A stretch of 64,000 nt of DNA from NCBI GenBank assembly GCA_030390025.1, contig CM059448.1, positions 22,692,001 through 22,756,000 of the forward strand. Reading direction: 5' to 3'. Below, piece by piece: positions 1 through 64,000 of the stretch. The notes beneath the pieces were generated by a model. That model had not been told where the DNA came from. It ran no database searches and saw only the letters and a list, made by a program, of their open reading frames with translations. Position 1 is the stretch's first letter, and each line of letters opens with the position of its first letter. The position numbers were made by a program, and so were the translations under genes. The stretch is from Squalus acanthias. Taxonomy: Eukaryota.

Positions 1-510
1 TTATGGTCATTATCTGAACCAGGGACTGACACTTGGTAACACCACCTTTGGAGAGAAAATTGAGGAGGAATAAAAAGGCTGATTTGCACTGCAATTGTTA
101 AGCAGATTGATCAGCTTTGAGAGCTGCTGATTTAGTCAGAGACTGCGAAAGTCTATGGCTTTAGCCATCCTGCAAAATGATGGGAGCAAGTGGTCACATC
201 AGCAGCCTACACAGAACTTCCATTACAGTCAATCCATTTAATTGTATATTCTAAAAAAAAGATTTGTAGATCACCAAAACTGTTTCAATATAATATATTC
301 ATAACAGAACACAAGGAGGAGAAAAAGATTTCTACCAGACAAGTCCATGATAGTGGAATAACATTTTATCAAATGTTCAGACATTGTGGGAAAGCTCATA
401 ATACCAAAAAGTTTGATAAGTGTTTTGCATAAATTTTTGAAATATTTCCTTTAAAAAAGAGCTGCGTCCATGTTTTCTTTGTTCTACAACTAGCAAACTT
501 TTTAAACTTA

Positions 511-1769
511 CAACAGAACCTCAGTCTCAATTATCCACCATAATGAACATTCCTTACGTCTTCCCCACCCACAGCAGATATTGAAAACTGTTGGATAATT
601 GAGACCATGTCTAATGTTGCATTCTATACACTGACACTAATGGGCCGAAAATTGATCCCGGGACGCGAGAGTACGCACTGCGTACTCTCGCGTATTCCCA
701 CTCCAATTGCCGGTTTTCTGCATGCCCTGAAAACCGGCAATTGCTCTTCTGAAAAGGGGGCGGGTCCTCGGTGCATCGCGTGCGCGCTACAGGCTGCGCG
801 CACGCTGTGCACTTCATGCTTTGGACGCGCAGGTAAGTAGGGAAGATTTTGGAAATGTAAAAAGGAGTAAGACCCGCTTTTAAGAAGGTAAGTAGTGAAT
901 TAAGTATTTTTTTGAATTTTTTTTTACAGGTATATCTTTTTTAGAGACTTTAAAGACAGGTAAGTTTATTTTTATAACTTTTTAAAAGATTTTAAATTTT
1001 TTCAAAAATTTAATTTTTTATTTAAAATGGTTAATTTAATTAACTATACTTATTTTATTAATGTGATGGTTTTTTTTTTAAATTTAATTGAGGTTTAGCT
1101 GTTATTTTGGGGGGGGTAAGATTCATAGATTTCACTGGGTGCTGTGAAACTTATGAATGGAAGATGGTGTGCTGCCATTGGCTCTAACTGAGTCACGTGA
1201 TCCCACAGCTCGCACGAATTCACTACGCCGCTGGGATACGCAAGCACTGCCCAGCTGATCTCTAGAACATGAAGTTCGTGCGAGCTGGATCTGAAAAAGC
1301 ACAAGCGAGGTGAGAGATCGCGGGAAAGCCTTACCCCCGCGGGAACAGAGCGAGATCAATTTCTGGGCCATTATGTTTAAACATGCAGACTCCACTCATT
1401 TTAAAGTCAGCAGTTTTGCTGTGGAAGCTGCTGATCAAATCGCTGAAGGTAAGCAACACTTTTCACATTCACATCTATAGCTGGAGGAGCTGTGGCTGGC
1501 AATAGACGAGCCCTGCTGGCCAGCTCTCGGTCTCTTGGCAGGTCCAGCGGCAGGAATTATGTGCAGGTTCTGTGGGTGAGTACTGAGCCAATAGATCACC
1601 ACATTAATCGGCTGGTTCAGTGCCAGGTAATCATCAGGAGCAGAGGAGAAGTGAAGAAAAAAAAAGTACCGACAGCCCCAACTCCGACTGGTCTTTCATT
1701 ATCTGTGAACATTCTAGTGAATAATAGAGACTATGGATAACAGGACCATGGAAAACTGAGATTCTACTG
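511..1769. mobile_element. Old Tigger/pogo-like MITE interrupted by the 642-1369 element
   Basis: TA-CAACAGAACCTCAGT at 509-525 versus ACTGAGATTCTACTG at 1755-1769 (12/15 inverted match). Confidence 0.45.
642..1369. mobile_element. Non-autonomous TIR DNA element (possibly PIF/Harbinger-type) with GC-rich arms and an AT-rich core
   Basis: Imperfect TIRs GGGCCGAAAATTGATCCCG / CGAGATCAATTTCTGGGCC flanked by TAAT/ATTA; relative at 49748-50417. Confidence 0.7.
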
Positions 1770-2633
1770 TCTGTGTCCTTCCCAGTGTTACTCTCTCAGA
1801 AACACATTAATTAGGCAGAAAGTTCTCTTGCTTATTTCTCGTGGTTAAGTTCAAGTTCTTCCATCAGTCTTGATGGCAAGGCTGCACGGTTTTCATTAAC
1901 AGATCAGTGGATGGGTAATAAATGAATAAACAGTACCAGCCCTTTCCATCAGATGCTAGATGTAGTCCCTTCATAAAGCTAAACTGGTTAATTCCAACAT
2001 CGCCTTTAGTACATCCGAACCACTGCTTTCAAGGTTCTCCGCTTGGTCTTGGTGCTTCTACACAAGAGTGGAGAGAAATCTATGCCAATCTCACACCATC
2101 ACTAATTCTATTTGCAGGTTTGCCAATTCCTTATCTGGTCCACTATCATTTCTTCACAGTCTTGTTTCTAAGACTCTAATGTCTGGAATGCATTTCAAGT
2201 AAGCAATTTCTGTCATTAACCATCTTTTTTAATCTTGCCCCACACTCCAGGCACCACATTTCACTCATAAAATAAAACAGGTAGAATAAGAGTTTCATAT
2301 AATCGGAGTTCGGTTGCAAAGAGATACTGCTTTCTTTCCCTATACGGAAGTTGAATTACACTTTACAAGCAGTTACGCTGTCAGAGCAATTACTTGAAAA
2401 TTAATTTCAGATGAACAATGGAATATTATAAAGCTCTTTTTTGTTATGTGTACCCACACTGCTCATAAAAATGACTCTCTCCCCCTCCCCCCAGTGTAGG
2501 GATAAAATCTTTAATCCAAATAGTACGGTGCAGCCTCCCTTTAGGTCAGTTTGAGTAGGACACAGTGAACATCTTCATCACTACTACATGCTACTGGGGA
2601 AAACTATCACAGAATTAATAATTCAATCAACTA

Positions 2634-3000
2634 CAGGAAACTCTTTATTAACCGGCACCGACGGGACCGGCGTGGTGCCGGTTAATCAAAAAGTCCAGAT
2701 AATGGAGAGTTATATCTCCCAACGTACGAGAGCCCCGTACACACTGACTTACGCCTGCATTCGGAGCTCCGTCTCCCTGGGGACCGCCAGCTGACCATCT
2801 GTCGTGTCCGCTGCCTACCCGGGCTGCACATTCTCCTCCCAATCTACATGCTCCGATACAAGGCAAACGCCTCGGGGTTTTTTTTTTTAAAGTTATTTTT
2901 AAAGGAGAGATGAAGGAAAACCCCGGTTACCTACTCAAGAATTTTGCCGGTTAAGAGAGATTTCCGGTTATTTGGGTGCCGGTTAAAAGAGAGTTTCCTG
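2634..3000. mobile_element. Tc1/mariner-superfamily (Tigger-like) MITE, copy 1
   Basis: TIR CAGGAAACTCTTTATTAACCGGCACC / GGTGCCGGTTAAAAGAGAGTTTCCTG with TA duplication; near-identical copy at 30828-31191. Confidence 0.9.
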
Positions 3001-5379
3001 TATATGGAATGGCAGCCTTCAACGCCTTTAATCAGGGGCTTTTGCTTACATTTTTTGAATCATAAAAAGGGCCAATGTTAAATATCTTGTCAATTTACCC
3101 ACTGCATTCAACTCTTAAAGTGCGCTTACAGTCTAATGACTTGCCCCCTATACACTCACTGAAGTGTCTCTATCACCACTTTATCTTGCTTTATGCTTTA
3201 AAACTACGAGAAGCAGTTTATGAGCAGATGCATTGTTTCAGACTCTGATACAGTATCATGAAGCTCCTCTCCAATGACATCACGAATAAGAATAGTGGAT
3301 TGTCAGCATCACTATCTTACTCATGAGAACCCTACAACTAAAATTTCTGATTTTACACAAAATGCTTGCTCCCAAGCTGCCTTTTGCCAGCTTTTCTTAA
3401 GTATGAAAGAGTAAAAGGTGACTGATTTAGACAGTTGCCATACATTTCCCTTTATAACATTTAAGATTATGGGCAATTTAGAGCTACACATCTGCTTTAA
3501 GAGAACAAAAGATTGTACGAGGATTATATTTTCTACCTACGGTCAATTTATTCACTTCTGTTAACCTTCTTAATGTTGAATTTAAAGAATCAGATGGCCG
3601 AATATTTTAAGTATCAAGTACTTGACGTTTCACAGTTTAAATATTATGTTCTTATTATCTCGCTTCTCTTTAGCTCTGGATGCTCCATGCACTTTCCAGG
3701 CAGGACAGCTGGAAAATGACCTACTCCAGAACTCTCTATTGAACCTTCATCTGGAAGGTGTGTTCGAACAAGTCAGAATGGCTCATCTGGTGATTTTTCC
3801 TCCTTCCTTGTGGCGAAATGTCTAGTTTTTCATAGACACCAGCCTTTGACAGCACAGCTAAGATCAGGAATTTGATACCCAAAGAAATCAGGTGTGGGAG
3901 TCATTGTCCTAATAGACACCAGCATGCTGCACCTTCCTTCCTCCCCTCTACATCCTTTCTCTCAACAGTAATCTTTAGCAAAAGGGTGCAGGGCCCTTCT
4001 AGAGAGTCTAGATGACACATTTCATTCAGAAAAGATGGCATGGACATGCTCCACTGATATTCTGATGAGGGAAGGGAAATCCACACAAACTAAATCCACT
4101 AGCAGGTATTGATTACCATGATGTTGGTCACTGCAGGCACATTATAGTGAAAATAAATCCTTTAGCAACTGTACAGTGGAGCAGTTAGTCAATACAGAAT
4201 GCTTACACAAGGGAATTGCTGAAAAGTTTCCTTTTAAAAAATTAAATCCAGTTACCAGGTAATCAAAAAGAAGCAACTGCATGCACCCAACACAGCAACC
4301 ATCTCCAAGCCGCCAGTGGTAATGAAAACCATTTTGGCAGCTATTTTGCAGTCTAATTAGTGACTGTGAATTGAGATTCCATTCCGGTTTTTGTTTCGCT
4401 GTGTTGTTTGGTATGTACCAATGCATATTAATTGAACCAGCTATGTGTTTAAAGGGGTGTTACTGTATTAAAGGAGCATACTTTGGATATACTTGCCAAA
4501 TAGCTTTTGTGCTCATAAATGAGAGAGATGTCAGTACAAGCAAAAGAATATTTATCTGCCTCTGGCATTAACGGTCAACATCAAACACTCCCACATCAGG
4601 TACAGCGGCGACCAGATACAAGAAAGCCAAGGAAGCACTACCTATTGCATTGGGGTGAATTGCACTTCTCACACTAACCATAGTGGCCTCCCTGGGCAAG
4701 ATTGTCAAGTTAGTGCCAATTTGTGGCCAGTTTTGTAATTTGGGTCCCACACACACCCACCAGCGACTGGGTTCAAGAGCTGTCTTTGTAAACTTCAAAA
4801 AAAATTGTGGCTTATGCATTCTTATACAACTGCAGTCTAACTCGACCTCCCAGGAAACTTGTGGTCCAGTGACAGACCCGGCAGACTAACATATTAGTCA
4901 TTCTATCCCACATGGAGCGAGTGTGAGGTAGGCACTGCTCCCTAAGCAATCGATTTATTGAACAAGTATTAAAATATATTTTTAAAATGATATACTCCAA
5001 AGGGAAAGGTTATATTAAACCTTATGGTGGGTAGTCGAATCATTGCAAGTTCCCAAGCAGTTTTGTAAGAAGCAGTGTTTGAAACAGTATTTTCATAAAC
5101 TCCAGACAATTGACACTTTTCACATCTTTTGATCAGTTAAACTAACCAATTCAGTTGAACCAGACGGAAACCTATATTCTGCACAAATCATCCTGCTGTC
5201 TCGGTGCATATTTGTCAGATTCACTATTTGCTGTGCATTAAAACTGCAGCACTGGGCAATATTTAAATTTGGATCAGAAATTCTACACAGCGGGAGGGAA
5301 AGACATTGATTTGATGGGCTACAATTCTATACTTAAGTCACTTATGTGGAATTGATATAAAAATATGAACTTGGCATGT

Positions 5380-5745
5380 TTTCTCCCCGCTCTCCTGAAG
5401 GTGCTGACTCTATCTATCTGTGTTCAGACACCACAGGTGCTAGTTGCCCTCAAGTACCTCACACAAATGGACATTCTTCACATGCAAAACCAGACAGTAA
5501 ATGTTGGCGGGCTTTTTGATCAGACAGCATTACAAATTAGCCTAATGCTGTCTTCACCAGATGTCCACACACACTCTCCACCAGGAGTTACGGAACAGCA
5601 ATCAAAAACAGAAGCTCTGGGTGATTTTTCCCTCTTTAGTTTTGGTGCATAGAAACTAACTATAGCACCCCAACTGTAATCATCTAACTAGCACAGACTG
5701 GGAACCTGCTCGTCAGTGTGGTTTGATGGTGCATTGATAGCACTC
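5380..5745 (-). mobile_element. AmnSINE2-like ancient tRNA SINE (degenerate)
   Basis: CTCTCCTGAAGGTGCTGACTC...AAGTACCTCAC...ATTCTTCACATG...GTCCACACAC...TGATTTTTCCC matches the AmnSINE2 consensus as I recall it. Related copies at about 14395-14635, 18060-18275, 30545-30781, 37255-37465, 51110-51310 and 60330-60540. Confidence 0.6.
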
Positions 5746-5954
5746 TTCTTGACAAATACAGTGATCAATATTCAACTGTGAGATTACTTGAAAAGGACAC
5801 TATTGTGTTTAGTTTAACTTATTTCAAAATCCTGTCCAAAGGGGAAAACAACAATACCTCCACCCACTGCAGATTTCCTGCTCTGATAATTTGAACATTA
5901 TTTTATTTTTATTTTTTTAAATGTGTGCTCAAGGTCAGGGGTGTTTGTGCTGGG

Positions 5955-6308
5955 GCAAGGAACTCTTCCCATTTCAGGCTCCCAGCGTCAGTCAGGTTGA
6001 GCACAGCCAGATGAAGAAGAAAGGTCTCTCTACTCTGCCTCAAGGCCAGTGGAGTACTCCTTACTGCAGTCACCAGTGTGACTTATTTCACACACCAGCC
6101 ACTCTGCCAAATAGTGTTAGATACAGGCCAGCAGAAGACCCATGCTCACAAGCTACTAGACTGAGATTTCCCCAAACTCATTTCACATAGAACCTTACAG
6201 GCAGTGGACAGAGGAGACTCGCATTCCACCAAGTCTGGGCTGGATTTGAACCTAGGTCCCAGAGGTGAAAGGCCAGTGCCTGACCCAATGCACCACCCAG
6301 ATGTCCCC
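5955..6308 (-). mobile_element. tRNA-derived SINE with an LF-SINE-like head
   Basis: Minus strand reads GGGGAC...GCCTTTCACCTCTGGGACCTAGGTTCAAATCCAGCCCAG...CTATGTGAAATGAGTTTGG, resembling the LF-SINE consensus as I recall it. Confidence 0.6.
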
Positions 6309-6654
6309 TCTTTAGACATTTTGATTATAGAAAAGTATTAAAGGTTGAGAATCTGGAAGAAAGAATACAAAATTGCTCCCCCATTTCATCTAAAATATAT
6401 AAAAGTGCAATTCAGTAACAGTCTGGTGCTATTCTCATCATAGCTGATTCCTTATTTACTGTATCTAGTCACTGTAAAGGTACCTCTTTGATGAAAATGC
6501 ACGTGATGTACAACGTCACTATTGTTTGTATAAAGTTAAACAGCAGTTACATTGTGCATCAGTTCTTGATTTCCACAGCAATGCCAACTGTTGAACAGAA
6601 AAGCAACTTTTTGTAGGCTGCGAGGGAGAACAAGAGCAATGTCTTCTTCTCTCA

Positions 6655-7096
6655 GGGTGTCAGCCGTGGCTCAGTTGGCAACACCCTCGGCTCGGAGTCA
6701 GAAGGTCGTGGGTTCAAGACCTACTCCAGAGACTTGAGTGCATAATCTAGACTGACACTCCCAGTGCAGTACTGAGGGAGTGCTAGCTTTCAGATAAGGC
6801 GTTAAACCGACGCCCCATCTGCCCTCTCAGGTGGGCGTAAAAGATCCCATGGCACTATTTCGAAGAAGAGCAGGGGAAATGTCCCCAGTATAATGACCAA
6901 CATTTATCCCTCAACCAATATCACTACAAAAAACTGATTATCTGGTCATTATCACATTGCTGTTTGTGGGAGCTTGCTGTGCGCAAATTGCTACCGCGTT
7001 TCCTACATTAGTGACTACACTTCAAAAGTACCTCATTGGCTGTGAAGCTCTTTGGGACATCCTGATAGGTGCTATATAAATGCAAGTCTTTCTTTC
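6655..7096 (+). mobile_element. Full-length DeuSINE (SacSINE1-like) tRNA SINE
   Basis: A box TGGCTCAGTTGG (6667), B box GGTTCAAGACC (6711), Deu-domain-like AAAGATCCCATGGCACTATTTCGAAGAAGAGCAGGGG, L2-like tail GCTATATAAATGCAAGTCTTTC. Confidence 0.85.
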
Positions 7097-9706
7097 ACCT
7101 TTCTTCTCCCACCTACACAACGTTATGTCATAATGCACGCTGAAGAGTGGGCCTGGGGATCCATTCAATATCACACTATTGTGCATGACAACACACAGAA
7201 CTGACTCCAATTGTAGGTACAAGAGGCTAACAAAAGCACAAGATCCACAAAGATCCAAGTCTCCAATTCGGTCTGGAGCCTCTGAATTAAAGAGTGCCGT
7301 CAAGAACTTGAATGCCACGCACCTGCCCTTGAAGGCACGCTCTTGGTGGAACAATGCCTTATGGCTGCATTGCCACTGCAAATATAAGCCGATGCAAAGC
7401 AATTTCAGCTTCACAACAATGCTAAATTGACAGAGTAAATCCAGAGTCAGGGCCCGACCTGATTCCAGAGCAAAGAGGAGTGAAAGTCTGGACAGGGCTG
7501 TCTCAAACTGCTTGGTCTGACATGGCCTGGAATGCAAATCTGGTTTGCAAGGTGCTGGGGAAGGTCTGCTGGACCCTTGGACACTTTGTATGCCTACCTG
7601 AGGTTAATTTAGATGTTAAAGCGCAGTAATTTTTCCCTCCCTGCTAGTTAAATATTTAGATTTCTAACTTTCGGGAGAGCACTCTGCACAAGCATGTGTC
7701 CAGGCATGCTCACAGTTCTCTTCTAAACAGGACAGATAGAATTTCTAGTCAGGTAGGAGGCAAGCAGTGTAAACAGGGTCGTCTCTGGCTGGAACTCAAA
7801 CTATCCAAGACCAGAAGCTGCAGTGCAAGTAGGCTTTTTTTTTAATTTCTTGGTAATTTCAAATATTGTGTTCAACGTTCACTCTTCCAGAATTTAATTG
7901 TACCAGTGACTGAAGGAACTTTGCCTGGAGTTTGAGGAACAGAAAGCACCTTGGAAATGCATAGCTACAATAGAAAATCGTAGCTTGCAAATGTCACCTT
8001 TGGTCAAGGAGTATAAAGGAACACAAAGATGGACTTGGGGTCAGTCTGTCTGCAATCTCATTTAGAACATTTCAAAATTATAATTATCTTGAAAATTTGT
8101 AAAACGAGTATCACAGAAGCACTTTGGGAAATCAAAATCTTTGGCATGCAGCAAAGATAATTTGCCTCTGCCTCCATTTCGCCCTAAAATACATAAATCA
8201 ACTGAAGTTTGTTTTGTCAACCTGCATCCATGTGTTGCACTCCCAACTACACATACTGAACAGTTTGAAAAATTTATGTTCCTGGCAAAGGGCATGTCAA
8301 AATAAGGGAGAGATCATTAAGTTAAGTCCCCAGATGAATCAGTATGGCAGTAGAATCTTTAATGTAATACGTTATATGAATTGTTTAACAGTAAATAATT
8401 CAGCATTAGCTATCCTTTCAACTGGTTCCAACCAATAAACAAAGCATCCAGATTCACACAAAGGATGTGATTTAAACGTTCCCTGGGGTGGGGTGTCATT
8501 ATTAAATGTAAAGAAATAAATATAGTTAGAGCTGGTCTTCTTCCTCTCAGTTCAAGAAAATGAAATTCATTAAACGCACTAAGCAAAAGTATGTAGTAAC
8601 TTGCCATAATATAGGTTTACCAGAAATGTTTTGCATGGGGTTGCAATGTGCAAGCAGAAAACTTGCCGCAAGATGTTGTAAGTTGAAGAAGCACATGGAC
8701 AGTAACAGACGTGTACTCAACCTAAATGATGCCAACGTCATGCAGCCAGGTTCTGGCAGACTTGAGGTATGCCTTGGAAGAGGTGAGTGAGATAAGATTT
8801 TCAAATGCATGTTGCATCATGAATGTGTGCCCTGAGGTATGAGCATGCACAAGATTCAATAAAAGTGCTTAAGCTTGGGAGAGCTTGGCACAGGTAAGCA
8901 TCAAATATCGACCAGGTTGACACACAACCCTTTGCAACATTCCATCTTGGGCCTTTTACCCAATACTTGGTTCTATCAGGTAGTCTTTACCTTGCCAGAT
9001 TCCCTAAAATTGTAGTCTTCTGCACCTAATCCCAGGTCTTTCAGGTAGTGCACAGTGTTGAGCCTGGTCACCACCTGCTGCTAGGATTCTAAGAAAAGCA
9101 CACTGCTGTCATTGAGGTGGGTGCCCTGAAGTACTAAACAGGGCAATACTTCTTAGACCCACTTCATGCAGAAGTACACATACTTTGCTAGCCATAGGCG
9201 AGATCTGTACCACTCAAGTCACTTGCTCCACTTTGGGATTCCTTTTCACTTCATTTTTGCCGGGTGCTTCTTCCCCTTCCCTGTGCCCCCACCCCACCCC
9301 AAATAATGTTTAGAAACAGCAGCTTAATACAAACTTGCACCCCTCAAATGAAAGCTGAAATGCTCCCCAGTTATTACAAAAATCCACTACCTGATGTATA
9401 TAGGTAGAGATAAGGACACTGTTTCTTCTAAATTCCATCCAATATGAAAAGAGTGGAATATAAGCAATGGAGAATAATTTCAAGAATGCGCATTTGTGTA
9501 CACATGATGCTGACCTCTGTTCCTGGCTCCTGGTTGTGATTAGCAGGAACCCAGTAGGCAAAGAATAAAGCAGCAAATACAACAATCCCTGACCTCTAAA
9601 ATTGACAATTGTGGAAACTTGAATATCTTTACAATAGAAGATACTAGAAAGCTTTTTTTGAAAAAGGTAGTCTTGTTTTAGCTTCTATTGACACAATAGG
9701 AGACAT

Positions 9707-10160
9707 TTACATAGGATTACATAGGATATTCAGCACAGAAACAGGCCATTCGGCCCAACCAGTCCATGCCAGCGTTTATGCTCCACTCGAGCCACCTCCC
9801 GTCTTTCCTCATCTAACTATCAGCATAACCCTCTATTCCCTTCTCTCTCATATGCTTATCTAACCGCCCCTTAATTGCATCTATACTATTCACTTCAACC
9901 ACTCCCTGTGGTAGCAAGTTCCACATTCTTACCATTCTCTGGGTAAAGAAGTTTCTTCTGAATTCCCTATTTGATTTCTTGGTGACTATCTTATATTGAT
10001 GGCCTCTAGTTATGCTCTTCCCCACAAGTGGAAACATTCTCTCTGTATCCACTCTATCAAAACATTTCATAATTTTAAAAGCACTCTATTAGGTCACCCC
10101 CTCAGCCTTCTCTTTCAAGAGAAAAAAGAGACCTAGCCTGTTCATCCTTTCCTGATACCA
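9707..10160 (-). mobile_element. CR1 LINE 3' fragment
   Basis: Minus-strand peptide DRVDTERMFP...TRGH...RRNFFTQRMVRMWNLLP; 3' tail (ACATAGGATT)n. Confidence 0.9.
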
Positions 10161-11279
10161 GATATGCGAGGGTATACGTATCACCCTTGTAAATTTATTT
10201 AAGCAGTAATTCTGAAACACTGCAGTTATAAACAAGAAAGCTACCTGTGGCAGGACATTGCTTCTTCCCACAATTTGTAATGTAGCTGGGCAGAGATCTC
10301 AGCCTGGCTGTCAAGACGGGGGGGAAAATCAGGAGGCACTTCAACCTACACACAATGGGATACTTCAGAGGACCCAGCTATAGAGCAGTTTTGCCAGGGG
10401 ACTGGGAACAAGAACAAAATTACCTACTGAGATTTTGGAAATCAGACACTGGACAGGCTGAGGAAATCATTGACAAAAGCGCAGTAGAGCAAGTAAACAA
10501 AAAAACACTTAGTACAAAAGCAGAGGAGTGATCAATGCCCACTTCATGATACAACCCATGTGTCCTAATAAATCAATCGTAGACAACCAATTAAAAAGAA
10601 ATAAAAATACAACAGAAAGCATAGACAAATGTGCCGCAATTGCTGATTGGCATTTACAGCTTCGGGGTACGTTTTAATTGAACTGCACATTATTAATCAG
10701 ACCGCCACCAAATAGCCTAGAGCTTTCCATCGGTAAACTAAACTTTTCGAAGTACGGACTCAGAGGCTATACAAATTATTGGCAACCAGAATTACCACTA
10801 AATGCAATGAAATATATGTGTCATTTCTACAGTGTTCGCAGCAGGTCGAAACGTCCCAAAGCCTCACATCACACAACGAATTACTGTCAGGTGCAGGGAC
10901 CGTAATTCTGTGGGCAAAAGCCAAGTAAACTGATGGAAGTCCAGGTGCGGCCGAGATTTCAAGGTATTGGGGGGGGGGGGGGAGCGGGTTTAATGTGGAT
11001 CGAGGAGAGTGCGAAACCCAACAGGTTCGGCGATGGCAGTAACGGTACGAGGTAAAGAAAACCATTCCAGGCTTTTCGCTGCCACAAATCTACCAAAATC
11101 AGTAGCATGGGGGTTTTTTTTTCCTCCAGAAAAAATTGGATTGGTGATTCTCCCACCCTTGAAATTCGCGACAGATGCATTTCGTAACAATGTGGGAAAA
11201 TTCCCCTTGTCCCAAGTTCGCAGTTTTAATTCCATTCGCCATTTAAGGTGCTGCAGAAATAAACTGTTTTGCACCTGAG

Positions 11280-12010
11280 CGCACGGTTGCCACAGCGCCC
11301 AGAGTTCGGTGCCGGGCGCATGGTTTCAGTCAAGATGGTTGCAAGCTGATATTTGTCTCAGTCACAAATTAATTTATCTCTTCCAGCTCAACGCTGGCTG
11401 GGAGAGAAGGAGCGGCGAGACAGGCCGCTGTCTGAGGGACTCCGCCGGCTCCTCTCACTCACTCACTTTCACACTCTCTCACACACACTCTCTCTCTCTC
11501 TCTCTCTCCCTCCCTCTTACCTCGATTTTATCCACGTTCCGGGCACAGCCCACCACTTTCATGCCGTGCTGAACCAGCGCCCGGGCGATGGCCGCGCCGA
11601 TCCCCACCGAGGCTCCCGTTACCAGAGCCACTCGTCCCTTCCAGCGCTCCATGCCGCCGGGGCTCTTGCTCAGCTCCAGCTGTGTGCTTGCACTGAGGGA
11701 AAATGTGGGCGATAAATCACGGGACAAATATTCCGGCCTCTCTCTCTCTCTCTCTCGCCACCCGGTGAAGAACAACTTCCAGTCCCCGCAGAGTCCGCAC
11801 CACTTCGCCACGCCGCAGTGCGCGCTGGGATTTGGAGTCCGCTCCGCCCGGGCCGGCGGCGGGAATGCCGCGCCGGAGGACTACAACTCCCAGAGGGCAG
11901 CGCGAGCTTCCCCGGCGCATGCGCGCTTCTCACCATAAACGCATCAGCCCCCGCCCTCCTCTTCTGGAGAGCAGGTGCGAGGACGAATTGCGACAGGGGG
12001 CTATGGTCCC
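11280..12010 (-). promoter_or_regulatory. CpG island / promoter of DHRS11 with ZNF143(SBS)/THAP11-type and NRF1 motifs
   Basis: CpG-rich; ACTACAACTCCCAG at 11880-11893 and GCGCATGCGC at 11915-11924. Confidence 0.8.
11521..11652 (-). CDS. DHRS11: DHRS11 (short-chain dehydrogenase/reductase 11) first coding exon, MERWKGRVALVTGASVGIGAAIARALVQHGMKVVGCARNVDKIE
   Basis: SDR Rossmann motif TGxxxGIG; close match to the DHRS11 N-terminus; donor GAG|GTAAGA; synteny with GGNBP2. No later exons were found in 1-11520. Confidence 0.93.
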
Positions 12011-12238
12011 TATAGAGAGCTGCCAGCTGAACGTGTCATGCGTCGATTTCTACATCTCCACTTTATATGGTTAATGAAAAGAAAGTGTACAGTATTTTAT
12101 GTTTTTTTTGGTAAAGAGATGCACTTTCTTAAATAACTTAAAACACTGATCCCATTGCAAACTTACTGCATCGAGTGCCTGCAACAAATATCTAAAGTGG
12201 ATAGCGTGCCATGGTAGAGTTACATAAATTACATAAAT

Positions 12239-13169
12239 CGCAGCCTTCAACATGTCATCGATGACGACGAACACCTTGCTAAGGCCATCCCCACGCCTCC
12301 ACTACTCGCCTTCAAGCAGCCGCCTAACCTCAAAAGTACCATCGTTCGCAGCAAATTACCCAGCTTTCAGGAGAACAGCGACCACGACACACCACAACCC
12401 TGCCACGGCAACCTCTGCAAGACATGCCAGATCATGGACACAGATACCGTCATCACACGTGAGGACACTACCCACCAGGTACATGGTACATACTCATGTG
12501 ACTCGGCCAACGTTGTCTACCTGATACGTTGCAGTAAAGGATGCCCCAGAGCATGGTACATCGGCGAGACCATGCAGACACTGAGACAACGTATGAACGG
12601 ACACCCCGCAACAATCGCCAGGCAGGAGGGTTGCCTCCCAGTCGGGGAACACTTCAGCAGTCAAGGGCATTCAGCCTCGGATCTGCGGGTTAGCGTTCTC
12701 CAAGGCGGCCTTCGGGATACACGACAACGCAAAATCATCGAGCAGAAACTGATAGCCAAGTTCCGCACTCATGAGGACGGCCTCAATCGGGATATCGGGT
12801 TCATGTCACGCTACAGAACGTGACTTGACATCGTTGCCGGTCTTTCCAGCTTTTTAAAAAAACAAACCCAAATGGAGAGGATATGCAGCGAGCAGGTGTT
12901 TTGACATGTTGGACCCCCTGGGACACATCTCATTGTCTTGGCTGTGCTCTTAGTATGTCTTTGATGTAGGGATAGATTGAATCTCTGCATTTTCTCTGTG
13001 TTTATATTCTGTGAATTCTGGTAGATTGTCTCACAGTAACTCTACCTGAGGAAGGGGCGACAGCTCCGAAAGCTTGTAATTTTAAATAAATCTGTTGGAC
13101 TATAACCTGGTGTTGTGCGACTTCTCATTTTTGTCCACCCCAGTCCAACGCCGGCATCTCCACATCACA
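12239..13169 (+). mobile_element. Penelope-like retroelement (Neptune-type), 5'-truncated: linker Cys motif, GIY-YIG endonuclease, 3' pseudo-LTR
   Basis: Stop-free frame 12239-12823 with AFKQPPNLK, CHGNLCKTC, NVVYLIRC...WYIGET...RQRMNGH...E...GLN. Flanked by TACATAAAT at 12230-12238 and 13170-13178. Confidence 0.9.
13043..13078 (+). ncRNA. Minimal hammerhead ribozyme motif in the Penelope pseudo-LTR
   Basis: UAC-CUGAGGA-A-GGGGC(GACA)GCUCC-GAA-AGCU-U-GUA: core boxes, stem II, palindromic stem III and a 3-bp stem I. Confidence 0.7.
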
Positions 13170-15021
13170 TACATAAATTACAACACGGAAACAGGCTGTT
13201 CGGCCAATCCAATCCGGACTTTTGTTCATTCTGTACATGAACAGTAGTACTAATCCCTATTTCCCAATTTCTCTTCAATCTTTTTTCAGCAATGTGTCCT
13301 TTGGAACTGAAAGATTAAAAACTAGCATTAGTGTTTTAGGTATTCAATGTAGATGTCAAGTCAGCTTCTTCCCCCTCCATCACCCACAGTGGCACATAGA
13401 ACTCATTGGTCCATTATCAGTTTTCCTTTAACAGAACCAGAAAACAGATTAGTGAATTGGAGGTTGTTAAATTTAAAATGATTTTAAACAACACAAAAAG
13501 AACCGAGTTAGCCTGAAGATGAAAACAAAATCAAACAGCAAAAAAAAAAGGGGACTCTGGAAAGACATAGCAAGACAATCAGCATATATGCAGACAACAG
13601 ATAGTCTGATTCAGGTGGCCTTTCTGAGGTCCACATCCGAAATGTAGACTGTTCTTTCCATAGATGCTGATTGACCTGCTGCATCTTTCTAGCTTTTCAG
13701 TTTTTATTTCAGATTTCCAACATTTAATTTGTCTTCACCAGGAAATAAGTTGTTTAAATCTCTTCTACAGCCTCAAACACAGCAAGTCTCTCAAATCTTG
13801 TCTCTCCAACACACACAGATGCTCTCATCGATGATCACAGCCCTCCTTCTTCCATTCACAGGGTGATCACAGTGCTCTCAGTAATTGTGTAATGGCTGTT
13901 AACTACACCCAACTGTCAAAAATTCAGCTCAATAGATTAAATGTAGATATCACTAAATGAGAATTTTATTAGTGAACATCATGTATATCTGAAGAATTCT
14001 TGTAATATTCTTTCATAAAAATTAGTGTACCACTCTGCAATTAATATTCACATTGCACATGTAACTTCTTTGAAGGCTGAGAGGCATGACTTTTTAAATA
14101 TTCTGTAAGAAGTATCAGTCTGTTTTTTCTTGTGAAATATGTTATTCAAAAGTTATATTGAAAGTTTTTTTTTAATTCTTTGCACACAGGGTCGCTAGAA
14201 TCTCTCCTACAAATTATTGCTTTAAAATGGATCTAGATATTTTCTAGAAAAAGAGGAATATTAAAGCATATGGGCTGCAAGCAGGAAAGGAAGACTAGAC
14301 TAGGTGGCCTATATGGAAAAAAAAATACTGGTGCCAACCTGATGGGATGAATAATCTGTTTCTGTGTTAAGATTCCATGATTCTGTTATTTTAACCAATT
14401 TTCCTCTCCACTAATCTCTTGAAGGCAGTAACATGATAATGGTTGCAGTGGTGCCAGCAGCAATTCTCCAATACCTCATCCAAGTGGCCAATGTTCATGT
14501 GTGAATATCAGCAGGTTACTTTGACTGGCAGTTCATAGCTGAAGTCAATCCTTTCCTTATCCAACAACCACTTTCCATCAGGGATTGCTGCATAGCCATC
14601 AGGAGCTGAAATCCTAGTTGATTTTTCCCCCTCTAGACAAAGAACAAACACATAAATTGTTCCACTCCCATTGTCACCCTGATTCAAATCAATTCAATCA
14701 ATACACCTGTATTACCTGTAGGCAAATGTGGGTGCTGTACCTTCTATACCTAAAGTTAAGTACAGGAAGGCTGATTCCAATGTGGATGGGCTCGTGTGTA
14801 TTTGTGACGTCTTAAGTGGTGATGCAATTTTTTAAAATTTCCTTCAAAAGCAATAAACTTTCAAGACAAAGTCTCAGTACGGAAAAAAAATCAAATAGCC
14901 TGAACATATTTTGCAACAGAGCTTCTTTAAAAAAAAATGCTTTTAACAAACTAGTATTTTTTTTAATCATTCCAGGCATCCAATTACATAAAAGCATTTA
15001 ATCCAGTTACACAAAATTACA

Positions 15022-15105
15022 TTCTGACGAAAGGTTATCGACCTGAAACGTTAACTGTTTCTCTCTCCACAGATGCTGCCGAGTATTTCCAGCATTTTCT
15101 GTTTT
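15022..15105 (+). repeat. Short Penelope-pLTR-derived repeat with a minimal hammerhead motif
   Basis: UU-CUGACGA-A-AGGU(UAUCG)ACCU-GAA-ACGU-U-AA, then TTTCTCTCTCCACAGATGCTGCC...CAGCATTTTCTG. Related copies at about 13520-13730, 16740-16915, 20323-20415, 34668-34858 and 52276-52485. Confidence 0.7.
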
Positions 15106-15610
15106 AATCCAATTACATAAGATATGTTAATTGAGTTTGGAACCCAGAATGTGCAGAATTGACTCCACTCTTATTGCAGAGTAAAAACACACACTTTGGA
15201 CAGTGTAAAAAAAAATGGAATGAAAATTATGATTTTCTGCAAATGCAATTTAGAGCTTTTTCCATTTGATCATCTAATCCCATTACAGCACATTCTTCCA
15301 GCAGTGATGAAACCAGCAATGCTAAAGCTACACAAATGCAGAGCATACATGTGAAGTTAATTTTATCTGCTAATAAATTATTGCCTTGCTTTATTTGGCA
15401 AAGACCAAAATAAATACATTTACAATCAACATTTTTTGATAGTATTGGGGGTTAATTCATAAGTTTTCAAACTGGATACCTTGGGCCATAGGAGATCTAC
15501 ATGGTCATTTGATTTCTGTCTATCCGGAGCCAGGCATGCACCATGCTGGAAATAGTGTCTGAAGAATTCTGCATTTTATTAGACTTAGCAATTGATTATT
15601 TTTCTTTGGG

Positions 15611-16510
15611 TAGCTCTTGCCAACTCTCGGATTGCCTGGGAGTCTCCCAGAATAGGGCATGGATCTCCCGGGTGCTGCTGCGAGCAGTTCAGGAGATTAT
15701 TTAGATTTTAAATTTCTCGCCGCAGCAATGCCCACTCCCAAGCCCGTGAAGTCAGTGTCTGCCGCTGCAGAGCCATGACCGGCTGGTCAAGAACAATCGG
15801 GAGCTGGTGCAGGAGGAGGGGGACATTGGGAGTACGGTGGGGAGACTGGGGAATGAGGTTTGGGGGATAGGGAAGTAGACTGGGAATGGGGGGGGGGGGG
15901 GGGGAAAGGGGTGTATCTGGGGAATGGTGGTCAGTGAGAGACAGACTGGGGGTCAGGTAGAGAGACAGTCTGGGGAATGAGGATGGGGGTCCAGGGAAAG
16001 AGGGTCAGGGATGGGAGAGAGGGAGACTGGAGTTCAGGGGGACTGTGGCTTGGGCGGCAGAAGAGGGAGACTGGGCTCGGACTTCAGCAGGGGTAATAAA
16101 AGGATCGGGGGGGGGGGGGCAGTCGAATGGCCTCCCCCTATTCTATCATTCTAGGAAACCTCTCCTTTAATGAGTCCAAGCCCAGAGAATGGCTTAGAAA
16201 TGTTGATGCTGAACTGAGTTTAGGATGATGTGCCGCAAACACTGGGCTCTTTGTGCAAATCGCTTGGTTTGGTTTAGATTGGTCTGTACCAACCGGTTTT
16301 GACGTGTGAAGTCCCAGTACAGATCAGCTGACTGAGGCTCCCAGTTCAGAGTGGTCATCTTCATACAGAACCAGAGTCCAACCAGAGTCCAAGGAGATAG
16401 GGAAATAGATGCAATAACATTTGCAGATGTCACTTGGGCAGATGTCATGTGGTCAGAATGTCACTCGATCAAACCTCCAAGAACACCTTTAACCAGAACT
16501 AGCAATTCAT
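15611..16510. mobile_element. Degenerate hAT-like non-autonomous element with a G-rich interior
   Basis: Ends resemble TAGGGTTGCCAAC...GTTGGCAACCCTA-type TIRs (TAGCTCTTGCCAACTCTC...CCAGAACTAGCAATTCATA); GGGGA-rich core at 15810-16120. Confidence 0.45.
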
Positions 16511-19500
16511 AAGCTTCCTGCTGGTTGATCCACAGCAGAACATCAGCATTGGAAACTGATCAGCTGTCCCAACTGGAAGAAAATGGTGGTGAATATTGAT
16601 GCACTGTGTACACAAAACACTTACACAAAAACACTTACACATAGAAAGATACACAAGTTTTATTAATAGAAATCTTTCTTGGATTGCAAGATGATTTCAT
16701 AAAGTTCACAACCAGATTAAACTGAATTATAAAAAAAAAATACTAGAAATCTGAAATAGAAAATGCTAAATACACAGCAAGTCAGTCTTCTGTAAAGAGC
16801 AAGGTTACGATACTTCAGGTATGTATCCTTCATCAGGACCTAAGTAAACACCAGGCACTTTTCTTTTTACAGATGCTGATTGACCAACTCTGCATTTCCA
16901 GCAGCTATTTTTTTCATGAAACACTTCATACAAAGCCTTCTAGATACAGAGCTGGCATATATTTAAGATGTTCCAGAATTGTGAGGCATGTAAAAGTTAA
17001 CAGCATCTGCCCAGAGGAAGGCAAAGAAACCAGTTCATCCTTGCCAACTCACAAGGACATAGTATAAATTCTGGAAACATTATCTACCAGCATATAGACT
17101 TTAATATATTCAAAAGTCTGGCCATCAAACACTGTTACTTTGTCAGCTATCCAAGGAGTCTAATCCTAAATCAATTGCACCAATTTACATCAAGCTCAGA
17201 CATTCATCGCAACTGTAAATTTATCAGCAAGCAGTTAATGTTGAATTATTGCAAAATAATGAACTTTGAACCTGTCAATTAACCCATTTACTAATTTGCA
17301 TACTGAAAGTTTTAGTGCTATGATTTTAAGCTTAAACAATTGTTCACACATGACTGTTCTAACTGATCACTGGCAAGAAAGGGTTAATTCATGCAGTATC
17401 TTGTGCAGCTGCTGATGGCAGGTTGGTAGCATAAACGCTAATATAATCCAAATCAGTTGATGCAAGACAATTCAGCATGCAAAATTTAGGCATTAACTCC
17501 TAGGCATAAACTGGTTCGTAAACTCCAGATGGCTCCTTGACGCCATGTTAAGGTGAAGGATTAATCTGGATCCCTTGATGAATTCTCTTTTCAGGCTACG
17601 GATCCCAATGTTACAGGATCCAGATTCAGTCCTGTCAGTGCTAAATTGAAGAACAAACTTGCTTTTATATAGCATCTTTGACATGTTGCCATGCCAGTCA
17701 ACAATTTCTATTGGACAACATTGATGTAGGCAAGTGCCACAGCCAATTTGCACATAGCAGATCCCAGAAACAGCAGAGAAATTAATTTATTTTGGTGGTA
17801 GCAGTTGCATGTCAAGACACCAGGCGAAATCCCCTGCTCTTCAAATAGAGCCACTAGATTTTTTACATCCACTTGAGCGGGAAGACAGGGCTCTGGAGGT
17901 ACCATCTTTCAGATAAAAATTTAACCCAATGGTGCAGCATTCCCTCCGTTCTGCATTCAAGTGTTAGATTATTTGCACAAATTCTGGACTTGGGCAGCAC
18001 TGACAAGTTCTGCCACTGAGCTAAGCTGAAACTTATGTAAGCTAATGCAGAGTGGAGGAGCAATCAAGTCCCAGGGGAAACTGGTCAGCTAAGCCAGTGT
18101 TCCCACTCTTCATCACTATCCACTGACCCCTACTGAAAGTACCTGCATAGATAAGAGCAAAAACAGGACACTGTCAAACCCCTCAAATTAATTTTGCCCC
18201 TTGGTCAAGGTACGGGGCGTCAATACTATAACTACATAACTATCTCAGTAAGTCAAAAGCTTTCAGCAGGAGGGGAGGGAAAAAAATCAAACTAACCATA
18301 TACTGATCTATAGTTTTAGAAATTCAATTGGATTTATATGCCATTTTAGAGCAACACTTTTGCAGCCCAGCACCTTCCTGATGGCTCATCTGCCTAACTT
18401 TGCTACATCATTGGTAGTGTTAGCATGAATACATATTTTAATAATTTAAAACAGTTGGGAGCAATTACAAGTGTATAACTGCAAAAGATTTCAACTTAGT
18501 AACCACAGTATATGCTGCTAGAGATTCAAAACAAGCACATATTCTGAAACACTTCATCTGTATGCCAACATAAATTTACTTTTAACTATTATGGCTTTGT
18601 TGTAGTGCACCAGTTCAAAAATATAGCTTTCTTTATCCATAGAGGAGTTGTTAGATAGTATTTATATGTGCAGTAAAAGCAATGTTTCATATGCACCAAA
18701 ACATCTGAAGCTACTTAAGCTTTGAGTTTTGTGCTGTGTACAAATAGTCATTTTATTTTGTAACAAGGAAGCATTACAGTTCAGACAAATCTGAAGCTGG
18801 TTTACAGCTAGTTTGTAAAGCATTTTAAAGGGCAGGAATATAATCTCCTAGTGGTCAATTGAAATCCACCATCCAATACTGTACCACGAGACAACACCTT
18901 GAACAAATTACTCTACTGGAATGGATTAGTGTTCATTAATTTAGAAAAAAAAGTTGGAGATTCAACAAGTTATTTAGCTAGCTGGACTACAATAAAAGTA
19001 GCATCATGTTGACATACAGATGAAGTGTTTTAGAATATGTGCTTGTTTTGAATCTCTAGCAGTATCTACTGTGGTTACCAAGTTGAAATCCTTCGCAATT
19101 ATACACTTGTAACTGCTCCCAACTGTTAAGTTATTTGAAATATATATTTATGCTAACCAATGATGAGGCAAAGTTAGACAGTTGAGTCGCCAGGAAGGAA
19201 CACTGAGCTGGTGTAGGATTGCATAAGCAGTTTCTCAACCACAAAAACAAATTTCAAGAATTCATCCTGCAAGAGAGCATCTCATGTTGAGAAATTCTGT
19301 ACTTGTTTTGCATCACCCTATGCAAAGCACCCTCAGCTTCAAAGTAGTAACGGGATTTGAAATTTAAACAAAACCAAAAAGATGAAATTGCTCAAGAAAT
19401 ATTCCAAGTATTTTCCTTTAGCTGGTCTGTTCTCAAAATTAGTGGGAAGTTTAGTGTTTGAGGCATGTTTACATCTAAACTTATTTGCAGAATAGAAAAT

Positions 19501-19536
19501 TTGACCATAAACAGATATGCATATCAATAAATATTC

Positions 19537-19654
19537 TTTATTTGTAAATTCTGCACATTGCGCTTGTACATATTACATCCAAACATCATTTTAAATGGAT
19601 GTCTATTGTAAAACCTTAAATCAGAAGTTTCATTTTTCTCTGTACACATTTATT
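19537..19654 (-). terminator. Candidate GGNBP2 polyadenylation signals (AATAAA at 19654-19649 and 19542-19537)
   Basis: Minus-strand AATAAA hexamers about 350-470 nt downstream of the stop, in U-rich 3'UTR-like sequence. Another lies at 18757-18752. Confidence 0.5.
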
Positions 19655-20008
19655 GGTAGAACATCTCTCGTCACTAGACATTTGTATAATTCTCACAGTA
19701 AAGAGAAACATTTAGTGAGTGGGAGAGAGGAGAGGCATTGTTCAAAAGTATAAAGTAAGCTTTTGCAGACATCTGGCCGAATACTGCATAAGCTTCGAGA
19801 AAGCAGATGAGCAAAAATGTGCTCCCCACCACCAGCCTGGGAGAGTGTAGAAATAAAAATAAAAATAAACCACACCACCAACTGTTCAAGGTAAAATTAT
19901 GCAACAGGAAACAAAAATCTAAATTTGTTAAGATTGAGAGAGAAGGCGCAGTGGTCATTGAGAGTGTTTGTGTAGAAAAAAGGTAGCTTCTGGTTCAAGC
20001 TTTCTTTG

Positions 20009-20206
20009 CTAGTTTACACCAGCTGCCGTCAGCCAACCATTGCAGACATTGTAGTCATTGGAGCGACAGTACTTGTTAAATTTCTCTTTTAGGTGCTGCC
20101 GGTATTGTTCTCGGTTGATGTAGAAAGATTGGTTATTTGTCATAAATGCCTGTATTTCATCTTGGGTAATGAAAGTCTCTTCCTCAGAAGTACATTCAGA
20201 TTCTTC
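20009..20206 (-). CDS. GGNBP2: GGNBP2 last coding exon (EESECTSEEETFITQDEIQAFM...GWLTAAGVN*)
   Basis: Acceptor gattttcag, TAG at 20011-20009; 198 nt. Read by hand. Confidence 0.95.
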   Translation of the reverse strand, partial: EESECTSEEETFITQDEIQAFMTNNQSFYINREQYRQHLKEKFNKYCRSNDYNVCNGWLTAAGVN

Positions 20207-23200
20207 CTGAAAATCAAACCAGCAAATTACAACATTGATTTACAGCAAAGACTTGTGTACTACAAATCTTGTTAACTAGCATGCAGCAGCATTAGTAAAA
20301 GAACAGGACCTTGACTAAATATTAGGTCATCAACCTGAAACGTTAACACTGTTTCTCTCTCCACAGATGCTGCCTGACCCACTGAGTATTTACAGCATTT
20401 TTGGTTTCTATTTTAGGACCTTGACTAACTTTATTTGGAACATGGGGTTATTCAATGAGATTACAATGACTAGTGCATTGTAAAGTCACAGCAAACATTT
20501 TGCATTTGCAGCTATAAAACTGCCTTGCTAATAACAGAACAAATTACATAATTAAATGTAGAAAAAAAGTGATTTTTCTATCTAGTGAGATTATACAAGG
20601 TTTACTAGAAACTACAAATGAAACTTACGCAACAGACGCTGCACTACAAAAGGAATTTAATGTATAAAGTACTTTGACATGTTTCAATGTGACATGGTAC
20701 TGTGTAAACAAATGTTCAGTTGTCTCAAACTCACCTAGCCTGCTTCAATAGGTTTTCCTGGTAATTTGTTCCACAAGTCTAAAATCTATAGGTGATAAAA
20801 GTTCCACCTGGCTTCTCTGCTGGGCTTCATTCCTTGCAGCTTCCTATTATAATATTTCCCCTCTACTAGTTAAACCTTTTTCCAGTGAATAGGTGTTTAG
20901 AAGTATAATAAAAGGTCCTGTTGACCAATATTTACTTAAGTTAGAACTTCTCCACAGTTATGATGAAACCCACTAAAAACAACTAAGAATTAGAGAATAC
21001 TTTATAGGATGCAATTAGAGATTTCACTGGATGGAAGTTAAATAATTTAACTGCTCAATTAACTCATTTATTAAACTCATCTGAACATTATTTATAGTCC
21101 ATCCCCACATTATCCATCTCAACATTCAATGTGGCAACAGCATTATGGAAAAAAACGATCTCAATTTTCCAACATGAGAACTGCTGGTCTGTCTGGGGTG
21201 GCCCTTGCTGGCTGAACTGCAAGATTCAAATTCCAATTGGAAAAGTTTAAAATTGATGCATCAAGATAAAGACTGGAACTGTAGCAACCAACAGTATTAG
21301 CAATGTCCCAAAAATAGCAATGAGCTGGTTTTTTTTTTAAAGTGGTAGTGGTTTCCAAGTAAGGATTGAGGGGTACGGTGATAAGGCAGGTAGGTGGGGT
21401 TGATATACAGGAAAAATGTGACTTAATAGAAACTTCCAGGACCTCTGGGATCTTTGTAGCATCTGGAAGACAGTACCTGTGACAACACAGCAATTCTTTA
21501 GTACTGCACTGAAGTGCCAGCCTAGATTAGGTGCTCAAATTCTACAGTGGGATTTGAACCCACCATCTTCTGACGAGATGAGTGAATTACCACTTATCCA
21601 AGCTGATGCTTAGTCGGCATGCTCGTTGGGCCTAATACAGTTCCTAAAATTTTTATAAATACCACAGATTTGGTAGTGCTTAAAGCATGTAGCTGAGCTA
21701 AATAAAATTAGTTTGCAGCTATTTTGCATTAGAGGTGCAGGAAAAAAATTCCCAAACCTGCTAATCACAAGGCTTGGGAGTAAAAAGCACATGTAAACAA
21801 GTTAACATTTCTCATGAGACAATGATTGAGAAAACGTCCTGACAAGTGCCGCTGAATCTAGTATTTTAATTCAATGTTAGCAGATGTTAGTATTTCATTT
21901 GGCCAAATTAGAATTAGCTCCATCTAGTGATGAGCTGCTACACAAGATAAGATAAAAGTAATGGTCAGGTAAAACAGATTTGAATACATTAAAATACTGA
22001 AGACCCATGCATCAAAACTAGCCAATGCCCCTCGCCCTGTCTCTCCCTGCCCCTCCCCCATTCCATTGCAGCTATGACACTGGCATCTACCTCACCATGT
22101 GGAAAATCTCATGTTCTATGCACTAAACAGGAACAGTTTAGCCCAAGTAATTAGCACCTGATCAGTATTCTCCCAATTAGCAGTGATGGAAGGAGTAGTT
22201 AACAGTATCACAAAGCGACATCTTTTCAACAATGATCTGCTCACCAATGCTTAGTTTGGGTTCTGCCAGAACTATCTGGTTCTAGACCAAGGCACAGCCT
22301 TAAACCAAGCATGGACACAAGAGCCAAAGATGAGAGAATAGTTGATAGAATGTGTCACCAAGGAGCTGAAGCAGAACAAAGGGAAAACCATCCAGTAGAT
22401 GGAATTATAACTGATTTAAAAGGAAGATGGCCATGGCTGTTGGAAGCCAATCAATGCACCCTCAAGATATAACTGCAGTAGTTCCTCAGCTGCTTTATCA
22501 ATGATCTCGCTGCTTATTCTACAGCATTCAGCTCCATTCATAACTCTGATAAATGAAGTAGCAAGACCAGAGTAGCAACCAGGCTTGTGCTGACGAGTGG
22601 TAGCTAACATTCTCACCGCATGTGCCAGGTAAAGACCAAATCCAACAAGAGGCAGGCAAACGACCACCTCCTCATCCTCAATTACACCAAGCCCTCACCA
22701 ACGACCAGAAGTTTAACTGGAGCAGCCATACCAACAATGTGGCTACAAGAGTGGGGTAGAGGGTTAGACTCTGATAAGTGGTTTACCTCCTGACCCCTCA
22801 AAATTTCAAGTCAGGATTGTGATGGAATACACAACACTCCCAAGTTCCACACCACCCAGGACAAAGCAGTTTGCTTGATCAGCACTCCTGTCACTGTTGG
22901 TGCACTGTGGCTGCATTATGTACTATATACAGGCTGCTCTGCAGCACCTCACCAAGTTTACTTCAACTGCACCACTCAGTCCTGCAACCTCTACCACTAA
23001 CAAGGACAAAAGGAGCAATATCATGGGAATGCTACTACCAAGTTTCCTTCCAAGTCACAACATCCTGATGGACATGTGCTGCCGTTCCTTAATAGTCACT
23101 AGGTCAAAATACTGGAATTTCCTACCCAACATATGGGAGCAGCATCAGCACAAGGACAGCAGAGGTTCAAAGGAGAAGGCCCACCACCTTCAGGAGAACT

Positions 23201-26200
23201 AGGGATAGGCAATTAAAGTGTGGATTTCCAAAATCCCAAGAGGAAAAAAAAGGTTCCAAGCTTTTCTGATGACTTGAAAATTGCTCAAACCACAACCTTC
23301 CTGTTGAGTGTTTGCAATATAGTTTTTAAAATGGAAACAGAAGCACTGGATTTTGTATTTTATTTTTCCTCGCTAATAGTGAATATTGGAAGGACTGTTG
23401 GTCTTAATTAAAATTAACAAATGGTGCAATGGGCTTCTTTCAAGAAACCCAAGAATGGTGGTCAGCCAGGATATATATTTTGCAACCTGTTATTTGGTAT
23501 TGGTGGTACGTGCGGAGTGACGAGCACAACAGAGCTGGCAGACTGTTCTAATTCCACTGAACACCAGTTCATAAACTTTCTGCTTCCAGCAATTTTGCAC
23601 AGGAAGCCATTAATTTCTTTCCCAATTTGAATTGTAGATTAAGTCACAAAGAAAAACTCCTTTCAATATACCAAGTTTAATAGAAACTTGTGAATTAAAA
23701 CAGAACTTGGCTTGCTGCTATTCATTGAGCCAACAGTTCTTTCCCTCCCACCCCGCTCCCCACATAATTAAAAAATCAGATTTATAATCACAGCCTAACA
23801 GTACCTTGGCAGGCTGCCCTGTGGCATCAACTGATGATTTATAATGTACAGCAGACATATATGGCAGGTGCTTTGAAGCCTTTTATAGTATCATTTTTAT
23901 TGCAAAGCTTTGAAGAATGTGCTGGATGAGTATATAGAAGAACAAATGCAGCTGCCATGTTTGTCTTATTTTAATTGATTACACATTTTGGGGTTATACT
24001 CAATTAAAAAAAGGAAAATTGCATTATTCTATAGTCTTAAATCAGTAATGTGATTTTGCAAAAAGGCAAGTTATACTGAATTATGTACATTTTCCCCAAT
24101 TCTTACATGGAGTATTTGCTACTGAAACTAATTTTACTGTAAAACTGTCAAATTTCAAAAGTTTAATTGATAAGTTGTATTTTTTCTGGTGTAATTTTTT
24201 AATTAGGCAATCTTGTTTTGTTCAGCAGGAGAATTTTCATTCTCATCTTGGAGGTAGAAAATATGCTCGCTCTCCCTGCCCAAACAACTTTTAAAATACC
24301 ATTGAATTTATCCACATTTCCTACAACCATTTGGATCAATTCGTTCACTTCTGTTGATAATACTTTCCAGTGGTAGGATTGTAAAATAATGTAATTTGTA
24401 CTCGAGTGCAAAGAGCTGTTTTACAAAGTGTAGATTGGGAGACGAGTAGAAGAATCACTATGTATAACCATCTACAGTAGCAAGTTTACAAAGTCAAGAA
24501 ACAATGGCTAAAGCACAGTTCTAATTTTTCTCCTGAAATATAAAGTGAGTTACTGACAAGAAATTACTATCTATTTTACTAGATCTAACTGGATACCAGT
24601 AAATAATAACATAATTTAACCATTTAAACATTGTGAGTTACAACTTTCATACTTACAAGTAGTTCCTTTAAGGTTTTTGTGCCTCTTCCCCAGTCAGGCA
24701 GACAGGGTGGTGGAATTTGTGAAGATTGTGAAAAATGCTTTTCTGACAGAATCTGTGCTACCCAAGCTGGCTGCTGACCACCTTTCTCTAATGAGTTACA
24801 GCTATCTTTGGTTTTGTCATGGCGGAACTCATTATGAAAAGCGTTACCCAAGTTCTCTTGTCTGCTTAGGTCCATGTTACAGTCTCCAGCATTTTCACTC
24901 TAGAGAAAAAAATGGAAAAAATTACAAATTTCAGAGCCTTTGACTGAAAACACCTTAGTATTTTTATTTTTGGTCTTTGTTAAAAATAGGAAACTTAAGG
25001 AGCCTCTAACAAATAGAGGCACTTCACTGGATGCACAGAAGTTAAAAGACAGATGTCCAGTCATCTCAGGCTCAAATCAGAGGCTAGGACAACCAGAACC
25101 TTGGGACACTGAACGTGCTTAAGCGGTGCAGTCATTCTCAATGTTCCTTCAAGGATAGGAAAGTTCCAGTAACCGAGAGGGGAAATAACTTATCTAATTT
25201 GGTGAAAATAATTCTGGAATGATTGTGCTCATTTGTGTAAAAACATATCTATCTCTGAAAGTGACTGGAGTACAGACCACAAAAAGTTGCTACGTCTGGA
25301 ACACCTTAGTTAATTGTGCTGAAACTTGGTAGCAACTGTCCCCACTTCTGACAGGGAAGGGCAAGAGGCCAAAATTAAATATTTAAAAAAAGGTACTAGT
25401 TATATTTTCCAAGCACACCGATAGAGCTGCCTAAAACCACCAAAATACTTACATCGTCATCACATTTTACACCTTTGCCTTTCTTCTTTTTCTTCTTGTT
25501 TTTGCCTTTTGTGTTCTCTTCGGCAGCATTGGCCCAGCATTCTACACAACTGTCCACACCATCCTCCTCTTTGTCCTCCACACAGTGATGTACACAAGTG
25601 TCGTCTCCTGACAAAGAGAGTGCAAAAACGTTAACTATGTTTATATACTTATGGATTTCTACCAATCTGAACAGAAAAAAATAATTGGGCTGGGTGATGT
25701 AAGCAAGCAGCACTAAGTTGCAGAGTATACCTTTACGCCACCTTCAACATGGCTCCTTTAAGTAGGCACATTTAAAAAAGTTGTGGTGGACAAATTTCTA
25801 TTCAACTTAATATTGGTAGCATAATTTTAAAAACCCAATAGCAACTGCACACCACAGGTACTACAGGTTGAGTGTCCCAAATCCGGAATGTTCCGAAACA
25901 ATTGGTGGCAGGGGTCCGGAATCTGTAAAGTGTTCCGGAATCCGGACACCAAGGGAGGCTTACCAAAAGCGCAACCTGGGCTCAGGCATTTCCGAACTCA
26001 GCATGTGTTTCTGATGTCCGAAGTCCGAAAATATCGCAACCTGGGCTCGGGCATTTCCGGACATCAGAAACACGTTCCGAAGTCCGGAAAAACCCAAAAA
26101 CCGGCTCGGCCTTGGTCCCGAGGTTGCCGGATTTGGGACGTTCTACTTGTACCTGAAGTAATTTTCACTGCCTAACTTTGAAATTTGGAAGAAAATCAAG

Positions 26201-29200
26201 TCTAGTTTAAAGCTAAACAGAAATCTTTCCAGTTTAATTTCTAAAATGTCAGCCCCAGACTTGTCCATTAATTTAAACAAGATTGTCAAGGCAATAAGAT
26301 GTTTCCATAAATGTTCCCCAAGAATTTTGTTACAGCACTAACCTGTTTCATCATGATTGCAGATACCTTCAGTACAAGCTACGTCTGAGCCTTCTCGGGA
26401 ACCAGTCTCACTGCCCTCCATGCTTGACGAGTAACCACAGTCACTGCCATTACAATGTGGAGATAAACCTGAGTGAAAAAAAACATATCGGAGAAACTTC
26501 AATGCAACTTGGGTCCACAATACCACTTTAAAGATTAAATCTTGGTTGGTTGTATATCAGTATTTCATCCTGTCAGTTTAGTATTGGGTACAACTGTTTG
26601 TTCATTATCGTCACTATTTACTGGGCTGGTGATGGTGGTTTGAAGTTTAAACTTGTTTATTTCTTCAGTTATCTTCTTCACCTTTGTCCATCAAGTTTGG
26701 TACAAATATACCATTATTTTAATACATAAGACAGTCTGGAATCTGAGGGCTTTGGCTCCAGAGGGACATTGCTGGATTTGTAACAGCAGCCTGGGGTATT
26801 GTCTCTTCAGTTGTTGCCAGTCCTACAACCAGCCTTAGTACGCAACATCTGTCCAAACAGTCAGCTTGGTAGTAATTGAATGAGTCAGAAGACTGCAGGT
26901 TGAAGGCCCACTTTAGGCAGAGCCGAAGGCATGCTACATCAGGAGTTGGCATCCAAAATCAGATGGAGCAATAAACAGAGGCCCTGTCTGTTTGTTCAAA
27001 TAGACATTAAAAGATCCTATAGCAGTAGTGAAAGAGCAGGGAGTTATCCCAGTGTCCTGACCAACATTCTTCCCCAATGACCACCACCAAAAATAGATTA
27101 ATCGGTGCAGAAATCATCTGCTGCAATTACCTATATGACACTTCAAAGAATTCATTATAATTAGAGTACTGTAGGACATTAAGATAAAAGGTACTGTACA
27201 AATTCAATTATTTTTCAATTTCTAAACAAAGGCCAAAACAAGTACAGCAAACACCCAGAAACAGACACATATGCCATGATCTCACTGGGTCGGCACTTGT
27301 CAAAAAAAAGGCATTAGTAAAGTTAGTCACCCTCGTCTCTGACAGAATAATCTACTACCATTGGTGGATTTTACACCATAAAGCTTCTCCTCAGAATCAC
27401 CAAGATATTCTTCTGCAAACATTGGGAACAACAGTGTACATACCTTTCTTTGTTTTAGGTGATCCAAGTAGATTTTCACTGCCAGGGCATGTGCATGAGG
27501 TACTTTCATTTGTAACAATTACTTCAACTCTACCATTAGCATCTTCCAGGCTGCCACAGTCTTTACAGCTACTCTCTACGGTCTCAGATGTTGTCTGGAA
27601 TGACATTATATATAGCATCCAATTAAAAAAGATTGCCCTAGAAAACGATTCCATTGAGTGAATATCTCCCAGAGGACTGGAGAGCAGCTAAAAAGGAGAC
27701 TTGTTCCAGGTAATTACAGGTCTGTAAGTTTAACATCTGTGAAGAAGAAAAAAATTAGAAGCAGCCAACATGGATTTCAGAAAGGAAGGTCGTCCTTGAC
27801 CAACCTGAGTTTTAAGGAGGTGGCAGATATAGTGAATGGAGTAAATGCAGTGGATGTGGTGCACATGGACTTTCAAAAGCCTTTGACAAGGTACCACACA
27901 GGAGACCATTGGAGAAGACTTAGGGGTATGAAATTAGGGTGAAGGTAGAAAACTGAATTAAAAACTGATTAGAAGGGAGGACAGAGTTAAAGGCAGTTTC
28001 AGTGGCTGGAAGTGGGCAGCAGTGCCCCACAGGGTTCTGTTAAGACTTCATTGTGTACATCAATGATTTGGATATACGGTTAGAGGGAGTGGTATCCAAA
28101 TTTGTAGACAATACTAAAATAAGAGGCATAGTAATATTTCAAGACCAAAGAAACTGCAAGCAGATAGTGATAAGATAAGAAATGGGCAAAAAAAAACCTG
28201 GCAGATGGAATTAAATATCATTAAGTGTGAGGTGATACAGTTCAGCTGGGTGATGTTGAAGAGCAGAGGGATTTGGAGGGGTGGATTCAGGTTCACAAGA
28301 CTTTAAAAGCTGCACCTCAAGTGGATATGACCATACAAAAGCTAATGGAATACTGGGATTTACAAGAGGTACAGAATATAAAAGGCAAGATGCAATAGTG
28401 AATCTATGTAAAACCATAGTAAGATTGCAATTGAAGTACTGAGTGCAGTTTTGGGCTCTACAATGTAGGGCAGATGTCAAGGCAATCAAGGGTACATACA
28501 GCACAAATTCTCTAGGATGCTGCCTGGTATGACAATATACAAATACAAAGGCAAACTTGAAAAAACTGGTGCTGTTTTCATTGAATAGGAGATGATGGGG
28601 TGATTTGGTAGAGATGTTTAAATTCTGAAGAAATGGGACAGGGTAAATAGAAAAACTGTTTCCAGTGGTTGAGGGATCTAAAGCAAGGTTCATGGATAAA
28701 AGATTATGTGCAAGAGATTTAGGATGGAGAAACTTTTATAGTTGCGAGGTTGTGGAATACACTACCAAAGTTAGTGTTTGGAGCAGAAATCATGTCAACA
28801 TTTAAGAATAGGTTAGACAGACATTTGAAGGAAATGGATAGTGATATGGGTACAGAGCATGCTCATCAGATTAGGACTACTGCTTGTGTGGAATATAAAC
28901 ACCAACGTGGACTGGTTGAGTAAAAAGCTCTACTTTTGTTTGTTGTAACTTCCAATCAATTCTGCTTTTCAGTGCCTTGGTAACATAGAATCCACCAGTC
29001 ATCATGTCCTTGGACATTAGTGAACAGGCAGTCCCAATTAGGCAAGTGCGACAAAATATTTTCCAGCAATTATCATCCCGAGACCTGAAAGGTTGGACAC
29101 CATGCATACAAAACTAGTATGCAAGAATATAATGTTTGATGTCCCTTAACAATCAGTACACCACCATAGTAAGAGGCATATTCTGGTTAATGATTCCATA

Positions 29201-32200
29201 TATGCAGTTCATGAATCAGTTTCACCACTGCCAGTTTTGGAAAGAAAAAGGATGCACAGCAGAGGCAAGATATCTCAAAGCAAAGAGGGGAAGAGGAAAG
29301 GAAACACCTCTCAGTCATGAAAAGGAAGAGATCTGGAAGCAGGCAAGTCTGCTCATCATTGGCCAATAAATTGTATAACTGGAGCAAAAAACTGAAGTTA
29401 ATGGTTTCAAAGGCATTTCTTCAAGATTATAGGCTTCTGTCCATGGACAGGTTAAATCTTACTTCACAATTAAGTGTACAATCAGTAATTGTGGGCTCCC
29501 ACCTACAGAAAGGCAAATCCAATTTATATGCACAAGGACTGTTAGATCAATTTAATTTGAAAGTTAATAGCAATATTCTACCTACCTCCTCTTGGGCTTT
29601 AGTTTCTCCTGGAGTTTGAAGCGGGGGAGATATTTCACAGGCACATTTATTTTTACGTCTGTTCTTCCGTTTTTGACGCTTCTTTTCTTGTTTGAGCTCT
29701 CGAACTCTCTCTTCTTCAGAGAGCTCCTCACAAAGCTGTTCCAGTCGACTAATACCTTGCACTTTTTCAATTGCCATCTGCAGAATAAAGTTAGTTTATT
29801 TTTTTATAAACTTTAAAATGTTATCAATCTATAAAAGCAAAATTTCAAGTTAAGATTTATGCATCTACTTCACCAAAATATGGTTTCTTTATAGCTTCTT
29901 CACTGGTTAGAAACAAGAGGGCAGAGACCAGATATACACCATTTAGTGTAGTAGTATACCCAAATCACTTTGGTCACTGAAAATCTCTAACTTGAACTAT
30001 GCTTCCAAATGCCAACATGTTTCATATTTTAGAGACCCATCCTTCCAGCTCTTGCAGATATGGAAGGCCTTCAATATCAAACAAACATTGTGTGGCAGTT
30101 CAAACATATATTTTTAAAACCTAGCGGTATTTTAGGTTCCTCTTTTAGGACAATCTTACAAGGACCAGAGAGTACTTGCCCTTGCATTTTCTGCAGTGAA
30201 AAGCTTTGGGAAAAAACTTGTGTATATTTTTTTCTTCATTTATTTCACTATGTGGGGGGTGAGGTGCATTCAGCTGAAGTTGGAGACTGCAAGAAAAGTA
30301 GACCTGTATATCTTTGGGGTACGTCCAAGTCATGAAGCTGCAAGTACTTGGCTGGCAAGAGTTGAAGCAGGAATCTTCCAGTTAACACCCAGAAAAAAAA
30401 ACTGCTTGCCAATACTATTGCAGTTGGCCCAAAAAACTAATTAAAGTGCTACCAATTGTCTAGCTTGTGTTGAATTTGATACCTATAATGTCTCCAAACT
30501 AGCTGCGCTGTTACTTCAAATACTTCATATACTTAAAGTAAATTCCTGGCTGAGCTACAGAACAGGAGAGTCCCAGGTTTCTGATCACTATCCAGCCAAG
30601 TGCATGTGGATGTCAAATGAGGAAGGATCAAGCTCAGTTGCAATGTCCCTCCTGCAATCAACTTGATAATATTGATCAAGGCACGCAAATCAATAATGGC
30701 TACACAGACAAGGTAGCAGAAAATGACCAGTGCTCACGGAACCATACCCCAGCAGCCTTCAGGAGAGGGGAAGGGGAGAAGAAATTCAAATGAAAGTTTA
30801 CAGTTTCAAGTAAATTACATTGAGCTACAGGAAACTCTTTATTAACCGGCACCGACAGGACCGGCGTAGTGTCGGTTAATCAAAAAGTCCGGATAACGGA
30901 GAATTATATCTCCCAACGTACGAGAGCCCCGTACACATTGACATGCGCCTGCATTCGGAGCTCCGTCTCCCTGGGGACCGCCAGCTGACCATCTGTCGTG
31001 TCCGCTGCCTACCCGGGCTGCACATTCCCCTCCCAATCTACACGCTCCGATACAAGGCAAACGCCTCGGGTTTTTTTTTTAAGTTAATTTTAAACGAGAG
31101 ATGAAGGAAAACCCCGGTTACCTACTCAAGAATTTTGCCGGTTAAGAGAGATTTCCGGATATTTGGGTGCCAGTTAATAAAGAGTTTCCTGTATATGAAA
31201 ATAAAAGCAAGTTTCTCAAAAATAACTCAAGTGCTTGTGCATTAAATAGGAATGGATTTGATCACTGCAAATGCAAGAGTTACTAACATGTCTGCATCAT
31301 AAAACTTTAATTAGGTACTGACCAAATATTTATTGGCTTGAATGTAATGCAATTTATTTTATTTGTATTGGAAATTTTCCTGCACTTTCTTTCCCCCCAA
31401 ATTGTAATATCAGTTGTAGCATGGGTGAAGGAATTGGGGGGGGGGGGGGGGGGGGGAAAAGAGAGAAGAGAAAGACCTGACCTGTGCCAATGCTGCTACT
31501 GCACCAGTCACAACAAAGCATGTCTGACCTGGGGTACATTCTTTAATTTTCTCTCCCCTAAGGAGGTGCCTGGCATTGGTTTGGTTTCCCCATTACAATA
31601 CTGTTGATACTGCCAATTCATTGTAATGGCATTCTACCATTTTAATTTGTTTCAAGATAAAATGCAGGGAATATAAAAAAAGTTGATGTGAAAGAAAGCA
31701 TCACTTCTAATTTTAGAATATTCAGTCTTATTAAATGGCATTTATAAACTGCCCAACCACATTTTACATTAGCAATTTAAGACTGTACCTCAAAGCTTTT
31801 GCGCAGTGCATCAATACCAAGGTAGAAGAGCATCTGCCATGTCTGTTCTTCAGCTCGTAACTTCTGCCAAATTCTGTGCAAGCGTTCATACAGATGAATA
31901 CCAAGACATGTAAGGACTTCTTCTTGTGCAATGTCTATAGTTTTTGCATGCCTCTCCCTCCGCCTAGAAGCAATAAGACTGGTTAGGTTACAATTTACGG
32001 CAGTTGTTCCCAACTACAGTGATAACTTAATAGCTTCAGCATAGCTTCTGAATGGAGAGTTATAGTGCAGTTATTATGTATTTAGAAATGTTAACTACTG
32101 TTCTTGACCACATTGTGACATTTGAATCTTATATAAACAATGATCTATATAGACTGCTCCAGCAAAGAGTCAAAATGTTCACTGTACAAGAACCTCACTC

Positions 32201-35200
32201 AGACTATATGTTATACTGCATCAGGAGTGAAGAACTATTAGATTCAATTTAGCATTCAGATGACACGGTGCAACACACCAATCTACAATGCAGAACAGAT
32301 TTAATGGCCTGGATTTCAGATTTTTCCTACACCTATTTTTTGGGCACTTTCTATGGGAGCCATTCCCAGAATTTTCCATCAGAAGTGATGTCAGATGCTT
32401 AATATGTCCACTCATTTGGGCTGGCATTTTCAAATTAGGTTAATGACAGAAATACATAAACTATGCAGTTTTGTTCATTAACACCTTGCCAACACCAGGT
32501 GTCAAGAATATTGTTGCATTACTGGCATCTGAACTTGCCAAGGAAGCAGAGGGGGATTTAAAACAAAGGCCTTAGAGTCTACTGCAATCAACTACACCAT
32601 GAAAAAAATTGTTTTAACAACTTTCGTTACAACTACCACGCTGCCCTGCAAGTGCCATGACAACTTTCCTATTTTCTTAGCCCCAACCAAACCAGTGAGC
32701 TGTTCAATACCACAGAAGATCCAGAAATAACCCCTAAAAAGCCAAAGTGTTGCATGATATTTTTTTCCTTCAAATTGGGATCTTTTCCATTTAGCTAATC
32801 AACCTCAGCTCTCCCAGGTAAAAAACAAAACCTCCTTTACTGCACCTTAACAAGGCACCACAACTTTACATTATGATTTTCCCCACTTTCTAGACCAGCC
32901 ACCATTATAACACTAGCTGTATTGCCAATTCGTGGAGTTCTGGACCGATGCCTATGATAGAGAATGAATCCTCTCTAAAAGAGCCTTTAAGCCACCCTCC
33001 AAATGCCATCCACAACTTCCTTTTTGACCATGGAAACAGGCAACCTGCTCCCATGACTTAGTGTTGCTGGTGTGGCACACAGATGTTCTCAGTTTCCTCA
33101 CTCAAGAGAGCAGCCTCCCTAAATGACCTGGTTCAGATCTAGATTTCTCTGCATGGAAGTTACAAACAAATTCAGTCAATTACTGCTGCAGCCTGAAAAT
33201 AGAAGCAATTATTGAATTCAGCACAATTATTTCACACTTGCATCATTCTTAGAGAAAAAAAGAGATTTAAAAAAACAAAAGCGCTAGATAGCCCACTCTA
33301 GCAAATTACATACTCATACCCTCCTGCGAACTCTGGCTCAGCACGGCCCAATAGATGCGCAATGAAGTCAGTCTCACAGCAAACATGGATATGTCGTTCG
33401 TGGGGACAGCAACGTAGTCCCTCATAGAGAGCTGCACAGTAGCCCTTTTCTTTGCTGCAATCTAATTCCCCAATGAGAATGTTGTATGCTCGCAGCACTT
33501 TATTTTTACAATCTGTGCAAAACCTGCAATAAAAAGAAACGTGAACAACCACAAATTTAACATTCATTACAGTTGAGCAGATTAATGCTGGGACTCTTTC
33601 CTCAATACTCAACAGCTTTTGACTAATTTACATCTAATTCATTTCAATAGTAAATTCTGCACAAAATAACATGCAGCATCCCCTATATTACAAACCTGTG
33701 TTTCCGTAGATAAGTCTCTAGTGTTTCCAAAAGACAACTGGAGTCAATTAATACTACTTCATCCCTACATTCCTGGGACATTAGTTCCCACACATCCATC
33801 CAGCAGCCCCTGTTAATAGAAACAAAGACTATGATTTTTGCCACACAAATGCTGTAATTTACAAAAAGCAGCTAGACCAGTTAAAATACACACCACTAGA
33901 ATGGGCATGAATGCTAGATAATAATTATTCAAACTTGCTACAAATCTGGATTGATGTTTTCCAGAATCAGTTAAGTTATAATCTCAGAACAAAAATACTG
34001 CTTTCCATATACAATAGTGCCACTGTATTTATTTGCACCCATCAGATACTGAATACCCATAACAAGGGGAAAAAATACTTGAAACATCCATAGAAACATT
34101 TCTGATTCATGCTATAATGCATGGAGCTGAACAATTAAATTTGCTATTAAATGATAACTTGGTAGCTCAAGATTTCCAATCCCAAGGAAGACTTCGATGT
34201 CCTGGGAGTGATGGGGAGCATCACCCAATGTCCACTGTGGTGAAGCAATTAAAAAAAGCTAGATACAAAACCAGAACAGAATACAAAATTACAGAAGTTT
34301 TGCCAAGTTTTACAAACCACTGTTCAGACCACTCTGTTCAGCTTTGCTTACATATTAAAAGCTTACATTAGGATGGGTATTAAAAACAAAACAAAAAATG
34401 TAAATAAGATGGGCTCCAAGGAAGGATTAAAGTTGAAGTTTAAAGTCTAGAAAAGATGGTGGGTATGGGGAGGGTGTGGGAAGAGAAGGAAAAAACATTT
34501 AAGAAATAAGCTTGCATTTATATAGCACTTTTCACATCTTCAGGACATCCCAAAGCACTTCAGAGTCAATTAATTATTTTGAAGAGTATTCATTTGTGAT
34601 TTGGGCAAACACAGCAAGGCCCCACAAATAGCAATGAGATAAATGACCAAATAATCTGTTAGTGTAACAAAAACAGAAAATGCCGAAACACTCAGCATGT
34701 CAGGCACAGTATCTATGGAGAAGCTGGTTCTGATGAATGGAAAGTGCCTGAAAGGTTAAACTTTGCTTCTCTCCACAGATGCCATTCTGACTTGCTGAAT
34801 GTTTCCAACATCTTCTGCTTTTGTTTCAGATTTCCAGCATCTACAGTATTTTCTTTCATTTGTTTTAGTGGTGTTGGCTGAGCCTGGATTATGTGCTCAA
34901 GTCTCTGGAGTGGGACTTGAACACACAACCTTCTAACTCAGAAACGAGCGTGCCACTGACCCAAAGTAAATCTATATTAATTCAAAATATGCTAAGAAAG
35001 CAGGACTTAAGGAAGATCAAATTTAGAACAGATCAGGTAAACCTTATTGAATGATAAATGGTTAGAATAATCTACCAAAATAGAGGTTATTCAAAACACA
35101 ATTTAATGCCATGGGAGTGCTAACATACTGGAGAAATGAGCTTCAATCGACTAAATGGCTTTTTCTCAAATCAATTACTTTAACTTGAGACTCTTAACTA

Positions 35201-38200
35201 AAAATCAAACAATTTTTCTTGCACAAGCCTAGGTAATTTTCAATATACATCTGGATATATCATGCAATGGTATTATACTGCCCCAAATAAAATGACTTGC
35301 ATTGTGCTGTACTTGACATTTAAAACTTTGAAAAAAGTTGTTAAAGACTACCTATTCCAATTAAGGGAATTCAACTACATAGGCAGTTGTGAAACCAGAG
35401 GGCAAAATTATAGAAAGCTATCCCTTTAGAAGTGTTAAATTGTGTTGGATTAAATAGAGAACCAGAGGTCAATGAGCAGCCCATACATAATCTAGTCTTC
35501 TTTCCCCAGTCATCCACCTTGTACAAAATGTCAAAGTAGCATGAAAAAAAAGTGACAAGAACCTGTGGCTGAGGCCATCTTTGAACATCACATCAGAAAA
35601 CAGTTTGCCTAAGACATCATGTCAAGGCTGCAGCATATTGTAAAGGTAAGTGCATCATTTCATATTGAAAAAAATCAGTTAATTGCCCCATCACGTCATC
35701 ACAGCACAACCCCAAAGCTGCAACATAAATGCACTAGGATTCCCTACACCAAAATTAATCCCAAGCGCTAATGATCAAATCACATTGTTTGACCACTCAC
35801 ATCTGCTTTCAACTTAAGAGGAAATACCCTGTCACAATCGCTCATATGGTGTTGTCAGACCTTTAGCCTATGCATTTGCCTAGGTTTTGCACAAGTCAGA
35901 ACTCAAATCAAATCAGATTTGTTTTTGTATGGGGAAACAGAGTATAGGAGAGGAAAACTAGATGGAACCAAAGGCTACATATTTCAAAGTGTAATGGGTC
36001 TTACGAAAGTTTTCTTGCAATTCCAGTTTTAAAAAGGGATTCTTAATTTCCTCTATTCTTGTAGCGAGGCAATTCTGGTCTCAACCCGAATAGTGATTAA
36101 ATCTTCTACTCTTGGATTTTATTCATATTTTAAATCCATTCTGAAGCAGCCCTATACAGGAGAGGTTCTGGTTCGTATTAGTGTACACTTTCAAGCATAG
36201 ATTGTTTTAACTATTTTATCTGTATATGTGAAAAAAAATTCAAAGTGGACATTTCCCCACTTAGGAGCCCCAGAGGTCATTTTGCTGGCCAGAATTTCTT
36301 GCAAATTCACTGGGCATTTATTCCCTTCCAAAACCAGAATGAAAGATAATCTAATTACTTATAAAATTTAACAAATTGCTAACATTATTTACCCTAGGTT
36401 TTTTTTCCCCCCACCTAATAATTTGCTACTGCTAATAATCTTTCCAGAAGATCTCAGTAGGAAGGCGACCAATATTGAAACTGGTTTCTGCATCGAGATG
36501 AAATGACAAAATTCAATACTGCAAATGTGATAGAAAGAGTGTTCAACAGGTTACAGCAGAGCAATGCGAGACCAGAGTTCAAATTTGGGCAGAAACGTAA
36601 CTTCTGTTTGCCACTGTAGTTTTATGAATTCAGATGATTTCTGAAATCAGCACTGATAGAAACCCCATGTCAGGGATTGGTTTCCATCAGTTGCTATGCA
36701 AACCACTGGCAGCATAAATTTGCAACCTACATAGCCACCACTGTCCCAGTGTACCAATTTTTTGGCAGTGAAGAGAGAAATACACGGTTTACTGGAATTA
36801 TATATTGGTACAATGGGGTAGCTACACTAAACTAACTAGTGCATTTATAAACTTCCTGGATCAGTACTGCATAGTACCAACTTCAGGTTGTTTGAACTAG
36901 CAATTCTCCATCATCCTTCAAGTCTGGTGACCAAAGCTTTCATAAGCAGTCTGAATTGAGCTTGCAAGTAAATTACAACTACAGAAGTAAGTTTCCTACA
37001 TCACAACAGTGACTACACTTCAAAAGTACTTAATTGGATCTAAAGCAATTTGAGACGTCGAGATTGTGAATGGCGTTATATAAATACAAGTTATTTCTTT
37101 CTCAATGCACTATCTGCTACTGAGCCACAGCTTTGATACTTCATCTGTGCCAAGTTATCTGATCACCAATGACATTAAAATTTGCTTTTAAAGACAATTT
37201 TTTTTAAATAAAAGGGGGAGGTGGGGGGGGGGGGGGGGGGGGGGGGGGGGAGAGAGAGAAGAGAAGGGAGAAAAGACAGCCAGGGTTTCCACCTGATTGC
37301 TGTCCCGGTCAGTCCTGCCATCAAGTATAGATGCATGGACAAAGAACGTCAGATTAAGCTGTGATGTTCCCTTACTTAAATAGCCTGCCAAAAATAATCT
37401 TAAAGAATAGCCACTTGGGCAAAGGATCAGAGGGCTACAGGCATACATGGAACTGTACCCACAAAAATCAATACTGTACCTTCATTTGGGGTTGGGGGCA
37501 ATAGGGACGAACGTATCTTGACTGGAATGCAAATTCCAGTTTTAGGAATACAAATGAATTAATGGGTACCTGTGGTCCCAAAAATAATGATAACTTTCCA
37601 AATGTTGGTCATGTCTCTAGGGTGTGTAAAGCTTGCTTTTAAATGCACTGCACTGCTATTTTAACCTATTGTGAATTGGTGCGTGGATAGCAAAGCTTTA
37701 TGGTTTACTTTTTTGTAAAGGTTTAACCATACATCTGGCAATAAAATATAATTTCTACCCCCCACCCCCTTTAACTTGTCCTTCTGCCATGAGGTACAGC
37801 AAGTTACAAGTTGAACAGGCATCGGAGTTATGTCATGCTATCAACCCATTGCTAAATTTTATGTTTGCCACTGGTCAATTTCTAAAAGCAAGTCTCTGCA
37901 TGTTTATTTTGAAAATAAAGCCATTTTTGAAGTTAATTTAATAAGCATTAAGCCACCAAGATAGTAAATCAACATTCAGCAATAGCAGTTATCAACAATG
38001 TACTTTGTAAAAGGAACTGTGTTTGACGGTAATGCTTTTATAAATTTGTTTAAAAGCCAAGTATTGACATGACAAGTTAATGTTCATACGAGTACTATGC
38101 ACCTCAAATAAACTATGTGTTTATCTCCCTGTTACCTGTGTGGTGGCTGAAAAGGTCCAAAGTGAAAAAGGATGCTACATCTGACTTCCTTCTTGCTGTC

Positions 38201-41200
38201 TCCATTACTTTTCTTATCTGACCCTAGTGCTCTCTCTGCGTTTCCACTGCCACTGTTCCCTTCACTGTAATTTGCAGAAGAGTTAACAGGCTCAGGATCA
38301 TTTATGCATACATCTTTCTACCCTTCACCTATAAAGATGTACATCAAGTGTATTAAAGCAAGATACCAAATCCTACAACTTTTATTGCATTCTGAAACAA
38401 ATTTCAGACTTCAAATAACTGAACACAAGATGTTAAATGGCATTTTGCTTTGGAACACCAGCCTATCATAAAGCCATGACATCACAGATGTTGGAATGTG
38501 GCTTCAATTCCCTACTCTTAAGTTGCCAATCTTGAGTATGATTTTCTGATGAGCCATACCAAAGAAGGAAGACAACTGAATCTCTGGGCACATCTGTTTG
38601 TAACCAGCTGAAGCTGCATCAGCACACGACCTGAAGACAGGCCAACCAGGCACCCTCTCACTGCTGGCAGTGTAGGCTTTAAGTACAGGATGATTAGTTG
38701 AATAAAAGCCAACTTCGTTTTTTTTTTGATGCATGTACAAACATAGTGTAACTTGAGGTTTGAAAATGTCCTTAATAAAATGGAGTCAAAAAGCACTCAA
38801 ATGCCAATTTATGCTACTCAACAATAGGTGGTTCCATAACAAATAGAGAAACTATAATTTGCATAGAATCTACTTTTCAGTAGTTTGTAGTTCAATCCAC
38901 TCGGCACAATAAAGTATATGAGCTCAATGATCAAACTTTACCACTTGGTGGTGCTGTTACTAACTAACTATACACAGACTATTATATAGCTACATATGTG
39001 GATCTGCTATGGAACACTGAGCAGGAAGGTATGCTGTTTTATCCCACATAACATACATGGAGAAATGCAAGGTGATACTTTTGGGAGGATAAGAAAGAAG
39101 ACATATACACTGAAGTAGAGATGTTAAGGGTTCGGATATACAAATCTTTAAAAGTGGAAGGACAAGTTGATATAAAGTCCATCGAGAGGGTGCAGAAATG
39201 GATGAGATGCTTTTGTTTTGAGGAGACAGGGGCGCTGCATTGTCAAAGATAAAGAAACCTCAAAATGTTCAAAATGCTTAGGGTAACAAGGTAAATTGGG
39301 AAAAACTATTTCCACTTGGCATAAATTTAAGATAATCACAAAAAGAACATATATACATAGTTAGCACATGGAATGCCTTACCAAAAAAAAAGTGGGAGCA
39401 AAATCTACAATAACTTTTAAAAGAGAGTTAGATCAATATTTGAAAAGAGAGATATGGGAAAAGGCCAGGAATGGAAACAAGTATATATCTTCATAAAACC
39501 AGCAGCACAGACAATAGGCTGACTGACGACCTTCAGTGCTGTAAAATACGAAGATTTACATGCTTCCTTCTCTCCTCCCAGGAAGCATACACTTACCCAA
39601 ATCTTGAGCGCTCCAGCCAATATTGGCGATAGCTTAGTCATACGCACCCTTTAGTATGCACTGTTACTGCTAATGTTCAACGAGCTGAGACCATCCAGCT
39701 TAACAGCACAAAGCACCATTAAACATACCACTGCTTGTCCAATCAGGACTACCCCATTAGGACACAGTTTTCAAACTGGGATCCCAGGTTTCTGTCCATC
39801 TCAACAAAATCTTTAAACCCTTTGGTATTTGTCAATTTATCAGCATGTCTGAATAAGCCAATTTCTACAATAACCTTACCACTATTTCCCTTTAGGTAGC
39901 TGCTAGTATCTTTGGGAAGTTATGACAAGGAACCCCTGGAACTTCAATAATTGTCAGAGGTTTCCTCAAAGTTTGAGAACCAGTGCATAAGGATACTGAC
40001 TTGAAGGTTTATCTGGAATCAAGTGGAAAGTATCCCAGCTTTCAGTTGCAGCTTTACCCTTCCAGGTTCCATTAATTAGCCAATCAACAGTGGCCCCAAG
40101 TACTGTAGTCATTTGCCTCAGGTACTAGATTACAGAGTCTGCTACAAGTGGTGGACCCAGTTTCAATCTTGTCAGCAGGCAGATCAATTTGGAGCTAACT
40201 TCACCTCAAGAGATTATCTTACCCTCTCTGTCTCTTCACCTCCAATCCACCAGTGTCAATAGTTGTCCAAACAAGTGTGGGCTTGGGCCGTCACTAAGTC
40301 GTTAAAGGGCCAAGGAACTCGTAAGTAGTCCCAAGTCACCATAAGAGTACATTGTCACCATCATTCGGACCACAATATAACCTACTGAACAGTTGTTCCA
40401 CTAGTTTCAGCTATTCAGCAACAGCTGCTTGCCTCTCTGTACCCAATCATGGTAAGCATCAAACCCTGGATATACAAGCATGCGTTGTCATACCCAACCT
40501 CCCGTAATACCTTCCAGTAGCTGTTGTCCCAAGTCTCAGTTTCCTCAGCTCTGACAGACATTGGAAGGAACAATGTAGGACAACTCGAGATGTGCCAGCA
40601 ATATTCTAGGTGGGTAGAAGACAGTGGATTGTGGATAGAATTTCCCATTCACAAGTTAACAGAGCTAGCTTCAGCAGAAGTGAAAATTTTATGCACAACA
40701 TTTATTTCCAGGTTGTCCCCAACAGCATAGAAACAGAGCCAATAAAGATGACGGATTCAGTAACAGATATGCAGATAAATCTGGTGAATGAAAGCAAATG
40801 CCAATTGAGTATATTACGCTTCCTATTTGAAAAGAATGTTCAAACTTTAGTGCTGCAAGATTTGAAGTACTGCAAAGCAGAGTTCGCTGCCATACTGAAA
40901 ATCAAGTTTAAAAAAACACTTTGGGCATAAGGTAAGGTTTAAACTACACCAAACACGTAGGTAACTTTTTAAACACATTTATAATGCAAAATAAAGTTAA
41001 ATCTGATAGCTCTACAAGAATACGTATCAAGATGTGCCACTATTGTTCAACTCAGACCTCCAACTTAATAGATATCCCTGCAATTTGAAAAACGTGGCTT
41101 TTTTTCCCCAAGTTTATCATTAATGGTACCAGCATGTAAGTAGCCAATATTCCTTTGAATTGTCATTGTGCAAAAGGAAGTATTTTAGTGCAGAAGAGTC

Positions 41201-44200
41201 TTGAAAATTTCATTAAAACGGTTAGTGATTAGACATTAGCAAATAAATCAAAGCATATTTCACTCAACTCAATGTCTCACATTGTAACCAAAAATAACTG
41301 AACAACCTTCAACTAAAAGTAACACAAATAACTTCTGACCAACAAAGGTCAGTTTTTCCTGATTTACTAACAATAACCACATTAAAATCCAGGTCTCCAG
41401 TAGATGAAGTTGTTTATACAGGTCAGATTGAACTTATAACCCAAAAAGATTTAACTCTGGCATAGAAATGCAGTTTTTAAAATTTACCAACTATTGTAAT
41501 CTAGTACAGAAGAACTATAGGTATTACTTACCCCAAAGGTTTTGGCTTGTGCGTATCTAACGAATGTAATTGACATCTTTTGTTCTTTTTACTTTTAGGA
41601 ATTGCATCGATCGTCTCATTTAGTTTGGACCTAAGAGGAAATTATTTCAGAACTTACTGTACAGAACATTCATTGACAAAAATCAAAAGCTTCTGTGGTG
41701 CTGTACACAGGTAGTATCAGACTTCTCTATTGAACTATGTACCTTGTACACATGTTGCGTTTCAAATCTCTCCATTGGATAGGGGAAGAAAAAAGACCTA
41801 AAATAACTTGCTCTTTGTTTAGTATGCCTGTCCCTCTACAATCATCTATAATTTGATAAAATGCAACTGCGTGTGTGAACAGTAAGACAAAGGTCAGGCT
41901 TCAATATATGCAGTGAAGAAAATAAATAAATAAATAATATATATATATATTTTTTTTAATTTAAATCGGGAAAAAAAAGCAGGCAAGAAACATTTTAAAA
42001 AAGCACCCTAACCCTCAACTATAAGGCAAAGGTCAGGGGAAGTGAAAATAAGTCCCATAAGCCTTCAAGACCTAGGTAGGCCTCTGGAAAGAAACAGCAT
42101 GGCTAACATGATTTTAGGACAATGAGAAAAATGTAAATTTGTTATTTGAATAGCTATATATTCAGCAAAGTCAAACAAAATGGCAGCTGAAACCATTTAG
42201 AAAATATTAATTCAACCAATAGCTTGCAATCTTTCAAATAGTCATTTTCTGTGGAACTTTTGTCAATCTATTTCAATTAATCAGTAAGAAGTTGCTCATT
42301 TCAGCTAATAACCGACAGATTTAATGTCAATACTATATTCAAGGGAGTCTCGTATCGGGCATGCGGACGATAGACGGGTCACATCGTCTGCATGCCAGAT
42401 ATGGGACTCCCAAAACAAGCGCTCAACTCTGAGCTCCGACACGGCAAGAGAGCCCCAGGTGGGCAGAGGAAACGCTTCAAGGACACCCTCAAAGCTTCCT
42501 TGAAAAAGTGCAACATCCCCACCGACACATGTGAATCCCTGGCCCAAGACCGCACAAAGTGGAGGAGAAGCATCCAGGAAGGCACCGAACACCTCAAGTC
42601 TCTTTGCCGGGAGCAAGCGGAAGCCAAGTGCAAGTCAACCCAAGCACCCCACCCACCCGCCCCTTCAACCACGTCTGCCCCACCTGTGACAGAGACTGTA
42701 GGTCCCGCTTTGGACTCAGTCACCTGAGAACTCATTTTTAATGTGGAAGCAAGTCACCCTCGGTTCCAAGGGACTGCTTAAGAGGAGGACGACTATATTC
42801 AAGACTGCGGATTATGCTTTAATCTTTAAATCATCCCTGACAGGTCTAGCCAGCTCTGCTTCACAGCAGACAGGCTGACAACAAGCACCAGTGATTTTTA
42901 AAATCACTGCCACACAGCTTCATCAACAAATTCTCTACCAATAGGCTTCATCAAAACAAAACCTATGGACTCATTTCTAAGATGGATGCATGGGCAGGAA
43001 ATGATCACATCAATAGTTTACAAAGCTTTAGTAGTAAAACAGGGTATTTAGGGATATAAAAATCCAATTTAAAAGAATTCACTTACCCATGCACATAAAA
43101 TAACGTATACAATTTTTTTGCATCCGTCATGCAGGCACGAGTTACCGAAAGAACTCCTGTTGGCCCCACTGAAAGTGGCTCCAAGGCTGGATTGCCAGAT
43201 TCTACTAGCTGAGAGAAAAGACGCTCCACGCTGCGTCGACATCCAACACACGGAACAAGCTGAGAAAGTGCACTGAAGACTTCACGGGATGTTACCATCA
43301 TAGCAATGTTAAGGTCTTGCTGTTTGAGCATGCCATGTTGCTGAAACAAAATGCTTTTGTTTTAACCCCAATTCTGTAATATTTAAACATATCTAAAATG
43401 TAAATATAAATGCAAGAGATCTTGATAAAGGCAAACCCTTGTTAAAAAAATTAACTACAGCCAATCTTGGTTACTTACTTTTATAAGTATAGAAGTTTAA
43501 CGCAACCCATTTAGGCTGGTTTGAATTAGAAACACTGAAAGCAGCTACGCTTTTCAAAATGCAATTTTACAGCTACCAAACTTAATTTTAATATGCACGA
43601 CAGATTCTAGACCCCTGTTCCAGCTCTCCTCAACCAGAATCAAAAACTAGCAATCTGAAGAAAATGAACATATTAGAATTTGGAATGACTTTGAAAATGG
43701 TACAAGTATGAAGTAGGGATTGGTAAGCAATAATAGATTACCCAGCTTTACACACGTATAAGTAATCAAACTATGGAGGTTTTTTTTTTTTATATTCACT
43801 AGGAATATTTAGGCTGCAGATGAGAAAAAGCACAATTAAGTCCCTTTCATTCATAAAATACAAAAAAATAATTGGTCATGATTAGGAATTAGAGTATTTG
43901 ATGTGAGGGATTTTTGTTTTAAGCTACAACAGGTTTTTGATATGAACAAAGGGTCAGGGACAAAAAGTTATTTACAAAGATACAGCCTGCTCCCAGTGCT
44001 TATATCAGGACATGTTGGCGCTATTAGGACAAGGAGGGAAGTGGCATGTTAATGAGACAGCCATCGAAATTGTTATCCATCAACATGGGACAATAGGTAA
44101 TTAATGATCACATTTCAGGGTTCCAGTAGGACATTCACATGAGATGATGCTCAATCTTGCATTCACATCATGGGCAGTTTGGTAAGAATCTACTATTGGC

Positions 44201-47200
44201 AGTGGCCAGTTAATTAGCACCCATATTGACCAACTCCAGGACCAGGGAGGGGTCAGAGGTCAAGCCTCTCCCACTTCCTGTGGCACAAAGAACAAAGTCA
44301 CACATTTTAAGTCAGCTGGTGAGATCCAAGAGGTGCAAGGCAGGCCTAGGCAGTTTGCCTTAATAAAGCCAACCAGACTCCATGTATTTCTTGGTCCAAT
44401 TCTCATGCTAGGACTGACCAAAAGCAAGTATATTCCGTCCACTAACCATGACAGGGTGGTATGGTTATTATTGGTTTATGGCAAAGGATCGAAATCAAGT
44501 TGTGAAATTTGTTATAACTTGTTATTCTGTATGTTCACTGGTTTACTGCAAGATAAAAACAACTTCACTGTTCAGATTCTGCCTTGTGAATCAGTCCACC
44601 TAGCAGAAGCCCACATCAATGCACATGCAATGGACACTGTATCCAGTTCAGATAAGAGGGTCGCATTGTATGTTACACCTGCAGGGTCATGCCATTAAAT
44701 AACTAAATGAACGCAACTGCTGCCAATGAAATAAAGTACTTGCGCATGCAGTTCCAGTGGTTTTTTTTTGAGTTTGTTCTCGCCAAACTTCAGATGAGGG
44801 GGGGGGGGGGGGGGGGGAGAGAAATTTCAGGTATTGTGAGGTCTGTAATGTGACTTGAAGGTGATATTTGGAGGTTCTCAGATTGGGAGAGTTTTATTGT
44901 AATCTCGCAGAGTGTGTTTATCGCCATCAGGTCCTCTGTCGGTTGTGGTTTGAACACGTGGCTGGTGAACAGAATGCAGGCGCAGGATGTTGGGAATTAA
45001 TCGGCTGGGAAATTGAGAGTAGAGACAGTGCAGAGAGATAGTGAGAGGAGTGCTAGACAAAGAAACTGGGGAGGAAAACGAGGAGGGTGGAGAAGGAACG
45101 AGAAGAGAGTGGCAGTGGTGTTATTAATTCATCAGAATGAACTGCTAAAACTTCCAGTATAATTTAACGAGGAAATGTGACTTGAAGGCGATATTAGGAT
45201 GTCAGATTGAGAGTTTTATTGTACTCTCACCGAGTGTGTTTATCACTATCAGGTCCTCTGCCGGTTGTGGTGCACTTTACTTTTTCATATTTGGGACCTG
45301 ACATTTACGTGCAGAATGCTTCTGCACAGCTTCCAGTCCGTTGGCAGCAGTCACTCCGTAACTAAATATTGGGCAGTACAGGGGAACTACTAAGCACAAG
45401 GCAGGGCATCTTATGGGTGTGACCAGCACCACCAAACCTGGAAGAATACCAGAGGCAAACTGGAAATTTGTAATATATAAAAAAGTATAAGAAAAGGCCA
45501 GTCAGCTCACATCACACCCCTCTAAACATCCAAATAGCTAGCATACAACTGCATTCTGAACAATCACTGCTGAGTACTACCTTGCCTGGTAGATTATTGC
45601 AAATGTCTATCACCCTTCAAGTAGAAATCTTACTTTTCCATGTTTAAATGTACTCCAAAAAGTTTAAAATTTACATCTTCTGGTCCGACTGTTTAAGTAG
45701 TTTTCTCTGCTTATTTTATCAATGCTATTTAATCTTTATAAATCTTAACCCCACCCTTTAATCTTCTTTGCTCCAGAATTTAGAACTTCAGATTCTCTAA
45801 ACATTCCAGATAGCTAATTCCTCTAGCTCTTCTCCACGTTCTTGAGAATATGAACCTTTATAAACATGGTAACCAAAACTGCATACAGCACCTCAAATGT
45901 AATGCATTATAAATGTTTCAATACAATAGCTATAGGCTTGCTGCTCAATGTTCTGTCTTTGTATCCCATTATATGGGCTTTAACTGCTTCCTTTCATTAT
46001 TGCAACATTGAAAGTGATGAACTCCTGTGATCCTTTCAGAAACTGTTTTCTTTGTACAATTAGGTTACTATTTCCACCCAGACAATATTTTACAATTATT
46101 ACATTAATTTAATTTGCCTTTTTTTTTTAAAAAAGGCCTTATCTGCATCCTCAATCACAACTGTTTTTATTTTAGGGTTGTCTAACAAGCTTATATTTGG
46201 TTTCTGCATCCAGGTCATTTATGTAGACAAGAAACAAGGGACCAAACACTAACTCCTTTAGTACTCCACTCAACCCCTTTCCCTGCCCAACACCTCATAC
46301 AAGTACTCTTTTCTATGGTCTAATGGTTTTTAGTTTTATTAGAGGTTTTCCACATGAGGAGTGAACAGAGCTAATATTTTGCATCCAGTACAAAAGTCTC
46401 CAAAACAGTGTACAACATAGTTCCTTCTTACCTGGACAAATTGTTTTAGTTGTGCACCGTTCACCTGATGACCATCAAGGTTCAACATATTATCAGAAAA
46501 TTCCATTACCATCTGTAGGGAAAATGCAAGACAGTTAACGGCCATTATAACAAAGGGAACTGGGTGATGCACAAAGCATCTAAAAGCAATTGCTAAAATC
46601 TGGTGGGGTGTTTTTTCTGGTTGCTATTTCATTAAAAACCTCAAATTGTACTACTTACTCTGCCAAAGGACAGAAAACATTTAATAGTACAGTACTTGGT
46701 TATATAGTAACTTTGCAGACACTGCTCTACGAAGGCTTTTTTAAAAAAAATAAGACCCCAAAGCTCATTTCTAGCCCCAAGTAGTCCATCAACCTTTAAA
46801 GTAAGCTTTTCCAGATAACACACGCAATGTCGAAATATATTAAAACCAAGTATCCTTTTCACAACATAGAGAAGCAATACTTGGTTTTAAGAATTCCTGG
46901 TTATTGAATTTACTATGTCGTATTTAATGCTTTATTAGTAGACACCTTGACTATGAAACACTAAATAGGCTGCATTTGTCTCTTAACATTTTCAGTAAAT
47001 GAAAGCTAGGATTTAATCAGTTTTATTGATCTTGCAAGGCTAAATTGGCCTTAATAAGCATTTTGTGTCACCTAAATCAGATCCACACGAGTAAAAATTT
47101 ACCATTTCTAAATATTTAATCTAGAAACAGATAACCCACTTTGCTCATTCTACTCTCCTAAAAAAGTCACAGTAATTATAATATTTCAATTACAATATGT

Positions 47201-50200
47201 TTGAAGCACAGACATTTCTTAGATGTGATGAGACACTATACACAATGCAAGTCTTTCTTGTTCATCTCCTACATTGCAAACTAGGAGTGCTGGGGTGGGT
47301 GGGGGGTGAAGAGAACAAGGGGGAAAAAATCTTCACAATCCCAACTCAGGGTATAGACTAAATTCCAACAACTATTCCTGTTGTATTCCTAGCATGGTAA
47401 TTTAAGTCAGTTTAGCAAAATCATCTTCCTCCCCTCTACAAAAAAGTGGGAATAATTTTTCTAGTTTGTATGGAGTTCCAGTTCCTTAATCCAGCTCACT
47501 CATCATAATGGATTGAGTGACACTATCCAGTTTACATGGCTAATTCTCAGTGAAGCACTTGAGTGAATTCACAGAATCACAATAGAAAGAGGCCAAACGG
47601 TTAACTTTTTACTTCCCCAATCTGGTCACATTAAATCTACCAGGACAATGTACTTGAAGTGTCAATTCATAGTATAAAATGTGGTCAAATTTAGCAGTTG
47701 GATTCTAGATTTAAATAACTAATAGGTCCATGCTGATCTGATTGGTAAAATTCATCTTGGTGTATCATAAAAATCAGTTATCCCTCCCTAAGCATATAAA
47801 AACTATTCATGTACAACTTCTCTCCAAAGTTTCCTTCCCATTCTCAGTTGTATGACCATTATCCTTTCCAGTAGGATAAAGTTGTCTTCCCATAGATATA
47901 TTCATAGTTTTGTATCACTATAAGCCAACGGTCCAATGCATTAAACTACTGCAAGAATCAAACAGGGAAAGATTTGGACACACACACACACGATCAGGAA
48001 GAGGTGCAAAACAAGTCAGTCTCCAGCAGAACACCACGTTAAGGCCAGTTGTTGTGCCCTCTGCTACTTCTGCAGAGATCAGCTCAGTGTAGACCAGGCA
48101 TCAGCCATAGGACAGTGTGTTAATATCCTTTGCTTTTGCTTCTTGGAGCAGAGTTTGAACCCAGCCTAAGCTAATGGGATAAGGTCTCACTTGTGCTGGA
48201 TGCTTAAGGGCCCCAAGCAAAACAACTTTGAGCAATGTCAATCCATTTATTAATAAGCACAGCCCCTTAAATTGACAATAATTGAAAGTTTCTCAAAATA
48301 AGACCACAAGGATCATGAGCATGGGAATGGAAGCAACATACTGGAGGAGTGACAGGTGCTCTTTTTGGTTGTAGGCAAGATCATAGCAGATTTGCCTTCC
48401 TTAGCTCAAGGATACTTAATTTGTAAGCACAAGATCATCTCAGTGCCTACCAGTTATCACACTACACAGTACATTTATCTATTAAACCATCTGGAGAGAC
48501 CCATAAACCAAGTTTAACATTTTACACCATTTTCAGGCAGGCTTACAAATGCACTATCAAGTCACAAAACAGTTCCATAATTTGTGTAATTAAGTGACAA
48601 AAGCACAGCCAAACATCCAGACAAGGACAATTAACTCAAATTTGTTGACCCTGGCAACTACAAATATGGAAAAAGACCTGGAGAAATTTAATTGAACTAC
48701 CAACTTGTAAGTTTGATTTAGGGCACAAGGAAGAAAAAAAAATTCAGTATATATAAAAAATCAGTTTTCACTTCTTTTGAAATGTCACTGACCAGAATGG
48801 CACACTATCCAAATGAGGTCTGACCAGCACATTATAAAGCCCCTCATTGACACTGAATGTGTCCAGTCTTCACTCCCAGGTCTCCTTCAAAGTTTGTCAA
48901 GACTAACCACTTGTTTCAATATATACAATGGTTTATTCCCCCCAAAACATGTGCAATACTTCAAACGTCCCAAGTTCTTTGAATACTGCCACAGGATCTT
49001 TTACATCCATCCGAGAGCTTAATGTCTCCGCAAAAAGACAGCATCTAACCAGTGCAGTACCTTCCTCAGTACTGCACTGAAGTGTCAGCCTAGATTATGT
49101 GATCACGTTTCTGGAATGGGGCCTGAACACAATATTCTGACTTGGAAGAGGAGCGTGCTACCCTACCACTGGCCCAAGTGCGACACCAAGGAGTACGAGT
49201 ACGTGAGGGGTTTAGTGCCAGATTTAAAGAGGTGCTGATTAGGGTACTACACAAGGGTGCTTAGACCCTTGTTAAATTTGCAGATTACACAAATAGTGCA
49301 CTAGGGGCTGAGAATGCAGTTAGTGTTTTTCAGTAGCATTGAGGTGTTATAGGAAAAGGAAGGGCAAGTATAGGAGGGGTGAAGGTGGAAGACAAACAGG
49401 GAAAACTAGATGCACGGTAACTATAAAGTTTGTACCACGTGGGCAAACATATGCCAGCAGGATGTAAAGAGAGGGTGCAAACATTAGGTTCAGTGGAGAA
49501 GACATTGACTCCCGGTCCCTCAAAGCCTTAAATTAAAAAATCATCCTCCTTGCGTTTTAAACCCCTTCATGGCTGCTCCAACCCTACACCACCCAAACTT
49601 TGTTCCTCTAATTCTGCCCTCTCATATCCTCAAAAGGAGTTAAGGTGGTTTGTCATTCAGGAATATTCCTATCTAAATTCATGTGGACTGTCACTCATTA
49701 AATCCGTAACTGTACAGGTGCTCTTCCAACCTACTCCCAAAAATATAGGCCCAGAAATTCCAATTGCAGACCTCCCGCGGGCGGAGGGCTGCGATCCGGA
49801 AAGATCTGTGCCAAGACCGGAGGGCTCCCGGGAGGCGCAGAGTTCCGTCGCTGGGCCTCTCCAAACTGTCGGTGTGCAGGGCCCACGTATCCCAGAGGCG
49901 CAGGCGGTTCGCAGCGTCCCTGGGATCACGTGGGCCATGGGGAGCCAATCAGAGAAGGGAAGACCTGTCAAATATATGAAGAGATCACCCCCAAAACATA
50001 GGAAAACAATAAAAAAAAAAATCACATTTTTAAAGTGACTAAATTAAAATAAATTAAGTATTTTAAACAAAAATTTTATTTTTTGAAAAAAATTAAAGTT
50101 TTTAACAGGGCTAAAAATAAACTTACCTTTCTTTAAAGTATTTTTAAATATAAATTAGTGGGGAAAAAAAAATTCCCCCCCTCCCCCCAACTCTTATCCT

Positions 50201-53200
50201 GGTAAAAGCAAGCCTTACGCCTGCTTTTACCAGGCGCAAGAATTGGAAGTGTTTTCTGCAGAGGTCCTGCTCCAGGGCAGCCAGAGGATCTGTCAAGAGC
50301 TTTCTTGACAGATCGGAAATGACAGTTACCAGCACATGCGCCGTGCATGCCTAAAACCGGCATTTCCGTTGGCCCGACGGGTGAGTACACACCCCTAGGG
50401 AACGGAATTTCTGCCCCATTGTTTCTATTATTTTATATAGTATTAGAGTAAGGCCAATGAGCCTGCAGTTAGTTGAGTTCTATCTGGCCACCTTATAAAA
50501 TACCGGTAGCAAGTTTGCTCACTTCCAAACCTGCATAACTTCTCCCCTACTTAACATTGCCTTCCATCTGAAAAAAAAGTTACCTACGAATTCACTACTT
50601 TCCATTCAATTATTCCAACCTGCAACTTAATTATAAATTGGGAATGTTTGGAATCATTCGTTCCAGGATTACCCTGGTTATAAAGGTTTAACCACACATT
50701 TGGACTGCAAGAGCACAATATGAAAATGACAGCACTTCCTAAACATAGGACATAACATTTGATAGTATGCAGTCTACTTCTCAAATGAAAAGTTGCTTCA
50801 TTCAAATTTTTAAGCACTAAATTCCCAACGTGTTATTTATATTACTTAGCTTGTTACTGGACAAATTAAATTATTTTAGCATAAAAACTTTGAATTCTGT
50901 AGTTAATTCAGCATTAAAACACCAAGCACCAAGATGTCCACTTCAAGAATCCACAACTGTGCCCGTCTTGCTAAAGACTAAATCGATTTAGCACTGATTA
51001 AGTTGATAAATGATCAAAGCAACTTCAAGTCTAGAAAATTTAGTAGTGAGGACACTGACCAAGCCCAGAAAGGTACCAGATTATCACAGCTAAGCCAGAT
51101 CGTGGACACCAACATCTACTTGCATGCACTTTCTGCAAGTGTTCGTGGCTCTTGATCAGGAGCAGAAAGCCTGGCCAATTCTCCCATCCTCATCTTAATG
51201 CCAGAGGCTAATTAGTGTCCCTATGCCACACTGGCTGAGATCTGCCAACCTGTGCATGTCAGAGATTGAACCTGGGATTTCCTGTTCAGTATGGCTCATT
51301 TCCACACTTACTTGTAGAAAACCAGACAAACCTTCATTGAGCTCTTTAGATCAAAGTCATAAGTGACTTGCCAGGTAGCCTAATAAAGGCAGAATAACCT
51401 TAATCTGAAGCAATTCATAAAAAGGTTTTCAACAAGCATTTCCTTCATCAAATCAGGCCTACCTGCTTAAACAATACCACCTGGCCTCAAAGACAGTGCT
51501 GCATCTTTTTCAGCCACAAACACAAAAACTACCCTATCAAATATACTCAGTCACTATTTTATTAAAAGATTCAGGCGTAAACAAAACAGAGCCACTCTTA
51601 GGAGCAAGGGTATGTTTGAAGGAGTGCATCTCATTCAACCCAAGGAGTGGGTTACCTGGTCATTCTGAAAAGACAGGTAGAGGAACATGAAATGCCATCC
51701 TAATCACATGGTTTAATCTTCATATACTGTCATCTACACTTGGAACTAAATTGGGGGGGAGGGGGTGGGCAGGCAGGGGAAGGAGTTCAGCAGAAAGGAA
51801 ACTGTCTCCAATAGGCTACATAACTATGGCATTAAGCCAGAATCACACCATTTCCCCACCATAAAATCGCAAACATCTCTGCTACAATGCAAGCACAAAC
51901 ATGAGCCGCAATGGGTCAGAAATTTCAGGATGTAAGCTAGGATCTTTGCAGCATAATCTTTATGGCGAACAAATTTTTTTCCCCTAGAGTTTAAAGGAGC
52001 TCAGTAACACCATTAACAAATTACAATTACACAGCTAACTGAAGCAGTGAAACAACCATAATGCTCGACACTTCCTGGCCAGCCCAGGAATGAGGTGACC
52101 AAACCATTGAATGTTGAGAATCTCTATCACGAGTGCAATGGGCTGACAAAGCCATACAAGTAATCACTAACATTACATGCTTTTACTGTAGCAACAAAAA
52201 TCACAAACATGCCATAGTAACCGATAGTGCTGCTCTTACCATGTACACAAGCACAGTAAAAAAAAGTTTAAATATCATACCTTGAAGAAAATGTAAAATA
52301 CTGCAGACGCTGAAAATCTCACCAGAAAATCCTGGAAACACTCAGGTCAGGTAGTAAATGTGGAGAAACATGGAGATAACACTTCAGGTTGATTGATGCA
52401 AGGTGATCAACCTGAAGCATTAACCCCATGTTTCTCTCCACAAATACTACCTGACCTGCTGACTATTTCTAGCAGTTTCTGCTTATACTTCAAAGATTTG
52501 ACTTGATGGGAAAAGATGTTACATGAAGGCGGCACTTTTGACAATGCTGATTTTCAAAAACCATGTATTATCACTACAATTAACACTCCTAAATCTAGCT
52601 TCTTAGACATAAACCACCAATAGCAGCATGGACAAAAAAAACCTTCACCTTTGATTTTGTCTGGGTTATAGGTTCGCCTCTTATCCCACTCCATTTATTT
52701 TGTGAAAAAGATGGCCAGAAATGTACTGGGGGGGGGGGAATGCACCCATCAGTGACCACAAGGACCTACAAAACACGTGACACTAGATTTCAAAGTCAAT
52801 TCATTGTTTGTGAAGTGCATTGGGACATCCTAAAGAAGTGTACAGTGCTATATAAATGCACATTCCTTATTTAAAGAAATACACTGCATCTGAACTATTC
52901 AGATAGGGAGATGCCAGGTCCAATTCATAGCCTGCAATCAGTTAGCTAATCTCAACAGACCTGCTGCTGTAAACGTAACTAGCCTCAATGAAAATCAGGC
53001 CTCCTGCGTCCTCCAATGGCTACCACCATTATTAAAGGAGACAGTAACGGGACATTTGGATAATCATAATTTAATAGGACAAAGTCAGCATGGTTTTATG
53101 AAGGGGAAGTCATGTTTGACAAATTTGCTGGAGTTCTTTGAGGAAGTAACACACAGGGTGGATAAAGGGGAACCAGTGGATGTGGTGTATTTAGACTTCC

Positions 53201-56200
53201 AAAAGGCATTTGACAAGGTGCCACACAAAAGATTATTGCTTAAGATAAAAAATCACGGGATTGGGGGTAATATTCTGGCATGGATAGAGGATTGGCTATC
53301 TAACAGAAGGCAGAGAGTTGGGATAAATGGTTCATTCTCAGACTGGCAATCAGTAACTAGTGGTGTTCCGCAGGGGTCAGTGCTGGGTCCCCAACTCTTT
53401 ACAATCTATATTAACGATTTGGAGGAGGGGACCGAGTGTAACATATCAAAGTTTGCAGATGATACTAAGATGGGAGGGAAAGTAGTGAGTGAGGAGGACA
53501 TAAAAAATCTGCAAGGGGACATAGACAGGCTAAGTAAGTGGGCAGAGATTTGGCAGATGGAATACAATACTGGAAAGTGTGAGGTTATGCACTTTGGCAG
53601 GAAAAATAGTAGAGCAAATTATCATCTTAATGGCAAGAAACTGGAAAGTACTGAAGTACAAAGGGATCTGGGGGTCCTGGTGCACGAAACTCAAAAAGGT
53701 TAGTATGCAGGTGCAGCAAGTGATTAAGAAGGCCAATGGAATGTTGGCTTTCATTGCTAGGGGGATAGAATATAAAAATAGGGAGGTATTGCTTCAGTTG
53801 TACAAGGTATTGGTGAGACCGCACCTGGAATACTGCATACAGTTTTGGTGTCCATACTTAAGAAAAGACATACTTGCTCTCGAGTCAGTACAAAGAAGGT
53901 TCACTCTGTTAATCCCGGGGATGAGGGGATGGACATATGAGGAGAGGTTGGGTAGATTGGGACTCTACTCATTGGAGTTCAGAAGAATGAGAGGCGATCT
54001 TATTGAAACATATAAGATTGTGAAGGGGTTGGATCGGGTGGATGCGGGGAGGATGTTCCCGATGATGGGTGAAACTAGAACTAGGGGGCATAGTCTTAGA
54101 ATAAGGGGCTGCTCTTTCAAAACTGAGATGAGAAGGAACTACTTCACTCAGAGGGTGGTAGGTCCATGGAATATGCTGCCCCAAAAAGCTGTAGAAGCTA
54201 CATCATTACATAAATTTAAAACAGAAAGAGACAGTTTCCTAGAAGTAAAGGGAATTAAGGGTTACAGGGAGCGGGCAGGAATTTGGACATGAGTCTAGGT
54301 TCGGATCGGTCATGGCCCTGTGGGTAGCGTAGCGGGCCCAGGGGCCGTGTAGCCTGATCCTGCTCCTATTAAATGTGTCCAATTCTGTTAGGTTCAGGAG
54401 ATGGTTCTGTTATAGTAGATTGGCGGTTAGGATCAGAGCAGCCATGATCTTATTGAATGGCGGAACAGGCTCGAGGGGCCAATTGGCCTACTCCTGCTCC
54501 TATTTCTTATGTTCTTATGTACTACAGGTGCATGTGTGGACATTGGCAGATTGACAGATCAGGCTCAGATTCAATTATCTCCCCAACCCCACTTTAGACT
54601 CAACATGAAGCTTTGATAAGGTACTAGACAGCTACATGCACCCAAGGAATAAGCACAACACTACAACTTCTTGACAAGGGAAAAAATATTGCATATACAG
54701 TTTTATGTTGGAGTTTAAGCTTGGCAGTTTCCTACTTTTCTATGCTCCTTAAAGAACTTATCAAATGGTTTAGTAAATTTATTCTACGAGTAGTTGAGTC
54801 ACAATCTACTAAAATTCCTGGCTCAATCAATGTTGTATGCCAAGTTAAGGGAAAAACTAACCACAGTTTCTGCTCCCAATTGCTATCTAGTAACCTCTGC
54901 TGGCATAGCACAGTAGACAAGGTAGAATCAAGCTCAGTCTCAATACACAGCGCAGTCAAATAACTTGCTGATACTCAGTAATGGCTCATACTTGCACGGC
55001 CATTTAGGAGTTAATGAAAGGAAAGGAGGAGAAAACTGGCAAGAAACAAACTCAAAACCAGAAGAGTCACATACTGTTCTATTTCACAGTCCTATTTGCA
55101 TATGCAGAACCAAATTTCCTGTGATCTTAAACTTACACGCTTATGCATACTGTGAATGGAAGCAACATGCCACAGGATTAACAATTACACTTTTACTGCA
55201 ATACCTTGCACAGTTGCCCACTATGTACTTCTAATCAATAATAAAAAAGCCAGAAAATACCAACCTGATCAATCATAAAATTTATAATTACAGAAACATG
55301 TATGGCTCAGCACTGCATCAGGCATTTCATTTAAGCACTGAGCTAGATTTCCATTATTTTGTGAAGATAAGTTTTTTTTGGCAAGCCAAGATGTGGGGTT
55401 TCTGCAGCTCTATTGATAAGTGCAGAAACACTTATTGTACAAAAGATAAACCAAGGCAACAGAAACATTTTATTCAAGGTTTCAGAAAAAACAAACCCAA
55501 AGGATGGTCTGCTCATCCGAAGGCAGAGACCAATCCATCGTAAGTATAAATAAAGCTGCTGGTAGTTTATACCTGTGGCACATTTAGTAATTTGCATATA
55601 ATTCCCACGGTCAAAAGTTACATTTAGTCCGACTGCAAAATACAATGGTAAAATCGTCACCGTCAAACTAGGCAGCATTAGTAGAATGCAAGTAGCCTGT
55701 CTGTACTCAATGCTGTTCCATAAACTTGTGACTCACTATACTATCTCTTGTAGTCCAGACATCACAAGACATCAATAGGTATGGCAGTTGTCACATCAAG
55801 GTCTTTAACTCCACTCACTAGATTTTCTATATTACTACTTTGCGCCTCCAAGCTGTAGTGCTTGGATCAGTTAACTTGGACCTGGAATTGCATCCAAATG
55901 TTTTCGGTCGGTACAGTTTACAGCTACACTGGGTGATGCTTACTGTCCAACATATGGGGAAACTCTGACATTGCCCATATCTAATCTGTCTTTGAGCGTC
56001 ATTGATTTACAGTAATTGAATAAGCTAAATTCCATTTTTATTCTTTGGGATGCTGATCCAAGCATTACAGCGGTTGGAGCAGAAATGGCCTCACTGCCCC
56101 TGTACTTCGAGGAGGGCAGGGTAACAGCAAGAGTTCCCAGAACTGATAATGATGCAATGACTTGAGTGGATAATACAAAGGCCGAGGCATTGGGCAGAAA

Positions 56201-59200
56201 CAGAATTGGCTACAATGTCCATGATCAAATAGCACATCAAGAACCAACATCTAGGGTCATACAAAGAATGACCACTTGGGTGAGAAATCTGCCAGCACCC
56301 ATGCACTGTAGAGAGAGAAGAACATTACAATGATATGGGCAATGTCAACTAAATGCTATACTACATAAGCACCACAGCACATCAGGTGGAATACTTAAAT
56401 CAGTCTTATATATTTGTAAAATAATAAAGCTACAGAATGTTTCCCTCCCTCATACAGTAATGACATCACAATAATTAATCCAATGAGATCAACCAACACA
56501 AAGCATATTGGTATCTGCAGTAATCACAAAAGGCAGATGCAACCGAATAAAAACCACTGGATAATACAAATTTTAAAAAGTGTATACTTTGGGGAGGGCA
56601 GTATAATTTAGTAGTAGCATTTATTGAAATCAAAACTCAAGCTCAACTTCCATAGTTTAAAATATTAGAAACCACAAAGCTAATATATAAACTTGTAATC
56701 AGTACCAGTCATCTACTATATCTTTAAATCATAAAAACAGAGACAAAACAGCACAGCCTGGAGATCAACCTAGTGTGCATTTACAAAAGTACTGAGCTAT
56801 GAAGTGGTTTGCACCTGGAGTTCCCATTTAATCTGCCTATCGGGGAAGGGAGCCCACCTTCCATGTAATGTGTCACGTCGCTTGCTCTGGGATCATGCAC
56901 AACACAACCTAGACAAACATTCATTTTGCCCTTTCAGTCCTCAGGAGGTTCCAAATGACTTCATAGCCAATTAAATATTTTTGAAGTATAGTCAACTGTT
57001 TTGTTGGCAAATACAGTAGCCAAGCTTGTGCACGGCAAGCTTCCACAAGCAAGAGAAGCTAATGAACCAGTTAATCTGCTTTGGTGGTGATGGGTGAACT
57101 TTAAATGTTGGCCAGGGCACCAGAAGAACTGCCTGGCTCCTTTCCAAATAGCACCATGGGCTCCTATAAATCCAGCTGAACAGGTAGGCAGGACATCAGA
57201 TTAACATCTCATCTGAAAGGCAGCACCTCTGAAAATGCAGTATTCCCCAGTATTACACAATCCCCTCCATTACAAACACCACCTACTTCAACCTCTAACA
57301 TTACTCATCTCCGCCCTGCCTCAGCCCACCTGTTGCTGAAATGCTCATCCATGCTTTTGTCAGCTCTAGACTCGACTATTCCAATGCTCTCCTGGCTGGC
57401 CGCCTATTCTCCACCCTCCATAAACTTGAGCTCATCCAAAACTCTGCTGCCTATATCCTAACCCGCACGATGTCCTGCTAACCATACTGACCTACATTAG
57501 CACCCGGTTCACCAATGCCTCAAAATCTAAAATTTTCCATCTACCTCCATATTGCTAACTTCCTCCAGCACACGGTGTTCCTCCAACTCTGGCCTCTTGT
57601 GCATCCCCACTCCCTTCACTCCACTATCGGTGGCGATGCCCAAGCTCAAAGTTCTGGAATCCCCTCCTTAAACCTCTCCTCCTCCTCCTCCTCCAAGACC
57701 ATTCTCTGACCAAGCTATTAATCACCCCTCCTAATATCTCCTTCTTTAGCTCGGTGTGAATTTTTGTCTGATTAAGTTTCTATGAAGCGCCTTGGGATGT
57801 TTTCCTACGTTCCTTTCTCCTCTATCCAGTCGTAGCCAGAGAATCACCTGCAAAGGCTTCTCTTATCGCTCCAGCACCGTTACCTCTGGCATCCGCCAAG
57901 GATCGATCCTTGGCCCCCTCCTATTTCTCATCTACATGCTGCCCCTCAGCAACATCATCTGAAAACTGTCAGTTTTCACATGCACGCCAATGACACCCAG
58001 GTCCATCTCACCACCACTTCTCTTGACCCCTCCTCTGTCTCTAAATTGTCACATTGCTTGTCCGACATCCAGTACTAGATGAGCAGAAATTTCTTCCAAC
58101 TAAATATTGGGAAGACGAAAGCCATTGCCTTCGCCCGCCACAAACTCCCTAGCCACCGGCTCCATCCTTCTCCCTGGTAACTATCTGAGGCTGAACCAGA
58201 CTGTTCACAACCTTGGTGTCATTTTACCGAGTCAAGCTTCCAACCACATATCCACGCCATCACCAAGACCGCCTATTGCTACCTATGTAATATCACCCGA
58301 CTCCACCCCTGCCTCAGCTCATCTGCTGCTGAATATCTCATCCGTGCCTTTGTTACCCCTAGACTATTCCAACGCACTCCTAGCCGGCCTCCCATTTTAT
58401 GCTCTACACTTAGTCATCCAAAACTCTGCTGCCCATGTCCTAACTCGGAGCAAGTCCCGCTCACCCATCACCCCTGTGCTCGCTGACCTACATTGGCTCC
58501 AGGTTAAGTAATGCCTTGAATTTAAAATTCTCATCCTTGGTTTTCAAATCCCTACATGGCCTCACCCCTCCCTAACTAATCTCCTCCAGTCTTACAACCC
58601 TCCGAGATATCTGGCTCCTCCAACTCTGGCCTTGAGCATCCACTCTTGCAATCGCTCCACCACCGACGATCGTGTCTTCAGCTGCCTAGGCCCTAAGCTC
58701 TGGAACTCCTTCCCTAAACCTCGCCGCCTCTCTACCTCCTTGAAGTCGTTCCTTAAAATATACCTCTGACCAAGCCTTTGGTCATCTGCTCCAATATCTC
58801 CTTTTGTGGCTGAGTGTCAAATTTTGTTTGATAACGGTCCTGTGAAGTGCCTTGGGACATTTTACGATGTTAAAGGCACTATATAAATACAAGTTGTTGT
58901 TGCTAAAGGCTCTATATAAATGCAAGTAGCTGTTCTTATTGAAGTGTCAGCCTAGATTACGTGCTCAAGTCTTGGACTCATAACCTACCCAAGTGTTAGC
59001 ACTAAACCAAGCTAACAAAAACGGTGCAAAGTTTCAAATAGCTTTGATAATTAAAATCTAAAAGGCTATGCCTCAGACATCAGAAGACTTCTCCAGAGCT
59101 AGAAGATCCTAAATCAGAGCAGCAGTGAGAGCATTACTGGCCTCAATTTGGGAAGGCAAAGTTTATTTGAAAAAAGGTTTGAGTTCCCATATCTGACTAC

Positions 59201-61718
59201 TATCCTTCCTTCAAAATTCAGGTTAGGCAACACATGATAAAGTTAAACAACTACTTGCATTTATATAGAGCTTTCAGCACAAAACATTGCAAGGTGCTTC
59301 ACAGATAGTTGCAAGGCCAAATGAGGCAGGGAGAGATTAGAAGGGGTGACCTAAAGTGTGGTTGAAGAAATGGGTTTGAGACGGTTTTTAAAAAAGGTGG
59401 AAAGGTTTATGAAGGCAATTTAACAGAATCAGACCCAGTCACCTGAAGGTTCTGCCACAACTAATAAGATGAGCTGGGGTGGGAAAATTGTGTATTTCGA
59501 GGGGGGGGCGAAGAAAGATAAGAGAAGGGAATATCTGGTTGGAGGAGGTTGTGCCGATAGGGTGAGACGAGGAAGCATTTTAAATTTCATGCGTGGGGAG
59601 AGGCATAGCCAATGTAGGTTAGGAGAGGGGTGAAGGGCGAGTGGGACTTTGTGCATGTCAGACCAGAGGGTGGAGAAAGAGAGGCAGGTAGAGAGAACAA
59701 AAATATATTTGAACTTGGAACTGAAATGTATTTATAAGGGTTTTAGCAGAAAAAGGGGTAGAGGTAGGGATGGAGGCAGCCAATGTTGCGTAGATGGGTG
59801 TTAAGTGGCCTTAGTGGTGGAGAGGATGTGGGACCTGAAACTAAGTGACACCCTGATGTTTTCCACCCCCACCACCAGATGCAAACAATGAGACTGTGGG
59901 TCAGTGGAACTATACCACAGTAATCACTAACTTTAAGAAAAACATTGGAAAAATGCATCTTTAGTCCCATCTCAAAATAATCTCATGTAGCCACAATATT
60001 AAACCCAACTTTGAGATTTTCTTCTGATAAAACTGGATCTGTACCATTAACAGTACACTGGCTTTGCACTTTTGAATCATTCGGTATGTGTATTCATAAT
60101 AAACCTCAACATGTAAATCTATACATTTCCATAGGTATGAAAGGTTTATGGAAGTATGAAGTTGTACAGCACAAAATCAATTTTAAAACAAATTAAAAAA
60201 GGACCAGGAATAGATGGCACAAAATTATTGAGCACATCTGTAGAATAAAGCAACCTCTCAAAATAGTCTTTTAGGCACCAATATTGTAATTTAAATATAA
60301 AAGTTCTACTAAAAAAACCACAGTTGTTTCTTCAGAAACTGGTCTGTAGCTCCCATGATGACCTAGCACATTAAGACATTGCCCAGCACGGCACCAAATC
60401 ATGCAAACCAGGAGGTCAGAAGTTTGATTGACAGTCATTGCTGAGCTAGCTAAGTTCAGCTGAGCTTGCACTGGGGATTACAACAGACCTTAGTACCTTT
60501 CTGGAGAGGACAAAAAAGAGGGAGCAAGAGGAAAAATAGGGGACCCACCCCATCATTATCCAGCAACTGGCTGGAAACTGAATGCGTGTACATGGCAATG
60601 GTTGATCTCAGCCATGATACCCCATTTCATCACTCATCATCTAGAAGCAAGCATGAAGAACCATTTAAACCAAAGTACCGTGTGGGCACAGTGCTCTCGC
60701 AATGCTAGAAAAGGCCAATGTCTTGGGAGACAAGGGATACCCTTAGTAATAAATAGATGCAGCGCACTTCATGTTGAATCTTACATATGTGCCACACTGT
60801 GTATAAATGGTACAAGATTATCTAAAATGAGTACCATAAGCAGTTATACCAAGCAATTCATTTGCATAATTTTATTTTAAATATGAAATACATAAATTAT
60901 ATGCAATTATAAAGTATTTCTAGAGCCAACACAATTTACATGTGGGAAATTGCAGAAACTGATTTCTGGTTTATTGCAATTTAATGGCTTCCTAAAGATG
61001 TAAGCAAGAGCACTTTGCAAATTTTGACAAGCCAATTCTGTCCCACGCAATAAGCGTTATTACACATTAACAAATATGTAATATCTGAAAACATTAGGTG
61101 GCAAGAGTTAAATTGTGCAATGTAAAACGTATAATAAATATTAGCAATCTAATCATATACAAAATTGAACTAAACGAATTTATAAAGATTGATGAAAAAA
61201 TTAGAGTACAGCAGTCTGTATTTGAACCTTTGGGAAAAACAGAAAAAATGCCAGTTCCACAAAGATAAAATCAACGCACTTCAGAACTTTGCAACTTACA
61301 GAGCCTGAGGCCTAAGAGGAGGAAAGCGCAAGTTTTAGTACTGCGGACACCGTTTCACTCTTGGCGGGCCTAGTGAGAAATACTGCTGCCGCTCTGCAGA
61401 GCTGCGACACCGTGTCCGAGACACTTTCAAGGAAGCGGGAAGTGGAGGCGAGAACTGCGACTAGACTCGTCGGGACGCCAGGGCCTAGTGCAGGAGCCCG
61501 AGGCCCTTGGAGTGAGGCTGTTGGTAATGGAGGCCCGTCCTTGGCCCCAGCCTGGAGTTTCCTGCACTCGGCGTCTCGCCCCTTACCCACTCACCCTCCC
61601 CCTCACCCCACCCCGCTTCACTCACCGTCAGGGTGTCATCGATGTAGAGCGGGATCTGCCTCTTCTCGAAGGGGAACTCTTCCTCGCCTTCTCGGCAGAC
61701 GGCCACCAGGCGCGCCAT
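20009..61718 (-). CDS. GGNBP2: GGNBP2 / ZNF403 (gametogenetin-binding protein 2), full spliced CDS span: 13 core exons, 2085 nt, 694 aa
   Basis: Thirteen GT-AG exons join in frame (93+81+254+99+114+204+175+192+151+126+155+243+198 nt), from MARLVAVCREGEEEFPFEKRQIPLYIDDTLT to ...GWLTAAGVN*. The peptides match vertebrate GGNBP2 as I recall it. Confidence 0.97.
22060..23220 (+). mobile_element. Highly degenerate CR1/L2-group LINE fragment
   Basis: RT-like remnants (ATGTGGAAAAT..., CTGCTCACCAATGCTTAGTTTGGGTTCTGCCAG) and a 3' end GGCCCACCACCTTCAGG..CTAGGGATAGGCAATTAAA. Confidence 0.55.
24657..24899 (-). CDS. GGNBP2: GGNBP2 coding exon 12 (SENAGDCNMDL...GRGTKTLKELL)
   Basis: Acceptor ttttctctag, donor GTAAGT; 243 nt. 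Divergent, but retains the DKTKD, EKGGQ and ELL landmarks. Confidence 0.9.
25453..25607 (-). CDS. GGNBP2: GGNBP2 coding exon 11 (DDTCVHHC...KGKNKKKKKKGKGVKCDDD)
   Basis: Acceptor ctctttgtcag, donor GTAAGT; 155 nt, phase 1/0. Confidence 0.95.
25864..26149. mobile_element. Tigger4/MER46-like MITE
   Basis: TA-CAGGTTGAGTGTCCCAAATCCGG ... CCGGATTTGGGACGTTCTACTTG-TA; internal TCCG(G)AA repeats. Confidence 0.8.
26343..26468 (-). CDS. GGNBP2: GGNBP2 coding exon 10 (LSPHCNGSDCGYSSSMEGSETGSREGSDVACTEGICNHDET)
   Basis: Acceptor ttttcactcag, donor GTTAGT; 126 nt, phase 1/1. Confidence 0.96.
27444..27594 (-). CDS. GGNBP2: GGNBP2 coding exon 9 (TTSETVESSCKDCG...LLGSPKTKKG)
   Basis: Acceptor tcattccag, donor GTATGT; 151 nt, phase 0/1. 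Confidence 0.93.
27690..28940 (+). mobile_element. Degenerate CR1 LINE RT fragment
   Basis: PGNYRSVSLTS, SQHGFQKGRS, VDVVHMDFQK remnants with many stops and frameshifts. Confidence 0.85.
29586..29777 (-). CDS. GGNBP2: GGNBP2 coding exon 8 (MAIEKVQGISRLEQLCEE...KKRQKRKNRRKNKC...KAQEE); basic NLS-like segment
   Basis: Acceptor ttctgcag, donor GTAGGT; 192 nt. Confidence 0.94.
30828..31191. mobile_element. Tc1/mariner-superfamily (Tigger-like) MITE, copy 2
   Basis: Same TIRs, TA TSD and internal sequence as 2634-3000. Confidence 0.9.
31789..31963 (-). CDS. GGNBP2: GGNBP2 coding exon 7 (RRERHAKTIDIAQEEVLTCLG...LRKSFE)
   Basis: Acceptor ttgcttctag, donor GTACAG; 175 nt, phase 2/0. Confidence 0.96.
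33320..33523 (-). CDS. GGNBP2: GGNBP2 coding exon 6 (FCTDCKNKVLRAY...AEPEFAGG); alternative donor extends it to 33314 (+YE)
   Basis: Acceptor ttttattgcag; tandem donors GG|GTATGA|GTATGT; 204 or 210 nt. Confidence 0.95.
33696..33809 (-). CDS. GGNBP2: GGNBP2 coding exon 5 (GCWMDVWELMSQECRDEVVLIDSSCLLETLETYLRKHR)
   Basis: Acceptor ttaacag, donor GTTTGT; 114 nt, phase 2/2. Confidence 0.96.
34668..34858. repeat. Fold-back Penelope-derived short repeat nested in a minus-strand DeuSINE-like copy (about 34508-34965)
   Basis: AAAACAGAAAATGCC...GGTTCTGATGAA...CTGAAAGGTTAA...TTTCAGATTTCCAGCATCT; SINE sequence continues on both sides. Confidence 0.7.
38136..38264 (-). CDS. GGNBP2: GGNBP2 putative cassette exon (EGNSGSGNAERALGSDKKSNGDSKKEVRCSILFHFGPFQPPHR)
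   Basis: 129 nt, phase 2/2, stop-free and in frame between exons 4 and 5. Acceptor aattacag, donor CAG|GTAACA. Resembles an optional FHxGPFQ insert I recall from other vertebrate GGNBP2 isoforms. Confidence 0.75.
41532..41630 (-). CDS. GGNBP2: GGNBP2 coding exon 4 (SKLNETIDAIPKSKKNKRCQLHSLDTHKPKPLG)
   Basis: Acceptor ttcctcttag, donor GTAAGT; 99 nt, phase 2/2. Read by hand; not in the ORF track. Confidence 0.95.
42344..42791 (+). mobile_element. RTE-clade LINE 3' fragment with a 12-bp TSD and a short 5' inverted segment
   Basis: Peptide LPKQALNSELRHGKRAPGGQRKRFKDTLKASLK and C2H2-like HVCPTCDRDC...SHLRTH; TSD ACTATATTCAAG at 42332-42343 and 42792-42803. Confidence 0.9.
43087..43340 (-). CDS. 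GGNBP2: GGNBP2 coding exon 3 (QHGMLKQQDL...CVGCRRSVERLF...LFYVHG)
   Basis: Acceptor ttttgtttcag, donor GTAAGT; 254 nt, phase 0/2. Confidence 0.96.
44847..45271. repeat. Pair of diverged ~100-bp direct repeats (44847-44949 and 45174-45271)
   Basis: AATGTGACTTGAAGG...GAGAGTTTTATTGTA...GAGTGTGTTTATC...ATCAGGTCCTCTG.CGGTTGTGGT occurs twice. Confidence 0.85.
45480..46310 (-). mobile_element. Very old CR1 LINE fragment
   Basis: ACCAAAACTGCATACAGCA and AAACAAGGGACCAAACACTAACTCC are reverse complements of CR1 YCxQFW and GSVLGP coding segments. Confidence 0.6.
46432..46512 (-). CDS. GGNBP2: GGNBP2 coding exon 2 (MVMEFSDNMLNLDGHQVNGAQLKQFVQ)
   Basis: Acceptor tttccctacag, donor GTAAGA; 81 nt, phase 0/0. 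Confidence 0.96.
49748..50417. mobile_element. Second, oppositely oriented member of the same TIR element family
   Basis: TIRs GGCCCAGAAATT / AATTTCTGCCCC. Shares ATTGGCT..CACGTGATCCCA and AGGTAAGTTTATTTTTA blocks with 642-1369 in reverse complement. Confidence 0.7.
52276..52485. repeat. Fold-back (inverted pair) copy of the Penelope-derived short repeat
   Basis: Left arm ...TCAGGTAGTAAATGTGGAGAAACATGGAGATAACACTTCAGGTTGAT mirrors right arm ATCAACCTGAAGCATTAACCCCATGTTTCTCTCCACAAATACTACCTGA. Confidence 0.8.
53028..54520 (+). mobile_element. CR1 LINE, 5'-truncated, RT domain through 3'UTR, frameshift near 53700; inserted into an AmnSINE2-like copy
   Basis: QHGFMKGKSCLTNL, YLDFQKAFDKVPH, GVPQGSVLGP, KFADDTK, VRPHLEYC; tail CCTATTTCTTATGTTCTTATGT; SINE halves at about 52900-53027 and 54521-54680. 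Confidence 0.95.
57262..58927 (+). mobile_element. Two consecutive L2 LINE 3' fragments (about 57262-57810 and 57812-58927)
   Basis: QGSILGPLLFLIYMLP, LDYSNALLAG, IQNSAAHVLT, ITPVLADLHWL; tail AAAGGCACTATATAAATACAAGTTGTTGTTG. Confidence 0.9.
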
Positions 61719-62400
61719 GTCAACAGCGTCGCACCGAGGGGCAGGGCAACGAGAGAGAGAGAGAGAGAGAGAGGGCCGAGAGCCTGACAGCACCAACCGC
61801 CACTGACCGACCGACACAAACAAACAAAACAAAAGCCGATCAACCAGCAAATCCTCCAACTCTTCTTCTGATACTAAAATTAGATTAATTAACACAACCA
61901 GAGGGAGACGGCCCTTGGCGGAGCCGCTGAGCTGGAGCCTGTAGCCGGGCAAGGAGACTGGCGCAGCCTCGCTCCCACAAACTCCCCTCCACCAAAATAT
62001 TCGAATAAAAATGGAGCGCGTCACAGCCACAGCGCCGCCGCCGCCATCCGCCCCCGGGCAAAGAGTCCCTCCCTCTGCGCTCGGCAGCGCCTCCCTCCAC
62101 TTCACTTCATCGTCCGATTTAATTCTTTATGATTTGGAATCGGGCTGATTTTTGTTTAAAGTTTATTTAAAAAATACATATATATATATATATATTAATG
62201 TTATACTTTGGAGCAGGCACAACCTTCCCCCCCCCCGCAATCCCGGTCTGAGATACGTGGCGACGGATTAAAAAGCAACCTTTCGCCTCCCTCGGCCGCT
62301 GCTGAAAGTAGTTCGGAGCAGTCTGCGCGTGACCGAGGAGGGGCAGGGGCGGGCGGGCGCGCGCGCGCTTCACTGCGCGGGATTCAGGCGCTCGTTTCAA
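61300..62400 (-). promoter_or_regulatory. CpG island / promoter and 5'UTR of GGNBP2
   Basis: High GC and CpG density around the start codon; YY1-like GATGGCGGCG (minus strand, near 62039-62048); GC boxes GGGGCGGGCGGG near 62346. Confidence 0.8.
61626..61718 (-). CDS. GGNBP2: GGNBP2 coding exon 1 (MARLVAVCREGEEEFPFEKRQIPLYIDDTLT)
   Basis: ATG at 61718, donor GTGAGT after 61626; 93 nt. Confidence 0.96.
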
Positions 62401-62663
62401 ACTGTGCAAAGTAGCAACAAAATATTGTTCATGGTAGTGGTTACATATATATATATATATAACAAAGTCTTTACCGAAGGAGGCCACCCGTATGCACATT
62501 AGCCCGTGCATTTACTATAATAAACCCATGGTGGAGTATGCTTTAAAAAAGACAAACTGAAGAATTTGAATTAGTAATTTCGCTGCTGCGCTCGCCCAGT
62601 GGCCTCACCACCCCTTACAAAGTTGGCAGAGTACAGCTAGACTGTATATATGCCGAGACAAGA

Positions 62664-63470
62664 CAAGACTTGCATTTATATACCTCCCAATTGACTTTAC
62701 AGCCAATTAAGTACTTTTGAAGCACAGTCACTGTTGTAATGTAGGAAAAGCAATTTGTGCACAGCAAGGTCCCACAGACAGTAATGTGATAATGATAATC
62801 CGTTATTGGTTGAAGAATAAATATTGGCCAAGACGCTGGAGAGAACTCCCCATCTCTTCTTTGAATCGCGCCCTGGCATCTTTTATGTCCACCTGAGAGG
62901 GCAGACATCAGTTTAACATCTCATCCGAAAGACTGCCCATCCAACAATGCAGCACTTCACTGGAATGTCAGTATAGATTTTGTGCTCATATCCCTGAAGT
63001 GGGACTTGAACCCACAACCTCTGACTCAGAGACAAGAAGATTTGCATTTATATAAGCACCTTTCACAACCTCAGGATTTCCCAAAGTGCTTTACAGCCAA
63101 TTAAGTACTTCTGCAGTGCAGTCACTGTTGTAATGCAGGAAACAGCAGCCAATTTGTGCAGAGCAAGGTTCTACAGACAGCAATGTGATAATGATAATCC
63201 GTTATTAGGTGTTGGTTGAAGAATAAATATTGGCCAAGACACCAGAGAGAACTCCCCATCTCTTCTTTGAATAGTGCCCTGGGATCTTTTATGTCCACCT
63301 GAGAGGACAGATGGGGCCTCAATTTAACATCTCATCCAAGAAACTGCACATCCAACAGTACTCCAATGGAATGTCAGCTTAGAGTTTGTGCTCAAGTCCC
63401 TGGGGTGGGACTTGAACCCACAACCATCTGACTCAGAGACAAGAATGCTACCAACTGAGCCACGGCTGAC
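62664..63470 (-). mobile_element. Two tandem DeuSINE (SacSINE1-like) copies
   Basis: Reverse complement of the 6655-7096 family occurs twice (about 62664-63037 and 63039-63470). Other partial copies at about 17640-18030, 21400-21610, 26900-27205, 36990-37100, 48950-49175 and 56920-57255. Confidence 0.85.
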
Positions 63471-64000
63471 ACCACTTACTAGGTACATGCACAGAAATGC
63501 TAAATTTCCTTTTTCGGTAGAGGAGAGAGACTCCCACTTTTTAAATAAAGTCGGGCCCTCTGCCTTTTCTCGGAGTTTTCACTGGTGAAGCTGTGCACGG
63601 TAGCAGATTTGCAGACCAGGCCCAGCTCCCCAATAATTAGGAATAATAAAATAGATGGCAATCCGGAGCCAGCGGCAGGATGATAGAGGCTACAGACATT
63701 GCAACAGACTGCATTGAATTTGTGCCAGAGGTGGTTAAAATGGATGCAAAGGAGTCAAGTTATGGAAAGAGAGGTCCAATTTCACACGAGAAAATCTTTG
63801 GTGGACAAGATCCAGTCAAAGAAGCCATTAGGCAGAGGGAACCCTGGAGGGAGCTTGTAAGCCACCGGTATTAGGGAAAACAGAAGGAATGTCAGTCGGA
63901 GAAGTTAAGGGAAGGCAGTTTCTGTGTGACTGGACCTTACTCCGAGTGCAGCCAACTTTCCTGGCTTCCCTAGCTATGGAGCTAGGTAGAAAATAAATTG

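Follow-up and report, generated by a model that had tools for sequence, protein, structure and literature searches.

A 64,000-nucleotide stretch of the Squalus acanthias genome (the window; contig CM059448.1, 22,692,001-22,756,000) contains two hammerhead motifs, and the questions that they raise are what kind of element carries them and in which state, cut or uncut, the RNA of that element was copied. The explanation that we consider very probable is that they are hammerhead folds at the 3' pseudo-LTR (pLTR) ends of two coding families of Penelope-like elements (PLEs), here called A and B, that the copies in the window are truncated, and that the templates were mostly uncut.

Both motifs (Table 1) agree letter for letter with an earlier sequence-only reading of this DNA, including CUGANGA, GAAA, the extra A and U17, and both have the CUGANGA/GAAA core and a UH cut site in type I order. 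That reading gave stem II of the B motif as 4 bp with a 5-nt loop, which has to be corrected to 5 bp, including a U·G pair, with an AUC triloop. The window copy of B has 2 bp of stem I left versus 4 bp in the family majority, and carries a 9-bp deletion. A pairing descriptor consisting of the core, a stem II of at least 4 bp, a palindromic stem III and 2 bp of stem I, with the extra nucleotide optional, matched the window at exactly two places, the motifs at 13043 and 15022. The same descriptor gave no match in 200 simulated windows (order-2 Markov), one match in a simulated sample of 10 x 800 kb (8 Mb) and none on the reversed sequence; both motifs exceed chance expectation. An Rfam scan of the window detected neither motif, even at E<=10, because such minimal folds have no Rfam model.

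Table 1. Features of families A and B in the window, numbered from its first nucleotide.
Feature	Position	Strand	Remarks
Target-site duplication of A insertion, 13 bp, left copy	12221..12233	+	right copy 13170..13182
A ORF, 3' part	12238..12823	+	CX4CX2C linker and GIY-YIG-type endonuclease; 5'-truncated, no reverse transcriptase; open frame 12218-12823
A pLTR/3' UTR and tail	12824..13167	+	stops 1-2 nt short of the next unit's ATG position
Hammerhead A, minimal type I	13043..13078	+	stem III AGCU; extra A after core; stem II base G-C
Hammerhead A, stem I	13043-45 and 13076-78	+	UAC and GUA
Hammerhead A, 5' core and extra A	13046-52 and 13053	+	CUGAGGA and A
Hammerhead A, stem II	13054-67	+	GGGGC/GACA/GCUCC, followed by GAA
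Hammerhead A, stem III and U17	13071-74 and 13075	+	AGCU and U
Hammerhead A, predicted cut	13075/13076	+	
B insertion	13557..13726	.	decayed; degenerate inverted arm; hammerhead gone
Direct repeat around the 15022 B insertion, 14 bp	14978-14991 and 15107-15120		
B insertion, short	15022..15106	+	hammerhead and tail; 9-bp internal deletion
Hammerhead B, minimal type I	15022..15054	+	stem III ACGU; extra A; stem II base A-U
Hammerhead B, 5' strand of stem I	15022-23	+	UU
Hammerhead B, 5' core and extra A	15024-30 and 15031	+	CUGACGA and A
Hammerhead B, stem II	15032-44	+	followed by GAA
Hammerhead B, stem III and U17	15048-51 and 15052	+	ACGU and U, followed by AA
Hammerhead B, predicted cut	15052/15053	+	
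B copy, old and decayed	16741..16840	-	starts at 5' edge of hammerhead
B copy	20324..20416	+	starts within stem II; 14-bp target-site duplication
B ends, head-to-head inverted pair	34663..34855	.	core kept; stem II decayed
B ends, head-to-head inverted pair	52293..52494	.	decayed

Abundance in the genome was estimated from 140 evenly spaced 10-kb stretches of the chromosome-scale contigs (1,398,300 nt; unplaced contigs left out). Intact motifs occurred in 32 stretches of this 1.4-Mb sample and numbered 44 (23 of A type, 21 of B type), corresponding to about 1.2x10^5 intact motifs per 3.7-Gb genome (bootstrap 0.8-1.6x10^5). Tail-bearing pieces numbered 81 for B and 34 for A, or about 2x10^5 and 0.9x10^5 per genome, and the very high copy number that had been proposed for B is borne out by this count of B ends. 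The extra A before stem II was found in all 44 descriptor matches, although the descriptor permitted none, whereas the palindromic stem III (AGCU in 23/44, ACGU in 21/44) was demanded by the descriptor and is not independent.

The sequence-only reading had also described the stems as fully covarying, which is overstated. For each family we took 15 plus-strand copies that pass the descriptor, namely the one in the window and 14 of the 23 (A) or 21 (B) in the sample. In these sets only one of nine pairs is compensatory within each family: in A this pair is U-A in 7 and C-G in 5 copies (2 of 500 shuffles score as high), in B the change occurs in one sequence (49 of 500 shuffles reach the score), and each family has one wobble swap in addition. 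Since the pLTR DNA of the two families does not align, the contrast between A and B stems is one between two unalignable sequences. The length and sequence of loop II and the base at N7 vary freely and the core is constant, a pattern that would fit selection on the fold in master elements. The G10.1-C11.1 pair is G-C in 13/13 copies of A; in B it is A-U in 7 and G·U in 4 of 11. In 47 B copies the non-CpG mismatch was 4.9% in the core versus 10.0% in the tail (p=0.0002), a difference that we do not take as selection on inserted copies because copies that align through the core are overrepresented in the set and subfamilies differ in the tail.

With regard to folding, ViennaRNA did not give the double hammerhead as the lowest-energy dimer in any of the four copies tested; the energies of the double hammerhead versus the lowest dimer were -17.1 versus -26.4 kcal/mol for window A and +0.9 versus -19.3 kcal/mol for window B. 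The B core can also pair with stem III and the cut site (15025-15029 with 15049-15053; L091:726-764), thereby lengthening stem II. This alternative fold, predicted to be inactive, lies below the hammerhead in energy and requires C at N7, the majority base in B. The calculated energies would fit weak or assisted activity and, equally, no activity.

As judged by its sequence, family A is a young, protein-coding PLE family with a reverse transcriptase (RT) followed by a GIY-YIG endonuclease, and the window copy is a 5'-truncated end of it. The insertion (12238-13167) comprises the last 194 codons of the ORF, the 3' UTR, the hammerhead and the tail; its coding fragment is 96-98% identical to longer genomic copies that reach into the RT, and the best 40 genomic matches of the family are 92-100% identical. 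At locus L213 an intact 892-aa ORF, matching Pfam RVT_1 at E=2e-6, lies between two hammerheads 3.03 kb apart. Pfam returned no GIY-YIG match for family A, the window fragment included; the motif is plain by eye and aligns with family B, where Pfam does match. A fixed 5' end of the family at 12238 was considered and rejected, this position being only the truncation point of the window copy, and longer copies exist. A further observation is an AATAAA hexamer (13083-13088 in the window), located 7-8 nt behind the predicted A cut and kept across A subfamilies. If this hexamer is used, transcripts would end before the start sites of reverse transcription.

Family B has the RT and GIY-YIG domains in the same order as A, in broken pieces in the copies examined. 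Many of the 30 best B loci reach upstream to staggered lengths, and in the longest copies the upstream frames read as a GIY-YIG domain and, further up, as RT sequence. Of 30 B loci fetched with the GIY-YIG domain, 23, as well as others, are among the listed tblastn matches to the A protein, at about 30% and spanning RT and endonuclease. Pfam matches on separate B copies (GIY-YIG at E=5e-4 and 7e-4, RVT_1 at E=3e-5) were all below the curated cut-offs. Locus L203 consists of a hammerhead, a broken ORF and a second hammerhead, the hammerheads being 3.19 kb apart; the 40 B loci inspected, 30 of them short and 10 longer, include none with an intact ORF. The CX4CX2C linker before the endonuclease is present in both the A and B proteins, and the host elements are likely PLEs of the Neptune type, with RT, CX4CX2C linker and C-terminal GIY-YIG domain. 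The assignment of the motifs to PLE-type minimal hammerheads is upheld by their type I core and by their pLTR position around a PLE ORF at L213 and L203. As had been proposed, no fewer than two lineages in this genome bear hammerheads; A and B each comprise subfamilies.

A profile search of the window for B gave eight pieces that represent six insertions, in line with the roughly six copies counted before; the fold is kept in one, the copy at 15022, which is also the only one to pass the descriptor. The A and B copies in the window are likely inert, 5'-truncated insertions. The 15022 copy has a complex 5' junction: 30 nt of target-like sequence resembling the right flank lie between the left 14-bp repeat and the element (14978-15021).

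To describe where copies begin and end, positions were counted from the first core base, which places the predicted cut at about +29. For B, 100 profile matches were obtained, of which 82 had a tail and 81 of these lay away from the edge of a stretch. The 5' ends fell at -8..+2 in 24/81 B copies (one arm placed by hand), in 13/34 A copies and in 7 of 30 young B copies that had been fetched by tail sequence alone. Expressed as a hazard, B copies end at 5.5% per nt at -8..+2, compared with 1.1% in the fold, 0.9% directly before the peak and 0.2-0.3% at greater distances upstream. The peak was also seen in solo B copies (15/62, p=7e-5) and in B copies with target-site duplications (6/14); the p-values are optimistic because the -8..+2 interval was picked after seeing the first 800 kb. 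Of the 13 ends in the A peak, 11 belong to arms of head-to-head pairs, and four other A arms were placed by hand.

The cut site itself left no such mark. Ends at +27..32 numbered three for B, one for young B and one for A, showing no excess over neighbouring positions (B 3 versus 16, p=0.76; young B 1 versus 7; A 1 versus 2), although a class of a few percent could go unseen at this sample size. Thirty A copies, counting the locus that served as query, contain the ORF start. The cut site is spanned by 22 of them and no 5' end falls at +14..+35; 19 reach -16 or beyond and one begins at -8..+4. Four of these 30 (L184, L186, L193 and L196) begin at -125..-136, which may reflect another favoured 5' end or a break in the subfamily alignment. 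The majority of copies include the predicted cut site. Because the 5' ends pile up at the 5' edge of the ribozyme with no excess at the cut, we conclude that the templates were mostly uncut. Contigs of presumed RNA runs from other organisms have a 50-85-fold step in depth just behind the A cut, compared with a 7-fold step in genomic copy number, but contigs cannot show starts and we do not take this step as evidence.

The 3' ends of B form two groups about 30 nt apart, at +90..97 (26/81) and +124..127 (34/81). Those of A also form two groups, and the two end points are 30-40 nt apart in both families. Target-site duplications and head-to-head pairs are frequent in both, and 5' truncation and partial tandems occur. 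Near-perfect palindromes of 200-260 bp, in which two hammerhead arms stand head to head at stem I (L074, L101, L106, L129, L245, L263, L246, L297 and L298), could be mistaken for MITEs. Among the papers listed by literature searches, none reported a 5'-end pile-up or shark hammerheads; the supplements of PMC4209133 and of the preprint cited below, which possibly hold cartilaginous-fish motifs, were outside the search.

The following course of events would account for such copies. The element protein would nick AT-rich DNA, and target-primed reverse transcription would begin on uncut RNA from either of two sites that lie about 65-95 nt behind the ribozyme, an internal start modelled on a lizard Poseidon element studied in vitro (PMC11167929; see also PMC4209133). 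Those cDNAs that stop just past the ribozyme would give the 90-130 bp 'short repeat'. The fold would be maintained by selection in the master elements, while cleavage is predicted to be slow and to occur only as a dimer via the palindromic stem III or with the element protein. Cut RNAs would leave the insertion pathway, and cleavage would not be the source of the template 5' end.

Three other causes of the 5'-end pile-up were weighed. One that is possible rather than probable is that the peak is the transcription start, with short copies being complete, strong-stop-like cDNAs of the 5' leader and longer ones originating in the 3' repeat or through strand transfer from one repeat to the other. 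A hazard that in both families is about 5% per nt at the peak and at most about 1% on its flanks speaks for it, as do the peak in solo B copies and in copies with target-site duplications, and the B sequence at the peak, which fits what we take to be a pyrimidine-purine initiator pattern. However, there is no excess of an extra G before the ends (5/15 versus 12/47), the ends spread over about 11 nt, and nearly all A copies with the ORF start begin elsewhere, as given above; the A peak, moreover, consists mostly of head-to-head arms, where stem complementarity could fix the junction. The fuller version, in which transcripts start at the first stem of the hammerhead and reverse transcription from the 5' repeat yields 90-130 nt that either integrate or jump to the 3' repeat in a retrovirus-like manner, appears rather unlikely. 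In this strong-stop reading the roughly 10^5 short insertions would be such cDNAs; if true, it would explain the pseudo-LTRs and the head-to-head pairs, and the ribozyme would be a 5'-leader switch that takes cut RNAs out of the insertion pathway.

Equally possible rather than probable is an origin of the pile-up in the structure of the ribozyme or in a bound protein, acting through RT drop-off, cDNA fold-back or pairing with a second cDNA via the stems. The hazard is already raised within the fold (about 1% per nt at +3..+26 versus 0.2-0.3% far upstream), and at many of the peak ends two arms join head to head within palindromic or stem-complementary sequence. A structure would be expected to halt the RT at its 3' foot, however, and no excess was seen at the 3' foot of this fold; solo copies with target-site duplications also share the peak. 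Very unlikely is a 3' splice site at the AG of B stem I, with the short copies made from spliced RNA, since the branch-point-like motif, pyrimidine tract and AG overlapping stem I in B (L057, L034 and L054) and the D. virilis intron ending at helix I (PMC4209133) are outweighed by the lack of spliced copies, by four solo copies starting at -4..-1 that have no common upstream exon sequence, by ends scattering to both sides of the AG and by a family A peak that has no AG at that place.

The sequence-only reading had taken B for a short non-autonomous, retrozyme-like family, a view that did not stand. In the form considered here, the short copies would propagate themselves as a non-autonomous family, either a non-LTR retrozyme or SINE-like, with circular RNAs made by hammerhead cleavage and copied in trans; this is hardly credible and, for the bulk of B copies, already largely refuted. 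The shortness of 58 of the 81 sampled B ends (start at -20 or later) and the copy number of about 2x10^5 would suit such a family, and tandem retrozymes derived from PLE pLTRs, one cartilaginous fish included, are reported in a preprint (10.64898/2026.07.22.740005). Yet the longer B copies are coding and L203 has a hammerhead on either side of its broken ORF, no head-to-tail arrays of short B units occur in the 1.4-Mb sample or in the window, and the copy ends are ragged and do not fit cut-to-cut monomers. Short and long copies are, furthermore, intermixed on a tree of weak support (99 columns) built from 43 of the 82 tailed copies, 28 short and 15 long, with identity of at least 88% and the region covered. 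Every subfamily contains both kinds with common subfamily markers, and the short/long label changes 15 times versus 12.7 when shuffled, all 500 shuffles being as low. It is because short and long copies mix in every subfamily that we regard the short B repeat as a by-product of the same coding masters.

The preferred reading, that of hammerheads at the pLTR ends of two coding PLE families with mostly uncut templates, can be compared with known systems. The kind of element and its hammerhead arrangement are already published, minimal hammerheads (min-HHR) in metazoan PLE pLTRs having been described in 2014, with Xena, Poseidon and Neptune elements of fish among them (Cervera and De la Pena 2014, PMC4209133); A and B add members. 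Shared with these min-HHR are the type I fold, the CUGANGA/GAAA core, the extra nucleotide, the palindromic stem III and the short stem I, as well as a spacing of about 3 kb between pLTRs, truncated copies that mostly bear a single motif, and inverted pairs. In contrast to them, stem II is 5 bp here and its basal pair in family B is A-U or G·U instead of G-C; the G10.1-C11.1 pair is highly conserved in min-HHR, not obligatory (PMC4209133). The abundance also differs, with about 1.2x10^5 intact motifs here versus about 4,000 in coelacanth and about 9,000 in Xenopus (PMC4209133), i.e. on the order of 10^5 minimal hammerheads or over ten times those counts, a rough comparison as the descriptors differ.

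The Poseidon element of Anolis carolinensis, PAc, has uncut RNA as its main template (Frangieh et al. 2024, PMC11167929). The two groups of 3' ends found here match its two RT start sites (30-40 nt tail), and uncut templates, AT-rich targets and a hammerhead in the pLTR are common to both. The ORF of PAc starts inside the ribozyme (PMC11167929), whereas the family A ATG is about 90 nt behind the cut. Both families also differ from the Poseidon element in their Neptune-type CX4CX2C linker, a CX2-5CxxC linker between RT and endonuclease being a mark of Neptune/Nematis (Craig et al. 2021, PMC8557442). A Poseidon assignment of both families was replaced by the Neptune type on this linker motif alone. 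Other features in common with Neptune PLEs are the order of RT, Cys-rich linker and C-terminal GIY-YIG domain, 5' truncation, partial tandems, inverted copies and the tail (PMC8557442). With non-LTR retrozymes the families share the type I hammerhead, the relation to PLE pLTRs and the high copy number (Li et al. 2026 preprint; PMC7229834); retrozymes are, however, non-coding head-to-tail units, each with a hammerhead, whereas B consists of dispersed ends of a coding element.

With regard to the surroundings, a minus-strand gene that ends near 20,010 and another that starts at 11,652 flank the two motifs, which are on the + strand, so that the ribozymes run antisense to these host genes. We take these genes to be GGNBP2-like and DHRS11-like, respectively, the latter (short-chain dehydrogenase-like) being the one that starts at 11,652. 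The young A insertion (12221-13182) is about 590 bp upstream of the ATG of this gene, in its likely promoter region. Other repeats in the window are LINE reverse transcriptase fragments at 52894-54292 and 27658-28735 (two overlapping frames, 269 and 252 aa), presumably of CR1/L2 type; a 380-bp repeat at 2631-3009 and 30825-31200, whose copies are 94% identical and have 28-bp terminal inverted repeats and which is likely a non-autonomous DNA transposon; and a SINE-like repeat at 62660-63473, in two to three head-to-tail copies that are 85% identical, also present at 6656-7094.

Taken as a fossil record of the RNA templates, the copy ends point to mostly uncut RNA and to cDNAs that stop at the front edge of the ribozyme. 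The finding bears on the role of the hammerhead in PLEs, and family A makes this role testable because it is young and has an intact ORF.
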